Source: an uncultured Spirochaetaceae bacterium (lineage in GTDB: Bacteria; Spirochaetota; Spirochaetia; SZUA-6; DRHE01). From it: a stretch of 64,000 nt of DNA. Within the stretch, counting starts at the first letter, position 1. Each line of letters starts with the position of its first letter. Positions 1 through 64,000 of this stretch are shown in pieces. The notes under the pieces are model-generated. The model saw only the letters and a program-made list of their open reading frames with translations. It was not told where the DNA came from and did no database searches. The stretch spans positions 16,218-80,217 of the forward strand of contig CAZPPB010000002.1 in assembly GCA_964588355.1 (NCBI GenBank), written 5' to 3'. The position numbers and the translations under genes were made by a program.

Positions 1-24
1 TTCAATCCGAAAGAGCAGTATCGG

Positions 25-600
25 ATGAACTACAACACATCCCTGCTGAACCTCCTGGAGGCCCTGCGGCAGGAGCTGTGGAAGAGGCGGGTGTTCATCG
101 ATGCAATCGAATTGGTGATTAAAGTATGCCAAAACATGCCCCACTTCACCACAGACCTGGTCGAAACGGGAGGGCGACGGAAGATCACGAACGACAGCAT
201 AGCCGTTGCCGCGGAACAGGCGCGGAAGCACTACGACGGCGAAAATTTTCCGGCAGCCGCTACCACGCTTTCCAGGATCTCCGAGGAAGTGGAACAGGTT
301 CCGGAGTTCGACAGGTTGATAATTCGCTACCTCAAAGAGATCTCCCAGCGTTACGCGCTTCTGGCAAAGGAGTTCGAAGAACGGCTGGAAGGCGAGATCT
401 TGACAAAACTGGATGTCATCTTCGAGCCCCGCTACAAGACCGTGTATCAAAAAGCCCGGGAGTACATCGACACCTACGAGAAGTTGAAAGCCTTCGCCAT
501 GAATAGCGGCGCCCTGGGCAACAAGAAGAGCGCCTGGTATTCCCTGGTGGAGGATAAAAAAACAGAACTGAAACTGCAGTTCTATTCGGGAAAACGCTAG
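25..600 (+). CDS. hypothetical protein (charged, helical; possibly continues upstream of window start)
   Basis: 191-aa ORF with coding-like composition; no recognisable motif. Confidence 0.45.
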   Translation: MNYNTSLLNLLEALRQELWKRRVFIDAIELVIKVCQNMPHFTTDLVETGGRRKITNDSIAVAAEQARKHYDGENFPAAATTLSRISEEVEQVPEFDRLIIRYLKEISQRYALLAKEFEERLEGEILTKLDVIFEPRYKTVYQKAREYIDTYEKLKAFAMNSGALGNKKSAWYSLVEDKKTELKLQFYSGKR

Positions 601-603
601 CCT

Positions 604-1281
604 TCAGTTTCCGCCCAAGATGAATCCGCCGAACTGCTCGACACTGTCGAAGTAGATGTCGCAGTTTTCCCGCATGAAGGTATGGATCTCGGGAATTCGA
701 TGCGCCCAGCCGGCCGCGGCGATTGCCACCCCCGCGGCCCGGGACATCAGCAGCCCGGGTTTCAGGTCATCGACGATCAGGGCCTGAGCGGGGGATAGAT
801 CGAAGCGCTGAAGGATGCTGCGGACCGGCCAGGGACTGGGTTTGCGGCGGGACTCATCGTAGTCCCAACCGAAAACCAGATCCGGCAGGAAGCCTTCCTC
901 TCCCCCGGCGGCCCGATACGCGTTCAGGATAAACTCCTCCTCCGAATGGGACACCACCGTGATGATTCCCCCCCGGGCCCGATAGGCGCGCAGGGATTCG
1001 AGAAAGCCCGGGAAGAATGGGGGGATCCTGCTGGTGTTGAACTCCCTCCATATCTTGTATTCGATTTCCAGCTCTTCCTCGCTCAAACCTAGTTCTTCCC
1101 TCAGGTAGCCCATGATCCCCGGTTCGAAGTTCTTGAGAAACCAACCGTCCAGATCGATCGCCTCCATCCCGGGACGCAGCAATCGCATCGATTCCACGTG
1201 GGAAGGGTGGTGGATCACAGCGGTACTGTTTACAGCTGTGTCATCGTGATCCAGGATCAGGCATTGATAGGGCAGGTCCAT
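604..1281 (-). CDS. HAD-superfamily hydrolase
   Basis: N-terminal LILDHDDTAV (HAD motif I DxDxT); later VVSHSEEE and KPSP, consistent with HAD motifs II/III. Confidence 0.6.
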   Translation of the reverse strand: MDLPYQCLILDHDDTAVNSTAVIHHPSHVESMRLLRPGMEAIDLDGWFLKNFEPGIMGYLREELGLSEEELEIEYKIWREFNTSRIPPFFPGFLESLRAYRARGGIITVVSHSEEEFILNAYRAAGGEEGFLPDLVFGWDYDESRRKPSPWPVRSILQRFDLSPAQALIVDDLKPGLLMSRAAGVAIAAAGWAHRIPEIHTFMRENCDIYFDSVEQFGGFILGGN

Positions 1282-1383
1282 CGATTCCTCAGATTAAACA
1301 GTGCGCCTGAGTTTGAGTCAAGTCATCACCTTTCCTCACCGCATCAGTTGTTGATACAATGTAGATCGATCGGAGTGAAGACG

Positions 1384-2280
1384 ATGGAGCTGCAGGTTCT
1401 TGAGATTAAGAAGCGCTACGGATCGGTGCAGGCCGTGGATGGTATTTCCCTGACCGCCTCCCCCGGAAAGATCTACGGCCTGCTCGGTCCCAATGGGGCG
1501 GGCAAGACCACCACGATCCGAATGATCATGAACATCATCGCCCCGGACGAGGGTCAGATCCTCTTCGACGGCAAACCGATCCGCCCCGGAGACAAGAATC
1601 GTATCGGCTATCTTCCCGAAGAACGGGGTCTGTACAGGAAGATGGTCTTGAACGAGTTGCTCCAGTATTTCGCCTCCCTCAAGGGGGGGAGGCGGGGGTA
1701 CATTCAGGATCGTATCGACGGCTGGCTGGAGCGCTTCGACCTGTCGGAATGGAAGATGCGCAAGGTCGAGGAGCTGTCCAAAGGGATGAGCCAGAAGGTC
1801 CAGTTCATCGTCTCCGTGCTCCATGAACCGGACATCCTCGTGCTGGACGAGCCCTTCGCCGGTCTGGACCCTGTCAGCACCGAAGCCCTGAGAAAGGCGG
1901 TTCTGGATCTGAAAAAGCAGGGCAAGACGATCCTGCTCTCAACCCACATTATGGAGCAGGCCGAGCGGATGTGCGGAGAGATCCTGATCATCGATTCCGG
2001 ACGGGAGGTGCTTTGCGGTTCGGTGGAAGCAATCAAAAGCCGCTTCGGGAAGAACAGCGTGATCATCGAGTTCGACGGGGACTCCGATATCCTCCAGCGC
2101 TGTGAGCTCACCACGGATGTAATCTCCTACCCCCGCTGGATCGAGGCGGAGTTGGCCCCCGGAGCAACCCCGGATGCGCTGCTCGGTTACCTGGTCGGAA
2201 AGATCTCCCTCAAGAGATTCGAAGTAGTCACCCCCTCTCTGCACAAGATCTTCATCGATCAGCTGGAGAAAGGACGGTAG
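1384..2280 (+). CDS. ABC transporter ATP-binding protein (ABC-2 type exporter ATPase)
   Basis: Walker A GPNGAGKTT, ABC signature LSKGMSQK, Walker B LVLDEPFAGLDP; ATG at 1384 preceded by GGAG; ORF-track start 1198 is an upstream extension. Confidence 0.9.
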   Translation: MELQVLEIKKRYGSVQAVDGISLTASPGKIYGLLGPNGAGKTTTIRMIMNIIAPDEGQILFDGKPIRPGDKNRIGYLPEERGLYRKMVLNELLQYFASLKGGRRGYIQDRIDGWLERFDLSEWKMRKVEELSKGMSQKVQFIVSVLHEPDILVLDEPFAGLDPVSTEALRKAVLDLKKQGKTILLSTHIMEQAERMCGEILIIDSGREVLCGSVEAIKSRFGKNSVIIEFDGDSDILQRCELTTDVISYPRWIEAELAPGATPDALLGYLVGKISLKRFEVVTPSLHKIFIDQLEKGR

Positions 2281-2286
2281 AAGAGG

Positions 2287-3507
2287 ATGGAAAAACTGCG
2301 CAAAGTCATCGGTCACGAGTTCCGCATGATCGCCGCTACCAGGGCTTTCATCATTCTGACGATTATAGGTCCGTTTCTGCTCATCGGCATGACCGTTGTG
2401 CCGGCCCTGGTTTCTCAAGGGACCGAGCGCAGGGGCATCGAAATCGCCGCGACCGGCATCTCCCCCGAGCTGCACGCCGCGATCTCCCCGCCCCTCGAGC
2501 AGCTCGGGATCGAGCTGGAAGCGAGCGATCTGCCGGCGGAGGATCTGGAGAAACGGCTCAGGGAGGAGGACCTGTACGGATACCTCGTCTTTCCCGAGAA
2601 CATTCTCTCCGCAGGCCCTCTGGAGCTGGTCACGGCGGAGTTCCCCGATTATCGGATCGTGGAGGCGATGAAAGGGGTGATAGGGCAGGTGGTCATGGAT
2701 GAGCGGATCAGGCAAGCCGGCCTGGATTCGACGCAGATTCGAGCCTTGATCTCCCCGGTTGATATTGAAGCCAAGCAGATCACCCGCAGCGGTGCAAAAG
2801 CTCAGACCGACAGCTTTTCCTTCATCATGATCGGGATCACCTTCACCTTGATGCTGTACATGACGATTCTGATGTACGGACAGTCCATTGGACGTTCCGT
2901 CGTTCAGGAGAAGACCGCGAAGACAGTCGAAATCATGCTCTCCTCGGTGAGTGAGAAGGACCTGCTGTTCGGCAAGATCTTCGGGCAGGCTGCCGCGAGC
3001 CTGCTGCAGTACGCGCTCTGGGTCGGCATGGCCCTGATCGGGACTCGCCTCATCGGACCCGCTCTGGGCCTGGATCGGCTTCCCCAGTTGAGCGTTTCCA
3101 CGCTGCTGTACCTGGTGCTGTTTTTCCTGCTCGGCTTCTTTCTCTTCGCCTCGATCTTCGCAGCCTTCGGAGCTGCTGCCCGGGATGAGCAGAACCTGGG
3201 GCAGTTGTCCTGGCCGGTGATCGTGGTCCTGGTGTTTCCCGTGGTGTCAGCAGGGCCGCTCATCACCGCCCCCAGCTCCTCCTTCAGCGTCTTTCTGTCT
3301 CTGTTCCCATTGACAGCGCCGATCGTGATGTTCGTGCGCATACTGGTGAGCGATCCGGCCAGCTGGCAGATCCTCCTGTCCGTAGGTATCCAGATCGGCA
3401 CGGTGGCGGTGGTAATCCTGCTGGCGGCCAAGATCTTTCGCGTCGGCATCCTTATGACGGGAAAACGCTTCAACCTTGCGGAGGTTTTCAGCCTGCTCAA
3501 GACATAG
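2287..3507 (+). CDS. ABC-2 family transporter permease
   Basis: 406 aa, N-terminal TM helix then large loop then five or more C-terminal TM helices; starts 7 nt after the ATPase stop. Confidence 0.8.
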   Translation: MEKLRKVIGHEFRMIAATRAFIILTIIGPFLLIGMTVVPALVSQGTERRGIEIAATGISPELHAAISPPLEQLGIELEASDLPAEDLEKRLREEDLYGYLVFPENILSAGPLELVTAEFPDYRIVEAMKGVIGQVVMDERIRQAGLDSTQIRALISPVDIEAKQITRSGAKAQTDSFSFIMIGITFTLMLYMTILMYGQSIGRSVVQEKTAKTVEIMLSSVSEKDLLFGKIFGQAAASLLQYALWVGMALIGTRLIGPALGLDRLPQLSVSTLLYLVLFFLLGFFLFASIFAAFGAAARDEQNLGQLSWPVIVVLVFPVVSAGPLITAPSSSFSVFLSLFPLTAPIVMFVRILVSDPASWQILLSVGIQIGTVAVVILLAAKIFRVGILMTGKRFNLAEVFSLLKT

Positions 3508-3514
3508 CGGGTCT

Positions 3515-4120
3515 TTACGGCAGCTGCTCCAGCTTGACCGCGAAGCAGTGCCCCAGAGACAGGATGATCTCCATGGGCAGTTGAAACTGGATTGTGGAAT
3601 CGAAGAGAAACGTGACCCGGGCGGGAAACTCCTCATCGGCGGTATAGAGGACGCAGGCCAGAGGGATGCGTGGAAGGGCCACAAAGGCGAAGGAGGAATC
3701 CCCGAAATCCAATGCTTCGCCGCCCAACTGCAGACAATGCCGGCGAAACAGTTGCGCATCCGATCCGTAGCGTTTTTCCAGCGTGTCGGAGGGCAGATGG
3801 TGGGGGCCGCTGAAGAAATTGCTTCCACCGGGCAGCTGTTTCTCATTGACCCACTGCCCCGCTGGTTCGATCTCCGTAGCCCGGATCAGATAGATCAGCA
3901 TCAGAAGCTCGAACTCCGCGTCGCCGGCCAGGGGATCATCCACCGGACAATGGATCCGGGCAGATGCGGGTTCCACCCGGTAGGAGGTGCCCAGGAGGGG
4001 CAGGGGAAAGCAGCCATCCCGCCAGGAAACGCCGGTACGCTCCTCGACTTCCTTGGGGTCCAGGGCTGCCAGGTCCAGCCAGTGTTTCTCCCGGCCCGAA
4101 TCGAATTGGAGTTCTTCCAT
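3515..4120 (-). CDS. hypothetical protein, possibly DUF3786-like
   Basis: 201-aa ORF; pattern recalled as resembling DUF3786; not verifiable without a profile search. Confidence 0.4.
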   Translation of the reverse strand: MEELQFDSGREKHWLDLAALDPKEVEERTGVSWRDGCFPLPLLGTSYRVEPASARIHCPVDDPLAGDAEFELLMLIYLIRATEIEPAGQWVNEKQLPGGSNFFSGPHHLPSDTLEKRYGSDAQLFRRHCLQLGGEALDFGDSSFAFVALPRIPLACVLYTADEEFPARVTFLFDSTIQFQLPMEIILSLGHCFAVKLEQLP

Positions 4121-4233
4121 GACAACGTGAGTTTAGCCTCTCAGCCGGGTTTAGGTCAAATCGCTGTGGATAAAACGGCGGTTTTTCCGTACTGTCAATA
4201 CAGATCAACTGTCGGCACAGGGAGGGATCAGCA

Positions 4234-5247
4234 GTGGCGGAGGTACTGAAAGCGGCTTTCGTGGGTTTTCGGCATATGCATATGTTCGATATCCACGCTC
4301 ACCTGAACAAGAGCAAGGATGTGGAGATCGCGGCGGTCTGCGAGGAGGATGCCCAAACACGGAATGAGCTGGCTGCGGACGGCAGGATTGAGGTGAGCCA
4401 TACGGTTTTCGAGGATATGCTCGAGGCCGTGGACTTCGATCTTCTGGTGGTCGGGGAGGTTTTTTCGGGAAGGGGCAGGTTGATCCGTGCCGCCCTGGAA
4501 GCGGGGAAGCACGTTCTGAGTGACAAGCCGATCTGTACGGATCTGGAACAGTTGGGTGAGATCGCGGCTCTTTCTGTCCGGCAGCACCTGGTCGTCGGTG
4601 CTGCCTTGGACCTGAGGGATGCGGGAGCTTTCCGCCGCGCCCGGCAGCTGATCCGCTCCGGCACCATCGGTGCTCTGCGCGCCGTCACTTTCAGCGCACA
4701 GCATCCGCTTCTATTGGACACCCGGCCCGGTTGGTATTTCGAAAACGGAAATCACGGCGGAACGATCAACGATATCGCGATCCATGCGGTGGATCTGCTT
4801 CAATGGATCTCCGATCGGGGATTCAGCGAGATTTTGGCTGCCCGGAGTTGGAACGCGGGACTTTCCGCTGCTCCCGGATTCCGCAACGCCGCCCAGGTGA
4901 TCCTGGTCATGGACGGGGGTTGCGGGGTGATTGGAGATGTGTCCTACATCTCTCCCGACGGATTCCGCTATTCCCTGCCGCAGTACTGGCGCTTCAATTT
5001 CTGGGGTGATCGGGGAATGATCGAATCCGGATTGAATCTGCCGAAGCTGAGCCTGTATCGCTCGGATGCGGACACCGTCGAAGAAATGGATCTTCCTCCG
5101 GACCGTTCCGGGGGCTATTTGGAGGATCTGCTCCTGGCCATCAGGACAGGCCGCGGCTATCCCAACACCGCGTTATTCTCCGCCACCGAAGTATGTTTGA
5201 AGGCTCAGCAGGCCGCAGACCGGGGTGTGTTCGGAATTTCGTTGTAA
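4234..5247 (+). CDS. Gfo/Idh/MocA family oxidoreductase
   Basis: N-terminal Rossmann-like AAFVGFRHMHM..H, EAGKHVLSDKP (conserved EKP-like motif); GTG start with GGAGGGA 6 nt upstream. Confidence 0.75.
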   Translation: MAEVLKAAFVGFRHMHMFDIHAHLNKSKDVEIAAVCEEDAQTRNELAADGRIEVSHTVFEDMLEAVDFDLLVVGEVFSGRGRLIRAALEAGKHVLSDKPICTDLEQLGEIAALSVRQHLVVGAALDLRDAGAFRRARQLIRSGTIGALRAVTFSAQHPLLLDTRPGWYFENGNHGGTINDIAIHAVDLLQWISDRGFSEILAARSWNAGLSAAPGFRNAAQVILVMDGGCGVIGDVSYISPDGFRYSLPQYWRFNFWGDRGMIESGLNLPKLSLYRSDADTVEEMDLPPDRSGGYLEDLLLAIRTGRGYPNTALFSATEVCLKAQQAADRGVFGISL

Positions 5248-5303
5248 GACTGAATTTTTTCTTGCAATTTCTCGTCTGCTACACAAGAATAGGAACAACT
5301 CCG

Positions 5304-5507
5304 ATGAATACGGCCGGCCAACCAAAGAAGCGACTCGGTGAAGCCCTGGTGCAACGGGGAGCGATGACCGAAGAGCAGGTGAAACAGGTGCTTCTCAAAC
5401 AACGCGAGCAAAGCGGAATGGATAAACTGTTCGGTGAGATCGCCGTAGAGCTGAACTTCGTCGATTCCCAGATGATCGAGGATATCCTCAACCAGGGGAC
5501 GGACTGA
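5304..5507 (+). CDS. MshEN / T2SS-E N-terminal-domain-like mini-protein (67 aa)
   Basis: KKRLGEALVQRGAMTEEQVKQVLLKQREQSG..LFGEIAVELNFVDSQMIEDIL matches the repeated LGEiLv..g.iteeql..aL motif of the GspE/MshE N-domain; internal ATG at 5304; upstream part of track ORF 5193 looks non-coding. Confidence 0.5.
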   Translation: MNTAGQPKKRLGEALVQRGAMTEEQVKQVLLKQREQSGMDKLFGEIAVELNFVDSQMIEDILNQGTD

Positions 5508-5512
5508 CATTC

Positions 5513-6769
5513 TCAGCTGCGAACGCTTCGAAGCAGTACTCTCAGCACGGTATCGATTCGAGACAATTCCGAGGCCAGCTGTCCGGCAGCCGCGGGACTG
5601 AGCGGGAAGCAGTCGTTTTCCAGTTCGAGCAGCACCTTGTAGACCCCGTCCACAGCCCGGCCGGCGGACAGATCGTCGTTCATATGCTTTTCGAATTCCT
5701 CACGGATACTCTCGATTAATTCCCTGGCTCGCCGATCTGCGGGATTGGGCTCGGAGTCCCCGCGCGGTGTCTCTACCAGTTTTCGGATCAGGGAGCGGAT
5801 CGAGTCGATATATTCAACCGCCCGGGTGAAGCGCACACTGGTGAGGTTCAGCTTCCGCCGGTAGTGGGTGTAGATCAGAAAGAACCGCAGGTGATGGGGC
5901 TGAGTGTCCCATGTCAGCATATCCTCCGGATAGCGGATATTGCCCACGCTTTTGGACATCGTCTTGCCATCGATCACCAGGTGTTCCCCGTGGAGGTAGT
6001 AGTTCGCGTACTCCTTTCCCGACAGGGATTCGATAATCGCGATATTGTAGTCGTGGTGTCTGTAGATGTTGTCGATCCCCCCGCAGTTGATGTCGATTTG
6101 GTATCCCAGATTCTCCGTGACCATCGCCGGATCCTGGATGTTCCAGGAGGGTCTGCCCCTGCCGATCTCGGTATCCCAGGTGCTCAGGTCCCCATCCTCG
6201 TGCCCGTGCCATAGGACAAAATCCCCCAGGTTCCAGCGGCGGCCGTTGTAGGTGTCCTTTTTGAAACGGATTTTCTTTTTCGGCCATCTGCTCATGTCCA
6301 GCCGAAACAGCTTGCCGAAGCCTTCGAACTTCAGGGGATCGAAAAAAACCTTGTTCTCATGCCAGTAAGCCAGGCCCTTGTCGATCAATTTTTGGATCAG
6401 ATGAACCGCCTGGTCGATGCTCGTCGAAGCCCTGGGTATCCTGGGGGGAAGCTTGATATCCAGGATCTCGGTCTCTTTGTGGAAATGTTCAGCTACTTCC
6501 GCGGCGATCTGCTGGGGATTTTTCCCCACCGCTACCGCCTCTTCCAGCATTTTGTCTTCCACATCGGTGAAATTGATAACACGGTTGACCTTGTATCCGA
6601 GGTATTCCAAGTAGCGGACCAGGATATCCTCGTAGAGAAAGGTGCGGTAGTTGCCGATGTGGGGACGGCGGTACGTCGACGGTCCGCAGGTGAAGATTTT
6701 GACCTCTCCCTCCTTCAGTGGCTGAAAGGTCTCCTTGCTGCGGCTCATCGTGTTGTACAATCGAAGCAT
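5513..6769 (-). CDS. cysS: cysteine--tRNA ligase
   Basis: Class I aaRS: CGPSTYRRPHIGN (HIGH), KTMSKSVGN (KMSKS), zinc-ligand context NCGGIDNIYRHHDYN; start MLRLYNTMSR with GAGGGG RBS (the track start 6820 is an extension). Confidence 0.8.
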   Translation of the reverse strand: MLRLYNTMSRSKETFQPLKEGEVKIFTCGPSTYRRPHIGNYRTFLYEDILVRYLEYLGYKVNRVINFTDVEDKMLEEAVAVGKNPQQIAAEVAEHFHKETEILDIKLPPRIPRASTSIDQAVHLIQKLIDKGLAYWHENKVFFDPLKFEGFGKLFRLDMSRWPKKKIRFKKDTYNGRRWNLGDFVLWHGHEDGDLSTWDTEIGRGRPSWNIQDPAMVTENLGYQIDINCGGIDNIYRHHDYNIAIIESLSGKEYANYYLHGEHLVIDGKTMSKSVGNIRYPEDMLTWDTQPHHLRFFLIYTHYRRKLNLTSVRFTRAVEYIDSIRSLIRKLVETPRGDSEPNPADRRARELIESIREEFEKHMNDDLSAGRAVDGVYKVLLELENDCFPLSPAAAGQLASELSRIDTVLRVLLRSVRS

Positions 6770-6954
6770 TCTTCCCCTCTCTTTCTGGCCTAAAATACCC
6801 AGATACTCGCGTCGAGTCAAAGAGTCGCTGAAGAATTACCTTGCTCATTATCGCCATTTCGAATATCATGATGACGGCGGGGTTTCTCGCGCCGTCAGAT
6901 CGTATCGCAGGCGACTGCGGTCAAACGTACAATACGGAATCAGGAGCAAACGCG

Positions 6955-7950
6955 ATGGCAAATCTCAAAACGACCTATATGGGCCTGGAGTTGAAGAATC
7001 CCTTCATCGCAGGCGCCTCCGGCCATACGGCCAATGTCGACCGCATCAAACAACTGGAGGAGGCCGGAGCGGCGGCCGTGGTGACCGCTTCCCTGTTCGA
7101 AGAACAGATCCAGTATGAACGCTTCCGTCTGCAGGAGGATCTTCACCAGTTCGACAATCTGTACGCGGAGATGACGGACTTCTTCCCCCAGGTGAAGCAC
7201 GCGGGACCTAAAGAACACCTGGGTTGGGTGAAAAAGACAAAACAAAGTGTCGGGATCCCGGTGATCGCCAGCCTCAATGCAGTAAACCGCGACATCTGGA
7301 GTGAATGGGCGGTTCAGCTGGAGGATACCGGCGCGGATGCCCTGGAATGTAATTTCTACTCCACCCCGAGCAGCTTCGACCGGAGTTCCCAGGACGTGGA
7401 AAACGAGCAGGCGGAGATCCTCGCGGAGGTCAAAAACAAGGTCAAGATCCCGCTGAGCGTGAAGCTGAGCGCCTTCTATTCGAATCCGCTGTATTTCATA
7501 AAGCGGCTCGATGAGGTCGGCGTTCGGGGATTCGTGCTGTTCAACCGTCTGTTCCAGCCTGACATCGACGTCGATAAGCAGACCAACAGCTATCGCCACA
7601 GCTTGAGCACCGGGACGGAGTTCGAGGCGTCGCTTCGCTATGCCGGGTTGCTGCACGGAAACATCCGGGGGGATGTGTGTGCCAACAGCGGAATAATGAC
7701 CGGAAAGGATGCGATCAAGCTGATCCTGGCCGGGGCCTCCTGCGTGCAGGTCGTCAGTACCCTGTACAAGAACAAGATCAGCAGCCTGGCCAGCCTGATC
7801 AAGGAAGCGGAGTCCTGGATGGACGACAAGGGATACAAGGATCTGCCTGGCTTCCAGGGAAAGATGGACGCCAAGAACAACCGGGATCCGGCATTCTACC
7901 GCCGCGCCCAGTACGTCAAAAACATCATCAAGGCGGATTACTCGAACTGA
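6955..7950 (+). CDS. dihydroorotate dehydrogenase-like protein (DHOD-like TIM barrel)
   Basis: MANLKTTYMGLELKNPFIAGASG..EEAGAAAVVTASLFEEQI matches the PyrD-like family N-terminus; AGGAGC RBS upstream of ATG 6955. Confidence 0.7.
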   Translation: MANLKTTYMGLELKNPFIAGASGHTANVDRIKQLEEAGAAAVVTASLFEEQIQYERFRLQEDLHQFDNLYAEMTDFFPQVKHAGPKEHLGWVKKTKQSVGIPVIASLNAVNRDIWSEWAVQLEDTGADALECNFYSTPSSFDRSSQDVENEQAEILAEVKNKVKIPLSVKLSAFYSNPLYFIKRLDEVGVRGFVLFNRLFQPDIDVDKQTNSYRHSLSTGTEFEASLRYAGLLHGNIRGDVCANSGIMTGKDAIKLILAGASCVQVVSTLYKNKISSLASLIKEAESWMDDKGYKDLPGFQGKMDAKNNRDPAFYRRAQYVKNIIKADYSN

Positions 7951-7953
7951 GGG

Positions 7954-8289
7954 CTAATCAGCCATGGCGAGGTAACTCTTCAGCTCTTTGAAGGCCAAGT
8001 CCCGCTGTTTGACATCGATCTTGGTCTCCTTGATCGCCTTGCGCAGAACGTTGTCCCACTTGCTGTCGGAGAGGTCTTCTTTCATCTCCGCTAGCAGCGT
8101 GAGGATCTCCGCATTGTCTTTCAGATTGTAGATCTTCTTGTCGTCGTGGTAGAAGAGGGAATAGAGCTTCTTGATATAGTCCCCAACGCTGCGGTCCGCC
8201 CGGTTTTCCAGCCTTTTCTCGAGCAGCTCTTCTTTTTTACGGGCTCTCTTGAACTCTCGATCGATTCTGTCGATATCTGTACTTTTCAT
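7954..8289 (-). CDS. hypothetical coiled-coil protein
   Basis: 111 aa from internal Met (MKSTDIDRIDRE..); K/E-rich; no motif. Confidence 0.35.
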   Translation of the reverse strand: MKSTDIDRIDREFKRARKKEELLEKRLENRADRSVGDYIKKLYSLFYHDDKKIYNLKDNAEILTLLAEMKEDLSDSKWDNVLRKAIKETKIDVKQRDLAFKELKSYLAMAD

Positions 8290-8476
8290 GTCGCCCCTCC
8301 TCGTACACCCACAAATATAGTGAAAGGGTGGGCGAAAAACAAGGTGGGAGGCCGCCCTGACCCGCTCCCCTTTTTCGATTGACAACCCAAACCGCCGATG
8401 TTACGCTTCTCTGTCGCCGAAAAGCTCTCGGGGCGATACCCGGGAGCTCGATTTTCGTTTCGAAGGGGGGAGTGGA

Positions 8477-10409
8477 TATGGGTGACACCATACCGAAACT
8501 GATGCTGGAGCACGTGCGCAGAGAACCGGAGATGACGATCCAGTGGTCAAAAGATGCAACCGGTACGTTCCAGCCGTTCGTCTGGAGACAGGTGCTCGAC
8601 GAGGTCGAGGCCTTTGCCGCGGGTTTGCTGGACCTCGGGATCAAGCGGGGGGATCACATCGGCATGATCTCCGAGAACATGAAAGAGTGGTTTTGGGCGG
8701 ATATGGCCATTCTGTCCATCGGTGCGGTGGACGTGCCCAGGGGATCCGATTCCACGGCCCCCGAGATCCGGTACATCCTGGAACACGCCGAATGCGCCCT
8801 GTGCATCGTGGAGAATCTGGCTCAGCTGGAAAAGGTGCTCTCGATCAAGAAGAGTCTGAAAAGGCTCAAGACCCTCATCGTGCTGGATCCGGATTTCAAG
8901 AAGGTCGACGAAATTGCCGTTGCCCAAATGGCCAAAAACGCCGGCGTCAAGGTGTTTAGTTTCAAAGAGGTGCAGGAGCGGGGCCGGGAATACGCCCGCA
9001 AACATCCGGGTTTTCTCGAGGAGGACATCGCCGAGGGTAAGCCCGAGGATCTGGCCACCCTGATCTACACCTCCGGAACCACCGGGGAACCCAAGGGGGT
9101 GATGCTGACCCACAGCAACTACATGCATCAGATACCAACGCCCCTCAAGCACCTCGATATACGGAAGGGTGATATTTTCCTTTCAGTACTTCCGGTCTGG
9201 CACTCCTACGAACGGGCCATCGGCTATGTAGCCACCTTCGCCGGCTGTTCCATTGCCTATTCCAAACTGGTTGCCCAGGTCATGTTGGAGGACATGGGCA
9301 AGATCAAGCCGCAGATCTTTCCCTCGGTTCCCCGCATCTGGGAGGCGGTGAAGCGGGGCATTATCCGCAACATCGAGTCCGGCAGCTCCGTGAAAAAAGC
9401 CCTGGCCTTCTTCTTCATCTCCGTGGGTGCAGCCTACTCCAAGCTCAAGACGAGGCTCAGGGGCCTGCGGCCCCGCTTCAAGAAGTCCAGCCGCCTCGCG
9501 GATGCCCTGCTCAGCATCCTGCCCTTTCTGCTGCTTGCCCCATTGAATGCCCTTGGACAGCTGTTGGTCTTCAAGAAGATCAAGCACAGGTTGGGGGGCA
9601 AGTTCAAATTCGGCGTGTCAGGAGCCGGAGCCCTGCCGCCCCACGTGGATGAGTTCTTTGCCGCTGCGGGGATCCTGCTGCTCGAAGGTTACGGCCTTAC
9701 CGAAACCTCCCCGATCGTGTCGGTGCGGCAGAGTTTTCACCCGGTTCCCGGAACGATCGGACCGCCTCTGGAACAGGTCGAGGTCAAGGTGCTTGCCGAA
9801 GACGGTAGCGAGCTGCCTCCTGGACACAAGGGCGTGCTCTACATCCGCGGTCCCAACGTGATGAAGGGCTACTACAAGAGGCCGGAGCTGACCGCGCAGA
9901 CCATTACCGCAGACGGTTGGCTGAATACCGGAGATCTGGCCATGCTGAGTTATGACGGGGAGATCAAGATCATGGGACGGGTCAAGGAAACCGTCGTTCT
10001 GCTGGGCGGGGAGAACGTAGAACCCAGCCCGATCGAAGATACCATCTGCGAATCCGACTATGTGGATCAAGTCATGGTCGTCGGCCAGGATCAAAAATAT
10101 TTGGCCGCCCTGGTAGTGCCCAATTTTGAAACCCTGAAAGATTTTGCCGAGGAGAACGGTATCCCCTTCGAAAAGCCCGAAGACCTGCTGAACAACAATG
10201 ACGTGTACAAACTGATCATGGACGAGATCGACTCCAAGATCGGTCCCAAACGGGGCTTCAAACTCTTCGAGCGCATCAACAAGATAAAAATTCTGGTAAA
10301 ACCCTTTGAGAAAGGCGTGGAGATGACCCATACCTTGAAACTCAAACGGGATGTGATCTACGATGAGTACGACAGAGAGATAAAAGAACTATTCAAGGAA
10401 CTTCGTTAG
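8477..10409 (+). CDS. long-chain-fatty-acid--CoA ligase (AMP-binding family)
   Basis: AMP-binding motif LIYTSGTTGEPKGVMLTHSNY, YGLTE, GWLNTGD; ATG 8477 preceded by G-rich RBS. Confidence 0.85.
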
Positions 10410-10799
10410 GTGAATATTCTCATTGTTGAAGACGAACTGACGAGCAGGGAACTCCTAAAGGTAATCCTCGAGCCCTATGGAACCGTACAGAGCGCAGCCG
10501 ACGGGATCGAGGCCATGAAAGCCTTTAATCTGGCACTGGCAAAACAGCCCTACGACCTCATCTGTCTGGATATCATGCTGCCCAAGATGGACGGGCAGCA
10601 GGTGCTGAAGGGCATCCGCAAGATAGAGCAGGACAAGGGGATAATCGGTCCCGATGCTGTGAAGATCATCATGATTTCGGCCCTGGGAGACTTCGAGACT
10701 GTCACCGAGGCCTTTTCCTCCCAATGTACCAGCTACATCGCCAAACCGATCGATGCCGATAATATCGTAGAGGAGTTGAGGAATCTCGAATTGATCTAG
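10410..10799 (+). CDS. single-domain response regulator (CheY-like receiver)
   Basis: ILIVEDE..DLICLDIMLPKMDG..IIMISA; GTG start immediately after the ligase stop. Confidence 0.8.
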   Translation: MNILIVEDELTSRELLKVILEPYGTVQSAADGIEAMKAFNLALAKQPYDLICLDIMLPKMDGQQVLKGIRKIEQDKGIIGPDAVKIIMISALGDFETVTEAFSSQCTSYIAKPIDADNIVEELRNLELI

Positions 10800-10987
10800 A
10801 GGGAGTATGGCCTGCTTCATCGCCCTCCCGCTGTTCACTCCGGCCTGCCCGTCGGGATCGCCCCCTCGGGGGGGGGCGGTCCTCTTCGTTTCCAGAGCTT
10901 CTTTCGTGACCCTGCTTCTGAACTGCCTCATAGAGGCGCCCCTGTTCGGGCGCAGCTGCGGGGCCGCAGAAATAGTGCGGATAGGAC

Positions 10988-11016
10988 TTGACAGAAAAAG
11001 AATTATATAGTAAATA
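10988..11016 (+). promoter_or_regulatory. candidate sigma-70 promoter for the selenoprotein gene (TTGACA-N17-TAAATA)
   Basis: TTGACA at 10988-10993, TAAATA at 11011-11016, in an AT-rich island ~30 nt upstream of the AAGGTGG RBS. Confidence 0.35.
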
Positions 11017-11045
11017 TTCTATATACAAAATAAGGTGGTGTACCT

Positions 11046-11330
11046 ATGCAGATAACCAGATCGGCTCTCTCAGAGCTGTTCGATGTGCTGAAAGAGAATC
11101 AGGGCAAGAGTCTACGCGTGGTGTTTAAAGGCTTTGGATGAGGCGGTCCCCGTTTGGGGTTGGCTCTGGATGAGCCTCAGGACGGTGACAAGACCTACAA
11201 AGTCGAGGGAATAGACATTCTGGTGGATAAACGGGCAATTCCCTATGCCAGCGAGAGCACCGTAGACTATATCGACAGTTTCTGGGGCAAAGGCTTCACG
11301 ATCCGCCCGGCCTACGGGGGAGCCTGCTAG
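11046..11330 (+). CDS. HesB/IscA-like (A-type Fe-S carrier fold) selenoprotein with in-frame UGA (Sec) at 11139-11141
   Basis: MQITRSALSELFDVLKENQGKSLRVVFKGFG-U-GGPRLGLALDEPQDGDKTYKVEGIDILVDKRAIPYASESTVDYIDSFWGKGFTIRPAYGGAC*; UGA replaces the conserved Cys of the G-G-G-C-x-G motif of IscA/HesB; strong AAGGTGG RBS 7 nt before ATG 11046; no alternative start downstream of the UGA. Confidence 0.7.
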
Positions 11331-12210
11331 GTTCCCTCCGTTCGCCTCTCCGGCGTGATCTAACCAATCCCCTCAGATACTCCAAAATAACAGTCGCTGG
11401 GCCCCAGTCTGCGCGCTCCTGTTGGCGCGCAAGCAGCCCCCGGTAGGATTCCAGTATCAACTCTCGGAACCGCACCACGGTAGCGGGGTCAGGGATCGGC
11501 GCTTCGGCGAACAGCTCCGAGACGAATCTTCTGACTTCCCGGTCATCGTACGCGGGAAACAGGCTAGACAGCAAAAACAGAGAGGGCCCGATGTCGAGCA
11601 GACTGTGCTGCTTCACCAGAAGTATCGCCTCGGTGATTCGCAGGGCCGCTCTATAGGTCTCAGCCAACAGCCGGCTCCCGGATGCATCCTCGGGGTCGAT
11701 TCTCGTCAAGATTTCGCGTGCCCGGAGGTAGTTGTAGCAGACCGTGAGCACGTGGAGGCTGGGAATGCAGTGCAGGTGAGGATCGAAGACGGCAATCAGG
11801 AGGAAGTAGGGATTTGCAGGCGCTGCGCGCCGGGTTGTGGTCGTGGACTGGCAGCGTCGGTACACACTTCCCGATGCACGATACAGCAGGACCAGATCCC
11901 GCATCATCCCTTCGATATCCTTCAGAACGGGTTTCCCGCAAATCCGGTACAGGCGACCCAGAGTCTTCAGCCACATTGTGAAGTAACTGAGGTACCTGCG
12001 AAACAGGTTTGGATCGAAGGGAAGGCGGTCATCCAGCGGATGGGTCACAACCGCCACAGGCCGCAACCCCGGGAGCAGCCGAGATTGGAATTGGGGGAGG
12101 AAAAACTCCCGCAGCGCCGCTTTGAAGATCAGGATGCCTCTGCGTCGAAGCCGGCCGTGTCGAAGGATCAGTCGTACACTTGATCCGAGACCGACCCTCT
12201 CGGTATCCAT
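11296..12210 (-). CDS. hypothetical protein (co-operonic with MinD/ParA-like ATPase)
   Basis: 304-aa ORF 19 nt downstream of the ATPase gene; Arg-rich C-terminus overlapping the selenoprotein gene may be a frame artefact. Confidence 0.45.
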   Translation of the reverse strand: MDTERVGLGSSVRLILRHGRLRRRGILIFKAALREFFLPQFQSRLLPGLRPVAVVTHPLDDRLPFDPNLFRRYLSYFTMWLKTLGRLYRICGKPVLKDIEGMMRDLVLLYRASGSVYRRCQSTTTTRRAAPANPYFLLIAVFDPHLHCIPSLHVLTVCYNYLRAREILTRIDPEDASGSRLLAETYRAALRITEAILLVKQHSLLDIGPSLFLLSSLFPAYDDREVRRFVSELFAEAPIPDPATVVRFRELILESYRGLLARQQERADWGPATVILEYLRGLVRSRRRGERREPSRLPRRPGGS

Positions 12211-12228
12211 ATCAGCCGCTGTCCTTGG

Positions 12229-13977
12229 CTATCCGGTCTGCTTGAGAGCCTGAAGGGTCCTCTCTGCGCCTTCCTGAAACGCGCCGGCTGCGCAGCGAAA
12301 GGGAAACCCGACTACGACGCTGAGCCCGCTGTACAGGGTATCGTGGATGAAATTCGTCAACAGTTTTACATAGGCGCTGCGGATGATGCTCCCATTTTGG
12401 TCACGAAAAAGCAGTGCGGAAAGCTCGAAGGTCTTCACGATATTGGCTATCTGTTTGCTCACGATCGGATGGAGGGTCTTCAGGAGTTTCAGATAGCGGC
12501 TCTTGTACTCGGGATCTCCCTCGACGAGATTACGGATCTGGCGGTGCCGGTCCCGTACAGGCGAACCTTTTGTGTTCGTCTTGGACGGCACGAGAGAGCT
12601 GATCAGCTCGGTCACCGTCTGGGATTGAAAAAGCTTGTAGAGGGAGAAGTAGAACAGGAGGAGGCCTCCCTGGTTGGCCATCCGCGGGTTCCGCCTGCTG
12701 ATCCGATTGACCGCTACCAGCAGGGCGGACAGTTCCCGGTCTACTGCCTTGTCGGGAACCACGGCGGTCCCGGCGGCGAAGGGATTCTTTCCCTCCTCCA
12801 GACGATGAAGTTTTTCCTCCAGCAGATCCATGGTTCGGATGATCCGCCGGCGCAGGGGGTCGGAGTTGAGTTTCTGCAGGAAAATACGGAAGCTCTTTTT
12901 CTCTGCGGGCGTGAAAACCTCCGCTGTACTGATTGCTGCTGCAGGACCCGAGGTTTCTTCCGGCCTGGCCTGAAGCTGAATTTCCAGCAGGATTCGGAGG
13001 TAGCGTCCGATCTCATCCAGGTACTCGTCGATATTCTCTACAGTTTTGTGATGGCTGAGGAACTGTTTGATCAACTCGAAGGAACGGTTCGAGATCGTGG
13101 AGGCAGCCAGGGTGGCGATCCGTTCTTCGTGGATAAACATGAGGGTATCGAGAAGAAAGCGGATAACATTCTCATCGGCTCCGGGACTGCCCCGCAGCAG
13201 ATTCAGGGCCGGGTCTTCCGGGATGCTTGCGAAATCCCGAAGCCGCGCTGAAACCCGTCTGTCGATCTGCAGCTCTTTGGGCACATTGCGGTTGTAGTTG
13301 CCCACGATGTCTTTGGGATTGAAGTGGCTGCGGGTGTTCGGGCTGAAGCGATTATGCCAGAGGTTGATCGTGAGATCGTGGTACACATCGAAGGCTCGCT
13401 TGATGTAGGCTCCCGCGGCGGCATGCGCGGTGGGTTCGGGGTTGGTCACCAGCAGGATCGAACCCATAAAGGGCAGGAAAACCAGGTTTTCTTCGAACTC
13501 GCTTCCGGCGGGCAGGTCGAATACGAGCAGCTGGTAGCGCTCATCCAAATCCCCGGGCAGTTCCCCGTAGATCTTTTCCAGCATTGCGTTCCGTTCCAGC
13601 TTCTTGAGCTTCGGGGAGGGGAAGATCAGATCGAGATGTTTGAACACCGGAATCGCCAAGCCCTGCAGTCCGGCATTCTGCATGTCGATCGTCTGTTCCT
13701 CCAAAGCCGCTTCGGACTCCACGATATCCAGAAGTGTGGCGATGTCGGAAAGCGGATCCAGATCGACCAAAGCGGTGCTAACCCCCCTGCGTGCGTAGTA
13801 GATGGAGAGGTTCACCGCGGTAATCGTTTTGCCCACGCCCCCCTTTCCGGAGGTTACGGCGATGGACTTGTTCCGCAGGGAGAACACATCCCGGTTGGCG
13901 CTTCTGGAAAGCAGGCGGTTTACCGTGCTCTTGAGCTCCCCCGGGATCTGAGCCCCCCGTTTGAAAATCTTGCTCAT
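12229..13977 (-). CDS. MinD/ParA-superfamily P-loop ATPase with ~300-aa uncharacterised C-terminal extension
   Basis: Deviant Walker A IAVTSGKGGVGKTITAVNL, followed by VDLDP; 582 aa total, C-terminal half has no recognisable motif. Confidence 0.75.
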   Translation of the reverse strand: MSKIFKRGAQIPGELKSTVNRLLSRSANRDVFSLRNKSIAVTSGKGGVGKTITAVNLSIYYARRGVSTALVDLDPLSDIATLLDIVESEAALEEQTIDMQNAGLQGLAIPVFKHLDLIFPSPKLKKLERNAMLEKIYGELPGDLDERYQLLVFDLPAGSEFEENLVFLPFMGSILLVTNPEPTAHAAAGAYIKRAFDVYHDLTINLWHNRFSPNTRSHFNPKDIVGNYNRNVPKELQIDRRVSARLRDFASIPEDPALNLLRGSPGADENVIRFLLDTLMFIHEERIATLAASTISNRSFELIKQFLSHHKTVENIDEYLDEIGRYLRILLEIQLQARPEETSGPAAAISTAEVFTPAEKKSFRIFLQKLNSDPLRRRIIRTMDLLEEKLHRLEEGKNPFAAGTAVVPDKAVDRELSALLVAVNRISRRNPRMANQGGLLLFYFSLYKLFQSQTVTELISSLVPSKTNTKGSPVRDRHRQIRNLVEGDPEYKSRYLKLLKTLHPIVSKQIANIVKTFELSALLFRDQNGSIIRSAYVKLLTNFIHDTLYSGLSVVVGFPFRCAAGAFQEGAERTLQALKQTG

Positions 13978-14085
13978 CCTGTTGCCGGCATTATCGTACG
14001 TATCGTTACTTTTCTCAAGTTGAAGTTCATTATCCAGCGGATCGATTCCGAAAAGTAAAAATAGTAGAGAAAGGGATGAAAATCA

Positions 14086-16038
14086 ATGCCCAACAGTTAT
14101 CGAATCTTGATCATCGATGATGAACCTCGGATGTGCGAAAGCCTGGAGCAACTGCTCGGCGGCCGAGGCTACCAGGTGGACAGCGCCAATACGGCTGAAG
14201 AGGGAATACAGCTGCTGGCCAAGACCGCCTACGATCTCCTGCTTCTCGACATCGTGCTCCCCGATATGAACGGCCTGGAAGTCCTGGAATATGTGCACGG
14301 CAGATACTCCGAACTGCTGGTGATCATGTTCTCCGGATTCGCCTCTATAGAGTCAGCGGTCAGTGCTCTCAAGAACGGCGCTTTCGACTATATACGCAAG
14401 CCTGTTGAGTACGAAGAGCTGATCAAACGGGTGGCCAATGCCCTGGAGCAGAAACGGCTGATACGGGAGAAGGAGGCCATCCACTGGGCGTTGGAGCAGT
14501 CCCAGAAGAGGTACAAATACCTGGTGGAAAGTTCGCCGGACATCATTTACACCCTCGACGAAAAGGGCCGTTTTTCCTTCGTCAACGATGCTTTCGAGCG
14601 TCTCCTGGGAGTGAAGCGGGAGCAGATCATCGGCAAGCATTACTCGCAGGTCATTTGCGACCGGGATCTCGAGAAATCCGAGCATGTATTCAATGAACGA
14701 CGGACCGGCAGCCGGGCGTCCTCCGGCGTAGAGATCCACCTCAGCAAACCCAGGAAGGGGGAGAAGGGCAACGGTTCGGGGACTAAACCCGAGGTTCCCG
14801 TGGAGGTCAAATCCCAGGGAATCTACGACCGGGAACCGGAGGAAAGGGAAAAGAATTTTCTCGGAACCTACGGTGTGGCTCGGGACATCCGGGATCGCAA
14901 ACTTTTAGAGGAGCATCTGCAGCAGGAGGAGAAGATGGAGGCGGTGGGGCGCCTGGCCGGTGGAATCGCCCATGACTTCAACAATTTTCTGGCCGCGGTG
15001 GTGGGCAATGTGGCCCTGGCCAAGATCCACACTCAGCCGGCTGACGAAATATATACGCGCCTCGAGGAGCTGGAGAGAGCCGCGCTGCGGGCCCGCGGGC
15101 TGACCCAGCAGTTGATCACCTTCGCCCAGGGTGGTGTGCCCGTCAAGCTTCCGGGGACCCTCCCCGATCTGATCAGGGATGCCTCCACCTTCGTGCTTCG
15201 CGGCTCCAACGTACGCTGTACGTATAAGCTACCCCCAGATCTCTGGTGGGCCGAGTTCGACCAGGGACAGATCATTCAGGTGATCCAGAATCTCCTCATC
15301 AATGCGGACCAGGCCATGCCCGACGGTGGCGTGGTCTCCGTGGAAGCGGAAAACGTCACGGTTACCTCCTCCTATCGGCTTCCTCTGAAGGCGGGTCGCT
15401 ATATACGGATCGTGGTAGAAGACAACGGATGTGGAATTCCGAAGGAGAACCTGAACAAGATCTTCGATCCCTTCTTCACGACCAAGAGCAACGGAACCGG
15501 TTTTGGGCTTGCTACGGCGTATTCGATCCTCAAGAATCACGACGGTTATCTGTATGCCGAATCGGAACTGGGCAGCGGCACCCGGTTTTTCCTGTTTCTG
15601 CCGGCCACGGACAAAAAAGGCGTCAAGACCGGGAATAACATGGGTGTCAAACTGTACAGCGGCAAGGGCAAGATCCTGGTGATGGATGACGATAACAGTC
15701 TGCGGGATGTCTATTCCCGTCTTCTCAAACATCTGGGATACGCGCCCACGGTGGTGGCCACCGGCGAGGAGGCGCTTTCCCGCTATTCACAGGCAAAGAA
15801 AACCGGAACGCCCTATTGCGCGGTGATCATGGATCTGACCGTGCCGGGTGCCATGGGGGGCAAGGAAGCGGTGCAGCGACTGCTGGAAATAGATCCCAAA
15901 GCGGTGGCTATCATCTCCAGTGGATATTCCAACGATCCGGTCATTGCGAATTTTCGGAAATACGGCTTCAAAGATGTGATCGGAAAACCCTTCACCGCCG
16001 AGAAGCTGAGCGAGGTGCTCTGGAAGCTTTTGAAGTAA
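14086..16038 (+). CDS. hybrid sensor histidine kinase/response regulator (REC-PAS-HisKA-HATPase-REC)
   Basis: N-terminal receiver ILIIDDE..LLLLDIVLPDMNG; H-box AHDFNNFLAAV; HATPase G-boxes DNGCGIP, GTGFGLA; C-terminal receiver ILVMDDD..VIMDLTVPG. Confidence 0.85.
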   Translation: MPNSYRILIIDDEPRMCESLEQLLGGRGYQVDSANTAEEGIQLLAKTAYDLLLLDIVLPDMNGLEVLEYVHGRYSELLVIMFSGFASIESAVSALKNGAFDYIRKPVEYEELIKRVANALEQKRLIREKEAIHWALEQSQKRYKYLVESSPDIIYTLDEKGRFSFVNDAFERLLGVKREQIIGKHYSQVICDRDLEKSEHVFNERRTGSRASSGVEIHLSKPRKGEKGNGSGTKPEVPVEVKSQGIYDREPEEREKNFLGTYGVARDIRDRKLLEEHLQQEEKMEAVGRLAGGIAHDFNNFLAAVVGNVALAKIHTQPADEIYTRLEELERAALRARGLTQQLITFAQGGVPVKLPGTLPDLIRDASTFVLRGSNVRCTYKLPPDLWWAEFDQGQIIQVIQNLLINADQAMPDGGVVSVEAENVTVTSSYRLPLKAGRYIRIVVEDNGCGIPKENLNKIFDPFFTTKSNGTGFGLATAYSILKNHDGYLYAESELGSGTRFFLFLPATDKKGVKTGNNMGVKLYSGKGKILVMDDDNSLRDVYSRLLKHLGYAPTVVATGEEALSRYSQAKKTGTPYCAVIMDLTVPGAMGGKEAVQRLLEIDPKAVAIISSGYSNDPVIANFRKYGFKDVIGKPFTAEKLSEVLWKLLK

Positions 16039-16072
16039 CGTCTTTTCATTCTGCAGCCCCCCTGCCTATACT

Positions 16073-17827
16073 GTGAACGACGTGCGCAGGTTCACATTGA
16101 AACGACTTCGATTCAACAGTCTTCAAACCAAGATTCTCTTCTACGCGTTTCTTCCCTTTATCCTGGTAATCGTTTTCATCGTGATCGTGGGCTTCCAGGT
16201 TTTCGAACGGGTTCCTCAAGCTGTGGCGCAACAGCGGGAGGGCGAGCTGGCCCGAGTCGTGGCCGGACAGGTGGATCTCAGGTTGACGGAAGCCGGGTCG
16301 ACTCTGCTGCGGCTGGCAACCGAGCTGATGAACCGTCAAAGCGATGGAAATGGCGGCGATGTCGACCTTGATCCCTTCGACGGTGGCGTTGCCGTATTCA
16401 GTCCAGGGGGTGTTCTCCTGCAAGCCGACCCGCCTGGTGACGGTTGGGAAGACTTGATCTCCGGGCGGCTGGAGACGCTGATGAGGCAACGGAGACAAAC
16501 CTGTTCGGATATCCTTCGAGATCCCCGGAATGCGGAGCCCGTCATTGTATTTGTAGTGCCGATACTCGGCGAGCAGGGGGAGGTGCAGGCGGCCGCAGCC
16601 GGGGTGGCCACCCTGAGCGGCTCCCCGTTGATCGAGAGCTTCGAAGCGCTGATGGAGTCCACCAGAAACCGCAGCGGCTACACATATCTTGTCGACGGCA
16701 GGGGAAAGTTCCTCTACCATCGAAACCGCTCGCTGTTGGCAACCGCGCTGGCCGGCACTGTGCCGATGATGGGTGCCACCTACGGATTGAGCGGCGCTGT
16801 TCTCACCAGAGATGTCTCCGGGCAGCGGGTGATCGTTGGATACTCTCCGGTTGCCGGCACGGACTGGGCGCTGATTACCATGGAACGATGGCGGGTGATC
16901 GTCGGTCCGTTGCGCCTGTATAGTCTGGTGCTCCTGGCCGTTCTCATCAGCGGCGCTGCGGCCTCAGTCGTTCTCGTTCTTTTCGCTGTCGGACGAATCC
17001 TGAAGCCGATCCGGGATCTGACCCAAGGAGCCGAGAGGATCGCGGCTGGACAGTTCGATTACCGGATCGTAGCCGTTACCGGTGATGAAATCGAGGATCT
17101 TGCTATCCGCTTCAACTCCATGGCGGATTCCCTCAAGAGTCTGTACCGGGGACTGGAGCAGAAGGTCGCCTCTCGCACCGCAGAGGTACTGCAGCAGCAG
17201 CGCAGGCTTGCGGCGCTGGAGGAACGAAGCCGGGTTGCCCGGGACCTGCACGATTCGGTGAGTCAGTCTCTGTACAGCGTGACCCTTTTTTCCGAAGCGG
17301 CCCGCAGACATCTGGCGGCCAAGAACGCCGGAGCAGCCGAACAGTCCCTTGATCACCTGATTGGCGCTTCCCGGCAGGCGTTGAAAGAGATGCGGCTCAT
17401 GGTTTACGAGCTGCGCCCATCCGAACTGGAAAACAGAGGCCTGATTGGAGCGTTGAGACAACGGCTCAGCAGCGTGGAAAAGCGGTCGGGGATCGAGGCT
17501 TCGATCGACGCCCCGGCAGACCTCGTGTTGCCGGACATTCTGGAACAGGAGTTGTACAGCCTTGCCCAGGAGGCGCTGAACAACGCTCTACGGCACGGCA
17601 ACGCCCGTAAGGTGAAGCTGCGCCTCCAGCAGCGGGGTGAGGAGATCCAGCTGGACGTGCGGGATGACGGTGTGGGTTTCGATCCGGGTATGCTGCAGAG
17701 CACCGGCGGTATGGGCATCCGCGGGATGGAGGAGCGGGCGCACGCGCACGGGGGGCGGCTGCACGTCGATTCAGCGCCGGGACAGGGCACCCTGGTGCGC
17801 ATTGGGATACCGATTCCGAAGGGGTGA
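16073..17827 (+). CDS. sensor histidine kinase (HisKA_3/NarX-DegS type) with N-terminal TM and extracytoplasmic domain, HAMP
   Basis: TM helices at aa 21-41 and ~265-295, HAMP-like region, LHDSVSQSLYSV (HisKA_3 H-box), HATPase motifs RDDGVGF, GGMGIRGMEER. Confidence 0.75.
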   Translation: MNDVRRFTLKRLRFNSLQTKILFYAFLPFILVIVFIVIVGFQVFERVPQAVAQQREGELARVVAGQVDLRLTEAGSTLLRLATELMNRQSDGNGGDVDLDPFDGGVAVFSPGGVLLQADPPGDGWEDLISGRLETLMRQRRQTCSDILRDPRNAEPVIVFVVPILGEQGEVQAAAAGVATLSGSPLIESFEALMESTRNRSGYTYLVDGRGKFLYHRNRSLLATALAGTVPMMGATYGLSGAVLTRDVSGQRVIVGYSPVAGTDWALITMERWRVIVGPLRLYSLVLLAVLISGAAASVVLVLFAVGRILKPIRDLTQGAERIAAGQFDYRIVAVTGDEIEDLAIRFNSMADSLKSLYRGLEQKVASRTAEVLQQQRRLAALEERSRVARDLHDSVSQSLYSVTLFSEAARRHLAAKNAGAAEQSLDHLIGASRQALKEMRLMVYELRPSELENRGLIGALRQRLSSVEKRSGIEASIDAPADLVLPDILEQELYSLAQEALNNALRHGNARKVKLRLQQRGEEIQLDVRDDGVGFDPGMLQSTGGMGIRGMEERAHAHGGRLHVDSAPGQGTLVRIGIPIPKG

Positions 17828-17831
17828 GTTT

Positions 17832-18485
17832 ATGGAGGAAGAGACGATTCGGATTCTTATAGCCGATGACCATGCGGTCGTACGCAAAGGTCTGCTGGCG
17901 TTGATCCAAACGGAAGCGGGCATGGAGGCGGCCGGAGAGGCTGCTGACGGCGTCGAAGCTGTGAAGTTGGCCGCAGCACTGCGCCCCGATGTGATCCTGC
18001 TCGATCTGGTCATGCCCAGGATGGATGGGATCGAAGCGATCAGGGAGATTCGCCGCAACGATCCTGAGGCACGGATCCTGGTCCTGACGAGCTTCTCGGA
18101 GGACGAAAAGGTGCTGACCGCTATCGAAGTCGGCGCCATGGGCTGCCTGCTCAAGGACGCCACACCGGATGAGCTGCTTCGGGCTATAAGAGATGTACAT
18201 CAAGGACGATCAGCGCTCCATCCGGCGGTTGCCCAGAAATTGATCCGGAGGATGAGGAGAACAGAGACGCAAAAACCGATCGAAGAACTCACCGCCAGAG
18301 AGACCGAGGTACTGCGCTGTATCGCCCGCGGTTTGTCCAACAGGGAGATCGGGGATCAGCTGTTCATCAGCGAGCCCACCGTGCGTACCCACGTCAGCAA
18401 TATCCTGATGAAGCTCGAGCTGCCCAATCGAACCCAAGCGGCGTTGTACGCCGTTCGGGAGGGACTGGTCTCCCTGGAGGAATAG
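17832..18485 (+). CDS. NarL/LuxR-family response regulator
   Basis: ILIADDHAVVRKGL..LLDLVMPRMDG receiver plus C-terminal LuxR HTH LTARETEVLRCIARGLSNREIGDQLFISEPTVRTHVSNIL; ATG 1 nt after HK stop. Confidence 0.85.
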   Translation: MEEETIRILIADDHAVVRKGLLALIQTEAGMEAAGEAADGVEAVKLAAALRPDVILLDLVMPRMDGIEAIREIRRNDPEARILVLTSFSEDEKVLTAIEVGAMGCLLKDATPDELLRAIRDVHQGRSALHPAVAQKLIRRMRRTETQKPIEELTARETEVLRCIARGLSNREIGDQLFISEPTVRTHVSNILMKLELPNRTQAALYAVREGLVSLEE

Positions 18486-18636
18486 TCTAGGCCGATCCAC
18501 GACATTCGGATGAGTACCTCCGAGCTATGCTCTACATAGAGTGGTAGAGAAAAACCATTCATTCTTCCGATGTACTGCCCTTCATCCCAGGTTATCTTAA
18601 AGGCAAATGATTCATTGCCTATGAGGAGGGTACTCG

Positions 18637-19422
18637 ATGAATATCAAATTTTTGACCGCGGGCACCGTGTTGCTGATCTCCGCGCTGTTGATGGGGTGCA
18701 TGGTCAGCGCCCAGAGCATGGGGCCGCGAGCTCCCCGTTTCTCATTGGACAAGCTGGCCGGCGGGGATGAGCGGGTAAACGGCTCGGGGCGGATCGTTAC
18801 CGAGGACTTTGATATCCGGGGTTTCAGCAGGGTGGATATCAGCCGCGCCTTCAACGTGGAGGTCATCCAAAGCAGTTCCTATAAGGTCGCAGTCCGGATA
18901 GACGAGAATCTGCAGCAGCATCTTCGCATCGAGAAGAGGGGAGATACCCTGGTGATCGGCCTGAAGCCCTACAGAAGCTACAATCTGCGCGGCGTCACAA
19001 TGGAGGCGCAGGTCCATATGCCGGATCTGCGGGGGATCGATGCCAGCGGTGCCAGCGACGTGCGTATAAGCGGATTCTCCTCTGCCAAGGATTTCGAAGT
19101 GGACCTGTCCGGCGCCAGCTATCTCGACGGCGAGATTATGGCCCGGGATATGCGCATCGAGGTCTGCGGAGCCAGCCGGGTTCGTCTGCAGGGCGCAGCG
19201 GTGGACCTATACCTAAACGCCTCAGGGGCCAGCAACCTGGATCTGGAGGATTTTCCGGTGCAGGACGCCGATATCGAACTGAGCGGAGCCAGCGAAGCCA
19301 AGGTAGTATTGAACGGGACTCTGGATATCGATGCCAGCGGAGCTTCCAGGCTGTACTTCGGCGGCAGCCCCACCATGGGGCGAGTCGACCTGTCTGGGGC
19401 ATCGTCTATCAAGCGCCGTTAA
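18637..19422 (+). CDS. DUF2807-like (head GIN domain) putative lipoprotein adhesin
   Basis: Signal peptide with lipobox LLMGC; repetitive SGAS..D/V beta-strand repeats typical of the DUF2807 beta-helix family. Confidence 0.55.
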   Translation: MNIKFLTAGTVLLISALLMGCMVSAQSMGPRAPRFSLDKLAGGDERVNGSGRIVTEDFDIRGFSRVDISRAFNVEVIQSSSYKVAVRIDENLQQHLRIEKRGDTLVIGLKPYRSYNLRGVTMEAQVHMPDLRGIDASGASDVRISGFSSAKDFEVDLSGASYLDGEIMARDMRIEVCGASRVRLQGAAVDLYLNASGASNLDLEDFPVQDADIELSGASEAKVVLNGTLDIDASGASRLYFGGSPTMGRVDLSGASSIKRR

Positions 19423-19556
19423 CCCGGCGGCGGTCGGCGATCTGGCGGTAGCGTAAACGGCGTTTTCCCCATCTTCCGACGCCGGATGACCGTACGCCGG
19501 ATGCAAAATGCTTGAATCAGTTGGAGGGAAACGCCTTTTTGCTTATAATTATTTCT

Positions 19557-20528
19557 ATGCCGACGAACGCAGGTCCGGAATACAAGAAGGCGGAAGAGGC
19601 GTTCCGCGCCGCCAAGACCGCCGATGAGAAGATCACCCGCCTGGAAGATATGATCGCCCTTCTGCCCAAACACAAGGGTACGGATCATCTGTACGCGGAT
19701 CTCAAGCGGAGGATGTCCAAGCTGCAGAAGCAGCAGGAAAGCTACGGGCGGAAGGGCGGCGCAGGCCCCGCCCTGGGATTCGAAAAGGAGGGGGCGGCTC
19801 AGGTGATTCTGGTCGGAGCAGCGAACAGCGGTAAATCCTCGATCCTCGGAGCCCTCACCAACGCCACTCCGGATATCGGGGAGTATCCCTTCAGCACCCA
19901 TGCGATGCATCCGGGGATGGTCCAGTTTGAGGATATTCAGATCCAACTGGTCGACACCCCTCCGGTAACCCCTGAGTTCATGCCCACCCACCTGCTCAGC
20001 GTGGTTCGCGGTACCGAGGCCGCGCTGCTGGTTGCGGATCTGTCGGTGGACTCCCTACTCGACGATCTGGAGGCCGTGTTCCAGGCCTTCGAGATGCGCC
20101 ACGTCACTTTCGTGGCAGAGCAAAACGAGGACAGGGATCAAATCCGCTGCCGGCTTATCGCCAACAAGCTCGATGCGCCGGGAGCGGACGCTCGGCTGGA
20201 CCTGCTGCGGGAGATGGTGGGCGGCCGCTTCCATATCCTGCCACTCTCTATCCGCGATCCGGAGGCGGTCGGCCGGCTGCCCCGGATGCTGTTCGAATGG
20301 CTCGGTGTCGTGCGGGTCTACACCAAGGCACCCGGAAAAAGGCCGGAACTGGCAAAACCGTACACGGTGTTTGCTGGCCAGAACGTGGGGGATATCTGCT
20401 CCCTGATTCACAAGGATTTCCTGCAAAATTTACGATTCGCCCGCATGTGGCGGGGTTCGGACAAGCCCATCACCGTGTCCAAGCACGAGATCGTACAGGA
20501 CAGAGATATCCTAGAGCTGCACCTATGA
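19557..20528 (+). CDS. DRG-like (Obg/HflX superfamily) GTP-binding protein with C-terminal TGS domain
   Basis: G1 GAANSGKSS, G4 NKLD, C-terminal RVYTKAPGKRPE..PYTVFAGQNVGDICSLIHKDF..ARMWG (TGS); G3 reads DTPP not DxxG. Confidence 0.65.
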   Translation: MPTNAGPEYKKAEEAFRAAKTADEKITRLEDMIALLPKHKGTDHLYADLKRRMSKLQKQQESYGRKGGAGPALGFEKEGAAQVILVGAANSGKSSILGALTNATPDIGEYPFSTHAMHPGMVQFEDIQIQLVDTPPVTPEFMPTHLLSVVRGTEAALLVADLSVDSLLDDLEAVFQAFEMRHVTFVAEQNEDRDQIRCRLIANKLDAPGADARLDLLREMVGGRFHILPLSIRDPEAVGRLPRMLFEWLGVVRVYTKAPGKRPELAKPYTVFAGQNVGDICSLIHKDFLQNLRFARMWRGSDKPITVSKHEIVQDRDILELHL

Positions 20529-21499
20529 GGCATCCGCTGAGAGTATTCACCTTCCTGATAATCGCCGCCGTAATCGCCCCTTCCTCCTTGTGCGCCGGGG
20601 GGGGGACGGCAGAACAGCGGGAAGTAGTCCGGGAGCTGCCCGGCAGGCCGAAACTGGTGATCGAGCTTACCAGCGCCGACTGCTTCATCGAGGCGGGCGG
20701 GGAAGACCGCATTCGACTGCGGGTCCTTCACAGCTATGGGGAGGATCGCTATAAGGTGGAAATCCAGGAACGTGGAGACCAGGTTCGACTGCGGGAACGC
20801 TTCCTCCGGCGATCGCCCCGGGGGTCCGCAACCTGGTTGCTCACGGTGCCCGCCGACACGGAGCTGTCCTTCTCCTCCGCTTCCGGAGTATTCGAATCAA
20901 GGGGGGATTACCGCGGGCTGGAAGCGAGCAGCGCCTCCGGGCGTATCTACATAGAGGATTTGGACGGGAGGATCGACATCAACACAGCCAGCGCAGCGGT
21001 GCGGCTGCAGGGCGTTGCCGGAGATCTGTCGGTAACCACGGCCAGCGGTGCTGTGGAGATTGCCGATTTCGGCGGCCGCCTCAGGCTGCGCAGCGCCGCG
21101 GGGGGAGTGAAACTGGACGGTCCTGCCGCCGAGATCGAGGCGACTACGGCAGCCGGAAGTATTGAGGTTTCCCAGCTGCGCCTGACCGGGGAGTGCAGCT
21201 TCCGCAGTGCCGCCGGGGATGTCGATGTGGAATTGGCAGCAGCTCCGACCTTCGATCTCTCCCTCGCCTCCTCATCCGGTACGGTAGAGCTCGACCTGAA
21301 CGGAAACGATATCGTGGGGACCTTCGTTTTCTCGGCCCTGCAGCAAACCGGCCGCATCGAATCTCCGCTCGACTTCGACGAGCAGGAGATCTTCGTTCAC
21401 GCCGGTCAGACCTACCTTCGCAAGTCCTTCAGCCGCGGCTCCTCCCTCCCCGGAATCAACCTGGCCACGGCCTCCGGTTCGGCCAGGTTGAAACGGTAA
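20525..21499 (+). CDS. DUF4097-like putative adhesin (secreted beta-helix repeat protein)
   Basis: Signal peptide MRHPLRVFTFLIIAAVIAPSSLCAGG; many ASG/SAAG..V..L repeat strands; ATG overlaps GTPase stop (ATGA). Confidence 0.55.
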   Translation: MRHPLRVFTFLIIAAVIAPSSLCAGGGTAEQREVVRELPGRPKLVIELTSADCFIEAGGEDRIRLRVLHSYGEDRYKVEIQERGDQVRLRERFLRRSPRGSATWLLTVPADTELSFSSASGVFESRGDYRGLEASSASGRIYIEDLDGRIDINTASAAVRLQGVAGDLSVTTASGAVEIADFGGRLRLRSAAGGVKLDGPAAEIEATTAAGSIEVSQLRLTGECSFRSAAGDVDVELAAAPTFDLSLASSSGTVELDLNGNDIVGTFVFSALQQTGRIESPLDFDEQEIFVHAGQTYLRKSFSRGSSLPGINLATASGSARLKR

Positions 21500-21534
21500 C
21501 AGAAAAAAATGCGCCAAATCGGTGACGGAGAAAC

Positions 21535-21563
21535 CTGAAAAAACTGTTCCATAGGTGTATACT
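21535..21563 (+). promoter_or_regulatory. candidate promoter for the OMP gene (CTGAAA-N17-TATACT)
   Basis: TATACT at 21558-21563 with a weak -35 at 17-nt spacing. Confidence 0.3.
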
Positions 21564-21616
21564 AAACCTACGACAAATATAGACGGGAGTAGCGTTCCCG
21601 TCAGAGGGAGGACTAG

Positions 21617-22129
21617 ATGAAAAAGACGCTTATTCTGGTATTGGTGCTGGCCTTCATCCCGCTGCTCTCTTTTGCAGATCTGGGATTGGGCGCCTCGGCT
21701 TTCCTGAACAACCCGGTGCTTATCGGTCAGGAAGCGGATGCATCGGAGCTTCGTGCGGGCGGTTTCACCTTCGGAGCGGACCTCCGCTTCAAGCTGAGCA
21801 TCCTGCAGCTGGAAGCCCTCGGCCTGTTGAGTTTGGGTGATGATGTCACCTCGATCGACCTGTACGCGGACGCCGGCCTGGCCCTGGATCTGGCGTTTCT
21901 GCGCCTGTCCCTGGGAGCCGGCCCCACGCTGTTATTCTTGCTGAATGACTCCACCGGTGACGATATCCTGGCCGGTTACAACGTCAAGGCCAACGCGGAC
22001 ATCAAGCTGGGACGGATTTCCTTCGGCTTGAGCTACATCATGGGCCTGATCGTCGAGGATGGATTGTTCGACGTCGCGTTGAACAAGAGCACCGGCATGC
22101 TGGGGGCCAACGTTCTGTTCTGGTTCTAG
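21617..22129 (+). CDS. small outer-membrane beta-barrel protein
   Basis: Signal peptide MKKTLILVLVLAFIPLLSFA, alternating hydrophobic strands, C-terminal Phe (..VLFWF). Confidence 0.55.
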   Translation: MKKTLILVLVLAFIPLLSFADLGLGASAFLNNPVLIGQEADASELRAGGFTFGADLRFKLSILQLEALGLLSLGDDVTSIDLYADAGLALDLAFLRLSLGAGPTLLFLLNDSTGDDILAGYNVKANADIKLGRISFGLSYIMGLIVEDGLFDVALNKSTGMLGANVLFWF

Positions 22130-22154
22130 CAGTAGCTGGTTTCCACAGATTTCG

Positions 22155-22193
22155 AGGGGCTTTCCGTCGCTCAAGGCGGGAGCCCCTTTTTTT
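22155..22193 (+). terminator. rho-independent terminator downstream of the OMP gene
   Basis: GGGGCTTTCCGTCGCTCAAGGCGGGAGCCCC stem-loop followed by TTTTTTT. Confidence 0.7.
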
Positions 22194-22279
22194 GTATCCA
22201 GCAGATGTTTTTACAGATTCAGTTTCATCCAGACGGCGGCTTTCTCAAAAGGCTCCACATCCGGTAGAATACAGGCACT

Positions 22280-23611
22280 ATGAGCAAACTCGCTTTGTTA
22301 GGCGGACCGAAAACCGTGTCCGCGGAGGGGGATCTGTTCTCCTGGCCAATCGTTACTCCCCGGATGGAAGCAGCTGTCTTGGAAGTGCTGCGAAAAGGCA
22401 AGATCTCCGATCTGGATATCACCGTGGAATTCGAGAAGGAGTTCGCCCGGTGGCTGGGTGTCAAGTATGCTCTGGCCCATAATACAGGTACCGCCGCAGT
22501 TCACTGCGCCTTGTTCGGTCTGGGGATCGGCAGGGGGGAGGAAATCATCTGTCCGAGTATGACTTACTGGGCTTCCTGTGTGCCGGTTTTTTCGCTCGGA
22601 GGGAAGGTGGTCTTCGCGGATATCGCTCCGGACAGCCTCTGCATCGATCCCGATGATATCGAACGCTGCATCACCAGCCGGAGCAGAGCGATCGTGGTTG
22701 TCCATTACTCGGGGATGCCGGCCGACATGGACGCGATTCTGTCGATCGCCCGCAAACATCGACTCGCCGTGTTGGAGGATTGCTCCCACTCCCACGGGAG
22801 CCTCTACAAAGGCAAAATGACGGGAACCTTCGGCGAGGTAGCTGCTTTCTCGATGATGTCGGCCAAGTCCTTTCCCATCGGAGAGGGGGGAATGCTGGCT
22901 ACGAATGACCGCCGCATCTACGAGCGGGCGATCGCCTTCGCCCACTATGCCCGGCACAGCAGTTTCATAACGCTTCCGGACATCAAGGCGGGAGCCGGCA
23001 TCCCCTGGGGAGGCTATAAATACCGGCTCAACCAGCTGTGCTCTGCAATTGGAAGGGAGCAGCTGCAAAACTACGGCCCTCAGATGGCCGAGATCGATCA
23101 GGCGATGAATTTCCTCTGGGACCGCCTGGAAGGGGTTGCGGGGATCAGGGCTCACCGGCCGGCGGCGAACTCGGGGAACACGATGGGCGGCTGGTACAAC
23201 CCTCTGGGACACTACCTCCCCGAGGAGCTGGGCGGTCTTTCCATCAGCCGCTTCTGCGAAGCCCTGAGAGCCGAAGGGGTGCGGGATTGCCGGCCCGGCT
23301 GCAATCTGGCCCTTCACATCCATCCCCTGTTTCGCGACCTGGATGTCTACGGTGACGGCCCGCCGACCAACGCGGTCGGCTCTTCGGGAGAGGCGAAGAA
23401 GGCGGGGAAGAGCCTCCAGGTTTCCGCCGCAGTCCAGTCCAGGGTCTTCAAGATTCCCTGGTTCAGACGGTACCGGACAGAGGCGATCGGACAGTACGCC
23501 GAGGCCTTCGGCAAGGTTGTGGAAAACCACAAAGAGCTGCTCGCCGACGATCCGGGGGATCCGGAAACCCTCGGCAGTTGGGGCACGAGCTCCCTGGTTG
23601 TCTCGGCTTGA
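22280..23611 (+). CDS. DegT/DnrJ/EryC1/StrS-family PLP-dependent aminotransferase
   Basis: Typical family layout with sugar-aminotransferase-like N-terminus; ..SFSMMSAKSFPIGEGG (the Lys in SAKS is the putative PLP-binding lysine). Confidence 0.8.
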   Translation: MSKLALLGGPKTVSAEGDLFSWPIVTPRMEAAVLEVLRKGKISDLDITVEFEKEFARWLGVKYALAHNTGTAAVHCALFGLGIGRGEEIICPSMTYWASCVPVFSLGGKVVFADIAPDSLCIDPDDIERCITSRSRAIVVVHYSGMPADMDAILSIARKHRLAVLEDCSHSHGSLYKGKMTGTFGEVAAFSMMSAKSFPIGEGGMLATNDRRIYERAIAFAHYARHSSFITLPDIKAGAGIPWGGYKYRLNQLCSAIGREQLQNYGPQMAEIDQAMNFLWDRLEGVAGIRAHRPAANSGNTMGGWYNPLGHYLPEELGGLSISRFCEALRAEGVRDCRPGCNLALHIHPLFRDLDVYGDGPPTNAVGSSGEAKKAGKSLQVSAAVQSRVFKIPWFRRYRTEAIGQYAEAFGKVVENHKELLADDPGDPETLGSWGTSSLVVSA

Positions 23612-23634
23612 GAAGGCGAAAGAGGAACAACGAT

Positions 23635-24573
23635 TTGATAATCGATTTTCATACCCACGTCGGTGATTTGCGAAGCCCCGGCCGGATGGACAGGATTCCG
23701 GTAACCTGGGAAAACCTCCTGCGCCGCCTCGACCGGCAGCGCATCGACAAGGCGGTCTTTCTGCCCCTGGGTGTGTCCCCGGAAAGCACCCAAGCCCCCT
23801 TCCTTTTCGCCCCCCACCCCGATATTGCAGGCCAGCTGAACGCAGCGCTGGACTATCGCGACCGGGTAATCCCGTTCGGGAATATCGATCCCCGTATGGG
23901 TTGCCTGGGCAATCTGGATGCCGAGCAGTTGGCGAATCCACCGGAGACGGACTTCGGCTGGATCCTGGAGCGCTTCAGGGAGTTGGGTTGCGCGGGGATC
24001 GGCGAGGTTACCGCTAATATACCCCTGGATGATTTCAGGGTCATCAACCTCTGCCGGCAGTGCGGGCGCTTCGGTATGCCGGTCCTGTTCCACATAACCG
24101 GTCCGGGTAGAGGTGTTTACGGCCTGATCGATGAGATCGGCTCTCCCCGTTTGGAGCGGCTGCTGCAGGCAGCTCCCGAGACCACCGTAGTCGGCCATGC
24201 TCCGGGATTCTGGGCCGAGATAAGCGGCGATGCGAGTCATCAGGACAAGTTCGTCTATCCGGAAGGGCCGGTGAGCGCGGAGGGAAGCCTGATCCGGCTT
24301 CTTCGATCCTATCCCAATCTGTACGCCGATATTTCCGCCGGAAGCGGACTCAATGCAATCAAACGGGATCGGGATTTCGGCATCCGCTTCCTGAACGAAT
24401 TTCAAGACCGCATCCTGTTCGGCACCGACGTCTGCTTCGCCGATCCGCAAGGGGACATCCCTACATTGCAGTATTTGAGGGAGCTGCAGAGCGACGGCGC
24501 GATCAGCCGCGAGGTCTTCGATAAAATTACCGGAACAAACGCCCTGAAGGTGCTCGCGCTCGACCAAAGGTGA
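23635..24573 (+). CDS. amidohydrolase-family metal-dependent hydrolase (TIM barrel)
   Basis: N-terminal IIDFHTHVG (HxH metal motif), later GHAPGFW and FGTDV; probable TTG start at 23635 with AGAGGA 11 nt upstream. Confidence 0.6.
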   Translation: MIIDFHTHVGDLRSPGRMDRIPVTWENLLRRLDRQRIDKAVFLPLGVSPESTQAPFLFAPHPDIAGQLNAALDYRDRVIPFGNIDPRMGCLGNLDAEQLANPPETDFGWILERFRELGCAGIGEVTANIPLDDFRVINLCRQCGRFGMPVLFHITGPGRGVYGLIDEIGSPRLERLLQAAPETTVVGHAPGFWAEISGDASHQDKFVYPEGPVSAEGSLIRLLRSYPNLYADISAGSGLNAIKRDRDFGIRFLNEFQDRILFGTDVCFADPQGDIPTLQYLRELQSDGAISREVFDKITGTNALKVLALDQR

Positions 24574-24590
24574 GTCCCGCCGGACTCAAG

Positions 24591-26285
24591 TCATACCATC
24601 TTGAACATCTGCGACATCCGCCGCCCCAGAATCCGGTTGGCCAGGAATATGGCTGAGAGCACCAGCACGATGAGGATCGTTCCCAGAGCGTAGGCGGGAC
24701 CGATAGTGGCGGAGAACAGATATTCCACGATGGCCACGGAGATCGTTTTCCAGCGGGCGGAGAAGAGGATCACCGTCGTTGAGAGCTCCCCCATCAGCGT
24801 GGCAAAGGATATCACGGCCCCCGCCAGGATGCCCGGTGCCATCAGGGGAAGGGTGATCTTCCTGAAGGTGGTCAACCAGGAAGCCCCGGTGATGGTGGAA
24901 GCCTCCTCTACGGCCACGTCGATCTGGGTCAACGAAGCGGTCGTGGATCTGAATATATAGGGCATGCGGCGGATGAAGAAGCCCACCACCATGATCATCC
25001 AGGTGCCGCTGAGGATGAGAAGACCCGAGGAGAAGCCGACCAGAATGGCCACCCCGACCACGATGCCGGGCAGGATGAAGGGCAGCATGACCGTCAGATC
25101 CAGGATCCAACGGGCCTTCAGATTTTTACGCACGTTGATATAGGAAAGCAGCGTACCGATCACCGAGGCGATCAGGGTAGCCGTAGTGGCCAGAAAAAGG
25201 CTGTTTCTAATGGGCGTCAGAGCGATCTCAAAGATCCTCCGGAAATTGTCGAACGAAAATTTGGTTGGATAGCGGGTGCCGGCCCAGCCCTCGGTGAAGG
25301 ATGTAAAAATCACAGTCAGGTGAGGGAGCAGGGAGAAGAAGATCACGCCGAAGCAGAATACGGTTCCCAGCCACTTCAAGAGCTTGCTCGAGGATACCCG
25401 CGCTGCCTGGGTCGTGCTGGTAATGGTGATGTAGGAGCGTTTGGCCGTCACATACTGGGAGAGGAGGATCGCGAAGGCCACCAGCACTACGTTGACCATG
25501 GCGATGGCCGCGGCGGCGTTGAGGTTGAAGAACCCGGTGACCTGAAAATGGATCAGGGTCGGCAGTACGTAGAAATTTCCTCCCAAAATCGCCGGGACAC
25601 CGAAATTACCCACCGAACGCATGAACACGATCAGAGCCCCGGCCACGATGGCAGGTATGACCAGAGGCAGGGTCACCGTGCGGATGACCCGCCAACGGGA
25701 GGCGCCCATGATTTCGGCGCTTTCCTCGATGTACGGATCCGCCGATATCAAGGCGCCGTAGGTAAGGAGGAAGATGAACGGATAGGTGCTCATGGTTATG
25801 GCGATGATGACCCCCGGTGCGCCGTAAATGTCCGGCAGGGTGAACCCGAAGGCCGCATCCAGAAAATAGTTGATCACTCCCTGCCGTCCGAACAGGAGGA
25901 TCCAGGAGTAGGCTCCTACAAACGGCGGAAGGATCAGAGGCAGGGTGCCGAGGGTGAGGAAGAAGGTTTTGAACGGGGTCTGGGTCTTGGCCACGAAGTA
26001 GGCCATGGGAATACCGATCAGACAGGAAAACAGAACGCAGACCAGACCGACCACCATGGTGTTCAAGAAAGCGCTTCTGTAGAGGGTGGATTTGGAGAAC
26101 TGAGCGAAGTTGGCCAGGGTCAGGTTGCGCAAGGTGGGGGCATCCCCCAGTTTGATGAAGCTGCTGAACACCACTTTGGAAAGCGGATAGACGATGAATA
26201 CGACCAGGATGATCAACGCCAGTCCTAAAACCAGGTAAGGGGTAAACTCAAAGGTCTTCAGCCGCCGGGTGATTTCTCGAGCCAT
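24591..26285 (-). CDS. ABC transporter permease, fused two-domain FbpB/AfuB type
   Basis: 564 aa, two repeated permease halves each with EAA-like loop (EESAEIMGASRWR.. and EEASTITGASWLTTFRKITLP). Confidence 0.85.
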   Translation of the reverse strand: MAREITRRLKTFEFTPYLVLGLALIILVVFIVYPLSKVVFSSFIKLGDAPTLRNLTLANFAQFSKSTLYRSAFLNTMVVGLVCVLFSCLIGIPMAYFVAKTQTPFKTFFLTLGTLPLILPPFVGAYSWILLFGRQGVINYFLDAAFGFTLPDIYGAPGVIIAITMSTYPFIFLLTYGALISADPYIEESAEIMGASRWRVIRTVTLPLVIPAIVAGALIVFMRSVGNFGVPAILGGNFYVLPTLIHFQVTGFFNLNAAAAIAMVNVVLVAFAILLSQYVTAKRSYITITSTTQAARVSSSKLLKWLGTVFCFGVIFFSLLPHLTVIFTSFTEGWAGTRYPTKFSFDNFRRIFEIALTPIRNSLFLATTATLIASVIGTLLSYINVRKNLKARWILDLTVMLPFILPGIVVGVAILVGFSSGLLILSGTWMIMVVGFFIRRMPYIFRSTTASLTQIDVAVEEASTITGASWLTTFRKITLPLMAPGILAGAVISFATLMGELSTTVILFSARWKTISVAIVEYLFSATIGPAYALGTILIVLVLSAIFLANRILGRRMSQMFKMV

Positions 26286-26293
26286 GGGACCTC

Positions 26294-27430
26294 CTAAGCC
26301 TTCTCCAGCTGTTGCCTCTGTTCCGTGGGAAACAGTTTGGCTTCCTGCCCGTGGACCAGGACGGCGACAGCATCGCCCACCCCCACACCATGGACACGGC
26401 GATCCTGATCGACCAGAATCTCCTGCGGATCGTGGTCCTGAAAGATCTCGATGTAATAGCGGACCACCGAGCCGAGGTAGAGGATGACCTTCACCTGACC
26501 TTTCAGGCTGTTCGGATGATTCGCAGCCGCGGAGACCTCCATCTGTTCGGGGCGGACGAAGAGGATCCCCTCCGTATCCTGGTAGCCGCGGACATTGTCC
26601 GAGCTGTTCGTTAGAGTGATCTGTTCGCCAGAACGGAACCGTAAGACCGGGTCTGCGTTGGCTTGGACTTCGCAGGTGAGGAAATTGGCTTGGCCGATGA
26701 AATCCGCCACCCGGATCGTGTTGGGATTTTCGTAGATTTCATCGGGAGTCCCGACCTGGCTGACCTTGCCGGCGTGCATCACGGCGATCCGGTCGGAGAT
26801 CGACAGGGCTTCCTCCTGATCGTGGGTCACATAGATCGTGGTCACTTTGGCCTGCTGTTGAATCCGCCGGATCTCTTCGCGCATGTAGACCCTCAGCTTG
26901 GCATCCAGATTGCTCAGGGGTTCATCCAGAAGCAGAAGCTGGGGATCGTAGACCAAAGCTCGAGCCAGGGCGATCCTCTGCTGCTGACCTCCGGACAACT
27001 CGCTGGGCTTACGCTTTTGAGTCGCCTCCAGTCCCACCAGTTGAATGATCCGGTTGACTTTCTGCTCAGTATCCTTTCGCGGCAGCTTGCGGATTCTCAG
27101 TCCGTAAGCCACGTTTTCGAAGATGGAAAGATGGGGGAACAGAGCGTAGCTCTGGAACACCATACCGATATTGCGCCGGAAAGGGGGGATCGAGGTGAAG
27201 TCCTGACCGAGGAAATCGATCCTCCCGCTGCTCGGTTTCTCGAAACCGGCAACACAGCGCAGCGTGGTGGTCTTCCCGCAGCCGCTGGGGCCGAGAAGAG
27301 TGAACAGTTCTCCTTCTCGAATATCCAGGGAAACGTCGTTCAAAGCCTGAACCTGCTCGTTTTTTCCGCCGAAGACCTTGCTGAGATTCCGGATAGACAA
27401 AGTGATCCGGCTGTTGTCCTGTTCCGTCAT
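26294..27430 (-). CDS. ABC transporter ATP-binding protein (FbpC/AfuC/PotA type)
   Basis: LLGPSGCGKTT, LSGGQQQRIALARAL, LLLDEPLSNLD; C-terminal TOBE-like domain. Confidence 0.9.
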   Translation of the reverse strand: MTEQDNSRITLSIRNLSKVFGGKNEQVQALNDVSLDIREGELFTLLGPSGCGKTTTLRCVAGFEKPSSGRIDFLGQDFTSIPPFRRNIGMVFQSYALFPHLSIFENVAYGLRIRKLPRKDTEQKVNRIIQLVGLEATQKRKPSELSGGQQQRIALARALVYDPQLLLLDEPLSNLDAKLRVYMREEIRRIQQQAKVTTIYVTHDQEEALSISDRIAVMHAGKVSQVGTPDEIYENPNTIRVADFIGQANFLTCEVQANADPVLRFRSGEQITLTNSSDNVRGYQDTEGILFVRPEQMEVSAAANHPNSLKGQVKVILYLGSVVRYYIEIFQDHDPQEILVDQDRRVHGVGVGDAVAVLVHGQEAKLFPTEQRQQLEKA

Positions 27431-27506
27431 TGGGGAAACCTCATTTGGTGATTAAAGAGTAAGCAGGCATGGACGGCTCGTCGAACCGTCCATGCCCGAG
27501 AGTACG

Positions 27507-28487
27507 TTAACGAGTGGCGAAGATCTCTCCAAACTTCTGCAGGTAATCGTTCCTGCTTGCCGAAGCCTTGTTGGCGTCGTACTCGAAGAATTTTATCTCC
27601 CCGGTCGGTTTGAGTCCCGGAGGCGGCGGCACATCGGGACGGGTCATCCTGCGAAAGTGGGGGGCTTGGCAGATAATGGTCATGGCTTCCTTGGTGGTCA
27701 GCCAGTCCATGAAGATCTTTGCATTATCCGGGTTCGGTCCTCCCTTGATGATCCCCGAGGCGTCGAAACGCAGACCCGTGCCTTCACTGGGATACACAGC
27801 TTCCACCGGATTGCCCTTGGCCTTCTCCGTGAACACGTTCCCCTCGCCGGTGATGCCGATGGCGAACTCACCCCGTCCTACAAACGTGTACACCAAAGAC
27901 GATTTCGGTACGAAGGTAGTTACCTGGCGGACGTCGTTGATATGGTCCCACCCGTACAGCCCGACCATCTGGAACAGTTGGGCGTAGGCCGAACCGGAAA
28001 GGGCCGGGTTGGCCATTACGACTTCCCCGCGATATTTGCTGTCTCCCAGGTCCTTCCAGCTCTTAGGAGCATCCCCGAGAGGAATCCTGTCGGTGTTGAT
28101 GATGAACGCCTGGATGTTGAAGCTGAAGCCGAAGTACTTGTTTCCCTTGGCATCTTTAACGTCGTTGGGGAAAGCGGATGCTTCCTTCACCCTGTAGGAG
28201 TCCAGAAGGTCGTAGACCACATCCATATTTTCCTTGGCCATGGCCATGATGATGTCCCCCTGGGGTCTTCTGGCCTCGGCCTGAACACGGGTGATGATCT
28301 CCCCTGAACCCAGCCGGATCTCCTCCACGTCGATGTTGCGGTACTTGGCCTTGAAGGCCCGCACCAAATCTTCTCCCATCTCCACGGATCCGGCATTGTA
28401 GATCACCAGCGTTCCGTCCGCTGAGACGAGCGCCGTGCCGAGCACGAGCATCAGGCCGATCACTACGGGAATGAGTCTTTTTTTCAT
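27507..28487 (-). CDS. ABC transporter periplasmic substrate-binding protein (FbpA/AfuA family)
   Basis: Signal peptide MKKRLIPVVIGLMLVLGTALVSA; cluster D (Fe3+/sugar-phosphate type) SBP layout. Confidence 0.8.
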   Translation of the reverse strand: MKKRLIPVVIGLMLVLGTALVSADGTLVIYNAGSVEMGEDLVRAFKAKYRNIDVEEIRLGSGEIITRVQAEARRPQGDIIMAMAKENMDVVYDLLDSYRVKEASAFPNDVKDAKGNKYFGFSFNIQAFIINTDRIPLGDAPKSWKDLGDSKYRGEVVMANPALSGSAYAQLFQMVGLYGWDHINDVRQVTTFVPKSSLVYTFVGRGEFAIGITGEGNVFTEKAKGNPVEAVYPSEGTGLRFDASGIIKGGPNPDNAKIFMDWLTTKEAMTIICQAPHFRRMTRPDVPPPPGLKPTGEIKFFEYDANKASASRNDYLQKFGEIFATR

Positions 28488-28522
28488 ACCTACCTCCTTG
28501 AGAAATATTGGTTACTTGCGAG

Positions 28523-28551
28523 ATTTTACATGATTCCTTACTGACGTGCAA
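28523..28551 (-). promoter_or_regulatory. candidate sigma-70 promoter for the ABC importer operon (TTGCAC-N17-TAAAAT on minus strand)
   Basis: Reverse complement reads TTGCACgtcagtaaggaatcatgTAAAAT about 30 nt upstream of the GGAGG RBS. Confidence 0.4.
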
Positions 28552-28602
28552 ATCAAAAATTGACCAAACTGAAAGTCTGCATTCACCCTATGCGCAGCCT
28601 GC

Positions 28603-29175
28603 CTATGCGCAGCCTGCAAGATCCCTGTTCAGTTGTTCCGCATCCGTAAACAACAGGGAGCGAATCCCCAGAGCGCCGGCTGCTTCAACGTTCTCTGGAA
28701 CGTCGTCTACGAAAACGGCTCGATCGGCCGAACAACCCTCGTGCTCCAAAATATAGGCGTAGAAGGCCGGGTCCGGTTTTGCCAACCCTATCAGATGCGA
28801 AGCATAGACCGCATCGAAGATACGGTAGTCACCCTTTCGCAGATGTATCTGGTAGTGGGGGCTGATCGTATTTGTTCCGGCCACGACCCGGGCGCCGTTT
28901 TTCAGCGTATCGATAAGCTCGATGACATCCGGATCCAGCTCGGGCTCGAAGAATCTGTTGAGCAAGTCTTCTTCTACGGTGAGCCCGCTTCTCCGGCAAA
29001 ATCTTCGGACGAACTCCTGTTCCGAAATCCTGCCGGTGGTCAGCTCTCCGAAATCATCCCGGGCGTATTCGATCATCTTCGCACCGTCGAACTCCAGATA
29101 CGCAGCTATATTCGGCACCGCGTTCGTATTTCGGCTTACGACCCCCCCCATATCGAAGATATATAGATCGACCAT
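28603..29175 (-). CDS. HAD-superfamily hydrolase (subfamily IA-like phosphatase)
   Basis: Motif I IFDMGGV, later VVAGTN, K..KPDP, FVDDV. Confidence 0.7.
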   Translation of the reverse strand: MVDLYIFDMGGVVSRNTNAVPNIAAYLEFDGAKMIEYARDDFGELTTGRISEQEFVRRFCRRSGLTVEEDLLNRFFEPELDPDVIELIDTLKNGARVVAGTNTISPHYQIHLRKGDYRIFDAVYASHLIGLAKPDPAFYAYILEHEGCSADRAVFVDDVPENVEAAGALGIRSLLFTDAEQLNRDLAGCA

Positions 29176-29192
29176 CCACTCTCCATGACTGC

Positions 29193-30068
29193 TCAGTCGA
29201 GCTCTCTCATTCTCTCAAGCACCTCGTCGATCGTTCCGTCGAACGGCCCCGGTTTCTCCATCTTGAGGCTGGTCAGGGCGGCGGCGTACCGCAGAGATTC
29301 CTCGGGCCCGTGGTTCATCCGCCGGGTCATATAGGCGGCAAAGCAGGTATCCCCCCGTCCTGTCCGGCCCGACAGGTTCGAGGGATTGAACGGTGCCGTG
29401 AACAACTTCTTGCCGTCGTACAGCAGCACCTCACTCGAATGGGTGATCAGAACCTCCGATGCTCCCCAGCCGTGGAGCATTCGGGCTGCTTCCCGTCTGT
29501 CCTCGGTTCCGGTAATGACCCTCGATTCGAGGGAGTCGGCCTTCAAATAGTGGATGTGGGGAAGATACTCCTGTTTCTCCGGCCAATCGTGCCAGGAGAA
29601 GTTGCCCTCCCGGCTGCTGCGGAGCATGCACTGCAGGTCCAGCCCCACCCGGGCCTTCCGGGCGAGCGGTTCGATCATCTCCGGGGGTATGTCTCCGTAA
29701 AACAGGCCGGCGAGATTGAAAATCTCCGTCTGTACGTCGGGGATCTCCTCGAACCGAAAGGGCTCGGCCTGTGAGAGAAGCCGCACCTTGCGCCGGTCCG
29801 CATCCTCGGTCTCGAAGATGTTTTTTATGGAGGTGGTATGGATGCTCGGCAGTGCGATCACCTCTATGCCCTGTTCGGTCAGCCCGTACAGAAGCCCGAA
29901 GTCTTTCCGGGCCAGCTTCGTCAGGACCAGGATCCTGGCGCCGGAACGTTGCGCGGCGAAAGAAGAAAAATAGGCTGCGCCGCCGATGAACCGGGAGACC
30001 TCACCCCTTTCGCTCAGCACATCATTGGTAACGTGGCCGATCGTGACGATGTCATACCCCTTGCGCAT
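29193..30068 (-). CDS. PfkB-family carbohydrate kinase
   Basis: Ribokinase-like fold; C-terminal GRGDTCFAAY (anion hole/GG-DTxGAGD-type motif); ATG at 30068 overlaps the PMM stop (TAATG). Confidence 0.8.
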   Translation of the reverse strand: MRKGYDIVTIGHVTNDVLSERGEVSRFIGGAAYFSSFAAQRSGARILVLTKLARKDFGLLYGLTEQGIEVIALPSIHTTSIKNIFETEDADRRKVRLLSQAEPFRFEEIPDVQTEIFNLAGLFYGDIPPEMIEPLARKARVGLDLQCMLRSSREGNFSWHDWPEKQEYLPHIHYLKADSLESRVITGTEDRREAARMLHGWGASEVLITHSSEVLLYDGKKLFTAPFNPSNLSGRTGRGDTCFAAYMTRRMNHGPEESLRYAAALTSLKMEKPGPFDGTIDEVLERMRELD

Positions 30069-31306
30069 TATGTCTTCTCCCCTTTGTCGTTGAGAATCAG
30101 AGCAATCAATTCCCGTTTCCGCCTTTCGAGTTTCTCCTCCGTGTCCGCCTCGACAACCAGACGCAGCTTCGGCTCGGTGCTGCCCGCACGGAGGACGAAC
30201 CACCAGTCGGAAAAATCAACCTGCAGGCCCGAGATCTCCGACACGCTTCCGTTAGGATAAACTTGCCGGACTTTTTTGACTATACCTTCCGCGTTCTCCA
30301 CGGTAAAACTCAATTCACCGGTGGAGAAGTAGCGCTCCAGCGGGTCGACAAGCTCGGACAGCCTCTTTTTCTCCCTGCAGAGGATATTGAGCATGATCAG
30401 GAGAGCCAGCAGGGCAGAGGTGTTGCTCCCAGGGTCAGAAGATATTCGGCAACGCTTCGGGAGGAACGGATATCGCACAGCACCTTCGAGTGTACTCGCA
30501 CTGTGTCGGGATGATGCTTGTAGAAGAAAAGCCCCAACAGGGCTGTGATCCGATCGGCCGCAACCGGTTGCCCCCGTTCGTCGATAAAAATGAGCCGATC
30601 GCCGTCTCCGTCGAAGCATACTCCCAGGTCGGCGTGCTCAGTCAGGACCTTCTCCCGGACCTGGCTGAGGTTCTGCAGCTCCAGGGGATTAGGCCCATGC
30701 TGAGGAAAGCGTCCATCCGCAACGTCATTGATGATGCTGTGTCTTATGGGCAGGTCCGCCACCAGTCGGCCGAAGCCGTAGGCCGCCGCACCGTTGGAGC
30801 AATCCGAGACCAAACGAAGATACCCAATTCCCTTCTTGTACGGTTGCAAGAATTCCAGGTAATCCCCGATGACATCCAGCCGGCGCATTCGTCCCGTTGA
30901 TCGCCTGGCTTTTGGCGCCACCTTCACCATTTCTTCCAACTCTTTCAGGCTCGTGTCAAGCCACCACCGGCACCGCTCCCCTGCCGGAGATCTTCAGCCC
31001 GTTGTATTCCGGTGGATTGTGGGAGGCTGTGATCATGGCGCTGCCGTCAAATCCATAAAATGCATTGGCGAAGTACAGACTGGGCGTGCAGCAGGGACCG
31101 ATGTCGGTGACCTCCGCGCCTGCATCTCTGATGCCTTGGCTGAGAGCGGAGAAGATCTCCTGCGAGGACAGCCGTGGATCTCGTCCCAAAACGATATCTC
31201 GGGCTCCAAGAAGGCCGGGCAGATAGTAGCCGATTCGATAGACCGTCTCCCTGTTCAACTGCTCGGGATAGATGCCCCTGATGTCGTTCCCGGAAAACAG
31301 CGCCAC
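30068..31306 (-). pseudogene. phosphomannomutase/phosphoglucomutase, disrupted by two frameshifts
   Basis: Domain I with active-site TASHNPPEYNGLK in one frame (30956-31306); domains II/III with metal loop CFDGDGDRLIF in a second frame (30397-30939); domain IV GELSFTVE..DWWFVLRAGSTEPKLRLVVEA back in the first frame (30068-30480). Confidence 0.6.
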
Positions 31307-31314
31307 GGTCTAGG

Positions 31315-32085
31315 CTACGGTCCCGTGCTTGCTCTCGGAGATGAGATCAACGCTGACTCGAGCAGGCTGGGCAGTTCTGCAATCGAGTTCAGCACCGCAT
31401 CGGGCTTGGGAAACTCAGGATCGGGGGTCTCCTTGAAATCATGGCGAATCTGCAGAGCCAGGGCGAAGCCGGCCCGTTTCGCCCCCAGGATATCCCGGGA
31501 GATACGATCCCCTATGTGAACGCATGCGCTTGGGGAGGCGTTCAACAGTCCCGCGGCGTGCTGGAAGATAGCCGGGTCGGGCTTGCGGCGCCCGTATTCG
31601 CTGGACAGTACGACAGGGTCGAAGTAATGCCTGATCCCGTAGCGGTTCAGATCGTCGGGGACCTGACCGCGGGATTGGATATTGCTGATGATTCCCAGCT
31701 TCAAACCCATCCGCGTGAGGGTCTCCAGCACCTTAGGAATCTCGGGACGCATGCGGCGCTGGTAGTACCGTGTATCCACAGTGTATGTAAGATCTTCCGC
31801 TACCCCGTCCAGCTGACCGGGAGCTAAAGGGTAGGTTTTCAATATAAACTCCCGCCAAACTTTCTCGGGTGGAAGCTCAACCAAAGAAACCTCCCGCCAC
31901 CGGCGGTAGGCCTTCAACCCTTGGTTGATCCGGTCGTACAGCTCCTCATCGCAGCCGTGAACGTCCACACCGGCTCGGGACAGCAGCAGACGGATCTCTT
32001 CGGTGGCCTTTATCCCGGCTCTGCGCTCATAGGTGTGCGTATCTATGGTACCGCCCATGTCGAAAAAGACAGCTTTCAGATTCAT
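31315..32085 (-). CDS. HAD-superfamily hydrolase
   Basis: Motif I VFFDMGGT (start MNLKAVFFDMGG at 32085), later ISNI, RRKPDP, GDRISRD. Confidence 0.7.
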   Translation of the reverse strand: MNLKAVFFDMGGTIDTHTYERRAGIKATEEIRLLLSRAGVDVHGCDEELYDRINQGLKAYRRWREVSLVELPPEKVWREFILKTYPLAPGQLDGVAEDLTYTVDTRYYQRRMRPEIPKVLETLTRMGLKLGIISNIQSRGQVPDDLNRYGIRHYFDPVVLSSEYGRRKPDPAIFQHAAGLLNASPSACVHIGDRISRDILGAKRAGFALALQIRHDFKETPDPEFPKPDAVLNSIAELPSLLESALISSPRASTGP

Positions 32086-32234
32086 GTCATCATACCGGAG
32101 AGTGGATTTCCTTCCATAAAATAGACTGTGAGTGAACGAATTGTACCGTTGAACTGGATTGTCCGCGTCCAAAAATATCAGGTTTGTCTGCGAGTGTAAA
32201 TAAAAATTTTCAATGAATTTGTGATGCGCAAATT

Positions 32235-33018
32235 TTATTTCTGCACCCGCCGGCGAGCAGTTGTTTCCGGTTTCGCTGTATTCACCCTGTTGCTTTTTTT
32301 GTTCACCCTGGCCAGGTCAGATACCTCTTCGTGGTAGTAGGTAGTTCTGATATCATTGAGCTCGCGCAGGGCTTCCATAGCCTTCTCCCCCAATTTTTCG
32401 GCCACCCGGATGATGAGGGCATTTGTAACCGCCATGGGAACGAGGGAGTGGAGAGAAACACACCGAAGGGCCCCCGCTTGGCGTACAGAACAAGGTGAGC
32501 ATTGCGGACCATGGGGGGCACACGGGTATCGGTTATCAGCAGATTGGGAATTTGCCTTCTGTGTACGAAATCGAGGAGGCTTATTATATCGGGGGTAGGT
32601 TTGTAGAATGCATACACGACGAGGAAATCTTTAGGGGTCAGCAGAATGAGCTTCTCGAAGATATTGTTATCGGTATCCGGGATGAGAACGGTTTTTTTTC
32701 GGAAGCTGTTCAACCGAAAGCACAGGTAGGTGGCCAGGGATTCGTTGGAGCCGCTGCCGAACATGTAGATCGTATCGGCACGGCACAGGTAGCGGACAGC
32801 AGAGTTGAAGTTATTTTTATCAATAGAAGAGACTGATTCGCTCAAGTACTCGATACCGCCGCTTCGCTGGTGTCCAGGACGGAAGCCAATTCCGAGATCG
32901 AATAGAATATGACCTCCTGCACATTGGTTGAGATATAGTCGGCTATCTTCCTCTGCTTCTTGGGCAATCGGTCGTAGGCTTCGTGTATCTGCGAAAACAA
33001 ATCCTTTTCCCCCGACAT
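32235..33018 (-). pseudogene. MurR/RpiR-family transcriptional regulator (HTH_6 + SIS), frameshifted
   Basis: Canonical N-terminus MSGEKDLFSQIHEAYDRLPKKQRKIADYISTNVQEVIFYSISELASVLDTSEAAV from ATG 33018 (GGAGAA RBS) runs into a stop near 32845; the SIS domain (TIYMFGSGSNESLATYLCFRL..) continues in another frame, and the C-terminal helix appears in a third frame (32235-32435). Confidence 0.55.
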
Positions 33019-33132
33019 GATCGGTTCTCCCGCTCGAAAATATTTTTACTTTATTCTTGAGCATATTTTCATTTTTTTGCAGCCTTTACGGGAAGCCGGC
33101 CGGCAGCTTAAGTTGACACGGCAGGAGGGATC

Positions 33133-34320
33133 TCACATACCGGTGGTGGAACCGACCAGCCAGCGAAGCAAAACCCAGGCTGCGGCAATAAGCAGCCAGG
33201 CGAGCATCGCCACCCAGAAGAATCCGAAGCCGGAGTAAAGGGCGAAGCCGACGATCGGGCCCGCGGCGGTTCCCAAGTCGAGGAAGGTGGAGAAGCGACT
33301 CAGGTGAAGCGCCCCGTCTCGATGGGGAGCAAGGTCTCCCGCCAGGGTGTACAGCAGGAGGCGGACCCCTATACTGGCGGCGAACTGAAGCAGCAGGCAG
33401 GTAACCATCAGGGGCCAGGCAGGACAGAAGGCGATACCCCCTATGCAGCCTGCCTGCAGGGCGATCAGGACCATCAGCAGTCGCTTTCTCCCGAAGCGAT
33501 CACCGATCATTCCTGCGAGGGGGCCCAGAATCAAAGTTCCAAACGAGCGAAAGCCGAGCAGCAGCCCAGTCAGGCTGGTTACTCCGAGAGACAGTGGCAG
33601 GATGGGCCCGATTCGGTCGGCCACCAGGCGTCCGGTGAGATTTGCGATCATCTCCTCGGTCATTGTCAGAGCCAGGGCGCATCCCCAGAGGCCGAGAAGC
33701 GATTTTCCCTGCTCTGAGGCGAACACGGAGTTCGGAGTGATCGGATTGCGCTGCGGAGCTTTCCACAGCAGGAGCAGACCAGACAGTGTAGCGCAGCCGA
33801 AGATGAAGAATGTCGAGGGGATCCCAATCGTATCTACCAGCAGGCCGCCGATGAGAACGCCGCCTCCCTGCCCGATCCTGGTGATCGCCTGATAGACTGC
33901 GAAGATGCGTCCCCGGGTTTGGCGGGAGGAAATCGCCAGGGCGGCCAGATATCCTTCGACCCGAAACAGAGACCAGCAGGCTCCCCAGGCTAGGCGGGCG
34001 GCCAGGAGACCCCAGAAACCGATCGGCAGGGCGTAGCTGGCCGTAATCAGGCTGCCGGCGATGACAGCCGCGTACAGAGGCCGGTTGCTGCGGCTGCGCC
34101 GGACCAGGCGTCCGGCCAATTCGTTTGTTCCGAGACGGACCAGGCGGTTTGCCCCGAGCAGGATGCCGACCTGCCAGACCTGCAGGCTGAAGGCCTCCGG
34201 GCGGGAGGGAAGCACTGCATACAGCAGGGCATCACCAAGCAGGGAAAGTGCCACGATCATCGAAGTCAACAGAAACCGCCTTCGATTTTCGGTTGCCTCT
34301 GTGGTTTCGATTCTCCGCAT
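33133..34320 (-). CDS. MFS transporter
   Basis: 395 aa, ~12 TM helices, MFS-like loop motifs. Confidence 0.75.
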   Translation of the reverse strand: MRRIETTEATENRRRFLLTSMIVALSLLGDALLYAVLPSRPEAFSLQVWQVGILLGANRLVRLGTNELAGRLVRRSRSNRPLYAAVIAGSLITASYALPIGFWGLLAARLAWGACWSLFRVEGYLAALAISSRQTRGRIFAVYQAITRIGQGGGVLIGGLLVDTIGIPSTFFIFGCATLSGLLLLWKAPQRNPITPNSVFASEQGKSLLGLWGCALALTMTEEMIANLTGRLVADRIGPILPLSLGVTSLTGLLLGFRSFGTLILGPLAGMIGDRFGRKRLLMVLIALQAGCIGGIAFCPAWPLMVTCLLLQFAASIGVRLLLYTLAGDLAPHRDGALHLSRFSTFLDLGTAAGPIVGFALYSGFGFFWVAMLAWLLIAAAWVLLRWLVGSTTGM

Positions 34321-34445
34321 TGATTAGCTCCCGCAAGGCATCGGCAGTACCCGGTGTCGTCGTGGGCTCATCGTGGTTCAGATTCGATGCATCGTCAAGC
34401 ATTGATGAAAATGAAGTTGCATACTCGAAGCCAAACGAACGTCAC

Positions 34446-34473
34446 TTGACAGACCGGCCAGGACTTGTAGTAT
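34446..34473 (+). promoter_or_regulatory. candidate sigma-70 promoter (TTGACA-N16-TAGTAT) for the second ABC importer operon
   Basis: Consensus -35 at 34446-34451 and near-consensus -10 at 34468-34473, 14 nt before ATG 34487 (short leader). Confidence 0.45.
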
Positions 34474-34486
34474 TAGACCAAACGAA

Positions 34487-36316
34487 ATGGCAGTTAACAC
34501 ACCTGCGGATCTCGTGGGCGGTCGGAAATTTCAGTTTGCCGCCGCTAAGCTCCGCAATCGTCCTGACATCCTGCTGGCTCTTTTATTCCTGGTCGTGCTG
34601 TCGTTTCTGGTCATCGCACCTCTGGTTCAGATCATCTACACGTCTGTGATCTATCAGAGCAACGATCTGCGGGTCGTTCGGGACGCGCGAGCCGGTCAGT
34701 TCACCCTGTACCATTATGCCAGGATTTTCAGCGGGCGCCTGGCCCGCTCGATCTTCTATAAGCCGTTTGTAAACAGCCTGATCGTCGGATTCGGGGTTAC
34801 TCTGTTCGCCATGACTATCGGGGCGCTGCTGGCCTGGGTCCTGGTACGCACCGACATCCACCTCAAGGGTTTTTTCAACTCCGTGATCGTCATCCCCTAC
34901 ATGATGCCATCCTGGGTTATCGCCCTTGCCTGGCTGATCTTCTTCAAAAACGATCGCATAGCGGGCCAGCAGGGAATGCTACAACAGCTGCTGGGGGTGG
35001 GACCTCCGGATTGGTTTTCTTACGGGCTGCTGCCGATCATCATCTGTCTCGGCCTGCACTACTATTCATACTCGTTCCTGCTGGTTTCCGGGGCTCTCAG
35101 AACCGTAGACTCAGAGCTGGAGGAGGCGGGAGCGATCGCCGGACTTTCCAGATCCGCCATACTGCGAAAGATCACGCTTCCGATCGTACTGCCGGCACTC
35201 AGCTCCTCCTTCATTCTCACCTTCACCCGTAGCATGGGAACCTTCGGCACTCCTGCTCTGTTGGGGTTGCCGGTGCGCTTCTTCACTATTCCCACCCGGA
35301 TCTATGCATCGATCAACTCTCGAAACATGGGCGATGCATTTGTGCTGGCGTTGGTGCTGGTGCTGCTGGCTTCTGTGGCCATTTACATCAACAGTCGCAT
35401 CATCGGTATCCGCCGGAGCTTCGTAACGATGCGGGGTAAAGGATTCCGCAGCCATCCGACCAGGCTTGGTGCTCTGCGTGTTCCGCTGACGATCATCGTG
35501 CTCGTATTCCTGCTGGTGGCGGTGTTTCTGCCGGTGGTGATCCTGGGCTACAGCACCTTCATGCTTCTCCCCGGAGACTACTCGTTCTCCAATCTCACCC
35601 TCCATTTCTGGGTTGGGGAAAGCGATTTCAGGATAGCCAGCGGTCAGGAGGGTATCCTGCGCAACGACGGGATCGGCAGGGGCGTATGGAACAGCGTCCG
35701 CCTGGGCGTGCTGGCAGCAGCAATCAACGGGGTCATCGGTCTTCTCATCGGATATTCGGTGGTGCGCAGCCGGGGCCGTCCCCTGTCCAAACTGCTGGAG
35801 GCCGTGTCTTTTGCCCCCTATGTGTTTCCTAGCATTGCTATGGGAGCGATCTACCTGGGTATGTTCGCCCGTCCCCTCGGGCCGATCCCCGCTCTATACG
35901 GAACCTTCGTGCTCCTGGTGCTTATTGTGGTGGTCAAGAATCTGCCCTTCTCTTCACGGTCGGGGATCAGCGCCATGCTGCAGATCGACAAGTCCCTGGA
36001 GGAGAGCGCCCGTATCCATGGGCTCCCCTGGTTCAAGCGTTTTCGAAAAATCATCTTTCCTCTGGCTAGAAGCGGGTTCGTTTCGGGAATGATCCTGACT
36101 TTCATCACCGCCATGAGAGAGCTTTCCCTTTTGATCCTCCTGGTCACACCCGCCACCCGGGTACTCACCTCGGTGATTTTCGAGTACGAGAGCCAGGATC
36201 AGACCCAGCACGCCAATGGGGTCACCCTGATCCTGCTCGCCATTATCGTAGTCGCGAGTCTAGTGGTTCGGCGTTTTTTCGGTCAACGAAGCCTGTCAGG
36301 CTTGAGAGATTCCTGA
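34487..36316 (+). CDS. ABC transporter permease, fused two-domain FbpB/AfuB type
   Basis: 609 aa with two permease repeats (EEAGAIAGLSRSAILRKITLP.. and EESARIHGLPWFKRFRKIIFP). Confidence 0.85.
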   Translation: MAVNTPADLVGGRKFQFAAAKLRNRPDILLALLFLVVLSFLVIAPLVQIIYTSVIYQSNDLRVVRDARAGQFTLYHYARIFSGRLARSIFYKPFVNSLIVGFGVTLFAMTIGALLAWVLVRTDIHLKGFFNSVIVIPYMMPSWVIALAWLIFFKNDRIAGQQGMLQQLLGVGPPDWFSYGLLPIIICLGLHYYSYSFLLVSGALRTVDSELEEAGAIAGLSRSAILRKITLPIVLPALSSSFILTFTRSMGTFGTPALLGLPVRFFTIPTRIYASINSRNMGDAFVLALVLVLLASVAIYINSRIIGIRRSFVTMRGKGFRSHPTRLGALRVPLTIIVLVFLLVAVFLPVVILGYSTFMLLPGDYSFSNLTLHFWVGESDFRIASGQEGILRNDGIGRGVWNSVRLGVLAAAINGVIGLLIGYSVVRSRGRPLSKLLEAVSFAPYVFPSIAMGAIYLGMFARPLGPIPALYGTFVLLVLIVVVKNLPFSSRSGISAMLQIDKSLEESARIHGLPWFKRFRKIIFPLARSGFVSGMILTFITAMRELSLLILLVTPATRVLTSVIFEYESQDQTQHANGVTLILLAIIVVASLVVRRFFGQRSLSGLRDS

Positions 36317-36355
36317 TGCGTCGCATCGGAAAAAAACTTTACTAAGGAGTTCGAT

Positions 36356-37618
36356 ATGAAAACGAAGTATTTGACTCTATCCATTTTGTTCCTTTTCATC
36401 CTTTTGGCCGTCCTTGGCTGCGGCGAAGGCCGTAAGGAGGCGGTTCCGAATGTGTATTCGCCGGAAACGGTGCAGTGGCTCCGGTCGGCGAAGCTGGATG
36501 CCTTTGAGGACAGTCCCCAGGATTGGGCGGAAATCGAGCGTTTGGCCAAGGAGGAGGGACGTGTGGTAGTCTACTCCTCCTCATCCCGGATCGCCAATGT
36601 GGCCGAAGCTTTCGAGGCCACCTATCCGGAAATTACACTCGAGGGCTACGACCTGGGATCGGTGCAGACCCTGGAAAAAACGATCCGGGAGCAGGAAGCC
36701 GGTGTTTACAACGCCGACATCATCACAACCGGTGGATCCGGGCAGGTTATCTACGAGCTGCTGGCCAATCACCGGATCGTGAATTTCGTTCCCGACACGG
36801 TGGGTGATCAGATTTCCGAAGAGATGAAGGATCCTCTTCTGGTCCGCATCAACGAGGCGATCGTCTTCTTCTACAACAGGGAGGCCTATCCCGACGCCCC
36901 GCCGATCGAAAATATCTGGGCGCTCACAACCGAAGAATGGCGAGGGAAAGTTGTGCTTAAAAATCCCCTGGAATCGGAATCCGTGTTCATGGGGGTCTGC
37001 ACCCTGGTCGAACATGCAGATGAGATGGAAGCGGCATACGAGCGCTTCGCCGGCAAGAAGCTCGAGCTCAGTCCCGATGTTCCCGACGCCGGTTATGAGT
37101 TTCTTTACCGCCTGTTGAAAAATGACTTGATCCTTCTCTCCTCAGGCAGCAAGTCCGCCGAAGCTTCCGGCCAGACGGGCCAGCCGGATCCCCCGATCAG
37201 CATCGGGTCCTTCACCTATATCCGCTACAATGACACGAAGGGATTTGCCAATGAGGTATTTCGGGATCTGGACCCTGTTTCCGGCGTGATCTATCCCACC
37301 TACACGGGAATCGCTGCGTATGCGCCCCATCCGAACGCGGCAAAGCTGCTCACAGCCTTCCTGCTTGGATCTCCGGAGATCAATCCGAATTCGGTGATCG
37401 AGGAACCCTACACGGAGGGCGAGAGTGTAGAGCTGCTTCAGGGTTTGGCTCCCTACTACGAGATGGGTTCCCAGAGCCCGAGGAAGGACGTGCCTCCGCC
37501 GGCGGGTGGAGAGATCTGGGACGAGGTAGCTTCCAATTGCTGGACCGTCAGTCCGGAGTTCATGTGGTATGAGGCTCCGAATGTGCAGGATTTCTGGGTC
37601 CAGGAGTCGGCCCAATAG
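36356..37618 (+). CDS. ABC transporter substrate-binding lipoprotein (FbpA/AfuA family)
   Basis: Lipoprotein signal LAVLGCGEG, AAGGAG RBS; SBP fold. Confidence 0.8.
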   Translation: MKTKYLTLSILFLFILLAVLGCGEGRKEAVPNVYSPETVQWLRSAKLDAFEDSPQDWAEIERLAKEEGRVVVYSSSSRIANVAEAFEATYPEITLEGYDLGSVQTLEKTIREQEAGVYNADIITTGGSGQVIYELLANHRIVNFVPDTVGDQISEEMKDPLLVRINEAIVFFYNREAYPDAPPIENIWALTTEEWRGKVVLKNPLESESVFMGVCTLVEHADEMEAAYERFAGKKLELSPDVPDAGYEFLYRLLKNDLILLSSGSKSAEASGQTGQPDPPISIGSFTYIRYNDTKGFANEVFRDLDPVSGVIYPTYTGIAAYAPHPNAAKLLTAFLLGSPEINPNSVIEEPYTEGESVELLQGLAPYYEMGSQSPRKDVPPPAGGEIWDEVASNCWTVSPEFMWYEAPNVQDFWVQESAQ

Positions 37619-37629
37619 GTGAGGGGCGT

Positions 37630-38721
37630 TTGAGCAGCATCGTTCTACAAGACATCAGTAAATCGTACGGCGGGGTAACCGCCGTACGAAATCTTTCTCT
37701 TCATATCGCCGAAGGCCAGTTCGTGACCCTTCTGGGTCCTTCCGGATGCGGCAAGACTACCACTCTGCGAGTCATCGCCGGTCTGGAGGAACCCGACACA
37801 GGGGAGGTGCTAATAGGTGAACGGCTGCTGTTTTCCCGCTCCAGGGGGGTGTTCATCCCCCCTGAAAAGAGGGGACTGGGGCTGATCTTCCAGAGCTATG
37901 CCCTCTGGCCGCACATGACGGTCCGACGCAACATCGCCTTAGGGCTGGAGCAGCAGCGCCTCGCCAAGGATGTCGTACAAAAGAGGGTACAATCGGCACT
38001 GGAAAAGGTTCATCTGACCGGCTACGAAGAGCGGTACCCGTCGGAACTATCCGGCGGTCAGCAGCAGAGGGTGGCGGTAGCCCGGATGGTGGCCGCTGAA
38101 CCGGAGATCTTTCTAATGGACGAACCCCTTTCCAACCTCGACGCCATGCTGCGCATCGACATGCGGGCGGAGCTCAAGCGCTTGCATCACGAGCTGGAAG
38201 CGACCACTGTCTACGTTACCCATGACCAGGTGGAAGCCCTGACCTTGTCGGACCTGATCGCGGTCATGGACTCCGGGGTTGTCCGGCAGATCGGCACGCC
38301 CGAGGATATCTACAAGCGGCCTGAGGACCTGTTCGTAGCCCGCTTCGTGGGCAGTCCCCGGATCAACACGGTAACGGGGCGTATCGTGAGTGAAGACGGT
38401 CGAAGCCAATTTACCGCCGGGCAGCTGTCGATCCCCGTTCAGCCCGATCGATCATTCCCGGGGGAACAGATAGTTGCGGCAGTGCGCCCCGAAGACATCG
38501 AGGTTTCCGGAAAACCGGTGGAGGGGTGGTTGGAATGCAGGGCTTACTCGATCCTTCCGGTGGGCTCGGAAACGATCATCAACGTGCAGTCCTCCGACTT
38601 TTCCCTGTCTGTAAAAGTGAATGGTTTCTCCGATATACAGATGGATGACCCGGTCTGGGTGCAGCTGAATGAATCTGCTGTGAATTTTTACGACAGCCGA
38701 GACGAGCAGCGCATCCCCTGA
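37630..38721 (+). CDS. ABC transporter ATP-binding protein (FbpC/AfuC/PotA type)
   Basis: LLGPSGCGKTT, LSGGQQQRVAVARM, FLMDEPLSNLD; TTG start. Confidence 0.9.
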   Translation: MSSIVLQDISKSYGGVTAVRNLSLHIAEGQFVTLLGPSGCGKTTTLRVIAGLEEPDTGEVLIGERLLFSRSRGVFIPPEKRGLGLIFQSYALWPHMTVRRNIALGLEQQRLAKDVVQKRVQSALEKVHLTGYEERYPSELSGGQQQRVAVARMVAAEPEIFLMDEPLSNLDAMLRIDMRAELKRLHHELEATTVYVTHDQVEALTLSDLIAVMDSGVVRQIGTPEDIYKRPEDLFVARFVGSPRINTVTGRIVSEDGRSQFTAGQLSIPVQPDRSFPGEQIVAAVRPEDIEVSGKPVEGWLECRAYSILPVGSETIINVQSSDFSLSVKVNGFSDIQMDDPVWVQLNESAVNFYDSRDEQRIP

Positions 38722-38879
38722 GTACCGGCGTAGGGCAGGGAAAGACCGATTACCGTCATTCCTGCAGGATTCCCCCAATCTTTCGTTTTGATCGCCGACC
38801 GTGAAGCGGCCTACTGCCGCTGCACTATACAACAATTTCACGGTGCACGTGTGATGAAGCGCAGGTATTGAAGATCCAC

Positions 38880-39500
38880 CTAACCTGTTTTAATCATGAT
38901 GTCTGAAATAATGTTCGCCGCTTCGTCGCAGTTGTCCGCCGATCGATTCAGGTGGCGGTAGATCTCCCGCATCTTCAGCATATAGCCTGGGGTGTGCTCG
39001 GGATTGTCGAATAATTCCGCCAGAGCCTTGAGATAGATATGATGGATCTGGTTCTCTGTAGCCTTGGCCCGCTTGGCATGCTCCAAAGCCACGGCAGGGT
39101 ACTGCTTCATGTTCTTCAGTGCATCGTAGATTTCCAGCGTACCTTTTTCCAAAACCTTCGCCATGGCAATCAGGTCGTCGTCGGGCTGCACGTTGAAGAT
39201 GTTGAGTTCCTCCACCGTCCTCTGGGCGGCATCTATGATCTCATCCACGGCTCTGGACAGTGCGTAGATATCCTCTCGATCGAAGGGTGTTACGAGAGTT
39301 CGGTTCAGGCGATCTATCAGGATTCTTCTCAGGTCATCCGCCTCCCTTTCCAGAAAGTAGACCCGTTCCGAGGCCTCCCCATTGCCTGATTCCAGGCCGC
39401 GAACCAGGATTTTGTAGGCATCGTAAACCGTCTTGGCGTGATCGACGAGGAGTTGATAGAAATCCGTTTTCTTGTCCTTGCGGAACAGAGACATTTTCAT
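38880..39500 (-). CDS. DUF47-family protein (PhoU-like, PiT-associated)
   Basis: 206 aa; N-terminal LF.kdKk.dFyqLL..ha pattern typical of DUF47; adjacent to PiT. Confidence 0.7.
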   Translation of the reverse strand: MKMSLFRKDKKTDFYQLLVDHAKTVYDAYKILVRGLESGNGEASERVYFLEREADDLRRILIDRLNRTLVTPFDREDIYALSRAVDEIIDAAQRTVEELNIFNVQPDDDLIAMAKVLEKGTLEIYDALKNMKQYPAVALEHAKRAKATENQIHHIYLKALAELFDNPEHTPGYMLKMREIYRHLNRSADNCDEAANIISDIMIKTG

Positions 39501-39512
39501 CTCGATTGCCTC

Positions 39513-40523
39513 CTATGTTATTTGTATGATTTGACGAACAATCAGATACAGCACAGTCGAGAGCATCCCCGCCAGCGGGATCGTGAAGATCCAGGCGAGC
39601 ACGATCGAGCGAATCACCTGCCAGCGTACCGCTGTTCGCCGGTGGGCGCTGCCGACCCCTATTACCGAGGAGCTGACAATCTGGGTCGTGCTTACCGGTG
39701 CGCCCCCAAGATTGCATGCCAGCAGGACGATAGATGCAGCCAGTTGAGCGCTGAAGGAGTGATACGGGCGGACCCGAAAGATGTTGTAACCCACGGTGCG
39801 TATGATCTTGGTGCCCCCCATCGTAACTCCAAAGGACAGGCTGGCGACACTCGCCACCATCACCCATAGAGGAACATCCATGCGCTGTGTGTGCCCGCTC
39901 AAGAAAAGCAACAGAGCGATGAGCCCCATGGTTTTTTGGGAATCATTTGTCCCGTGATTCATTCCCAGAATGATCAGGCTTCCTATTTGGAGTCTCTTCA
40001 GGAACCTGGCCGTTTTCCGCGGAGCGTTTTCCAAGATTCGAACCAGAAGCTTGTGAACAATGCCGCCGAAGATGAAGCCGAGGAAAGGTGACAGGAGGAG
40101 TGCTCCGACCACTTTCAGCAGGAAGACGATCCAGGGAATGCCGGCAAGCCCATAGCGGAACAGAACCGGGCCGATCAGACCGCCTACCATAGCGAAGGAC
40201 GAGCTGGTCGGCAGCCGCAGGAGCCAACAGGACCCGTTCCAAAGTACAGCACCCGCTACGCCGCTGAGAACGAGGAGCAAAGAGCCGATATCCCGGGGAA
40301 GCATCTCAACCCGGATGATGCCTCGAGCCACAGTCAGGGCAACGGGGATCCCGAAAATAAAAGGCCCGCAGAACTCCGCTGCAGCAACCAACCATAGGGC
40401 CTGTCGGAATGTCAGAGAGCGGGAAGAGACGGCCGTAGCTAATACGTTCGCTCCGTCTTTCATACCGTTGGTGAAGGCGAACATGAGGCTGAGCACGATC
40501 GCCCCAACCAGCACCGTATCCAT
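39513..40523 (-). CDS. inorganic phosphate transporter, PiT family
   Basis: N-terminal FAFTNGMKDGANVLATAVSS (PiT GANDxANA signature), ~10 TM; ATG overlaps upstream DUF47 stop (TGATG). Confidence 0.85.
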   Translation of the reverse strand: MDTVLVGAIVLSLMFAFTNGMKDGANVLATAVSSRSLTFRQALWLVAAAEFCGPFIFGIPVALTVARGIIRVEMLPRDIGSLLLVLSGVAGAVLWNGSCWLLRLPTSSSFAMVGGLIGPVLFRYGLAGIPWIVFLLKVVGALLLSPFLGFIFGGIVHKLLVRILENAPRKTARFLKRLQIGSLIILGMNHGTNDSQKTMGLIALLLFLSGHTQRMDVPLWVMVASVASLSFGVTMGGTKIIRTVGYNIFRVRPYHSFSAQLAASIVLLACNLGGAPVSTTQIVSSSVIGVGSAHRRTAVRWQVIRSIVLAWIFTIPLAGMLSTVLYLIVRQIIQIT

Positions 40524-41134
40524 CACAGGTTGGTACCGATAAGGATTTTTTGCAGCAGGTCCTGAATGGTGTTGTTTACCGCGTTGATTTCCAACAAGAT
40601 TTCCAGGAGCCTTGAGGTGAAGTGGGATTGCGCTTCCTTCCGGCCGATCGAGGCAATCCCGTGATAGTAGAGCCGTATGAAATTTTGCAGCTCGTGGCAG
40701 TTGTTTTTCAGTAATTCCTCGGCATACTTACGGTTTTTCAGATATTCACCGATGAAACACCTGACGTTCCCCAGGACCCGGTCTTCCAGCTCGAGGAAGT
40801 GGGAAAAGGAAAAACGCGAGTGATAGATCCGCTTTTCAGTTGAGTAGGTCTGCAAGATGGCAAAGATCTTCTTCAGATTCGAGTAGACCTCGAACATGTA
40901 TTCCCAGTAGAAGGGCAGGTAGTACTTCTTATCAAGGCTGCGCAGGAAAAGAGAATAACCGTCTTCCAACTGCAGCTGCAGATCCAGCATTGCTTCCGTC
41001 TGCTCGGTATCCGGACTTCCCGGCTCGCAGACCAGCAACATCTGGAGGAGTTTCTGCAAAACCTCTATTCCGGCGATCAGGTAGTCGTCCAGCTTGATTC
41101 TTTGTCGAAACAGCACCCTGCCCAGGTTTTTCAT
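40523..41134 (-). CDS. DUF47-family protein (second copy, upstream of PiT)
   Basis: 203 aa from MKNLGRVLFRQRIKLDDYL.. with AGGAG RBS; DUF47-like N-terminus. Confidence 0.55.
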   Translation of the reverse strand: MKNLGRVLFRQRIKLDDYLIAGIEVLQKLLQMLLVCEPGSPDTEQTEAMLDLQLQLEDGYSLFLRSLDKKYYLPFYWEYMFEVYSNLKKIFAILQTYSTEKRIYHSRFSFSHFLELEDRVLGNVRCFIGEYLKNRKYAEELLKNNCHELQNFIRLYYHGIASIGRKEAQSHFTSRLLEILLEINAVNNTIQDLLQKILIGTNL

Positions 41135-41170
41135 TCCTCTTTTCTCCTCTCGTGTATGGAAAATTATGAA

Positions 41171-41185
41171 GCAATACATGTGCCA
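41171..41185 (-). promoter_or_regulatory. sigma-54 (-24/-12) promoter: TGGCAC-N5-TTGC
   Basis: Minus-strand sequence CTGGCACATGTATTGCT matches TGGCACG-N4-TTGCW with exact GG..GC spacing; 35 nt upstream of the DUF47-PiT start codon. Confidence 0.6.
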
Positions 41186-41287
41186 GATTGTGACATCGAT
41201 GAAACGAATAGGACCCAAATGCTTTGGTTATAAAGAAATGAGAAAGAAGGCGATCGACGGAAGTGAGGTGGTGAAAGCAGTCGAAGC

Positions 41288-41324
41288 GTAAAGGAACTGT
41301 ACAGTCCTCGTACAGTTCCTTTAC
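41288..41324. promoter_or_regulatory. 15-bp perfect inverted repeat (GTAAAGGAACTGTAC-N7-GTACAGTTCCTTTAC)
   Basis: Read directly; overlaps the stop codon of the NtrC-type gene and lies ~120 bp upstream of the sigma-54 -24 element; could be a terminator hairpin, an enhancer site for a bacterial enhancer-binding protein (bEBP), or both. Confidence 0.6.
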
Positions 41325-42706
41325 GGCTGCTTGATCTGCGAAAGTCTGCGCTGGAGGGTGACCCGGCTTATACCCAGCCGATCGGCAACCGCGGTCTTGT
41401 TGCCTCCCAACTTGATCATAAGCTTCTCGATCAGCAGCGGTTCGACACCCTTGTATAGTAGTTCGAGGAGCCCTTTCCGATCCGTGTGTTTTTTTAGAAA
41501 TTCGTCGGTAAATTCGGAAAACAGATCGATCTGTTCGCTGTTTGCGCTCAAATACCGGGGTATCTCGGCAGCCTGTATGATCCCGCTCTGGCAGTTGATC
41601 CCCAGGCTCAGGATGACGTTTTCCAGCTCCCGGATGTTCCCCGGCCATGGGTAGCGCTCCAGGATAGACTGAGCCTCTCGAGTGATCCCACTCAGGTTCT
41701 TGTTCAGTTTGCTGGCGGCAACCTTGATGAAGTGCTCTACTAGCAGGGGAATGTCGTTCCTGCGCTCCCGCAGCGGCGGCACATCTATGGAAGCGACATT
41801 GATTCGGTAGTAGAGATCTTCCCGGAATTTGCCGTTCTTGACCAGCGTCAAGAGGTTTCTGTTGGTAGCGGTGATGACCCTGGCATTGAGGGTGATATTG
41901 CGCGTTCCTCCCAGTCTTTGGAACTCCCGCTCCTGGAGGACGCGAAGTAGCTTTGTCTGAATGGCCAAAGGAAGATCACTGATCTCGTCAAGAAAGATCG
42001 TTCCCTCCGCCGCCGCCTCGAATTTGCCTGCCTGCCTCGATGTGGCCCCGGTGTATGCCTGAGGTTCGTGTCCGAAAAGCTCATTTTCCAGAAGCGTCTC
42101 CGGCAGAGCGGAACAGTTCACGGCGATGAACGGTTCGCTGCTCCGGTTGCCGTTGAAGTGCAGTGCCCTGGCGATAAGCTCTTTGCCCGTTCCGCTTTCT
42201 CCGGTTATCAGAACGTTGATGTCATTGTTGACGAGTCGGCCGATTGCTTTGAATACGTTCTGCATGACTTCGGATTTACCGACCACCCGGGTCAGGTTGT
42301 AGGCCCGCTGTTGTTCATCCCGCAACACCCGCACGTAATGACGCATCTTCCTCGACTCTATCACTCTGCGGGTGATGATTTTTATCTTCTCGATATCCAG
42401 AGGTTTTTCCAGGTAGTCACATGCCCCCAGTGCAATAGAATAGACGATGGTCTCCAGGCTCCCGTAAGCCGTGATCATCACGATATCCGCATCCTGTGCC
42501 TTTGATCGGATCGTCTTCAGCACCGAGAGGCCGTCTTCGCCCGGAAGCCGGTAGTCCAGGAAAACGAGCTGCACCTCGTTTTCCTGCAGCAGTTTCTGTG
42601 CTTCCTTGCCGTTGTACGCTCCGAGAATGGTGTGCTCACCTCGGAACAGAGCCGAAAAACTCAGAAAAACACTGCGGTCGTCGTCTATAACAAGAATCGT
42701 CGCCAA
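41321..42706 (-). CDS. sigma-54-dependent response regulator (NtrC family: REC-AAA+-Fis HTH)
   Basis: Receiver ILVIDDD..LVFLDYRLPGEDG; AAA+ GESGTGKE, GAFTGA-like region, ESELFGHE; C-terminal HTH. Confidence 0.9.
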   Translation of the reverse strand: MATILVIDDDRSVFLSFSALFRGEHTILGAYNGKEAQKLLQENEVQLVFLDYRLPGEDGLSVLKTIRSKAQDADIVMITAYGSLETIVYSIALGACDYLEKPLDIEKIKIITRRVIESRKMRHYVRVLRDEQQRAYNLTRVVGKSEVMQNVFKAIGRLVNNDINVLITGESGTGKELIARALHFNGNRSSEPFIAVNCSALPETLLENELFGHEPQAYTGATSRQAGKFEAAAEGTIFLDEISDLPLAIQTKLLRVLQEREFQRLGGTRNITLNARVITATNRNLLTLVKNGKFREDLYYRINVASIDVPPLRERRNDIPLLVEHFIKVAASKLNKNLSGITREAQSILERYPWPGNIRELENVILSLGINCQSGIIQAAEIPRYLSANSEQIDLFSEFTDEFLKKHTDRKGLLELLYKGVEPLLIEKLMIKLGGNKTAVADRLGISRVTLQRRLSQIKQP

Positions 42707-42735
42707 AGCTCTTTCTCTCCTCTACTCGCTCTTCT

Positions 42736-44565
42736 CTACAGCGTGTGTATTCTCTGTTCGAGATCCTCCGGAATGGTGATCGAGAAACAGGTCTGTGCCT
42801 TGCTGCTGCGAACCTCCACCTTGCCGAAATGCCGCTCCACGATCATCTTCACGATCGCCAGCCCCAGCCCCGTGCCTTCTTTCTTGGTGGTGAAGAAGGG
42901 TTCGAAAATCATGCCGAGATTTTCCGTCAAGATCTCCTGCCCATCATCGCAGAAACAGAACATGACCCCGCCGTCGCGGCGGTGCTCAGATGTCACCTCC
43001 AGTGTACCGCCCTGCGGCATCGCCTGGATGGCGTTCAGTACCAGATTCATAACCATGAGTTTGAATTTTTCGCGGTCCAGGAACAGGGCAGGGATCGATC
43101 TGTCCAGCTTTACGATGACTTTTATATTCTGATGTTCCGTGTTATACCGAAACAGGTTAAGGATCTCCTCCACGATCTCGCCGGAATTGTGGCGACCGAA
43201 GCGCATGGGGCTGGGCCGGGCAAACTCGAGCAAATCCTTGATCAGGTCATTCAGCCTTTCGGTTTCTGCAAGAATCGTTAGTATCTCTCCTTGGCCTTTC
43301 GCGTTTGTGAGGTATCTTTCGCGGAGAATCTGAGCCATCATCTTGATCGAGCTCAAAGGGTTGCGGATCTCGTGGGCCAAGCCGGCTGCCATCTGCCCCG
43401 CAGTGGCCAGCTTGGCCGATTTGATCATGTTGTCCTGCAGTTCCAGGATGCGTTGATTGTACAAGCTCAATTTTCGCACAAGGCGATTGAAACTGTCGGA
43501 AATCAGCCCGAACTCGTCCTTGCTGGCCAATTCGATTCGAGTGTCGAATCTGTCTATGTTCAAGCCGTCCATGCCCGCAAGGATCTTCACCAGGGAAGTG
43601 TTGATGTTCCTCGCCAGTAACACGTAGATTATAAAAGCAAGAAGCACTCCTATTCCGATCATCAGATACAGCAGGTTCTGCGAGTAACGCAGGTATCTCT
43701 TTTCCTCCTGCTGGGATACCCCCAGGCTGAGAGCTCCCCAGTACGAGTTTAAATCGAGGAACAGAGGCTTGAGCAGAAAGTATGATGGTTCCTGGTTGAG
43801 TTGGACGTTCTTGAGGAACACTGTTTGATCGGAGGTCAACCGGGACACGACCTCCTCCGGTAGCTGATCGTAGCCCTGATAGGTGGAGACAACCTTCCCG
43901 TAGCCCTGGTAAATCCCATTCTCCATACCGGTCAGAAGCTTGATATGTTCTGCGAAATCAGTTGAGAACGACGATCCGATCATTAGCAGGCCCAGAATTT
44001 CACCCCCGCTTTCGATCGGGGAAACGGCCCGTATGGCCACTCCGGACTGACCCTGCTCGTAGCTGACTGCGCTCCTACCGGCCAGCCCTTGCTTCACGAT
44101 TTCCTGATTGATCTTCACGTCGCCGGTAGCCTCGGGTTGGTGCCCTCTAAGAATTACCTTGCCGGCGGTGTCCTCGATCTCGATGATGTCGAAGATGCCC
44201 AAGCGGTGGTAATGCACCAGCTGATTCTCCAGGGGATCGAACCGCCCCTCGGCCAGCAGGGCAACGAGGTTCCGGTCCGAGGACAGCTCTTCAGCGATTG
44301 TAAGACATTGCTCTTCCATGAAACGCACTTCCTGGGAATAGGCGGTGATGCTGTTGGCTAGGCGGATGCGGATTTCCCGGTCGATTGTGTTGCGAATGAT
44401 CAGGTACCCGAGCAAGAGCGCACTGATCGTGGTAATGAAGATAATCAGCATGAAGGAGAAGAAGATCTTGAAATTCAAGCGGTATTGAAAGAAACGCAGC
44501 ATGTTCAACCGGCCGATTCGCTTTCTGGTCAAAGTATAAGGGTGAAGCCCTTTTCTTAGAAGCAC
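42736..44565 (-). CDS. sensor histidine kinase (two TM helices, periplasmic sensing domain, HAMP, HisKA, HATPase)
   Basis: H-box LAHEIRNPLSSI, N-box LVLNAIQAM, G-boxes DDGQEI, GTGLGLAIV; start may be at internal Met (MLRFFQ.., 44502). Confidence 0.85.
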   Translation of the reverse strand: MLLRKGLHPYTLTRKRIGRLNMLRFFQYRLNFKIFFSFMLIIFITTISALLLGYLIIRNTIDREIRIRLANSITAYSQEVRFMEEQCLTIAEELSSDRNLVALLAEGRFDPLENQLVHYHRLGIFDIIEIEDTAGKVILRGHQPEATGDVKINQEIVKQGLAGRSAVSYEQGQSGVAIRAVSPIESGGEILGLLMIGSSFSTDFAEHIKLLTGMENGIYQGYGKVVSTYQGYDQLPEEVVSRLTSDQTVFLKNVQLNQEPSYFLLKPLFLDLNSYWGALSLGVSQQEEKRYLRYSQNLLYLMIGIGVLLAFIIYVLLARNINTSLVKILAGMDGLNIDRFDTRIELASKDEFGLISDSFNRLVRKLSLYNQRILELQDNMIKSAKLATAGQMAAGLAHEIRNPLSSIKMMAQILRERYLTNAKGQGEILTILAETERLNDLIKDLLEFARPSPMRFGRHNSGEIVEEILNLFRYNTEHQNIKVIVKLDRSIPALFLDREKFKLMVMNLVLNAIQAMPQGGTLEVTSEHRRDGGVMFCFCDDGQEILTENLGMIFEPFFTTKKEGTGLGLAIVKMIVERHFGKVEVRSSKAQTCFSITIPEDLEQRIHTL

Positions 44566-44899
44566 AAGGAAGTATCTTTATTAGAAATTCGAGCAATGCC
44601 GTGGTGCGGACGGGGATCGGGATGAGTGCAGTTTTCCCCTTATTCTCTCTCTATTTTGCCCCATAATTGTCCTTGACATCCGGCCTGCACCTGCTTACTA
44701 ATTGGGAAGGAGACAGAGAGATGCGCTCCCTGAGTCTGTTGGCCGAAAAGCGGGGGGGGCGGCATCATTCCGGCGCCTCTGAACAAAGAGGTTGAAGCTC
44801 TCCAACGCCGTCTTAGGGGGACGATCCCCGGTCTGTTTTCGCGGAAAACGACCTGCGCGTCTACGGTACTATCACAGCATATCGGCACAGGGGGTAACG

Positions 44900-46096
44900 A
44901 TGAGTGAAACAATGAAAGCCGTCCGGCTCTATGCGGATTGGGATCCCAAACCGGATTTCAAACTGGGGGCGAAAGACATCGACAAGAAGCAGACCTATCT
45001 GGGAAGCAAGGTCTGGCGCAATCCCAGAATGAAGATCGAAGAGGTCCCGGTGCCCAAACCCGGACCGGGGCAGGTCCTGGTCCAGGTCAAGGCCTGCGGC
45101 ATCTGCGGAAGCGACGTACACATGGCTCAGGCGGATGCGGAGGGCTACATCTGGTACCCCGGACTGACCGGCTTCCCCTGCACCCTCGGCCATGAGATGT
45201 CCGGAGTGGTCGTGGAGGGAGGTCCCGGAGCTCTGGACAAGAAAACCAACAGACCCTTCAGAGGCGGGGAATGGGTATGCGTGGAAGAGATGATCTGGTG
45301 CGGGTCCTGTCGGCCCTGTGCGGACGGCTGGCCGAACCATTGCGAACGGCTGGACGAGATCGGCTTCAATGTAGACGGGGCGTTCACCCGCTACGTGGTG
45401 CTGCCTGCGCGGGTCCTGTGGAGCCTTGATCCCCTGCGGGAAACACACAGTGACCAGGATGTGTTCAAACTCGGCAGCATGGTGGAGCCGACCAGCGTGG
45501 CCTACAATGCGGTGATCGAGCGCGGAGGCGGAGTGCGGCCGGGAGACAATGTGGTGATCCTGGGGGGCGGCCCCGTTGGGCTGGCGGCCTGTGCCGTGTT
45601 GAAGCGAAACGGTGCTGCCAATGTGATCATCTCCGAGCCGGAGGAGGGGAGGGCGGAGATCGCCCGCAAGCTTGGCGCCGATCATGTAATCAACCCGAAG
45701 AAGGAGAGTATGGCTGATCGGGTGCTGGAGATCACCCACGGGATGGGGGCGTCGATCTACCTGGAGGCGACCGGTCTTCCGACCATAGTATACCCTGAAA
45801 TCGAGCGCTGTATCTGGGAAGGACGTACCTTGAACAGTACGGTCGTTGTGGTGGCCAGAGCGGATGCCAAGATTCCGGTCACCGGAGAGGTGCTCCAGGT
45901 ACGCCGGGCACGGATTGTCGGTTCACAAGGGCACTCGGGTCACGGCACCTTCCCCCGTGTTATCGCCTCGATGGCCGCCGGAATGAACATGCTTCCCATG
46001 ATGACCAAGACCATCGGATTGGATGAGGTTCCCAAGCACATAGAGATTCTGCGCACCGACAGACGTGAGGCCAAGATCACCTGTCTGATGGATTAG
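44900..46096 (+). CDS. zinc-binding medium-chain alcohol/polyol dehydrogenase
   Basis: GHEMSGVVVEGG (catalytic Zn region), C..C..C..C structural Zn cysteines (CGSCRPCADGWPNHC), Rossmann GGGPVGLAA; ATG 44900 after GGGGG. Confidence 0.8.
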   Translation: MSETMKAVRLYADWDPKPDFKLGAKDIDKKQTYLGSKVWRNPRMKIEEVPVPKPGPGQVLVQVKACGICGSDVHMAQADAEGYIWYPGLTGFPCTLGHEMSGVVVEGGPGALDKKTNRPFRGGEWVCVEEMIWCGSCRPCADGWPNHCERLDEIGFNVDGAFTRYVVLPARVLWSLDPLRETHSDQDVFKLGSMVEPTSVAYNAVIERGGGVRPGDNVVILGGGPVGLAACAVLKRNGAANVIISEPEEGRAEIARKLGADHVINPKKESMADRVLEITHGMGASIYLEATGLPTIVYPEIERCIWEGRTLNSTVVVVARADAKIPVTGEVLQVRRARIVGSQGHSGHGTFPRVIASMAAGMNMLPMMTKTIGLDEVPKHIEILRTDRREAKITCLMD

Positions 46097-46111
46097 GAGG
46101 CAGCCAGGCTT

Positions 46112-46750
46112 ATGTTGTGGAAAAAAGAGAAATCGATCATCGACAAAATAAAAACCTACCTCGATCAAGTGGACAGGTGCCGTAATAGCTTTCGTGAGTG
46201 CATCGAGAAACTGATTTTCGACCCTGAAAACAAGGAAAACCCGGCGATCGTCGAAGAGGTGCATCGATCGGAGTCCAAAGCCGACGATCTGCGCAGGACT
46301 GTCGAGCTCCAGTTGTACGAACGGGCTTTGATACCCGAATCCAGGGGGGATGTACTGGGTCTGCTGGAAACCATGGATGCGATCCCGGGTCTGTTTCAAT
46401 CTCTTTGCTATCAATTTCTGCTGGAAAAGATCGTTATTCCCGACAGGTTCAGGGAACGCTACCTGCACCTGGTGGATCTCAATCTCAAATCCTACGATCT
46501 GGTACGGGAGGCGGTGCTGGGTCTGTTTTACAACAAGGACGTCAAGGCTCAGACGGACCTGGTGGACGCTGTGGAAAGTGATTCCGACCACGCAGAGCGG
46601 AATCTGATCCGGGACATATTCAGCAGCAAGCTTGACAAAGCGGACAAAATATTACTGAAGGAAATCGTGATCAACACGGGAGACATTTCCGATCAGGCGG
46701 AGACTGTTAAAGACAGGTTGATTCTCGCCATCATCAAGCGGAAGATCTGA
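46112..46750 (+). CDS. DUF47-family protein (third copy)
   Basis: 212 aa, DUF47-like N-terminus, immediately upstream of second PiT gene. Confidence 0.65.
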   Translation: MLWKKEKSIIDKIKTYLDQVDRCRNSFRECIEKLIFDPENKENPAIVEEVHRSESKADDLRRTVELQLYERALIPESRGDVLGLLETMDAIPGLFQSLCYQFLLEKIVIPDRFRERYLHLVDLNLKSYDLVREAVLGLFYNKDVKAQTDLVDAVESDSDHAERNLIRDIFSSKLDKADKILLKEIVINTGDISDQAETVKDRLILAIIKRKI

Positions 46751-46753
46751 TAG

Positions 46754-47680
46754 ATGTACCGGCTGCTCAGCGGGGTCTTCTTGGGCTGGTCTCTTGGCGC
46801 CAACAATTCCGCCAATAACTTCGGAACCGCCGTGTACTCGCAAAAGATCCGCTATCGAACCGCGGTCATACTCTGCGCCGTTTTCGTGATCGTCGGAGCG
46901 CTGTTGGAAGGGCAGGCCGGGATGCACACCCTGGGCGGCCTGGTGGAACAGACCGCGGACAGCGCATTTGCAGCCACCCTGGCCGCGGCCCTGACCGCTA
47001 CACTCATGAGCGTCCTGAAACTGCCGGTCTCAACCTCCCAGGCCATGGTCGGGGCGATAATCGGCATCGGCATCCTTCGGGGTGAGGTAAATTTCAGCGG
47101 ATTGACCAAGGTTATGATCGCCTGGGTTGCTACGCCGGTAGGTACGATCATAGCCACCCTGATCCTCTATCCTCTGATCGGCTGGTTTCTGCGCCTGCTT
47201 CGCTTCAACATCTTTACCCGGGACCTGGTTCTCAAGTGGGGTCTGATAATCGCCGGCTGCTACGGTTCTTACGCCCTGGGAGCCAACAACGTGGCCAACG
47301 TGACCGGGTTGTACACCCAGACCGGACAACTTACGGTGTTTCAGGCCACTCTATTGGGAGGTGTAAGCATTGCCCTAGGCGCACTGACTTACAGCAGAAA
47401 TGTGATGATCACCGTTGGCAAGAAGCTTGTCAGCCTTGATCCTTTTAGTGCCTTTATCGCGGTTTTTTCTATGGCCGTAATCGTCCACGGTTTCGCGATC
47501 ATCGGCGTGCCGGTTTCCACATCCCAGGGGATTGTCGGCTCGGTGCTGGGAATCGGGATTCTAAAAGGGGTGCAGACTATCAAGATACGCACGCTTATAA
47601 TGATTCTGTTCGGCTGGATCGGGACGCCGTCGATCGCTCTGGTCCTCGCCTACCTCATGTTCCGGTTCGTGTATCTTTGA
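46754..47680 (+). CDS. inorganic phosphate transporter, PiT family (short form)
   Basis: N-terminal GWSLGANNSANNFGTAVYS PiT signature, ~8-9 TM, 308 aa. Confidence 0.8.
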   Translation: MYRLLSGVFLGWSLGANNSANNFGTAVYSQKIRYRTAVILCAVFVIVGALLEGQAGMHTLGGLVEQTADSAFAATLAAALTATLMSVLKLPVSTSQAMVGAIIGIGILRGEVNFSGLTKVMIAWVATPVGTIIATLILYPLIGWFLRLLRFNIFTRDLVLKWGLIIAGCYGSYALGANNVANVTGLYTQTGQLTVFQATLLGGVSIALGALTYSRNVMITVGKKLVSLDPFSAFIAVFSMAVIVHGFAIIGVPVSTSQGIVGSVLGIGILKGVQTIKIRTLIMILFGWIGTPSIALVLAYLMFRFVYL

Positions 47681-47693
47681 TCCATTGTTGCAG

Positions 47694-48170
47694 ATGCCCT
47701 TCCGGCCAAGCCCTGTGGGAAGATTCCCCGCGATATTGCACTATCTTCAGCTTGTTCGGATAATGCTATGGAGTGTGTACGACCTGGGGGCGGAGATCGG
47801 CGGTTATCTGGCGCGCAGGGCTGTGGAGGCCCTCGGGGTTAAACCTGCGGATGTCCAAAGCTACGGCAAAGGTGCCATTGTGGGGGTCGATGGCGAGATC
47901 GAACATGCCGCCGCCATTCTCCACCCCAGATTCGGCAAGCCCGTACGCGCAGCCGTGGAGAAGGGTGATGATATCATCCCCTCCACGAAGAAAATGGGCG
48001 GAGCCGGCGCTTCCATCACCATGCCGCTTACGAACAAGGACAGCATCTGGAGTTTTGACCATATGGACGCGGCGGAAATCAGCATACCCGATGCACCGCG
48101 TCCGGATGAAATCGTCGTGGCCGTGGTGGTCGCAGACCGCGGACGCCCGCTGGCCCGTGTGTCCACTTGA
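47694..48170 (+). CDS. amino-acid-synthesis-family-like protein (PF06684-like), N-terminally short
   Basis: YGKGAIVGVDGEIEHAAAILHP..IPDAPRPDEIVVAVVVADRGRPLARV matches my recollection of the family core; lacks the usual first ~50 residues. Confidence 0.5.
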   Translation: MPFRPSPVGRFPAILHYLQLVRIMLWSVYDLGAEIGGYLARRAVEALGVKPADVQSYGKGAIVGVDGEIEHAAAILHPRFGKPVRAAVEKGDDIIPSTKKMGGAGASITMPLTNKDSIWSFDHMDAAEISIPDAPRPDEIVVAVVVADRGRPLARVST

Positions 48171-48205
48171 GCAATATTCCGTTTACGTATGGGAGGAGTG
48201 ATGGT

Positions 48206-48517
48206 TTGATAAAAATCATGATCCTTTTGAAGAGGCAGGAACACCTCAGCTTCGAGGAATTCAAAAAATGGTGGCTTGGGCAGCATCAGGAAATGGCTGC
48301 TCAGATGCCGAAGCTCAGACGGGCATGCTTCAACCTGGTTCAGGGAGAAAAGGATGGTCTGTACGACGGTGTGTCCGAGCTCTGGTTTGACACCCTCGCT
48401 GATTTCGAATCGGCCTACCAATCGGAGATCGGCAAGAAGGTAGCCGCCGATTCACTGGCCCACGTGAGCAGGCGTGATCGGCTGATCGTCGAGGAGCATA
48501 CGATAGTCGGCGATTAG
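48206..48517 (+). CDS. EthD-domain protein (dimeric alpha+beta barrel)
   Basis: MIKIMILLKRQEHLSFEEFKKWWLGQH.. typical EthD N-terminus; TTG start with GGGAGGAG RBS 7 nt upstream. Confidence 0.55.
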   Translation: MIKIMILLKRQEHLSFEEFKKWWLGQHQEMAAQMPKLRRACFNLVQGEKDGLYDGVSELWFDTLADFESAYQSEIGKKVAADSLAHVSRRDRLIVEEHTIVGD

Positions 48518-48611
48518 GCGCCGCGGTGCTGGGATGGGCGCTTGTAGCCCCGGTGGTCGAACTCTGGAAGACGCTTCCGACAGTTGTCCCTGCTTGCGGC
48601 AGCACTACATC

Positions 48612-51185
48612 TCATTGCTCTGCCGGCAGTACACCACCTGCACTAGCCCAGTCCGGCGGAAGTGTACCTATACGAGAAATACGGTTAAAAATTTCCTCTG
48701 CTTCTTTCTTTTTACCGGCACGCGTGAGAAGTGTCGACAGGTCGGTAAGGTAGCCGACGGTATTTTCATGATCCGGACCGTCTGTACGTTCCTGGAACGC
48801 CAGGGCGTTGCGAAGAAGGCCTTCCGCTTCATCGTATTGTTCGAGTCCCACCAGCAACATGGCCAGGGTGTGAGTTGCCGCCACGGTTGAGGAGTTGTCC
48901 GATTCAAAAGCTTTTGAGTAGATCGATACCGAGCGGCGGGCGAGCGGCTCTCCTTCACGATAACGGCCGGACAAATATAGATCCCAGGCCACATTGTTTA
49001 GAAATTGGCCCATTTCGGCAAGGTTGTCGTCGGCGGTGAAAGCCAATTCCGCCCGGTCCAGATAATTGGCAGCCAGATTTTGATGCCCGAAAATGATGTA
49101 AAGTGCTCCGATGGATGCTATGGTCTCGGTATATTCGGGATCCTCGGGATCGAGGGACTCGGCGAAGCGGGTAAACAAATTGAGTTCATCCTCAGCTCTT
49201 TTCATGTCTCCGGAGCCGTAGAAACCGGTGATGCGATCGAAGAACCCGCTCGCTATCTGTGCCGTGTCGAATGACCTGATATCTCGCTGGAGGTCCTCAG
49301 GGAAATGGAAAGAGCGGAGGAGATCGAAGCAAAGTTCAGATTCTGAATGATTCTTTATAGAGGCACATTGGAGCAACCATAACTGATTGTCCCGAAACAG
49401 ATATACTTGAGTAAGCCGCATAGTCATCTGTTGGTTATCGACGTTAAACTTGATCCATTCGCCGGGAACTGAATCAATAGTTACGTCTTCCCGGGACACA
49501 ACCTCGGTTCCGGACATTGCACTTTTCATCGCTTCGACTAACATGGTTACAAACCATGTGGACACAGCGTTACTCGGAACGGGGATCAACACGACAGTGA
49601 TATTCGGATCGTAGCCAAAGCCCGTCCACAGCCCGCCTCCGAATTGTACGGTTACCTCAGGACCCATGGTCTGTTGAAAGAGCTCCGTGTCCACCGTCCA
49701 CCCCTCAGGGGCGAAACCGAAGTATTTTCTCCATTGTCGTACGGTTTCCGGATCATCGACTTTTTTCCCCTGCTGCTCGAGTGTTTCAGTTTCCGCATCC
49801 GGGCTTTGATCCTTCATTATGAAGGTCTGCGCGACCAGTTCAGGGGATGCTTCATCGATCTCGATTATATATCCCCCTGTCCAGTATCCTTCAGCATCCG
49901 ACACGGCAAGCGTGTGCTTTCCGGCCTTTGTCGCCTGGAAGGTAAGCCTGGAATTGAGGCCGAGGACTCCGCCTCCGCTGTCGTCATCCTCCACAGGAGT
50001 CGATACTCCGGCCATATCGATGCAGACATAAGGATCGATCATCACTGATTCAACCTCTACGGTCACCTTTTGGCCTTGCTGCAGGTCGATCACGAACCAA
50101 TCGTAGTCAAACGGAAAGTCCAGGTTGGCCGTGTAAGAATGTCCGACTTCCAGCTCCCGTGCATCGTCGGGATCTGATATCCGGGCCAGCGGTTGGTTGC
50201 TTTCAAGAAGGACTTCGCCCCTGCCCTCAACCATGGGTTCGACCATGACGTAATGAAAATCCTGCTGGGATTCTAAATAAAGGGTTTCGGTCATTCCTCC
50301 TTCAAGGTCGTCAGCTGAACCGAGGGTGTCGCCGTATCGATCGAGAATATACAATGCAATGTCCAGGTCACTTTGTGCCGTAAGGTCAATGGCTGAACCC
50401 GGAGCAGTCACCGCTACGTACACTCCTGTGTCCCAAACATTCTCGAGTGTGAACTCTTGAGTGGTACTCCCCTCCCCATACGAGAGCTCTCTGAGATCTA
50501 ATCCGGTCACATCGACGCCCGAGGTCATCTGCTCCAGCCTTTGCAGGACATCCTCAGCCGACGCTGCAAGTGCGAAGTTGTTCCCGGCCATCGACAGGCT
50601 CGAGATCCCGATGACTTCACCGCGGTCGGTGGCCAGCACGCCACCGCTCTGCCCGCCTGCGATCGCCGCATCCGTTTGGAAAAAGGTTAATTCAATCCTC
50701 GTCCACTCGCGAATACGTGAGAGAATGCCCCGTGTTATGGTGGGCTCAGGGAATGCCTCGGTCTCGACCGGATAGCCGATGAGATATACATCGCTGCCGA
50801 TTTCCACATTTTCCCGAGGCACAAAGGTGATAGCCGCAACATCAATGGCGACTGGACCGAGCAGAGCGAGATCCCCGATCAGATCGATGAAGGCGACGGG
50901 TACCTTCTGAAGTGCCGTGCCCTCGGCAAAGGTCACTCCGACCTCCGAGTATGGCCAAACAACATGGGCGTTGGTCAGAATATAACCATCGTCCATCAAT
51001 GTGCCGCTTCCGGAGCCCAAAGGTGTATACACGAAGGCCAGGGAAGGGCTGATTCGATCGTAAACCTCTTTCGCACTCAACAGCGGCAGAATATCGCTGT
51101 CCGTTCGGCTGAGCGTTGTTGTGCAACCGATGGTCAGGACGAAAAGAGTACAAGCACAAAGGAGTTTAACGATACCTCTATACAT
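48612..51185 (-). CDS. large lipoprotein with trypsin-like (S1) serine protease domain and C-terminal TPR repeats
   Basis: Signal/lipobox LTIGC; ILTNAHVV (His), GGQSGGVL (Ser) in N-terminal ~250 aa; C-terminal ~250 aa with TPR-like helical repeats (YDEAEGLLRNALAF..). Confidence 0.7.
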   Translation of the reverse strand: MYRGIVKLLCACTLFVLTIGCTTTLSRTDSDILPLLSAKEVYDRISPSLAFVYTPLGSGSGTLMDDGYILTNAHVVWPYSEVGVTFAEGTALQKVPVAFIDLIGDLALLGPVAIDVAAITFVPRENVEIGSDVYLIGYPVETEAFPEPTITRGILSRIREWTRIELTFFQTDAAIAGGQSGGVLATDRGEVIGISSLSMAGNNFALAASAEDVLQRLEQMTSGVDVTGLDLRELSYGEGSTTQEFTLENVWDTGVYVAVTAPGSAIDLTAQSDLDIALYILDRYGDTLGSADDLEGGMTETLYLESQQDFHYVMVEPMVEGRGEVLLESNQPLARISDPDDARELEVGHSYTANLDFPFDYDWFVIDLQQGQKVTVEVESVMIDPYVCIDMAGVSTPVEDDDSGGGVLGLNSRLTFQATKAGKHTLAVSDAEGYWTGGYIIEIDEASPELVAQTFIMKDQSPDAETETLEQQGKKVDDPETVRQWRKYFGFAPEGWTVDTELFQQTMGPEVTVQFGGGLWTGFGYDPNITVVLIPVPSNAVSTWFVTMLVEAMKSAMSGTEVVSREDVTIDSVPGEWIKFNVDNQQMTMRLTQVYLFRDNQLWLLQCASIKNHSESELCFDLLRSFHFPEDLQRDIRSFDTAQIASGFFDRITGFYGSGDMKRAEDELNLFTRFAESLDPEDPEYTETIASIGALYIIFGHQNLAANYLDRAELAFTADDNLAEMGQFLNNVAWDLYLSGRYREGEPLARRSVSIYSKAFESDNSSTVAATHTLAMLLVGLEQYDEAEGLLRNALAFQERTDGPDHENTVGYLTDLSTLLTRAGKKKEAEEIFNRISRIGTLPPDWASAGGVLPAEQ

Positions 51186-51561
51186 AACATTTACCTCCTA
51201 TCTCCATACCCGGACAGGCCAGTTTGAGAGACAGCAGACGGCGTCTGAATCAGCATCGAATACCCCAAGAGCAAAGACATGGTAATTCGAACTCCTTATC
51301 TGTTGTTATTGGTATTCCCTATCGGCCGACTCATCCGTAACCGTCCTCAATCTGAAGTAAGCAATTCTTATGCCATTCCTATGATTCAGTATAATTACTT
51401 AGGATGGAGATAATTAACTATTGCGTATACTTATGGGTCCGCAAGCTTCTGCAGTTTTTGTTGCGGATCTTTGGCAATGAAGTTACGCTGTACCACCTGT
51501 GACAAGACACCGGTTCTCTGGGAGGAATCGTGCTGCCCGAGCCGTTGCTCTGGTACTCGCC

Positions 51562-52440
51562 TTAGCTATATTTGCGTCGAATCAACTCTTCGACTTCCTT
51601 GGGAGAAGATCTGAACGGGCCGTTTCCCTCCATCTTGAGACTCGTGACTGCGGCAGCCCAGATCGTGGCCTCTGCAGGATCGCTCGTCAGTCGGCGACAG
51701 GCATAGGCGGCGATACAGGTGTCTCCGCGGCCGCTGCGGCCGATCAGCTCCCTGGGGAAGAATCCCGCTTCGTGAAATTGCCGACCGTCGTAGACCAGAA
51801 CCCCGTCCCTGTGGGTCAGGACGATCTCTCTCGAGCCCATGCCGAAGAGCATCCGCGCCGCCTCTCGCAGATCCCGGCTCCCGGTCAGGATCTCCGCCTC
51901 GGCTATATCCGCTTTCAAGAATTGGACCAGAGGGAGCACTTCTTCCCTCTCCGGCCAGGGTTCGGCAACCAGCAGGCCGTCCATAACCGACCGTACGTAT
52001 CCCTGTACGTCCAAGGCAATCATCGCCTTCCTCTGCTCAAGAGCCTGCAAGACATCCAGTCCCACCTCTCCTCGGAACGAGGCGCCCACCACTGCCGTCT
52101 TTGTACGAAGATCCGCCACCTGTTCCGGGTGGAAGGAGCCTGCAGATGCATCCACGAAGATCCGGCGTTCATCCGGATTGTTGCTGGGATAGACCAAACG
52201 GAGTCTGGTCGACTCGCGGGTATACTCGGGAAACACATCGATGCCCAGCGCTTCCAGCGATTTGACCACGTGAATGTCTTCAGCCGCCAGGCGTGTAACT
52301 GCGCAGGTTCTCAGGTCGAACCGGGCGGCGACATTGGCGCCGTAGTTGAAGGCCCCCCCATCCACCACGCGTTCTCCGCTTTGGTCGATAATTGTATCCT
52401 TGGTGTAGTTGCCGATGAAGGTCACATCGTAGCTCTTCAT
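51562..52440 (-). CDS. PfkB-family carbohydrate kinase
   Basis: GRSGRGDTCIAAY motif; start MKSYDVTFIGN with GGAGA RBS. Confidence 0.8.
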   Translation of the reverse strand: MKSYDVTFIGNYTKDTIIDQSGERVVDGGAFNYGANVAARFDLRTCAVTRLAAEDIHVVKSLEALGIDVFPEYTRESTRLRLVYPSNNPDERRIFVDASAGSFHPEQVADLRTKTAVVGASFRGEVGLDVLQALEQRKAMIALDVQGYVRSVMDGLLVAEPWPEREEVLPLVQFLKADIAEAEILTGSRDLREAARMLFGMGSREIVLTHRDGVLVYDGRQFHEAGFFPRELIGRSGRGDTCIAAYACRRLTSDPAEATIWAAAVTSLKMEGNGPFRSSPKEVEELIRRKYS

Positions 52441-52457
52441 TGCCGGGGTCTCCAATT

Positions 52458-53252
52458 TCAGGGAAAGGTCTCGCTCCAAAAGGCCCGGATTCGCTGCAAC
52501 GATTCCGTCGAGTCGCCTTCTGGACTGTACTCGAATCCGACGAAGCCGTTGTACCCGAAAGCGGCCAGGCGGGACAGGACGGATTTCCAGTCGATATTGC
52601 CCGTTCCCGGCTCGTGCCTGCCCGGAACATCGGCGACATGGATGTATCCGATATGTCTAACGTACTCCTTCAAGACGGCGGAAAGGTCGACCCCCATCAC
52701 GCCCAGGTGATACAGGTCACACAGCACCTTCAACCTGCTGTCACCGATTTCCTCTATCAGTTGCGCAGCCGTCTGTATATCGGACAGCCAATAACCGGGG
52801 TGGTCGATTCGGGTGTTCAGCGGCTCAAGAACCAGTTGGAGACCGGGGGGCAACAGCTCGAGAGCTTTCCCGAGGCCCAGTCGCGCATTTTTGTACTTTT
52901 GTTCGCCAGGAATTTCGGGGTAGGAATTTACAACCGCGCCGGTTTCGGTGAGCTCGTTACTGAGCAGCATCAGGGTCCCGCATTCCATAGACTCGGCGGT
53001 TTCAATACCAGCCTGCAGATCTTGAAGAAAAAGATCGTGGGTTTGCTCTGCTACCAGGCTGCCACGGCGGTGACCACTGAAGTTGACCACCCGCACCCCT
53101 TCTTGGCTGCAGGTGGCGGTGAGTGCCGGAATGTTTTTATCTCTCCAGCCCCAAAATTCGACGTATTCGAACCCCTGGCCGGCGATTCTGCGGATCTTTT
53201 CCAGCAGATGCAGTTCGGGGAAGAGCATCTCAAAGCAGATGACCGGCTTCAA
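52458..53252 (-). CDS. sugar phosphate isomerase/epimerase (xylose-isomerase-like TIM barrel; hydroxypyruvate-isomerase-like)
   Basis: 264 aa; FEYVEFW, LEPLN, HVADVPGRHEPGTG, GFEYSP features of the AP-endonuclease-2/Hyi-like family. Confidence 0.7.
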   Translation of the reverse strand: MKPVICFEMLFPELHLLEKIRRIAGQGFEYVEFWGWRDKNIPALTATCSQEGVRVVNFSGHRRGSLVAEQTHDLFLQDLQAGIETAESMECGTLMLLSNELTETGAVVNSYPEIPGEQKYKNARLGLGKALELLPPGLQLVLEPLNTRIDHPGYWLSDIQTAAQLIEEIGDSRLKVLCDLYHLGVMGVDLSAVLKEYVRHIGYIHVADVPGRHEPGTGNIDWKSVLSRLAAFGYNGFVGFEYSPEGDSTESLQRIRAFWSETFP

Positions 53253-53257
53253 CGAGT

Positions 53258-54346
53258 CTAGTCCTCCGCCGGCAGAATGTGAAGGCTCTTCTCCTTGAGA
53301 AGGATCGTCACCTCCTGATCGGTTGTGAAGAGGGTGTGCTCGCGGGGGTTGGGGACCTTAACGGTGATGAGCCTGTCTTCCAGTTCGACTTCATATACGA
53401 TCTCCGAGCCCAGGTATACCGATTCCTTGATCACTCCGGTGAGCCCCTTCCGCCTCTTCGATTCCAGTGCTACGGATTCGGGGCGGACCACGACGACCAC
53501 TTTCATACCCTCCACAAGGCTCTCCGTTACTGCGGACACCTTCAGCTTCGTTCCGTGCATATCCACTGTGGCGCTTGCCGGTGAGTCGATGGATGTGATC
53601 GTGGCCTCGAGGAAATTGGCTTTGCCTATAAAGTCTGCAACGAAGCGATTGGCCGGGTGGGCGTAGATTTCCGACGGGGTGCCGATCTGCTGAATTCGAC
53701 CTTCGTGCATGATCACGACCCTGTCGGACAGGGTCATGGCCTCCTCTTGGTCGTGAGTCACATAAACCGATGTGATGCCGACCCTGCGCTGGAGCTTGCG
53801 GATCTCGATGCGGGTGGATTCCCGCAGCTTGGCGTCGAGATTGGAAAGTGGCTCGTCCAGGAGAAGGACCTTGGGTTCCATGATCAACGAACGAGCCAGA
53901 CTGACCCGCTGCTGCTGGCCCCCGGACAGCTGTGCCGGGGAGCGGTTGCCCATCCCTTTCAGCCCCACCAGGCGCATCACTTCTTCGACTCGTTCTTTGA
54001 TTTGTTTACCGCTCACCCGATGGATCTTCAATCCGTATTGGATATTCTGAGCGACCGTCATGTGCGGGAACAGGGCGTAATTCTGAAACACCATGGTGGT
54101 GGGACGGCGGTTGGGCGGGACGTCGTTCAACCGTTCCCCATCCAGGTAGATGTCTCCGGAAGTCGGAAATTCGAAGCCCGCTATCATCCTCAGCGTGGTG
54201 GTCTTACCGCAGCCCGAAGGACCCAGCAGCGTGACCAATTCGCCTTCCTGCACCTGCAGGCTGACCTGATCCACCGCCACCACGGATTCCTTCGCGCCGC
54301 CGAATACCTTCACCAGATGGTTCAGTACCAGATAGTCATCCCTCAT
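53258..54346 (-). CDS. ABC transporter ATP-binding protein (FbpC/AfuC/PotA type)
   Basis: LLGPSGCGKTT, LSGGQQQRVSLARSL, LLLDEPLSNLD. Confidence 0.9.
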   Translation of the reverse strand: MRDDYLVLNHLVKVFGGAKESVVAVDQVSLQVQEGELVTLLGPSGCGKTTTLRMIAGFEFPTSGDIYLDGERLNDVPPNRRPTTMVFQNYALFPHMTVAQNIQYGLKIHRVSGKQIKERVEEVMRLVGLKGMGNRSPAQLSGGQQQRVSLARSLIMEPKVLLLDEPLSNLDAKLRESTRIEIRKLQRRVGITSVYVTHDQEEAMTLSDRVVIMHEGRIQQIGTPSEIYAHPANRFVADFIGKANFLEATITSIDSPASATVDMHGTKLKVSAVTESLVEGMKVVVVVRPESVALESKRRKGLTGVIKESVYLGSEIVYEVELEDRLITVKVPNPREHTLFTTDQEVTILLKEKSLHILPAED

Positions 54347-54356
54347 ACGCCACTCC

Positions 54357-56069
54357 TTAGCTGATTATAGTGGTGGTACGCACGCCCCGCCCGATCCGGT
54401 TGACCACCAGCTGGATGATGCCCAGGGAGATCATGACGATGACGATCAATAAAAGGCTCATGGCCGCCGCGGGTGCGTATTGGCTGTTGTCCACAAAACC
54501 GAGTATGGCCACCGTAATCAGGTTCCACTTTCCCGAGACCACGAAGATAACGGCGCTGATGGCGGTCATGGCCTTCACGAAACCGAAGGCCAGGCCGGAG
54601 AAGAAGGCCGGTGCGATCATAGGCAGGGTGATCTTGCGAAAGGTCGTGCTGCTGTCCGCTCCCAGGTCTGTAGAGGCTTCCTCGATCGCAGGGTCGATCT
54701 GCTGCAAGGCTGCTATTCCCGAGCGGATACCCACCGGCATGTTCCTGAAAAGGAGCAGCAGCACGATGATCCAGGCGGTGCCCGTCAGGATGAATGGAAA
54801 CAGGGCGGAGCGCTGGTTGAAGGCAAGGATGTAACCGATGCCCACCACGGTCCCGGGCACGGCGAAGGTCAGCATGGAGATGAACTCCATGACACCCCGG
54901 CCGATGAACCGCTTACGGATAACCAGAAAAGCGATGAACATACCCAGTAAACCGGTCAGCGGCGTGGCCAGTGTGGAAAGACTCAAAGAGTCGATGATGT
55001 AGCCCTTCCCGACGCGGAACATCTGGATGTAGTTGTTCAGCGTCAGTGTGCGATCCACCCCCCACAGTTTTTGAAAGGAACCATAGATGATCGTGCCGTA
55101 GAGCAGAAACACCATAGCCGTGAAGGCGATGCAGAGGGTGTACACCGGCACCTTGATATACCACTCCAGGCGCTTGATCGTCGCTGCAGTAGGTTTGCCC
55201 GTCACCGTAACGTAGCTTTTTCGGGAGACCCAGTACTTCTGAAGAAAGAAGGCCACAGTGGTGGGGATGAACAGCAGCACCGCCAGGGTGGCGCCCCGGG
55301 ACAGGTCGTACATGCCCGTGATCTGGAGAAAAGCCTGCACCGAGAGCACCCTGAAGTCCCCGGAAATGATCATCGGATTGCCGAAATCCGCCATGCTCTG
55401 AATGAACACCAGCAGCCAGGCGCTGGCGATCCCTGGGATCGACAAGGGAAGAGTTACGGTGGTAAATACTCTTGCCCGGGAGGCTCCCAGATCCATGGAA
55501 GCCTCCTCCAAGGCCGGATCGATGGCCTGGAGCACGCCGTAGAGAACGAGGAAGGCTGTAGGACCGTAGGCGATCGTTTCGACAAAAACCAGCCCTCCCA
55601 GCCCGTAGATCGAGTACTCACCAAGGATCCGCTTCAGGATGGGTGATAGGCTACCCGCGCGGCCGAACAGAAGGATCGTGGACAGGGCCACTACGAACGG
55701 TGGAGAAATGATGGGGAAGGTTATGGTCTGGCGGAAGAAGCCCTTCAACGGCAGGGGAGTGCGGGTCAGAGCGTAGGCGAATCCGAAGCCCATGATCGAA
55801 CCCGTGGTAGCGGTGATCGCTCCCAGTAGAATCGAGTTAAGGAACGGCTGGTAGTAGTAGCGAGCGGAAAACACGGCCGCATAGTTGGATGGATCGAACT
55901 TCTCGTCGACTACCAGACTGTAGCGGAAGACCTGGAATATGGGAAAGGCTACGAAGAGGATGAGGAAGTAGAAGATCGCCAGGATCGCCACCAGCAGCAA
56001 GGGCTCCTTCCATATGATCCGCATGCTGGCAATGATCTCTTTGGCACGGCGGGAGGTCGCATTCGTCAT
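54357..56069 (-). CDS. ABC transporter permease, fused two-domain FbpB/AfuB type
   Basis: 570 aa, two permease repeats (EEASMDLGASRARVF.. and EEASTDLGADSSTTFRKITLP). Confidence 0.85.
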   Translation of the reverse strand: MTNATSRRAKEIIASMRIIWKEPLLLVAILAIFYFLILFVAFPIFQVFRYSLVVDEKFDPSNYAAVFSARYYYQPFLNSILLGAITATTGSIMGFGFAYALTRTPLPLKGFFRQTITFPIISPPFVVALSTILLFGRAGSLSPILKRILGEYSIYGLGGLVFVETIAYGPTAFLVLYGVLQAIDPALEEASMDLGASRARVFTTVTLPLSIPGIASAWLLVFIQSMADFGNPMIISGDFRVLSVQAFLQITGMYDLSRGATLAVLLFIPTTVAFFLQKYWVSRKSYVTVTGKPTAATIKRLEWYIKVPVYTLCIAFTAMVFLLYGTIIYGSFQKLWGVDRTLTLNNYIQMFRVGKGYIIDSLSLSTLATPLTGLLGMFIAFLVIRKRFIGRGVMEFISMLTFAVPGTVVGIGYILAFNQRSALFPFILTGTAWIIVLLLLFRNMPVGIRSGIAALQQIDPAIEEASTDLGADSSTTFRKITLPMIAPAFFSGLAFGFVKAMTAISAVIFVVSGKWNLITVAILGFVDNSQYAPAAAMSLLLIVIVMISLGIIQLVVNRIGRGVRTTTIIS

Positions 56070-56163
56070 CTCTTTCTGGATGCCTCCTCGGATTATAGAG
56101 AAAAATCCCCACCCCTCAAAGGGTGAGGGGCGGGGAGATCTGTCTAAGTGGTATGGTCGCCGA

Positions 56164-57165
56164 TTACTTGCCGATCCGGTCCCGCCAGGCCTCGATCAGA
56201 CGATCCTTGTTTTCTCCGGCCCAGATGGCATCGTAGTCGATCAGCTTGACCTGATCCATGGTCACGGCTCCCGAAGCCACGGTGGCTTTGGGATTGACCG
56301 GCAGCCGGCTGTACTGCTGGAACAGGTCCTGGGCTTTTTTCGTGAAGCACCAGTCGATGAACTGTTTGCCCAGCTCCGGTTCGGGGCCGCCTTTGATCAG
56401 GGAAAGACCACCAACCTCGTATCCGGTTCCTTCTTCCGGGAAGGTCATGACCACCGGATAGCCCTGGTTGATCCCTTTGGCTACGATATCGTGGGAGAAG
56501 GCTATCCCCACGCCGACCTCTCCGAGACCCACCATGGGGATGCAGCCGGTGCCGGATTTCGTGTATTGGAATATGCTCTGTCTGTCGAACCGCTCCCACC
56601 AGTCGAGGGTTTCATCCTCACCGAGCATCTGCACCAGGGTGGCGTAGGTCGTATAGGCCGTGCCGGATGTGTAGGGATAGGCCATAGCCACGTTCTTGGC
56701 AAAGGCGGGATTCAGCAGGTCTCTCCAGGAAGTCGGAGCCTTTGCGCCCGTCTTGCTGAGGAAATCCTTGTTGCTGATGAAGCCGATCGCTCCTGTGTAG
56801 AAACCGGTCCACGCCCAGTCGTCTGCGTGGAGCTGTGGCTGGAGTTGAAAATCGGTGTTCGGGCGGTACGGAGCCAGCAGACCCTTGCTGGCCGCATTGA
56901 TGTGGGACGTGTTTGAGCCCGCATGCCAGACGCTGGACTGGGGATTGCTGGCCTCCGCCTCTACGCGGGCCAGGACCTCCCCGGAAGACATGCGCACCCA
57001 CTCCACGTCGATGCCGGTCTCCGCTTCGAAAGCCTCGATATAATACTGAGCCTCTTCGGTGTCGAAGGCCGTGTAGATGTGGAGCACTCGCGGCTCCTGC
57101 CCGGGGCTACCGAAGCCTGCCGCGGCAATTGCTGCGAGCAGCAATACCAGAAACAAACGTTTCAT
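56164..57165 (-). CDS. ABC transporter periplasmic substrate-binding protein (FbpA/AfuA family)
   Basis: Signal peptide MKRLFLVLLLAAIAAAGFG; SBP fold. Confidence 0.8.
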   Translation of the reverse strand: MKRLFLVLLLAAIAAAGFGSPGQEPRVLHIYTAFDTEEAQYYIEAFEAETGIDVEWVRMSSGEVLARVEAEASNPQSSVWHAGSNTSHINAASKGLLAPYRPNTDFQLQPQLHADDWAWTGFYTGAIGFISNKDFLSKTGAKAPTSWRDLLNPAFAKNVAMAYPYTSGTAYTTYATLVQMLGEDETLDWWERFDRQSIFQYTKSGTGCIPMVGLGEVGVGIAFSHDIVAKGINQGYPVVMTFPEEGTGYEVGGLSLIKGGPEPELGKQFIDWCFTKKAQDLFQQYSRLPVNPKATVASGAVTMDQVKLIDYDAIWAGENKDRLIEAWRDRIGK

Positions 57166-57414
57166 ATAAACCTCCTTGTTGTATTTTTTTGATAGTCGAG
57201 GTAAACGAATACATCAACTACCTGTTTTTTCTATCTCCTTACAATCATAACCTGGCGATATGGGCTGTCAAGGACATTTGCGATGGTATTTCTCGATCCG
57301 GCCGGGAATACCCCGCATCCCGCAGATTTCCTGGACGGATGGCATCCCCATCGTCTTGACTCCAGATCCTGGTAACATTTAGGCTTGAACCCGCCAGGAG
57401 GAAGGGAGCCGTCC

Positions 57415-58257
57415 ATGTTTAGTCGGACTCGTATAGCACTGAATCGCATCATCTATCCGAATCTCGATTTAGAAGGTTTTCTGGAACTGGCATCGGATCT
57501 CGGTCTGTCGATGGTGGAGCTGCGGAACGATCTTCCCGGCGGAAGAATCACCGACGGAATGGAACCACGGCAGGTGTGCGAGTTGGCTGATCATTATGGC
57601 GTTTCGATCGTTTCGATAAACGCTCTCCAGAAATTCAACCTGGCCGGGAATCTTCCGGCCGCCATGGAGGAGCTCAAAGCGCTCCTAGAACTTTCATCGG
57701 CTATTCACTGTCCGGCGGTCGTTCTCTGTCCCCTGAACGATCAGGACGATACAGGAGATCCGCAGCAGTGTTTCGAGCAAACCGTTAGATGCCTACAGGC
57801 CTTCCATCCGATGTTTGTTGATGCCGGCGCGCTCGGATATATCGAACCGCTCGGATTTGCCGAATCCTCTCTTTCTTCCCTGATCACCGCTCAGGCGGCG
57901 ATCAGGGAATCGAAGGCTCCTTGCTTTCGCCTTGTATATGACACGTTCCATCACTTTATTGGTCCAGACAGCCCAGAGAAGCTGAAGACAGAACTCGATG
58001 TGGGGCTGGTCGGGCTGATCCACGCCTCCGGCGTGGAGGAGGACCTCCAGAGGGAGCGATACAGGGATGGGCACCGCAGTTTGATCACGCAGGCCGATCG
58101 TTTTCGAAACGTTGAACAGATCTCTCTGTTGCTGAGCAGAGGCTACACCGGTCCTCTCTCCCTTGAACCGTTCGCATCTGAGATCCAGAATCTGCCGAGA
58201 GCTCAATTTGTCCGAGCCCTGAACCGCAGTCTCGATCTGCTATGCCGGCGGTTGTAG
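57415..58257 (+). CDS. sugar phosphate isomerase/epimerase (xylose-isomerase-like TIM barrel)
   Basis: 281 aa from MFSRTRIALN with GGAAGGGAG RBS; TIM-barrel family features (..YIEPLG.., ..DTFHH..). Confidence 0.65.
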   Translation: MFSRTRIALNRIIYPNLDLEGFLELASDLGLSMVELRNDLPGGRITDGMEPRQVCELADHYGVSIVSINALQKFNLAGNLPAAMEELKALLELSSAIHCPAVVLCPLNDQDDTGDPQQCFEQTVRCLQAFHPMFVDAGALGYIEPLGFAESSLSSLITAQAAIRESKAPCFRLVYDTFHHFIGPDSPEKLKTELDVGLVGLIHASGVEEDLQRERYRDGHRSLITQADRFRNVEQISLLLSRGYTGPLSLEPFASEIQNLPRAQFVRALNRSLDLLCRRL

Positions 58258-58406
58258 CTGGTAAATCTTCACCGGGTATTATCAGATCTGCACGACCTGA
58301 CCGGAATGACTCTTTAGATACATTCATCGTGAAGCTCAGGCCGATCGAATCTGTGTCTTTCGGCGCACTTGATCGTATCGTTACGGGTCTATACCGCTTC
58401 AGAAAA

Positions 58407-59642
58407 ATGAACTGCAGGGAGTGTAGGCTCAGCTTCAAACGGTTCCGTTACAATTCGGGGTTTGTTTCTCAACGAGTATCCTATGGTCCAGGAGTTAATA
58501 GTCGCCCGTATCCAGCCCACAGGGTGAAACCATGCACGAATCCTGACTGCAAGTACGAATACTTCCGTCCGTTCAGTTGTAAGTCGTTTTACTTCTGTCC
58601 TTCCTGCTCGCAGAAACGGACCCTGCTATTCTCCGAGTATATGAACGAGCGGCTCCTGCTGGCCTTGCTCCACCGGCAGTTCGTCTTCACTATACCCAAG
58701 CTCCTGCGGCCCTACTTCCGCCACAACCGCCGGCTGTTCTCGGAGATCAGCCGGCTCATCTTTGCGATACTCAAGCGGTTCTACGACAGAGCGGCGAAGA
58801 GGCCGGTTCGAACCGGAATGGTTCTGGCTTACCAGTTCCAGTCCTCAGGGGAGTTTTTGCGGTGGAATCCGCATTACCACTGCCTCGTGTTGGAGGGCGG
58901 GTTCGATGAGACTGGTAGATTTGTACATATCCCTTTAGGAAACCTCAATAGAATGTCAGAGTACTTCCGCCGAGTGATCATCAGGTTCTTCCTGGAAAAA
59001 GAGCTGATCAATGCCCATCTGGCAACCAGTTTGATCAACTGGCGACACTCAGGCTTTTCTGTTAATCACGAAGTTCGGATCCCCGCATTCTCTGACCAAG
59101 CCCGTAAAGCCCTCTCCCAATACATCGCCCGCCCACCTTTGTCTTTGAAGAAGATGAGTATCGAAGAGAATAGAGAGGCCACGGTGGTCTCCTACACTTC
59201 CGATAACGAATTCTTCAAGGGAAAGATCGAATCCTTCCCTGTGACCCGTTTCTTGTTGGAGCTGACACAACACATCCCTCCCCGTGGATTACAATATATC
59301 CGGCGATATGGATTGTATGCTTCCCGCACAAAGGGCAAGTGGCCGGATATGCCACTTGTGATGAGGCTCGCCCCTGCCGGATGGAAAGCCGAGCGCCTAC
59401 AGGCTTCTGAATCGATACAATCTTGCTATGATGAAGCAGCTGTTTCTGATCAAGAAAGCCGGTGCACCTGGGCCAGGCTCATCGCTCAGGTGTACGAAGT
59501 GGACCCCTTGACCTGCAGTAGATGCGGCTCGCAGATGCAGATCCTCGCCGTGATCACCGAGCCGGAAGAGGTCCGCAAGATCCTGCGGCATCTGGTGAAG
59601 ATCGGTCGATCGCCACCGGGGCTGGATCCAAACTTCGTGTAA
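58407..59642 (+). mobile_element. IS91-family (Y2, HUH rolling-circle) transposase gene
   Basis: N-terminal zinc ribbon C..C/CTNPDC/CPSC, HUH-like NPHYHCLVLEGG, C-terminal RYGLYASRTKGKW and CSRCGSQMQILAVIT typical of IS91/IS801 transposases. Confidence 0.7.
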
Positions 59643-59825
59643 TCTCTCATCTGTCTCCCTGACTGCTCCGGGGGATGAGCATGTCCCTGCAGCGTTCCTT
59701 ATCCTTCCAAAAAGCCATGTTTCTCGTTTTGAGTGCTCGACGCAGTAGCCAGGAGGGGCAGCCGTCACGGGATTTGCTTTGCGTGGCCGAGGATGAGCGG
59801 CAGAGTTGCCTCGATCGCCCGATGG

Positions 59826-60029
59826 TCACCACATTCGGAGTTTGCATGACTGGCTCGGATTATAAAAACTCCTGTCACTCCCCTGCCAGGTATATACGCT
59901 GGTGATCGGGTCGATAATCTGAACACAGGCGGCCAGTCGTCCTTCCACCAGTGTGGAGGCGATCTTCCTTGCATCCTCCATCGTTGCTGTCGTGGTCGTT
60001 GTCAAAACGGGCACACGTTTTTTCTTCAC
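59826..60029 (-). pseudogene. cutA: truncated cutA (divalent-cation tolerance protein) remnant
   Basis: GTG-start ORF VLTTTTTATMEDARKIASTLVEGRLAACVQIIDPITSVYTWQG matches CutA N-terminal ~50 aa, then loses homology and terminates; no continuation in other frames. Confidence 0.55.
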
Positions 60030-60039
60030 TGAGTCGTTC

Positions 60040-60495
60040 CTATCGGCGGGGTCGAATGCTGGTCAGGCTGTCCAGCAGGGCCTGCCTGTATTGGGTGAAC
60101 ACCGGATGGGGCGCTGCGGCTTCGGCCAGAGTGATGGTCCTTTCGGTCACGATGAGGGCGGTGAGATAGAGGTAGCTTTCGTTTCCCGCAGGCAGGATCC
60201 ACTCGTAGTACAGTCCCTCCCGGTCGCCGCTTTCAAAAGACTGGGCATCTGCACTGGAGCGATACCCCTCTTTTCTCAGGTGGTTCTCTAAAGCATCCCC
60301 CCAGAACGACAGATCCTTCTGCGGTTCGTTCTTTATGCTGCGAACGCGGTACAGCATTCCCTCCGGGCTTATCGCCCGATAGGAACGGCCCCCTTTGAGC
60401 TCAGCGAATCCTGCGGGAGGAACCACGGAGATCCGGGAACAGGAAACAGTGAGAAGCATCAGCGCCACTCCGAAAGGCAGTAATACTCGCCTCAT
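60040..60495 (-). CDS. hypothetical lipoprotein
   Basis: Signal peptide with lipobox LLTVSC; no motif. Confidence 0.5.
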   Translation of the reverse strand: MRRVLLPFGVALMLLTVSCSRISVVPPAGFAELKGGRSYRAISPEGMLYRVRSIKNEPQKDLSFWGDALENHLRKEGYRSSADAQSFESGDREGLYYEWILPAGNESYLYLTALIVTERTITLAEAAAPHPVFTQYRQALLDSLTSIRPRR

Positions 60496-60496
60496 C

Positions 60497-61114
60497 CTAC
60501 CTCTCCTCCCCGGCTAGTCCCCGACGGATAAACGTGTAGAAATCCACGCCGTTGATCCAGTCAAAAGATGAAGGGATGTTCTCCGGCAATGTCTGCTCCA
60601 GGTACCGGAGAGAGATCTCGGCCCGGGAGAAGGTGCGGTTCAGATTCAAAGTCTGAAGCGTTGCGGTGTGCTGTTCGATCTCCTCTATAAGGGTGAGAAC
60701 TTCCTTCTCGATCGCCAGGGTCCCCTTGGCATCCGCCTGGTCGAGGAGGGCCAGGGTTTGCCGTAAAACCTCTTGCCGGCTGTTGATCTTGGCCACGGTT
60801 TCCAGAATCGCCTCCCGCAGATCCTGACTCTGCGGGGAAAGATCCAGAACGTAATCGGAAAGCTCCTCCAGTTTGCTGCGAAGCCGGGGCATCTGCTCGA
60901 AGGGAAGGCGCAGCACGACCCTGTCGCTGGATGTGAGCAGGGCGTAGCCGCCGTTGTTTTCCGCCCACAACTCCAGCTCGTCGGCGCTGCGGTCCGGATC
61001 CGCTACCAGTACCGTGGCCTCGAGAATCTGATACAGGTAGTTCTGGCCTGCCGCCGGTTGGATGAATACAGCTGCCAGAATCGCGAGCAGCAGGGCGGAT
61101 CTCACCAGAGCCAT
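60497..61114 (-). CDS. hypothetical secreted coiled-coil protein
   Basis: Signal peptide MALVRSALLLAILAAVFIQPAAG; heptad-like Leu pattern. Confidence 0.5.
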   Translation of the reverse strand: MALVRSALLLAILAAVFIQPAAGQNYLYQILEATVLVADPDRSADELELWAENNGGYALLTSSDRVVLRLPFEQMPRLRSKLEELSDYVLDLSPQSQDLREAILETVAKINSRQEVLRQTLALLDQADAKGTLAIEKEVLTLIEEIEQHTATLQTLNLNRTFSRAEISLRYLEQTLPENIPSSFDWINGVDFYTFIRRGLAGEER

Positions 61115-62169
61115 GGACGTACCTCCAGGGAATCCAAAGCTTCCCGGATGCCTATCAGGTGCTGCTCTTTCGCCTCGATATCCGGAAAGAAAACCTCGAC
61201 AACGTACAACCTGCCTCTGTTCACCAGAACCGCCACCAGGTAGGCGTAGGGATTCCTGTCTTTGCTGGTAAACAGCACCCCTTTCAGTGAGCCTGCTTCC
61301 AGAGGATCTGCCTGCTTGTAGAAGGGTTGAAGGTGATGAAGCAGGGCCTGCTGCCAGAACTGCTCATCCCCTTGGGGTTGATTTCTCGTGCTGCCGATAC
61401 GCACCCGGGTTCCGTCGGAGCTCTCAGCCCGGAAGACGCGGCGTTCTTCCAGAATCGCAAAATCTTCTCCCAGGGACACACGCACCCGGCCCCGTAATCG
61501 CGATAGGCTGCCGTACACAGGTTCCAGGGAAGCAATCCAGGCAAAGGGGATGTCCTCCTTGCGGATCTTTCCCACAGGCAGCCGAGGAACCAGCTCCACG
61601 GTGATGCGGGAGAAGGAGATCTGACGCTCCAGAGTCTCGAGGCGCAGGCGGATACCCTCGATCTCCTCGCTCAGGCGTTTGATCTCGCGGAGGATCTGCA
61701 GCCTCTCTTCTACATCGTCGGTTCGCTCCAACAGGGTGTAGAGCCGCTCCCGGGCCCGCTCCGCGGTGCGCAGTCGCATCTCCTGGTCCCGGAAATAGTC
61801 GCTGACATCGAAGGTTTCGATGGATTTGTACAGCAGTTCGCCCTTGTCGAGAATCGCCTCGAAAAGCTCGCGGAATCGGTTGGCGGGAACCCGCAGGATG
61901 ATCGTGTTTTCGTAGGCGCTTTCCACATAACCGCCGCTGCGCTCCGCGAATTGAGTGAGATCGGCCTTGGCCTGTTCGACTTCATCCACGATCAGGCGGC
62001 AGAAGCCGCTGTAGATGCGTTTTCGCTCCGCCGGTTTTTGCGGCGCTGCGGTTGTAGCCAAGATGCCGGAGCTGTCTTTGGCCAGGTCTGCATAGAGCTC
62101 GTCAGCGGCAACCCCGCCCACCGCTTTACTCGCCTGCGGTGCCGGGGCTTCCCGTAGCATGTCCTCCAT
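61102..62169 (-). CDS. DUF4349-like protein (probably a lipoprotein with N-terminus extending to ~62265)
   Basis: Central coiled-coil RLRTAERARERLYTLLERTDDVEERLQILREIKRLSEEIEGIRLRLETLERQISFSRITVEL typical of DUF4349; in-frame upstream lipoprotein signal KKAIRAICAAASVLLVLILAIGTLIGCGGGSGGG without canonical start. Confidence 0.55.
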   Translation of the reverse strand: MEDMLREAPAPQASKAVGGVAADELYADLAKDSSGILATTAAPQKPAERKRIYSGFCRLIVDEVEQAKADLTQFAERSGGYVESAYENTIILRVPANRFRELFEAILDKGELLYKSIETFDVSDYFRDQEMRLRTAERARERLYTLLERTDDVEERLQILREIKRLSEEIEGIRLRLETLERQISFSRITVELVPRLPVGKIRKEDIPFAWIASLEPVYGSLSRLRGRVRVSLGEDFAILEERRVFRAESSDGTRVRIGSTRNQPQGDEQFWQQALLHHLQPFYKQADPLEAGSLKGVLFTSKDRNPYAYLVAVLVNRGRLYVVEVFFPDIEAKEQHLIGIREALDSLEVRPWLW

Positions 62170-62360
62170 GGGCTCGGCCGCGCTTGCTTTACCGCCAAGT
62201 GACCAGCCACCACCAGAGCCTCCGCCGCAGCCAATAAGTGTGCCGATGGCAAGTATGAGAACGAGCAGTACGGACGCAGCACAAATCGCCCGGATCGCCT
62301 TCTTTCACCCCATAGTAGTGTGCAAATCTGGGGATTGCAAGGATCGGTTCTGAATTGAAG

Positions 62361-62972
62361 CTATTGGCTGCGTGAATGTCCTTGTTTATGGCGTCTACGC
62401 AACACGTCCAAAACATCGTCTAAGCAGTATCCCTTATCCGCCAGGAGAACGAGAACATGGTAGATAAGGTCCGCCGCTTCTTCCAGAAAGTGGTCGTGAT
62501 TCTCACCCATAGCTTCAATCGCCAATTCCCCCGCTTCTTCTACCACCTTTTGGGCAATTTTGGCTCTGCCTTTTCGGAAGAGAGAGGCTGTATAGGAGGT
62601 CTCCGGAGAAGCCTGCCGCCTGTTCTCAATCACTGTTTCCAGAAGGCTTAGAAAAGGCGGGGTATTTTCCTGACGGAAACAGGTGTCTTCTCCCGTGTGG
62701 CATACCGGCCCTGCGGGTTCAGCTAATATCAGTAAGGTATCCTGGTCGCAGTCGAGCAGAATCTCCCGAACGTGCAGCAGATTTCCGGAGGTTTCTCCTT
62801 TGGTCCACAGACAATCCCGGCTGCGACTGTAAAAGGTTACCAATCCGCTGGAACGAGTTTTCTCTAAAGCGGCTTCGTTCATATAGCCGAGCATCAACAC
62901 TCTCTGAGTTCTCGAATCTTGAATAACGGCAGGGACCAGTTGGTCCGGATGTTTGGAATAATCGATGGTCAC
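62361..62972 (-). CDS. hisIE: bifunctional phosphoribosyl-AMP cyclohydrolase/phosphoribosyl-ATP pyrophosphatase
   Basis: N-terminal HisI region (LVPAVIQD..SRSRDCLWTKGETSG..C..C..H), C-terminal HisE region (LEEAADLIYHVLVLL); GTG start with AAGGAG RBS. Confidence 0.85.
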   Translation of the reverse strand: MTIDYSKHPDQLVPAVIQDSRTQRVLMLGYMNEAALEKTRSSGLVTFYSRSRDCLWTKGETSGNLLHVREILLDCDQDTLLILAEPAGPVCHTGEDTCFRQENTPPFLSLLETVIENRRQASPETSYTASLFRKGRAKIAQKVVEEAGELAIEAMGENHDHFLEEAADLIYHVLVLLADKGYCLDDVLDVLRRRHKQGHSRSQ

Positions 62973-62982
62973 AATCAGCTCC

Positions 62983-63744
62983 TTAAACAGTTATACGCAC
63001 AGGAATACCCCGGCTGTTCAATCCGTCCTTTACATCCCGTATGCGCATTTCCTTGTAGTGAAATATTCCAGCGGCCAGGGCTGCATCGGCTTGGCCCTCC
63101 GTGAACACCCGGACAAAATCCTCCAGGCATCCCGCCCCGCCCGAGGCGATAACCGGTACATCGACCAGACGGGAAACGATACGGGTAAGTTCGAGGTCAA
63201 ATCCCTGCCGGGTGCCGTCGGCATCCATAGAGGTGAGAAGGATCTCCCCGGCCCCCCGTTCTACCCCTTCGGTAATCCATTCCAGGGTAGAGCGATCCGT
63301 CATGCGGCTGCCCCCATGGGTAAATACTCTGGAGCCTTGGGCTGTATTTTTAGAATCCACAGCTAAAACCACACACTGGCTGCCGAATGCATAGGCCAGT
63401 TCCGTTATCAGTTGGGAGTGCCGAACAGCTGCTGAGTTGATGGTGATTTTGTCGGCTCCGTTTTCTAACAGACGCCCGGCATCGGCAACGGAACCGATCC
63501 CTCCGCCCACGGTAAATGGGATATTGATCTCTCGGGAGATGCTTTTAGCCAGGTCGGCCAAGGTCTCCCTGGATTCCAGGGTGGCCGTTATATCCAGAAA
63601 GGCAAGCTCATCCGCACCTTCTCGGGAATAGTAGGCTCCCAGCTCAACGGGATCACCGGCATCCTGCAGTTTTTTGAAGTTGACTCCTTTTACCGTGCGT
63701 CCGTTCTTGATATCCAAACAGGGTATGATGCGTTTTACCAGCAT
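62983..63744 (-). CDS. hisF: imidazole glycerol phosphate synthase cyclase subunit
   Basis: MLVKRIIPCLDIKNGRTVKGVNF..GADELAFLDITA..SGGAG: canonical HisF. Confidence 0.9.
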   Translation of the reverse strand: MLVKRIIPCLDIKNGRTVKGVNFKKLQDAGDPVELGAYYSREGADELAFLDITATLESRETLADLAKSISREINIPFTVGGGIGSVADAGRLLENGADKITINSAAVRHSQLITELAYAFGSQCVVLAVDSKNTAQGSRVFTHGGSRMTDRSTLEWITEGVERGAGEILLTSMDADGTRQGFDLELTRIVSRLVDVPVIASGGAGCLEDFVRVFTEGQADAALAAGIFHYKEMRIRDVKDGLNSRGIPVRITV

Positions 63745-63759
63745 AGCGTACTCCGTTGT

Positions 63760-64000
63760 TTATCCGCTGTTTAGCCGGGATAACTCATCCAAGCTGATTC
63801 GCTTTTCATACAAAGCTTTTCCGACGATTACTCCCGGGATTCCGGCTTCCGCCAAAGCCTGCAGATCCCGAATGTCCGACACTCCACCGCTGGCGATGAT
63901 CTTGAGTCCGGGGAACTGATCCTTCATAGCCTTGTAAAGGGGGAGGGCCGGTCCCCTAAGCATCCCGTCCCGGCTGATATCCGTCGATATCACCTGGGTG
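63760..64000 (-). CDS. hisA: HisA (ProFAR isomerase), C-terminal part only; gene continues past window end
   Basis: ITDISRDGMLRGPALPLY..IIASGGVSDIRDL..GVIVGKALYE matches HisA C-terminal half. Confidence 0.8.
   Translation of the reverse strand, partial: TQVISTDISRDGMLRGPALPLYKAMKDQFPGLKIIASGGVSDIRDLQALAEAGIPGVIVGKALYEKRISLDELSRLNSG

Follow-up and report, generated by a model that had tools for sequence, protein, structure and literature searches.

The question raised by this locus is how transcription of a phosphate-transporter operon is controlled when the operon follows, on the same strand, the genes of a sensor histidine kinase and an NtrC-type response regulator. The locus lies in a 64,000-nucleotide stretch of DNA (the window) from an uncultured Spirochaetaceae bacterium, and a preliminary description had placed the operon under this two-component system by way of a perfect palindrome and a sigma-54 promoter. 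The results indicate that the whole module is very probably a two-component, sigma-54-dependent switch for the phosphate-transporter operon. Its features, including the 203-residue first gene of the operon (X203), are collected in Table 1. They were compared with those of about 30 related loci (L numbers) from Spirochaetaceae and Spirochaetota MAGs, metagenomes and the cultured Spirochaeta isovalerica. The synteny singled out for comparison in the preliminary description held in the relatives, where the order kinase, activator, 203-aa gene, PiT transporter and DUF47 protein is conserved.

Table 1. Features of the kinase-regulator and transporter region (window coordinates, except for the element of S. 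isovalerica; distances with a minus sign are from the predicted transcription start).
Feature	Position	Strand	Description and basis
Sensor histidine kinase	42736..44565	minus	Two TM segments flanking a periplasmic dCache_3 domain, then HAMP, HisKA and HATPase_c (Pfam)
NtrC-type response regulator / bacterial enhancer-binding protein	41321..42706	minus	Pfam and protein sequence
Candidate upstream activator site A, GTAAAGGAACTGTAC	41310..41324	minus	GTAMAG-N3-CTKTAC dyad, centre at about -158
Candidate upstream activator site B, GTACAGTTCCTTTAC	41288..41302	minus	Second 15-bp dyad, centre at about -136
Conserved block TCTCATTTCTTTA, candidate DNA-bending site	41231..41243	minus	Centre at about -78, between activator sites and promoter
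Predicted sigma-54 promoter core, TGGCAC-ATGTA-TTGC	41185..41171	minus	Exact consensus, conserved position
Ribosome-binding site, AGAGGAG	41144..41150	minus	9 nt before the ATG at 41134; sequence
X203, first operon gene (203 aa)	40523..41134	minus	All-helical, PhoU/DUF47(PitR)-like predicted fold
PitA-like PiT-family transporter, PiT1 (337 aa)	39513..40526	minus	Pfam PHO4
DUF47/PhoU_div (PitR-type) accessory protein, last operon gene (206 aa)	38880..39500	minus	Pfam PhoU_div
-24/-12 element of L040 (Spirochaeta isovalerica), TGGTATGATATTTGCA	L040:10154		

Concerning the two regulatory proteins, the best-scoring NCBIfam models of the kinase core were AtoS (232 vs. a cut-off of 646) and ZraS (203 vs. 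479). The match to PhoR (TIGR02966) covered the kinase core only and scored 90.6 against a cut-off of 334.2, so that the protein falls outside that family. The regulator was of the sigma-54-dependent type, as the preliminary description had it: the Pfam scores of Response_reg (78 bits), Sigma54_activat (229.5 bits) and the C-terminal, Fis-type HTH_8 (34 bits) were all above cut-off, the REC domain has D51, T79 and K101, and the AAA+ sigma-54 interaction domain has an intact Walker A motif (GESGTGKE). Judged from its sequence, with Walker A and the TGA of the L1 loop intact, it appears to be a complete enhancer-binding protein. It scored 433.8 with the NtrC model, below the cut-off of 558.6, and therefore is not an NtrC equivalog. 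With AtoC (423.6 vs. 714), ZraR (346.3 vs. 760) and PgtA (157.9 vs. 650) the scores were likewise under the cut-offs. The system resembles PgtB/PgtA-pgtP of Salmonella, AtoS/AtoC and ZraS/ZraR in being an NtrC-family two-component system beside a transport or metabolic operon, and differs from PgtA, AtoC, ZraR, AtoS and ZraS in that all the scores are far under the cut-offs, which denies it membership of those families.

Two observations count against the sigma-54 reading. One is the L1 loop of the regulator, which reads QAYTGA instead of GAFTGA, with T, G and A intact; the form QA[YF]TGA was kept in 20 out of 20 orthologues examined. Among the loop substitutions listed for validated activators, Asn occurs in place of G1 and Tyr in place of F3, and Gln at position 1 is absent from them (PMC3162934). 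The other is that no ORF with an RpoN box was present in the window. Elsewhere in the window there was also no second activator and no pst, phoBR or phoU.

The three genes of the operon are closely packed, the start of PiT1 overlapping the stop of X203 by 4 nt and a gap of 12 nt separating PiT1 from the DUF47 gene. The preliminary description of the operon as DUF47-PiT-DUF47 was correct for the last two genes. PiT1 matched PHO4 (PF01384) over profile positions 1–350 of 350 with 255.9 bits (cut-off 33.7), and the last protein matched PhoU_div with 66.4 bits (cut-off 24.4) and, in a profile search, PDB entry 3l39 at 2e-22. The first gene, X203, is another matter. Its identity as DUF47/PhoU_div by sequence was rejected: it had no Pfam or NCBIfam match even at E = 1, none of 10 remote family members matched DUF47/PhoU_div (PF01865), a PDB profile search was negative, BLASTP against the neighbouring DUF47 protein was not significant, and hhalign of X203 against the DUF47 alignment gave a probability of 7.7%, a weak match, though colinear and pairing LPFYWEDM with TPFDREDI. 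On the other hand, its AlphaFold2 model is a six-helix bundle (pLDDT 87, pTM 0.86) with 3l39 as the top PDB match (TM 0.69, E 7e-4). Further matches were 4q25, 1t8b, 1t72, 2iiu and 2olt, and TM values ranged between 0.56 and 0.69 over 3l39, 4q25, 1t8b, 2iiu and 2olt. Of these structures, 3l39 and 2iiu/2olt are DUF47 relatives by sequence. X203 belongs to a small unannotated family with a predicted PhoU/DUF47-like fold, its link to DUF47 being one of predicted fold only.

The connection of the module with phosphate came from the related loci. The downstream transporter is PiT in most of them, and a Na_Pi_cotrans+PhoU protein in L033/L034, L040 and L042; since the module also stands before Na/Pi cotransporters, it is tied to phosphate. 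In S. isovalerica (L040) it is flanked by genes for an H+-pyrophosphatase and a polyphosphate kinase. It is unlikely, with these data, that the switch is real and unconcerned with phosphate, the carrier moving sulfate, arsenate or a metal complex and the kinase sensing something unrelated. In favour of that explanation, PiT1 was below the NCBIfam cut-offs of both PitA and the sulfate permease CysP, with 55 bits for the latter, and phosphate is only its presumed substrate because the PiT family also holds sulfate permeases; no solved relative of the dCache_3 sensor domain was found from which a ligand could be assigned; and in L041 the module is accompanied by an unrelated 247-aa gene, with no phosphate transporter. 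What weighs more is that the same kinase-activator and X203 families precede two unrelated families of phosphate carriers, PHO4 and Na_Pi_cotrans+PhoU, that the module adjoins ppk and the H+-pyrophosphatase gene in S. isovalerica, and that the DUF47 protein and, by prediction, X203 share the PhoU/PitR fold. We infer that the signal is phosphate. In L010 and L011 the module is followed by X203 only, with no transporter, and these two loci, together with L041, indicate that a transporter is not an obligatory target.

The palindrome reported in the preliminary description, a perfect 15-bp inverted repeat with a 7-nt spacer overlapping the regulator stop, was located at 41324..41288 on the minus strand and reads GTAAAGGAACTGTAC-GAGGACT-GTACAGTTCCTTTAC (layout 15-7-15), with the TAA stop (41323-41321) inside the first arm. 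An inverted repeat of this perfection is far beyond chance. Each arm is itself a dyad (sites A and B of Table 1), the two being 7 bp apart and 22 bp from centre to centre. In the alignment, no block of the spacer between regulator and X203 is conserved better than site A, and GTAAAG-N3-CT... was found in close and distant loci alike, including L007 and L008, which retain the site A motif though the stop codon sits elsewhere. The same 15-7-15 arrangement is seen in L029, L031, L035 and L042, with the second 15-mer a direct instead of an inverted copy of the first. Perfect palindromy is thus peculiar to this lineage, and the conserved unit is a pair of 15-bp dyad sites. The proposal that the palindrome is an activator element stands as regards its position and its distance to the promoter, and fails as regards perfect palindromy, the relatives keeping the dyad pair instead. 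The dyad-promoter distance is nearly constant within each clade, with a regulator-X203 spacer that varies from 179 to 302 bp. Further copies of the dyads in the window amounted to two-mismatch matches at 16703, 17132 and 36328, which were unconvincing.

The constancy of the distance bears on what the dyads are for. They could be mainly an autoregulatory operator, blocking read-through or modulating the 3′ end of the regulator's own mRNA, with the promoter being activated via other sites. The overlap of the dyad element with the regulator stop in most loci would fit such a role. However, the overlap is lost in L007, L008, L010, L011 and L029 with the promoter distance kept, and the alignment of nine loci revealed no other conserved dyad in the spacer from which the promoter could be activated, so this explanation appears quite improbable. 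We infer instead that the regulator binds the dyads to activate the promoter. As a separate remark, the autoregulatory and promoter-activating roles of the dyads are not mutually exclusive.

Read as RNA, the palindrome might also be a hairpin that ends the kinase-regulator transcript, as an intrinsic terminator or a stabiliser of the 3′ end, and has no role as an activator site. The hairpin of the window sequence would indeed be very stable (-33 kcal/mol, z = -6.5), and its place is precisely where the regulator gene ends. Nevertheless, a T-tract follows the palindrome in none of nine aligned loci, and a terminator scan was silent on it. Arm pairing was not above that of shuffles (173 out of 500), so that covariation is absent, and in 5–6 of the nine sequences the central triplets are unpaired and uncompensated. 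Stability fell to background in L008 (z = -0.4) and L004 (z = -0.6). In L010 and L011, with spacers of 302 and 232 bp, the motif lies well 3′ of the stop at the same distance from the promoter, and in L029, L031, L035 and L042 the 15-mers are not mutually complementary. The hairpin explanation is very improbable, and the identity of the palindrome as an intrinsic terminator or hairpin was rejected for want of a T-run, of covariation and of stability in L004 and L008; as the conserved unit is two dyad sites, the element is neither. A known RNA element was rejected as well, since the Rfam search of 38700-44900 returned no relevant family.

Between the dyads and the promoter, columns 105–131 of alignment A2 form a conserved island, the -78 block. 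Its family consensus, CTCAATTCCTTATAA..AAAGGA, is similar to that of IHF, WATCAANNNNTTR, and in L003 the block reads TATCAATTCCTTA, which matches the IHF consensus at 9/9 positions. To judge from this resemblance, an IHF-type protein may bind there.

With respect to the promoter, the exact -24/-12 consensus announced in the preliminary description was confirmed at 41171-41185 of the minus strand, with GG at -25/-24, GC at -13/-12, all 10 specified bases matched and T as the next base; the 17-mer quoted there corresponds to 41186..41170. The element is 51 nt upstream of the operon ATG. A transcription start near 41159 is predicted from it, with a leader of about 25 nt. The AGGAG that had been noted as ribosome-binding site was found at 41148-41144, before the ATG at 41134, and GAGAGGAG is invariant or nearly so across nine loci. 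The exact consensus occurs once in 64 kb, with about 0.12 occurrences expected by calculation. When one mismatch was allowed, there were four matches against 3.3 expected (one-mismatch sites at 26899, 34253 and 51375), which is the frequency of chance, and the consensus match alone is therefore not significant. No other sigma-54 sites than these were present in the window, and upstream of the kinase gene there was not even a one-mismatch site. The weight of the match comes from its position and its conservation.

About 25 distinct loci (L001-L025, L029, L031, L033, L035, L040 and L041) have a GG-N10-GC element 39–63 nt upstream of their first gene. The preliminary description had counted the lack of the element in orthologous loci as evidence against a promoter here; it was present in nearly all activator-adjacent loci, and among activator-bearing loci with readable upstream DNA the sole exception was L042, with TTGT at -12. 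It was kept even where X203 is only 28–35% identical and the spacers are otherwise unalignable. Conversely, L037, in which an X203 relative stands before Na/Pi cotransporters with no adjacent kinase or activator, also has no GG-N10-GC. That TGGCAC-N5-TTGC is a product of chance, the operon being reached by read-through of the kinase-regulator operon or transcribed from a sigma-70 promoter that escaped recognition, is hardly credible: the chance frequency of one-mismatch matches and the lack of rpoN in the window speak for it, but they are outweighed by the conserved position and sequence of the element next to activators, by its absence from the locus devoid of an activator, and by a regulator-X203 spacer in which no sigma-70-like promoter was seen.

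Taken as a sigma-54-dependent switch, the module would work as follows. The membrane kinase, with its periplasmic dCache_3 sensor, would phosphorylate the regulator at D51. The activated regulator would assemble on the two adjacent dyads, beginning inside its own stop codon, and the IHF-consensus-like block would probably bend the DNA, so that the AAA+ domain could remodel the RNA polymerase-sigma-54 complex at the promoter element. From the predicted start, X203, the PitA-like PiT gene and the DUF47/PitR-like gene would be read as one operon. By analogy with PhoU and PitR, the most likely task of X203 and the DUF47 protein would be to gate the transporter, to signal its flux to the kinase, or to do the two together.

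Such an arrangement has counterparts. In rhizobia, the Cache-type kinase DctB and the NtrC-family activator DctD are encoded beside the transporter gene dctA, which is preceded by a sigma-54 promoter and a tandem of upstream activator sites, an external signal inducing the carrier. The present locus has in common with it a periplasmic Cache-type kinase, an NtrC-family activator, an adjacent transporter, a sigma-54-type promoter and tandem candidate sites. Unlike it, the locus has a dCache_3 sensor, whereas the rhizobial system has a C4-dicarboxylate substrate, a divergent dctA and no PhoU-fold accessory genes. At E. coli glnAp2, a promoter of the TGGCAC-N5-TTGC type, NtrC has two adjacent dyads at a distance of over 100 bp upstream. 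The REC-AAA+-HTH_8 organization of the activator and the two adjacent candidate dyads more than 100 bp upstream are similar here, while the membrane sensor (NtrB is cytoplasmic), the phosphate-carrier targets and the QAYTGA loop are different. As to transporter control, Pit genes are under the Pho regulon in Sinorhizobium, E. coli (pitB) and Streptomyces, and the statement of the preliminary description that PiT transporters are usually constitutive was too general. Open-access full text, sigma-54 regulon papers included, yielded no description of Pit or NptA under sigma-54 control, which is no proof of novelty.

Nearly all that is understood of how phosphate uptake is controlled concerns PhoR/PhoB and PhoU. 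Phosphate importers are paired with PhoU-fold proteins, adjacent or fused, both here and in the PhoR/PhoB-PhoU and Staphylococcus aureus PhoPR systems; those systems, unlike this one with its sigma-54-type activator and large periplasmic sensor, use OmpR/PhoB-type regulators and sigma-70. In those systems the accessory proteins, which in S. aureus are PitR and the PhoU domain of NptA, tune a two-component system, and PhoP/PhoR was not identified in the Spirochaetota genomes surveyed (bioRxiv 10.1101/2025.09.08.674922). The module, comprising kinase, sigma-54 activator and its sites, -24/-12 promoter, unannotated protein of predicted PhoU fold and PiT or Na/Pi carrier, is a conserved candidate for the Pho role, and phosphate uptake in Spirochaetota may be under an unusual kind of control. 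A tentative proposal, somewhat doubtful as a whole, is that the kinase-activator pair is the phosphate-responsive two-component system of Spirochaetota that have no PhoR/PhoB and that X203 is a fourth, unrecognised clade of PhoU-type regulators. Jointly with this, and no less tentatively, the module could be the sigma-54 counterpart of the Pho switch, with X203 coupling PiT/NptA flux back to the kinase. Should the module prove to be phosphate-responsive, sigma-54 would be added to the known routes of phosphate homeostasis and a new family of accessory proteins would be defined; if it does not, a clean, conserved pair of activator site and promoter of an uncharacterised two-component system is still at hand. 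As the module is present in the cultured and sequenced S. isovalerica, the prediction is testable at the bench.

A minor observation concerns the start of the kinase. The preliminary description of a sensor kinase at 42736-44565 was right as to the protein, on account of its Pfam domains, and less so as to the start at 44565: its homologues are 588 aa long, and the true start is probably the ATG at 44502, which gives a protein of 588 aa.

The elements read between the activator gene and the phosphate-transporter operon are listed in the table. The perfect 15-bp inverted repeat overlapping the regulator stop codon, the exact -24/-12 match and the ribosome-binding site that follows it, all proposed in the preliminary description, were found in the sequence as described. 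The operon, which had been given as DUF47-PiT-DUF47, was borne out by Pfam for its PiT and its last gene but not for its first, X203 (203 aa); it is compact, with one 4-nt overlap and one 12-nt gap. Judging by its homologues, which have 588 aa, the kinase probably begins at 44502.

Features of the kinase-activator-operon region of the window, and 15-7-15 sites of four related loci
Feature	Position	Strand	Detail
Kinase	42736-44565	minus	Pfam dCache_3, HAMP, HisKA, HATPase_c
Regulator	41321-42706	minus	Pfam REC, Sigma54_activat (229.5 bits), HTH_8
Regulator stop TAA	41323-41321	minus	inside palindrome
Palindrome	41324-41288	minus	GTAAAGGAACTGTAC-GAGGACT-GTACAGTTCCTTTAC; perfect 15-bp inverted repeat, 7-nt spacer
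-24/-12 element	41185-41171	minus	TGGCAC-ATGTA-TTGC; exact consensus
AGGAG	41148-41144	minus	read in sequence
ATG of X203	41134	minus	read in sequence
X203	40523-41134	minus	no Pfam match even at E = 1
PHO4/PiT gene (PiT1)	39513-40526	minus	Pfam 255.9 bits
PhoU_div/DUF47 gene	38880-39500	minus	Pfam 66.4 bits
L029 15-7-15			GTACAGTTTCTTTCC-N7-GCACAGAATCTTTAC
L031 15-7-15			GTAAAGATTCTGATC-N7-GCTAACAAACTGATC
L035 15-7-15			GTAAAGAAACTGGCC-N7-GTTCACGATCTGAAC
L042 15-7-15			GTAAAGATATTTATC-N7-GATAACTAAATTATC

Close homologues of X203 numbered about 50, every one of them metagenomic or from a Spirochaetaceae MAG, and an exhaustive profile search of 1.84 billion proteins gave no more than 34 cluster representatives. 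The alignment of X203 homologues, used as query, yielded 12 loci in GTDB genomes (all Spirochaetaceae, Spirochaetales or Spirochaetota MAGs) and 18 in JGI metagenomes; among remote relatives, the contigs of five were inspected. The sensor half of the kinase yielded 55 clusters with identity down to 40%, three of which were inspected at locus level, one being the cultured Spirochaeta isovalerica (GCA_014207565.1). The synteny comparison suggested in the preliminary description showed the order kinase, activator, X203, PiT, DUF47 to be kept in the related loci L001-L008, L012-L025, L029 and L035/L036.

The 64-kb window contains a single exact -24/-12 consensus. One-mismatch matches numbered 4 versus 3.3 in shuffles, with no excess, and therefore the consensus match by itself proves nothing. 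However, when the orthologous loci were checked, GG-N10-GC of the TGGCAC-N5-TTGC type was present in all those with the activator and readable upstream DNA, with the one exception of L042, where the weakest match was found (TGGTAT-N5-TTGT). Element and start codon are separated by 49-52 nt in the close group, by 39-40 nt in L009-L011 and S. isovalerica, and by 46-63 nt in L029, L031, L033 and L035. In L009-L012, L029 and L033, X203 identity is only 28-35% and the spacer is unalignable apart from the promoter. Since the calculated chance of a one-mismatch match in a 100-nt window is about 0.003 per locus, its repeated independent occurrence excludes chance, and a fortuitous match in the window is unlikely. 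GG-N10-GC was absent from L037, where an X203 relative has no adjacent kinase or activator, and no sigma-70-like site was found in the regulator-X203 spacer of the window. Elsewhere, TGGCATAAGAATTGC (51361-51375, minus strand), a 9/10 match to the element, lies 176 nt 5' of an 857-aa trypsin-like peptidase/TPR gene (48612-51185).

The palindrome is best read as a protein-binding DNA element, with two putative dimer sites at a distance of 22 bp, or roughly two helical turns, which is the usual arrangement for NtrC-family activators. In an alignment of nine spacers, the conserved blocks were the hexamers GTAAAG, CTGTAC, GTACAG and CTTNAC, while the intervening triplets varied freely. Each 15-mer is a near-dyad in itself, because GTAAAG-N3-CTGTAC conforms to GTAMAG-N3-CTKTAC. 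The 15-7-15 layout also occurs in four loci (L029, L031, L035, L042) whose 15-mers are not mutual inverted copies; the window and L001, with their perfect palindrome, represent a special case of it. The predicted start lies about 165 nt 3' of GTAAAG in the close group and about 152 nt 3' of it in L009-L011, while the regulator-to-X203 spacer varies between 179 and 302 bp; L007 and L008 retain the motif with the stop codon elsewhere. An RNA hairpin or terminator, for which the predicted energy of -27 kcal/mol in the window and L001 might speak, is unlikely: the energy falls to -4 kcal/mol in L004 and L008 (z ~ -0.5), pairing across the arms is at shuffle level (78.5% vs 77.6%, with 173/500 shuffles pairing at least as well), the three pairs at the centre are lost in 5-6 of the nine sequences, a T-run 3' of the hairpin is absent from every locus folded, and a terminator scan did not report the site. 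A dyad motif with two mismatches, GTAAAGTTTTTTTCC (36328-36342, minus strand), resembling the L010 variant GTAAAGCTGCTTTCC, lies in the 39-bp gap between an ABC permease and a 420-aa gene and is probably a chance match.

Between dyads and promoter, the close loci share in the spacer alignment a third block, CTCAATTCCTTATAA..AAAGGA, which agrees with the IHF consensus WATCAANNNNTTR at 7-9 of 9 positions counted on the alignment, L006 excepted, and perfectly in L003. Its centre lies near -78 in the window, where a bending protein may act.

In the regulator, the receiver domain has D51, T79 and K101, Walker A reads GESGTGKE and the HTH is of the Fis type; the protein scored below the curated cut-offs of the NtrC, AtoC, ZraR and PgtA models. 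Its sigma-54-contacting loop is QAYTGA instead of GAFTGA (42041-42058, minus strand, residues 217-222). QA[YF]TGA was present in 20/20 orthologues examined, S. isovalerica among them, so Gln at position 1 marks this activator clade. For validated activators, Francke et al. (PMC3162934) list Asn in the first position and Tyr in the third, but not Gln in the first, so the loop agrees only partly with that expected of activators. It can be argued that it works, because a conserved promoter lies downstream. Neither an RpoN box nor a second activator was found in the 64-kb window, and the other ORFs scanned gave nothing relevant.

Concerning X203, no library recognises the family. Its AlphaFold2 model, from the family alignment, is a confident six-helix bundle (pLDDT 87, pTM 0.86), for which Foldseek against the PDB placed PhoU-like proteins on top: 3l39 (TM 0.69), then 4q25, 1t8b, 1t72, 2iiu and 2olt. 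A profile built from the DUF47 proteins of the window matched 3l39 at 2e-22 and 2iiu/2olt at 2e-7, which makes these entries relatives of DUF47. When the profiles of X203 and DUF47 were compared, the match was weak (probability 7.7%) but colinear over 122 columns, pairing LPFYWEDM with the DUF47 motif TPFDREDI. The predicted fold and this alignment therefore identify X203 as a divergent PhoU/PitR-fold family.

PiT directly follows X203 in most loci. L033/L034 have two tandem X203 paralogues and then a Na_Pi_cotrans+PhoU protein; in L037 the X203 relative precedes two Na_Pi_cotrans+PhoU carrier genes; and L042 has a 189-aa protein and a Na/Pi carrier divergent to the kinase. The order in S. isovalerica is H+-pyrophosphatase, kinase, activator, promoter, a 228-aa protein in the position of X203 with undetectable homology to it, Na_Pi_cotrans+PhoU and polyphosphate kinase. 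In this species (JACHGJ010000010.1, 10154-10879) the gene was called as 185 aa; its true start is probably 129 nt earlier, giving 228 aa, and the earlier in-frame ATG (10193) has its own Shine-Dalgarno sequence, 39 nt past TGGTATGATATTTGCA. A non-phosphate function of the switch is unlikely, because two unrelated phosphate-carrier families stand behind the same module, which points to phosphate rather than sulfate. X203 stands alone in L010 and L011, being followed in L010 by a cobalamin riboswitch (RF00174, 87 bits, L010:8764-8966) and nrdD (anaerobic ribonucleotide reductase), and an unrelated 247-aa gene lies behind the promoter in L041. From these exceptions, the most constant target is thus X203 or its positional equivalent, not the carrier, which fits a PhoU-like feedback role. 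Vermilya et al. (bioRxiv 10.1101/2025.09.08.674922) showed that PhoPR of S. aureus is tuned by PitR and by the PhoU domain of NptA.

Standard enhancer-dependent activation is the best-supported model. The kinase would phosphorylate the regulator, which would oligomerise on the two dyads; a DNA loop would span the -78 block, and ATP-driven remodelling would produce an open complex at the -24/-12 promoter, with the operon transcript starting from about 41159. The mechanism type is textbook; the literature searched appears to contain no description of PiT and Na/Pi carriers as its target, of the X203 family with its predicted PhoU fold, or of an activator clade with QA[FY]TGA. PhoP/PhoR were not identified in Spirochaetota by Vermilya et al., and a plausible, testable larger reading is that of a phosphate switch in a phylum without recognised PhoBR.

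A second, unrelated DUF47-PiT pair (46112-46750, 46754-47680), its PiT only 24% identical to PiT1, belongs to a cluster (44792-48170, plus strand) divergent to the kinase, where it is preceded by a scyllo-inosose 3-dehydrogenase gene (IolM model, 515 bits, above cut-off) and followed by an AA_synth gene; L002, L003 and L033 show this arrangement too. The spacer common to kinase and cluster has no -24/-12 site, and thus the genome seems to have one PiT inside the sigma-54 switch and one outside. Convergent with the PiT operon is an ABC transporter (34487-38721, plus strand), whose fused permease had PhnU2 (putative 2-aminoethylphosphonate) and whose ATPase had UgpC and PhnT2 as best models, all below cut-offs; the 420-aa gene separating them had no family matches. 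This adjacency, retained in L002, L004, L019 and L027, may represent a phosphorus-related neighbourhood. Three ABC systems of one type lie in the 64-kb window (24591-28487, 34487-38721, 53258-57165); in all of them the double permease is fused and the ATPase has a TOBE domain, and two of the three have an SBP_bac_8 binding protein. Finally, a mobile element close to the window's 3' end is suggested by a 466-aa ORF (58242-59642, plus strand) with a Y2_Tnp putative transposase domain.

Follow-up and report, generated by a model that had tools for sequence, protein, structure and literature searches.

Conserved linkage of an Afu-type importer with a predicted pyrophosphate-dependent kinase, found beside inositol-breakdown genes, in an uncultured Spirochaetaceae bacterium

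The window analysed here is a 64,000-nucleotide stretch from an uncultured Spirochaetaceae bacterium. The locus within it that we call cluster C comprises five minus-strand genes and one divergent gene. From upstream to downstream, the five encode an AfuA-type substrate-binding protein (SBP; 56164-57165, 333 aa) with a signal-like hydrophobic N-terminal segment and the Pfam assignment SBP_bac_8/1/6/11; an AfuB-like fused double permease (54357-56069; 570 aa, two BPD_transp_1 domains); an AfuC/PotA-like ABC ATPase (53258-54346; Pfam ABC_tran and a C-terminal TOBE_2); ISO1, a Hyi/OtnI-like xylose-isomerase-like TIM barrel with a TTG start (52458-53252; PF01261, E 3e-33); and a ribokinase-family (PfkB-type) kinase (51562-52440). 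A second xylose-isomerase-like TIM barrel, TIM2, is encoded on the plus strand (57415-58257; PF01261, E 4e-22), and an IS91-family transposase ORF (58242-59642, plus strand) lies just outside the module and delimits it. The seven ORFs of the original prediction were all recovered at their given coordinates and with their domains, and Pfam and NCBIfam bore out each domain assignment. Mechanically, the kinase ORF extends to a TTG at 52479; starting at ATG 52440 gives a 292-aa product, of which 100% identical copies occur on two other metagenome contigs.

The proposal that the SBP-to-kinase genes form a single operon is supported by intergenic gaps of only 94, 10, 5 and 17 nt, by Shine-Dalgarno-like motifs at every operon gene start, and by the finding of no terminator at the ATPase/ISO1 junction (53252-53258). 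The sole strong terminator-like hairpin, a GC-rich stem of 13 pairs (9 of them G-C) followed by TTTTT, lies on the minus strand in the SBP/permease spacer (56136-56106). Across 82 orthologous SBP-permease spacers the median MFE was -33.7 kcal/mol, and all 20 that were inspected contain a hairpin with a CCCTGC/GCAGGG base, variable interior pairs and a U-run. This element is a probable attenuator or mRNA stabiliser, the outcome being an excess of SBP. A sigma-70-like promoter candidate upstream of the SBP gene (57271-57244, minus strand; TTGACA-16-TATGAT) has 11 of 12 consensus matches, although the match to the consensus is all that marks it: the 249-nt divergent intergenic region holds as many such sites in total as chance would give.

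The best PDB match of the SBP was the sugar-phosphate binder AfuA (4R72, E 1.4e-49), followed by 8X1A and the PLP binder 6WCE. The AfuABC systems of Actinobacillus pleuropneumoniae and Citrobacter rodentium (Sit et al. 2015, PMC4546632) have the same combination of SBP, fused double permease and PotA-like ATPase, and AfuA is 36% identical to the cluster C SBP. Identity extends to 13 of the 17 residues of the AfuA pocket, among them S37, T150, Y103, H205, D206 and E229. Both subsites are kept, that for the phosphate (S37, G38, S148, G149, T150, S184, G185) and that for the ring (Y103, F203, H205, D206, E229); D206 and E229 are missing from the PLP-binding P5PA. Changes are confined to G36S, T60S, I186T and Q269R, which are invariant across the 16 closest orthologues. 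Since the two subsites are retained, the imported molecule is probably already phosphorylated, and the "import, isomerise, phosphorylate" logic originally proposed for the cluster would have to change.

Automatic labels would make the transporter a 2-aminoethylphosphonate or ferric-iron importer and the enzymes unrelated neighbours. Among NCBIfam models phnS2, PhnU2 and PhnT2 score best, and the PDB matches include FbpA-type iron binders. These equivalogs, however, fall far below cut-off (SBP phnS2 197/393, permease 315/593, ATPase 386/458 bits), the iron binders reach E values of 1e-11 to 1e-4 compared with 1e-49 for AfuA, no phn catabolic genes were found nearby, and the enzyme-transporter linkage is kept across phyla; we regard this reading as extremely improbable. 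The ATPase passed a single model, the generic potA subfamily model TIGR01187 (376 bits, cut-off 356), and was below cut-off for all NCBIfam equivalogs, including PotA, PhnT2, UgpC and the ferric ATPase. The fused permease is 75-95% identical to permeases of linked transporters in other phyla.

The best solved relative of the kinase is TM0415 of Thermotoga maritima (7E4L, 1VK4 and 5YSP; E 3e-42 to 1e-40), with near full-length alignment at E ~1e-41. TM0415 and "homolog 49" of Levilinea saccharolytica are pyrophosphate-dependent myo-inositol kinases of the ribokinase family (Nagata et al. 2018, PMC5931981). Taking the signature residues as defined in that study, K176, F227, R235, R238 and M270 correspond to the TM0415 donor residues K171, F221, R229, R232 and M266, and the RxGRGD motif is present as RSGRGD. 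Neither the five residues nor the motif vary among 13 aligned homologues or within the kinase cluster of the 80 genome loci, whereas a neighbouring ATP-type PfkB cluster (c31), which served as an internal control, is without the signature residues. The same signature rightly predicted pyrophosphate (PPi) use for two tested homologues (PMC5931981). The cluster C kinase thus falls within the pyrophosphate-dependent TM0415 clade of the ribokinase family, and its predicted phosphoryl donor is pyrophosphate instead of ATP. Acceptor residues D15, Q146 and R150 are kept (TM0415 D11, Q141, R145), while L82, I94 and S121 stand in place of N78, S89 and L116. This pocket agrees with that of homolog 49, with its N78L/S89(I or L)/L116S pattern (PMC5931981), and the kinase of the Levilinea locus L081 is 52% identical to that of cluster C. 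The Km of TM0415 for inositol is 12 mM, homolog 49 yields several InsP isomers, and according to the authors the genuine acceptor of these kinases is not yet established (PMC5931981).

The kinase had been expected to be related to ketohexokinase or KDG kinase, phosphorylating with ATP an unusual sugar or keto-sugar that is imported unphosphorylated and then isomerised. That scheme fits the domain content (SBP, permease, ATPase, two PF01261 TIM barrels and PfkB), and weak NCBIfam matches to tagatose kinase and KDG kinase were obtained (E ~1e-6). Yet these matches scored 28 bits against cut-offs of 420-440, and no curated NCBIfam kinase equivalog (ketohexokinase, KDG-kinase and others; cut-offs 216-440) did better. 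Moreover, the ATP-pocket-occluding and PPi-binding residues are all present, KDG, fructose, glucose, ribose and xylose were inactive with tested clade members (PMC5931981), and the SBP is AfuA-type, of neither the CUT1 nor the CUT2 sugar-binding type. The scheme is thus very unlikely, and assignment to the TM0415 clade replaces it. Catabolism of a "keto-sugar" survives loosely, inososes being keto-cyclitols, but is too generic, as the genomic link is to inositol.

ISO1 stayed below the NCBIfam cut-offs for Hyi (162/353 bits), OtnI (125/325) and IolO (62/300); its PDB matches were 3NGF, YgbM (1K77), the 3-keto-glucoside 4-epimerase 6WN6 and TM0416. It is a facultative member of the cluster, present in the related loci L004, L005, L007 and L009 and absent from L003 and L006, and elsewhere its family occurs within IolM-IolN-ISO1-kinase runs. 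TIM2 matched no NCBIfam family. Its full-length alignment to PDB entries 2Q02 and 4HGX (E 6e-51) reaches residue 277 of 280, indicating an intact protein. Entry 2Q02 is, we assume, Salmonella Typhimurium STM4435, or IolI2. The iolI2 gene lies within the myo-inositol island GEI4417/4436, but its product is uncharacterised and dispensable for growth on inositol in vitro (PMC10783015), so the homology of TIM2 speaks for pathway association and not for a reaction. TIM2 is linked to the transporter or the kinase in L006, L040-L043, L057, L059 and 15 of 80 metagenome loci, and in Atribacterota it stands directly upstream of the kinase gene. Because relatives in other phyla share this linkage to the same transporter and kinase, the placement of the divergent gene in the cluster is supported.

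An operon on the plus strand converges on cluster C. Its first gene, about 5.5 kb away, encodes the scyllo-inosose 3-dehydrogenase IolM (44792-46096; NCBIfam equivalog, 515.5 bits, cut-off 450), and a co-directional pair encodes PhoU_div (DUF47) and a PHO4/PiT-family phosphate transporter (46112-47680; Pfam). The IolM gene is syntenic with those of L003, L005, L006 and L009, where IolG follows, accompanied by IolN in L003 and L009; at the syntenic position in the window both IolG and IolN are absent. The phosphate-transport pair is 85-93% identical to that of L005, where 58 nt separate the pair from the end of the kinase gene, and PHO4 or PhoU_div is found beside the kinase in further loci. 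With IolG and IolN missing at this position, and a 3.9-kb insertion and the IS91 element nearby, the local inositol pathway may be incomplete unless these genes lie elsewhere in the genome. The Thermotoga pathway IolG-IolM-IolN-IolO (Rodionova et al. 2013, summarised in PMC5931981 and captured by the NCBIfam models) is represented by IolM in the window and, with scores exceeding their cut-offs, by IolG and IolN in syntenic relatives, and TM0411-TM0416 likewise places the kinase and PF01261 TIM barrels alongside Iol genes. In contrast to that system, neither ISO1 nor TIM2 is an IolO as judged by the curated model, the transporter is Afu-type and not a sugar-type ABC system, and the kinase, its activity predicted, sits in an organophosphate-importer operon and not in an enzyme operon such as TM0411-0416.

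Linkage was surveyed from both ends. A kinase-anchored survey spanned at least 548 species, with 80 loci examined: IolG, IolM or IolN occurred in 25 (representatives of all three exceed curated cut-offs), and PiT, PhoU_div, phytase, metallophosphoesterase or PPi-PFK in 31. An SBP-anchored survey gave 58 metagenome loci with a complete transporter, of which 41 carried the PPi-type kinase, 19 carried IolG/M/N and 49 carried either. Loci L100, L101 and L117 have the transporter embedded in an IolN-IolM-isomerase-SBP-permease-ATPase-IolG-isomerase run. The importer-kinase linkage thus holds starting from either gene, and the module recurs beside inositol-breakdown genes in many uncultured anaerobes; it appears to have been exchanged between phyla. 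In Spirochaetaceae MAGs, TIM2 diverges from SBP-permease-ATPase-(ISO1)-kinase, which converges on PiT-PhoU_div-IolG-(IolN)-IolM. Instead of IolG/M/N, the neighbours of the Atribacterota modules are PPi-PFK, Gnd and a LarA-like hexonate epimerase. Beside the kinase, an Afu-type importer was found in 20 of 80 loci, an OPA-family (UhpC/PgtP/GlpT-like) MFS transporter in 19, and both in none. These MFS proteins, relatives of the UhpT/UhpC/GlpT/PgtP organophosphate:phosphate antiporters, fill the slot directly upstream of the same kinase, although they are an unrelated protein family with other energy coupling and none is encoded in cluster C. A representative scored 272 bits against a curated cut-off of 564, too low to assign a specificity. 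The shared slot and the mutual exclusion suggest equivalent roles for the two transporters.

An alternative is that the transporter imports myo-, scyllo- or chiro-inositol in free form, or an inosose, with the kinase running forward and using PPi to trap it or a downstream keto-acid such as 5-keto-L-gluconate or tagaturonate. In its favour, L100 and L101 combine the transporter with IolG/M/N without the kinase. ISO1 also resembles isomerases that precede the kinase step in acid-sugar pathways, OtnI among them at 125 bits; Zhang et al. are said to have set out this isomerase-before-kinase logic in 2016. Keto-inositols or keto-gluconates have themselves been proposed as the true acceptors (Nagata et al. 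2018, PMC5931981). Against such import stand the complete AfuA phosphate subsite of the SBP, the mutually exclusive alternation of the importer with antiporter-family MFS proteins beside the same kinase, and the coexistence, in phytase loci, of ribose-type free-inositol ABC systems with the kinase and the MFS; we consider it quite unlikely.

A closer contender, though still unlikely, is canonical AfuABC function, in which hexose or heptose 6-phosphates (G6P, F6P, S7P) are imported and sugar phosphates are the substrates of the kinase and TIM barrels, one possibility being epimerisation and then PPi-dependent phosphorylation to a bisphosphate that enters glycolysis or the pentose-phosphate pathway. 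The sugar-coordinating triad H205/D206/E229 that defines AfuA homologues is intact, and the AfuA ring residues would fit hexose 6-phosphates, the proven AfuA ligands, equally well. In addition, PPi-PFK adjoins the transporter in 19 of 58 loci, some also with Gnd, and the 14 acceptors tried on the kinase family included no sugar phosphate (PMC5931981). Conversely, the four pocket substitutions set these SBPs apart from AfuA, myo-inositol is the sole known acceptor of the kinase clade (PMC5931981), and IolG, IolM and IolN recur with both kinase and transporter, IolM lying near cluster C itself. Canonical afuABC loci of gamma-proteobacterial pathogens, as described (PMC4546632), do not extend into isomerase and PPi-type kinase genes, nor is a linkage to inositol-catabolic or phosphate-transport genes described for them; cluster C belongs to an uncultured Spirochaetaceae-like anaerobe.

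We think it likely that importer and kinase work together in inositol-related metabolism, the importer taking up an organophosphate and the kinase being of the PPi type. The stronger statement, that a conserved module with cluster C as one of its arms takes up an organophosphate and supplies inositol catabolism, we consider evenly balanced. Starting from computed gene content, homology, conserved motifs and two-way gene linkage, we infer a ligand, a kinase direction and TIM-barrel reactions as follows. The exported SBP, its transcript held in excess by the hairpin 3' of its gene, would capture a phosphorylated cyclic polyol or sugar for import by the permease and ATPase. The likeliest ligand would be myo-inositol monophosphate from phytate or phospholipid breakdown, an inositol phosphate having slightly less than an even chance. 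The cytoplasmic kinase, last in the transcript and with its ATP pocket predicted to be occluded, would catalyse phosphoryl transfer linking PPi/Pi to an inositol-type acceptor. Given that the cluster lacks a phosphatase gene and that what it imports probably carries a phosphate already, we prefer the reverse, near-equilibrium direction (inositol-P + Pi -> inositol + PPi), although PPi formation in vivo is doubtful. The free cyclitol could then enter the Thermotoga-type route via IolG, IolM and IolN, with ISO1 and TIM2 acting as putative inosose or keto-acid isomerases or epimerases and the convergent PhoU_div/PiT pair possibly serving phosphate balance. A HAD-like protein, unk20, adjoins the SBP in many Atribacterota loci and could be the phosphatase of the module, which would make the reverse reaction unnecessary. 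The importer-kinase module suggests a role for this orphan PPi kinase family. TM0415 itself lies in an inositol operon of T. maritima, for which free-inositol import by a sugar-type ABC system is predicted, so an organophosphate importer is not the universal partner of TM0415-type kinases.

Nucleotide homology to the closest relatives stops at 58255, at the end of TIM2, where the IS91-type ORF begins (NCBIfam transpos_IS91, 125.9 bits, cut-off 125; Y2_Tnp and Zn_Tnp_IS91), in agreement with the original prediction that this element adjoins the cluster. Also as predicted, fused double permeases occur in three ABC systems of the window (24591-28487, 34487-38721 and cluster C). Pairwise comparison did not bear out recent duplication: identities are 30% for the SBPs, 28-34% for the permeases, 40-48% for the ATPases and 37% for the kinases, values that point to old paralogues. 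The window also encodes a TM0415-type paralogue at 29193-30203.

An ORF list recovered every gene of cluster C where the original prediction had placed it, and the domain calls for these genes and for the neighboring IS91 element were upheld by Pfam and NCBIfam. The minus strand carries a binding protein (SBP; 56164-57165; SBP_bac_1/6/8/11 in Pfam/NCBIfam), a 570-aa permease with two BPD_transp_1 domains (54357-56069), an ATPase with ABC_tran and TOBE_2 domains located 10 nt downstream of the permease (53258-54346), the TIM barrel ISO1 (52458-53252), and a kinase with a weak PfkB match of 35 bits (51562-52440). A second TIM barrel, TIM2 (57415-58257), is encoded divergently on the plus strand and, like ISO1, belongs to PF01261. 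Taken mechanically, the kinase ORF starts with a TTG at 52479; read from the ATG at 52440, the protein is 292 aa long. Two JGI metagenome contigs encode this 292-aa protein with 100% identity, again downstream of the same ATPase and TIM-barrel genes.

The five minus-strand genes are separated by gaps of 94, 10, 5 and 17 nt, and an RBS-like motif precedes each start. These features support the predicted single operon from SBP to kinase, and the possibility of an operon break at 53252-53258 was rejected, as the gap there is 5 nt and contains no terminator. The sole strong terminator-like element found in cluster C lies in the SBP-permease spacer (56136-56106). A hairpin was present in all 20 orthologous spacers inspected, which range from Spirochaetota-like to Atribacterota-like contigs; the CCCTGC/GCAGGG base of its stem is constant, its interior varies and a U-run is present. 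Across all 82 orthologous spacers the median MFE was -33.7 kcal/mol. A hairpin placed after the gene is how binding proteins are usually kept in excess; the 56136-56106 element probably serves this purpose and is not an operon boundary. The suggestion that cluster C and the window's other fused-permease ABC systems, clusters A (24591-28487) and B (34487-38721), might be recent duplicates did not survive pairwise comparison, since their components are only 28-48% identical.

The SBP is homologous to AfuA (4R72) over its full length (phmmer E 1.4e-49, residues 37-331 on 15-317). Among solved structures, AfuA, 8X1A and the PLP binder P5PA are the best matches, with ferric-iron binders reaching just 1e-11 to 1e-4. 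When AfuA pocket residues were taken from Sit et al. (PMC4546632) and Pan et al., 13 of 17 positions were identical in the SBP, including the phosphate subsite and the H205/D206/E229 triad. The triad, which corresponds to H225, D226 and E250 in the window SBP and is invariant across the orthologue alignment, is the sugar-coordinating motif that serves to define AfuA homologues, and its mutation abolishes G6P binding by AfuA (PMC4546632); in P5PA both the D206 and the E229 position are occupied by Ala (Pan et al.). The phosphate subsite (AfuA S37, T150 and surrounding G/S/T residues) is kept as S61, G62, S167, G168, T169, S204 and G205. Together with the fused AfuB permease and AfuC ATPase in the same operon, full-length SBP homology, triad and phosphate subsite are shared with the AfuABC importer, whereas the pocket residues G36, I186 and Q269 differ. 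None of the 16 closest kinase-linked orthologues (67-91% identical) departs from the substitutions G36S, T60S (S84 in the window SBP), I186T and Q269R; in more distant orthologues the T60 and I186 positions vary and Q269 is kept in one. The intact triad keeps hexose 6-phosphates in play as cargo. Assignment to the PhnS2/T2/U2 2-aminoethylphosphonate importer was rejected, with all three components below NCBIfam cut-offs (SBP 197 vs. 393, permease 315 vs. 593, ATPase 386 vs. 458). The SBP of the window's second Afu-type system (27507-28487) has G, N and R in place of the triad, which makes it probable that the paralogous importers differ in the organophosphates they carry.

The only strong solved relatives of the kinase are the TM0415 entries (E 3e-42 to 1e-40). 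TM0415 uses PPi, not ATP, and the determinants of PPi use are K171, F221, R229, R232 and M266 together with an RXGRGD motif, a signature that correctly predicted PPi use for two assayed homologues (Nagata et al. 2018, PMC5931981). All five residues are found in the cluster C kinase (K176, F227, R235, R238 and M270), as are the motif with its catalytic Asp (R235-S-G-R-G-D240) and the acceptor residues D11, Q141 and R145. The signature, the motif and these acceptor residues are invariant in the aligned kinase homologues and missing from a neighboring ATP-type PfkB cluster. The cluster C enzyme is accordingly predicted to use PPi and not ATP/ADP. The Ins(1)P-forming acceptor site of TM0415 is incomplete, as N78, S89 and L116 are replaced by L, I and S, the pattern of homolog 49, a Levilinea kinase. 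The Km of TM0415 for inositol is 12 mM, and Nagata et al. regarded the true acceptor as unknown, above all for the homolog-49 type (PMC5931981). The proposed comparison with ketohexokinase and KDG kinase brought no curated NCBIfam kinase model near its cut-off; tagatose kinase, KDG kinase, 1-PFK, ribokinase and IolC were rejected at 20-28 bits against cut-offs of 216-440.

ISO1 is Hyi/OtnI-like, yet it falls under every curated NCBIfam cut-off, with 62 vs. 300 bits for IolO, 162 vs. 353 for Hyi and 125 vs. 325 for OtnI, leaving PF01261 membership only. Neither it nor the protein designated TIM15 attains the cut-off for a true IolO orthologue. Four relatives have ISO1 and two lack it. TIM2 is homologous over its full length to PDB 2Q02, which we take to be Salmonella STM4435 (IolI2). 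Salmonella iolI2 (STM4435) is an uncharacterised gene of the myo-inositol island (PMC10783015). Judged by full-length sequence matches at E below 1e-40, the protein folds are fixed.

Linkage of kinase and transporter was surveyed from both sides. The kinase scan took one genome per species and gave matches in at least 548 species, of which the best 80 loci were examined. An Afu-type SBP or permease lay within five genes of the kinase in 20 of these, and an MFS protein of the organophosphate:Pi-antiporter family (UhpC/GlpT-like) lay immediately upstream in 19; the two never occurred together at one kinase (0/80). IolG, IolM or IolN was nearby in 25 of the 80, with all representatives above curated cut-offs, and PiT, PhoU_div, beta-propeller phytase, metallophosphoesterase or PPi-PFK in 31. 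Among 58 metagenome loci with a complete transporter, 41 had a PPi-type kinase, 19 had IolG/M/N, and 49 had either. Three of the related loci (L100, L101 and L117) place the transporter inside an IolN-IolM-iso-SBP-perm-ATPase-IolG-iso run, a layout from which it follows that its cargo feeds the Thermotoga-type inositol pathway. Loci resembling phytate-utilisation clusters (L026, L027, L031, L038, L055, L068 and L074, in Cytophagia-, Melioribacter- and Fidelibacterota-type MAGs) recur with the order ribose-type ABC, two IolG, UhpC/GlpT-like MFS, PPi-type kinase, lipoprotein metallophosphoesterase, TonB-dependent-receptor-like protein and lipoprotein beta-propeller phytase; the receptor look-alike, of ~930 aa, was judged by eye.

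Overall, the linkage spans hundreds of uncultured species with at least 8 phylum-level labels. When loci from other phyla (L042, L043, L049, L057-L059 and L093-L162) were compared with window 53258-57165, identities were 73-83% for the SBP, 75-80% for the permease, 61-69% for the ATPase, 51-54% for the kinase and 41-55% for the TIM barrels, and the SBP-permease hairpin sequence was likewise common to them. Because SBP and permease are far more conserved than kinase and TIM barrels and the hairpin is shared, these comparisons suggest that the transporter block spread horizontally, and recently, among sediment and digester anaerobes.

Cluster C itself faces inositol and phosphate genes. The genes for IolM (44792-46096; 515 bits vs. 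an NCBIfam cut-off of 450), for PhoU_div and for a phosphate transporter of the PiT family (46112-47680) run convergently toward it, and the segments 40000-47680 and 51562-58255 show ~80% nucleotide identity and the same gene order in Spirochaetaceae MAG contigs. In these relatives an IolM-(IolN)-IolG-PhoU_div-PiT array lies directly opposite the kinase: IolG sits between IolM and PhoU_div in L003, L005, L006, L009 and L087, joined by IolN in L003 and L009. In the window, PhoU_div starts 15 nt after IolM (46096-46112) and both genes are cleanly absent from that position; no IolG or IolN at equivalog level was found within the 64 kb (sole match 68 bits). The local inositol pathway looks truncated, unless IolG/IolN are encoded elsewhere in the genome. 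Between the PiT gene and the kinase is a window-specific 3.9-kb insertion (47684-51560; the same gap is 58 nt in L005) encoding a 186-aa ORF without family and an 857-aa trypsin-like protease with PPC and TPR domains. On the other side, the IS91 element does abut cluster C, and synteny ends precisely with the stop codon of TIM2, at the start of the IS91-type ORF; no empty insertion site could be defined, as the relatives' flank past TIM2 is not homologous to the window.

The original prediction was right about the operon and the module, and it missed the substrate class, the phosphate donor and the pathway. We propose that the importer would take in a phosphorylated cyclitol, with inositol monophosphate as the leading candidate: it agrees with the pocket chemistry, with the phytase/Iol surroundings and with the one acceptor known for the kinase clade. 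Interconversion of the imported compound and free inositol would then fall to the PPi-type enzyme. PPi-linked phosphotransfer onto sugar hydroxyls is near equilibrium, as for PPi-PFK, and IolG requires the free cyclitol. Since, in addition, cluster C and its Spirochaetaceae relatives contain no phosphatase gene, we tentatively favor the PPi-forming direction. It is possible, if somewhat unlikely, that the TM0415-family "kinase" is physiologically an inositol-phosphate:phosphate phosphotransferase (InsP + Pi -> inositol + PPi), which dephosphorylates an imported organophosphate and keeps the ester-bond energy as PPi. The organophosphate would enter through the Afu-type ABC importer or, in other phyla, a UhpT/GlpT-like antiporter, and PPi-dependent glycolytic enzymes could consume the PPi formed, one example being PPi-PFK, whose gene is a neighbor in many loci. 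The adjacent PiT, plus PPi-PFK in other phyla, fits a Pi/PPi economy. Against the PPi-forming direction, dephosphorylation could fall to unk20, a protein cluster of ~347 aa with a HAD-like DTDGC motif, encoded beside the SBP in many Atribacterota-type loci. In 34 of 80 metagenome loci its gene immediately precedes that of the SBP and mostly follows PPi-PFK (L097-L162, e.g. L106 and L143, and L025, L029 and L058). The protein is absent from the window and has no Pfam, NCBIfam or PDB match; it could be the pathway's phosphatase or a mutase.

Each part is of a kind already known, whether the AfuABC-type importer, the TM0415-clade kinase or the PF01261 enzymes. In the literature searched, no paper connected inositol with AfuA-type importers, and none returned to the question of the physiological acceptor of the TM0415 kinase clade; nor did we find there a description of an operon that combines importer, PPi-type kinase and PF01261 enzymes, of the distinct pocket of the SBP, of the way in which importer and UhpC/GlpT-like antiporters replace and exclude each other, or of the tie to IolG/M/N and phytase genes. 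Since the description of the Thermotoga inositol operon, no physiological role has, to our knowledge, been assigned to the PPi-dependent kinases of the TM0415 type. The homolog-49 subtype has genomic ties to organophosphate importers of two unrelated kinds and to IolG/IolM/IolN, phytase, phosphate transporters and PPi-PFK, a context that narrows its candidate substrates to phosphorylated cyclitols or hexoses. The main value is a concrete hypothesis for an orphan PPi-dependent enzyme family. If correct, it would widen the substrate range of AfuABC-type importers, which are still widely annotated as iron or phosphonate systems. Inositol phosphates are a major organic phosphorus pool, and the hypothesis would uncover how sediment and digester anaerobes use them, by a route that might include PPi-level energy conservation. 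The PPi-forming reaction, if it operates, would offer anaerobes growing on phytate-derived inositol phosphates an energy-conserving alternative to inositol monophosphatase, and would account for a PPi enzyme with a 12 mM inositol Km in inositol catabolic operons. Should the ligand be an ordinary hexose 6-phosphate, the gain would be modest, namely a new setting for a transporter already known.

A second PPi-signature kinase is encoded at 29193-30203(-), with RxGRGD and all of K, F, R, R and M present, and with a TM0415-type acceptor pocket in which N78 and L116 are kept. It adjoins a HAD hydrolase (28603-29175) and the second Afu-type ABC system (24591-28487), so both kinase subtypes have their own organophosphate-type importer in the window. 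Between this kinase and a HAD/SIS/MFS group, short adjacent ORFs at 30397-31306(-) cover only PGM_PMM domain II of phosphoglucomutase/phosphomannomutase, possibly a frameshifted pseudogene.

Sigma-54 control of cluster C by the neighboring NtrC-type regulator was rejected, as no site lies upstream and the total count of sites equals chance. A perfect -24/-12 consensus, TGGCACATGTATTGCT (41170-41185(-)), is found upstream of another PiT operon, unknown-PHO4-PhoU_div, and a one-mismatch site (51360-51375) precedes the trypsin/TPR gene. The perfect site adjoins genes for a sigma-54-dependent response regulator (41321-42706) and a dCache_3 histidine kinase (42736-44565). The 38880-44565 block is syntenic in Spirochaetaceae MAGs and looks like a phosphate- or organophosphate-sensing regulon. 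In the third ABC system, a 420-aa protein without Pfam/NCBIfam family (36356-37618(+)) is encoded between the fused permease and the ATPase; its weak similarity to the cluster-X SBP (26% over 169 aa) is that of what is probably a divergent binding protein.

Follow-up and report, generated by a model that had tools for sequence, protein, structure and literature searches.

An IS91-family transposase relic abuts a 3'-truncated cutA gene at a synteny breakpoint in an uncultured spirochaete

In a contig of an uncultured Spirochaetaceae bacterium, an IS91-family transposase gene lies between an isomerase gene and a fragment of cutA, and the question raised by this locus is how the rest of cutA came to be missing. 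The initial annotation of the 64-kb stretch of DNA analysed here (hereafter the window) read the element as carrying a 411-aa transposase gene, placed it next to a 'decapitated' cutA, and attributed the loss to the element itself, through one-ended transposition or an adjacent deletion. We asked what kind of element this is, where it ends, what the locus looked like before it arrived, and which history best accounts for the present arrangement.

The transposase-containing ORF (58242-59642, + strand) encodes 466 aa, or 411 aa when read from the ATG at 58407. In Pfam it matches Y2_Tnp (PF04986) with an E value of 1e-15 over residues 203-362 of the 466-aa ORF, and Zn_Tnp_IS91 (PF14319) with an E value of 6e-7 over profile positions 41-90 of 90 only. 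In NCBIfam the fragment scores 125.7 bits with NF033538 ('IS91 family transposase'), against a cutoff of 125, and covers profile positions 47-355 of 356, positions 1-46 being absent. The HxH motif (HYH, in NPHYHCLVLEGG) and the YxxxY motif (YGLY, in RYGLYASRTKGKW), which the initial annotation had quoted, were both confirmed in the ORF translation. The three profile matches bear out the assignment, so that the element belongs to the IS91 family. These matches and motifs, together with the CutA1 match described below, show that the raw observation of a transposase ORF beside a cutA fragment is real and far beyond chance. The 411-aa ORF is not, however, an intact gene. Among the 587 homologues returned by a protein search, the full-length ones measure 444-447 aa; their alignment runs from residue 98 (CTNPDC...) of the 466-aa ORF to its end, a coverage of only 79%. 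The part of the ORF with family homology is its last 369 codons and stop (58533-59642, +), an open frame that carries the Pfam and NCBIfam matches, with the zinc-binding domain present from its middle onward and the HUH/Y2 catalytic domain in full. By comparison, the intact homologue P0005 reaches 158 bits with NF033538 and covers positions 16-90 of the zinc-binding profile (PF14319). The closest full-length metagenome homologues (P0002-P0010) share 76-84% amino acid identity with the retained transposase, and IS91-family transposases of enterobacterial plasmids about 41%; similarity to the element at the DNA level was not found in plasmids. The GC content over the element (0.48-0.59, vs 0.53-0.62 around it) showed no noteworthy composition anomaly, and no tRNA or Rfam features were detected in the interval 57-61 kb.

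On the right, 235 nt of non-coding ori-side sequence (59643-59877, +) lie beyond the transposase gene, with the conserved terminus at 59857-59877. Homology to other copies of the element ends at 59877-59882 in L014, L021, L023, L036, L041, L053, L057 and L090, whose right flanks are unrelated. An alignment of 17 ends gave the conserved terminus GGATTATA(AAAAN/GGTTT)-TMCTATCA, after which the sequences are unrelated, with an invariant T one base past the terminus. The terminus in the window reads GGATTATAAAAAC-TCCTGTCA and differs from the consensus ...CTATCA by an A-to-G change (CTGTCA). Next to it, in the position of the target tetranucleotide beside oriIS, stands CTCC (59878-59881, +), which overlaps the last nucleotides of cutA. 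A T is second after ...CTATCA in all 12 independent junctions aligned, the other copies reading YTYN, and the intact cutA of L010 has TTCC at this position on the same strand. In IS91 the target tetranucleotide next to oriIS is reported to be CTTG, GTTC or a minor variant, with T kept at position 2, and insertion to occur without target duplication (PMC13181058). Where the initial annotation had proposed to look for a GTTC/CTTG-type tetranucleotide, the window has a T at position 2, which may belong to the target or to the element, and the motif is neither CTTG nor GTTC.

The junction can be compared directly with the closest relative that has an intact cutA (L010-L012), which reads ...TGGCAGGGGA|AGATCGAG. 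Set side by side at this junction, the relative has ...TACCTGGCAGGGGA|AGATCGAGG and the window ...TACCTGGCAGGGGA|GTGACAGGAG, with no nucleotide between the element and cutA; the split between element and target, including which of the two owns the invariant T, rests on a relative that is only 88% identical in the cutA region. The empty cutA site is given as ...TACCTGGCAGGGGAAGATCGAGG. Copies of the element end at 59877-59882 and synteny with the relatives starts at 59879-59881, in agreement with the earlier proposal that the element ends where cutA homology stops. These alignments show that the oriIS-side end is intact and exactly placed, and the right junction looks like a genuine transposition junction of the family type, from which we infer that it is the product of a transposase-catalysed event. 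As for secondary structure, a consensus fold of 12 ori ends gave weak stems without covariation support, and the single-strand DNA fold of the ori end was no better than that of shuffles (z 0.44). We found no meaningful inverted or direct repeats bracketing the element, and no terminal inverted repeats between its ends.

The cutA pseudogene lies on the opposite strand (59880-60029, -), with a GTG start at 60029. The 67-aa ORF called at this place (59826-60029, -) reads on into IS sequence and matches only positions 2-44 of 99 of the CutA1 profile (PF03091; E 9e-14) and 2-44 of 100 of NF041095; the intact orthologue in L010 covers positions 2-98 of the CutA1 profile. Over residues 1-54 the fragment shares 74% amino acid identity with the CutA of the relative. 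The right flank begins with a conserved 151-aa gene (60040-60495, -), used here as a synteny anchor and followed by two DUF4349 genes. It has 56 homologues, and its genome matches, where named, are all MAGs of uncultured Spirochaetaceae, Spirochaetales or Spirochaetota. The gene order DUF4349-DUF4349-151-aa gene-intact 108-aa cutA is found in L004, L006, L007 and L010-L012, and synteny with these loci ends at 59879-59881. This is 237 nt beyond the stop codon of the transposase (59642), close to the distance of about 235 bp given earlier. This limit of synteny, and the lack of any intervening nucleotide at the junction, mean that exactly 50 cutA codons (60029-59880) were kept and that the gene is a pseudogene. 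The initial estimate of about 50 codons was therefore accurate, on the evidence of both the CutA1 profile and the synteny of the relatives, and synteny with the intact gene identifies the fragment as the true orthologue of cutA. The term 'decapitated' was the wrong one, since the head (codons 1-50) is kept and the tail is gone. In the relatives cutA is followed by a convergent RlpA/SPOR lipoprotein gene (itself preceded by an SdrD-like gene in L010), a class I lysS, rpiA and others. None of these downstream neighbours (rlpA, lysS, rpiA and the others) occurs anywhere in the 64-kb window, and the 3' half of cutA was not found there with either the E. coli CutA or that of the relative as query.

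An assembly artefact could be ruled out by independent contigs. Those from three other metagenome samples (L094-L096) share with the window the 151-aa gene, the 50-codon remnant of cutA and the IS/cutA junction, with 99.6-99.9% identity where aligned without gaps. All three break off within the element, as contigs commonly do at a repeat, and in L096 the 3' non-coding part of the element has lost 42 nt between CTGCC repeats. On the left, the 429-aa protein P0001, encoded on a separate JGI contig, is 100% identical, starts at 58353 and spans the left junction; an exact-protein look-up returned no record for it or for the isomerase. The junction is genuine and has become fixed in this population, which is represented by samples 3300031537, 3300031585 and 3300077083.

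The relic extends over 58501-59877 (+), homology to other copies starting at 58501 or 58533 and ending at 59877-59882. On the left side, DNA homology to about 90 other copies begins at 58533, or at 58501 in those copies that share a 17-nt insert (CCCACAGGGTGAAACCA; 58516-58532, +) between the codons for VARIQ and CTNP. Full-length copies reach 270-350 nt further left than the copy in the window, and this additional stretch consists of 231 nt of coding sequence and an upstream region with lineage-specific palindromes, which were read in the alignment of the full-length relatives upstream of their start codon. The first 77 or so residues of full-length homologues have no counterpart in the window. 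The start codon, ~72 codons at the 5' end of the gene, the N-terminal half of the zinc-binding domain and everything on the terIS side are missing from this copy, and the terIS end is absent from the window, where IS homology begins only at 58501. About 80% of an estimated length of ~1.7 kb is retained. The 17-nt insert is missing in most copies and in all protein homologues, and is found at the same site in L020, L028, L042, L044, L045, L073, L074, L086, L087 and L082. Its effect in the window is a frameshift, with a TGA now standing in the upstream frame. Codons 1-42 of the 411-aa ORF form a fortuitous open extension, which passes through this insert, 15 nt of out-of-frame IS sequence and non-IS DNA.

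We considered whether 58258-58500 could be a degenerate 5' part of the element. Its local alignment against the 5' parts of 12 full-length copies did not surpass that of shuffles for most copies (the best alignments were reached by 6/200 and 3/200 shuffles), and neither sensitive blastn nor blastn-short nor tblastx found an IS match in this interval. The apparent matches of the same interval in the MAFFT alignment were forced, and the idea was rejected. Lacking terIS, the start codon and some 72 codons, the element is incomplete, a 'solo relic' with one real boundary. Such a relic was among the outcomes that the initial annotation had listed as refuting its reading, though here one genuine boundary, the ori end, is kept. 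The other copies, recommended as a guide to the element ends, served this purpose for the ori end, set at ~59877, but not for terIS, which the copy in the window is missing. The element is a ter-less, 5'-truncated pseudogene at a synteny breakpoint and, judged from its sequence, is dead and unable to transpose alone; the most that could still happen is that its ori end serves as substrate for a transposase provided in trans.

The left flank belongs to a different chromosomal neighbourhood. The iolI-like sugar-phosphate isomerase/epimerase gene (57415-58257, +) matches PF01261 (AP_endonuc_2 TIM barrel; E 4e-22). Its homologues are 280 aa long, one source naming them 2-keto-myo-inositol isomerase, and translation probably begins at M11 of the 290-aa ORF. 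L097, L098 and L099 share the block of ABC transporter and iolI-like isomerase genes in synteny as far as the stop codon of the isomerase, and for the left-hand genes the conserved synteny with the chromosomes of relatives extends for at least 12 kb. Each of the three loci has different genes 3' of the isomerase, which makes this boundary a variable one, and in none of them does the element stand beside the isomerase gene. In blastn, positions 1-1225 of L099 (92%) match 57038-58263 and positions 1227-1257 match 58369-58399. Native DNA 3' of the isomerase gene (58258-58399) is accordingly represented by 58258-58263 and 58369-58399, on either side of a segment of 105 bp (58264-58368) that L099 lacks and that has no other match. 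L099 diverges after 58399, and the following 101 bp of non-IS DNA (58400-58500), which form the left rearrangement junction, matched nothing by blastn or tblastx, either in 99 loci or elsewhere in the window. The 101 bp and the 105-bp segment could mean an older relic history at the isomerase locus, which counts against the account preferred below.

The two sides of the relic differ in kind. The ter side is a break inside the transposase gene and not a transposition junction, and because the element's own ter side and the neighbours rlpA, lysS and rpiA were lost as well, we read the left side as a secondary rearrangement breakpoint. The locus is likely to be a transposition relic, most simply produced by insertion into cutA and, at a later time, by an illegitimate deletion or rearrangement that had one of its endpoints within the element. 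The element would first have inserted into cutA, its ori end joining the gene after codon 50, and the later event would have removed the ter side, the 3' half of cutA and the ancestral neighbours, which may have been lost or moved elsewhere in the genome. We infer this order of events. Spirochaetes rely on a class I lysyl-tRNA synthetase. Since lysS, which encodes the class I enzyme, is probably essential, we suspect that the neighbours were relocated and not lost; a plain deletion would take lysS with it and is therefore unlikely unless those genes are now elsewhere.

The mechanism first proposed for the loss of cutA does not, as stated, fit the arrangement. An adjacent deletion by the element would begin at an element end and leave the element whole, and here some 270-350 bp of the element are gone. 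Furthermore, the retained half of cutA abuts the intact end, and the missing half was situated on the side of ter. In one-ended transposition, DNA past terIS is carried along and not deleted (PMC13181058). A different use of one-ended, ISCR-like rolling-circle transposition would be the arrival in cutA of an already truncated element together with the DNA on its left, the isomerase region being cargo. Transposition past a missing terIS is a property of the family, with a frequency of 1-14% even when terIS is present (PMC13181058). Such a cargo would have to exceed 58 kb, however, since the window contains no 3' half of cutA to the left of the element, and it would have to include genes that stand in the conserved chromosomal synteny described above, so that we regard this arrival as highly improbable.

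The initial idea can also be reworked in a form that places the element in the left flank from the outset. In this scenario a ter-less relic would have resided beside the isomerase gene, its ori end would have been nicked by a transposase supplied in trans and joined intramolecularly to CTCC in cutA, and the intervening DNA would have been deleted or inverted. It would explain why the junction between the ori end and cutA is exact and at a family-type tetranucleotide, and why the ter side shows no transposition junction; ter-less relatives of the ISCR type are, moreover, thought to act via oriIS alone (PMC13181058). The absence of the element beside the isomerase in L097-L099 argues against it, as does the A-to-G change in an otherwise conserved CTATCA terminus. 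Adjacent deletions of this sort are undocumented for IS91 in the literature covered, and the deletion would again cost lysS. We therefore hold this scenario to be improbable.

An exchange between two copies of the element deserves somewhat more attention, although we still consider it unlikely. One copy would have stood in cutA and another, truncated one 3' of the isomerase, with an inversion or translocation between them; the present element would then be chimeric, and the 3' half of cutA, rlpA and lysS would survive beside the reciprocal copy. Such an exchange spares the probably essential lysS, and the region 3' of the isomerase, which differs among the three relatives and holds extra DNA here, fits a hot spot containing older debris of mobile DNA. 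The breaks of the three contigs from the same population inside the element, as for a repeat, point in the same direction. However, no second copy or other ends of the element were found in the 64-kb window (blastn, tblastn), and none of the 83 IS-bearing loci contains the reciprocal junction, that is, the 3' half of cutA, rlpA, lysS or an L099-type isomerase flank beside a copy. Insertion into cutA followed by an illegitimate event with an endpoint inside the element is thus the account we retain.

The element shares several features with the rolling-circle insertion sequences IS91, IS801 and IS1294, namely a transposase of the HUH-Y2 family (NF033538, PF04986, PF14319) with HxH and YxxxY motifs, a tnp gene followed by ~235 nt of non-coding ori side without detectable terminal inverted repeats, a flanking tetranucleotide with T at position 2, and an estimated full length of ~1.7 kb. 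It differs from them in its amino acid identity of only ~41% to the plasmid-borne members, in the tetranucleotide YTYN, which is looser than CTTG/GTTC, and in having no upstream gene resembling orf121. Without terIS and the transposase N-terminus, the copy in the window is moreover a fragment and not an element. Like ISCR1 it has the oriIS side and no terIS, but the likeness to ISCRs is weak (81 bits with ISCR clade Ia, vs a cutoff of 925 in NCBIfam). ISCRs keep an intact transposase gene and are associated with captured genes, whereas here the gene is truncated and no cargo relationship is supported.

The copy in the window is not exceptional within its lineage. Most of the 80 transposase loci fetched are fragments, with 5' or 3' truncations, internal deletions and nested insertions, and the closest other copy found, the same locus aside, has ~82% DNA identity. 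The window copy is one more relic of a decaying lineage, which is common in sediment and saline metagenomes. The finding is an ordinary one, an unnamed IS91-family lineage in relic form, and one more decayed insertion sequence with an inactivated accessory gene in an uncultured spirochaete carries little wider weight. The cutA gene seems dispensable in this clade, since a second relative has lost it independently. For annotation purposes, the synteny breakpoint should be treated as two pseudogenes, the transposase and cutA fragments, and not as genes. The ori end and the likely target preference YTYN are now defined for an undescribed lineage of the IS91 family, which helps to delimit other copies.

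The copies of the element also contain small GC-rich inserts, of which those of 13-17 nt recur at many sites. Relative to the conserved coding sequence, insertions of 10-21 nt occur, and 17 distinct events of at least 10 nt could be counted, with a mode of 13-15 nt and a mean GC content of 77%, vs 52% for the gene. Deletions in the same copies show no comparable size mode. The motif GGCTGGGCGCCCC and close variants of it are found at 7 or more positions and in both orientations, and the 17-mer CCCAYAGGGTGAAACCA (58516-58532 in the window) has a single site, at which it occurs in copies from at least four sub-lineages. Both L045 and L073 contain the 17-mer, in L073 together with the 13-mer; L018 has neither and is 96-98% identical to them on both sides. 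The immediate flanks are identical between L045/L073 and the insert-free L018, which argues for the recent gain or loss of a precise oligonucleotide, or for very short conversion tracts.

Several origins and roles for these inserts were examined and rejected. They are not copies of parts of the element, the motifs being absent from insert-free elements, and they do not derive from host DNA, since neither the ~300 kb of host flanks nor the window contains the motifs more often than chance would give. In viral contigs motif matches stand in unrelated contexts, in a number compatible with chance on a rough estimate of the collection size. The inserts do not generally restore the frame, an exception being the 13+17 nt of L073/L074, and a pair of coupled ORFs like IS91 orf121-tnpA is ruled out, as the 17-mer splits the zinc-binding domain mid-way. 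A literature search for comparable tiny mobile repeats yielded no direct precedent. Among known repeats, the very small dispersed repeats (SDRs) of cyanobacteria are 21-27 nt long, and the mobile GC clusters or bypass elements of mitochondria offer another lead for small GC-rich inserts. The IS inserts resemble both in being short, partly palindromic, present in both orientations, nested and without target duplication, and in that such sequences can sit within coding sequence and other repeats. They differ in being shorter and mostly frame-breaking, with no sign of bypass or removal, and in being found only in this IS lineage and not in the ~300 kb of flanking host DNA.

It is conceivable, if rather doubtful, that the inserts behave like mobile or templated units and reflect an undescribed process that specifically disables this transposon family. 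It might consist in ultra-small inserted elements that form a class of their own, or in a templated mechanism that is host or element-borne. These inserts are the only part of our observations with wider potential, as a specific insertion or templated inactivation would be a new phenomenon in transposon biology. The copies that bear inserts usually bear other lesions too, and the inserts therefore look like inactivating lesions and not like functional features.

Copies of the IS91-family lineage to which the window's 5′-truncated relic belongs repeatedly carry small inserts of 13-17 nt, which are GC-rich and partly palindromic. The window copy carries one at 58516-58532, and others were found in the database loci L020, L028, L029, L031, L042, L044, L045, L060, L061, L073, L074, L078, L082, L084, L086 and L087, among others. 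Motifs resembling GGCTGGGCGCCCC occupy at least seven sites within the IS copies and occur in both orientations; the CCCAYAGGGTGAAACCA insert is found at a single site in at least four sub-lineages of the IS. Such an insert is the sole difference between near-identical sister copies.

The IS homology ends at one common point, at about reference position 830 of the transposase gene, in L058 (~541), L070 (~3529), L073 (~836) and L074 (~1075), which belong to different sub-lineages, and the sequence past the break is TATGCGAACTGGAA... in all of them. This is what a second element with a favoured insertion site in the transposase gene would produce. A separate 1.4-kb insertion lies near position ~830 of the gene in L037.

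At the ori end, 3′ of the transposase gene, a single insertion locus with the common flank AATCGGCGGGGG... was seen in three samples (L018 ~3040-3066, L053 ~3815-3850 and L079 ~2826-2870), with the terminal (TCC)TATCACT forming partial tandem repeats there (one, three or four of them). This pattern suggests that oriIS underwent repeated nicking and rejoining, or slippage. In the 3′ non-coding region of the IS, L096, a population variant of the window locus from another metagenome sample, is missing 42 nt relative to window 59761-59802, and this deletion is bounded by two CTGCC repeats.

On the cutA side, a related Spirochaetaceae MAG (L005:6258-6470, 75% identity) has an internal cutA deletion without any IS, in which the 5′ ~37 codons are fused to the final ~20 codons. 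Given this independent deletion, cutA appears to be dispensable in this Spirochaetaceae clade.

At the left flank, the open frame running into the transposase fragment begins at an ATG close to the 3′ end of the isomerase gene, inside its final codons (58242-58257) but in a different frame, and read-through transcription could therefore give a chimeric product of 466 aa; gene-caller versions of this ORF span 411-429 aa. Directly after the isomerase stop, a 105-bp segment (58264-58368) is not present in the 92%-identical relative L099 and had no match in any other locus fetched; it may have been gained in the window or lost from L099. Further upstream, ~3.9 kb of the window (47682-51604) is missing from the syntenic relative L098, whose positions 505-2091 and 2191-8843 correspond to window 46095-47681 and 51605-58257, respectively.
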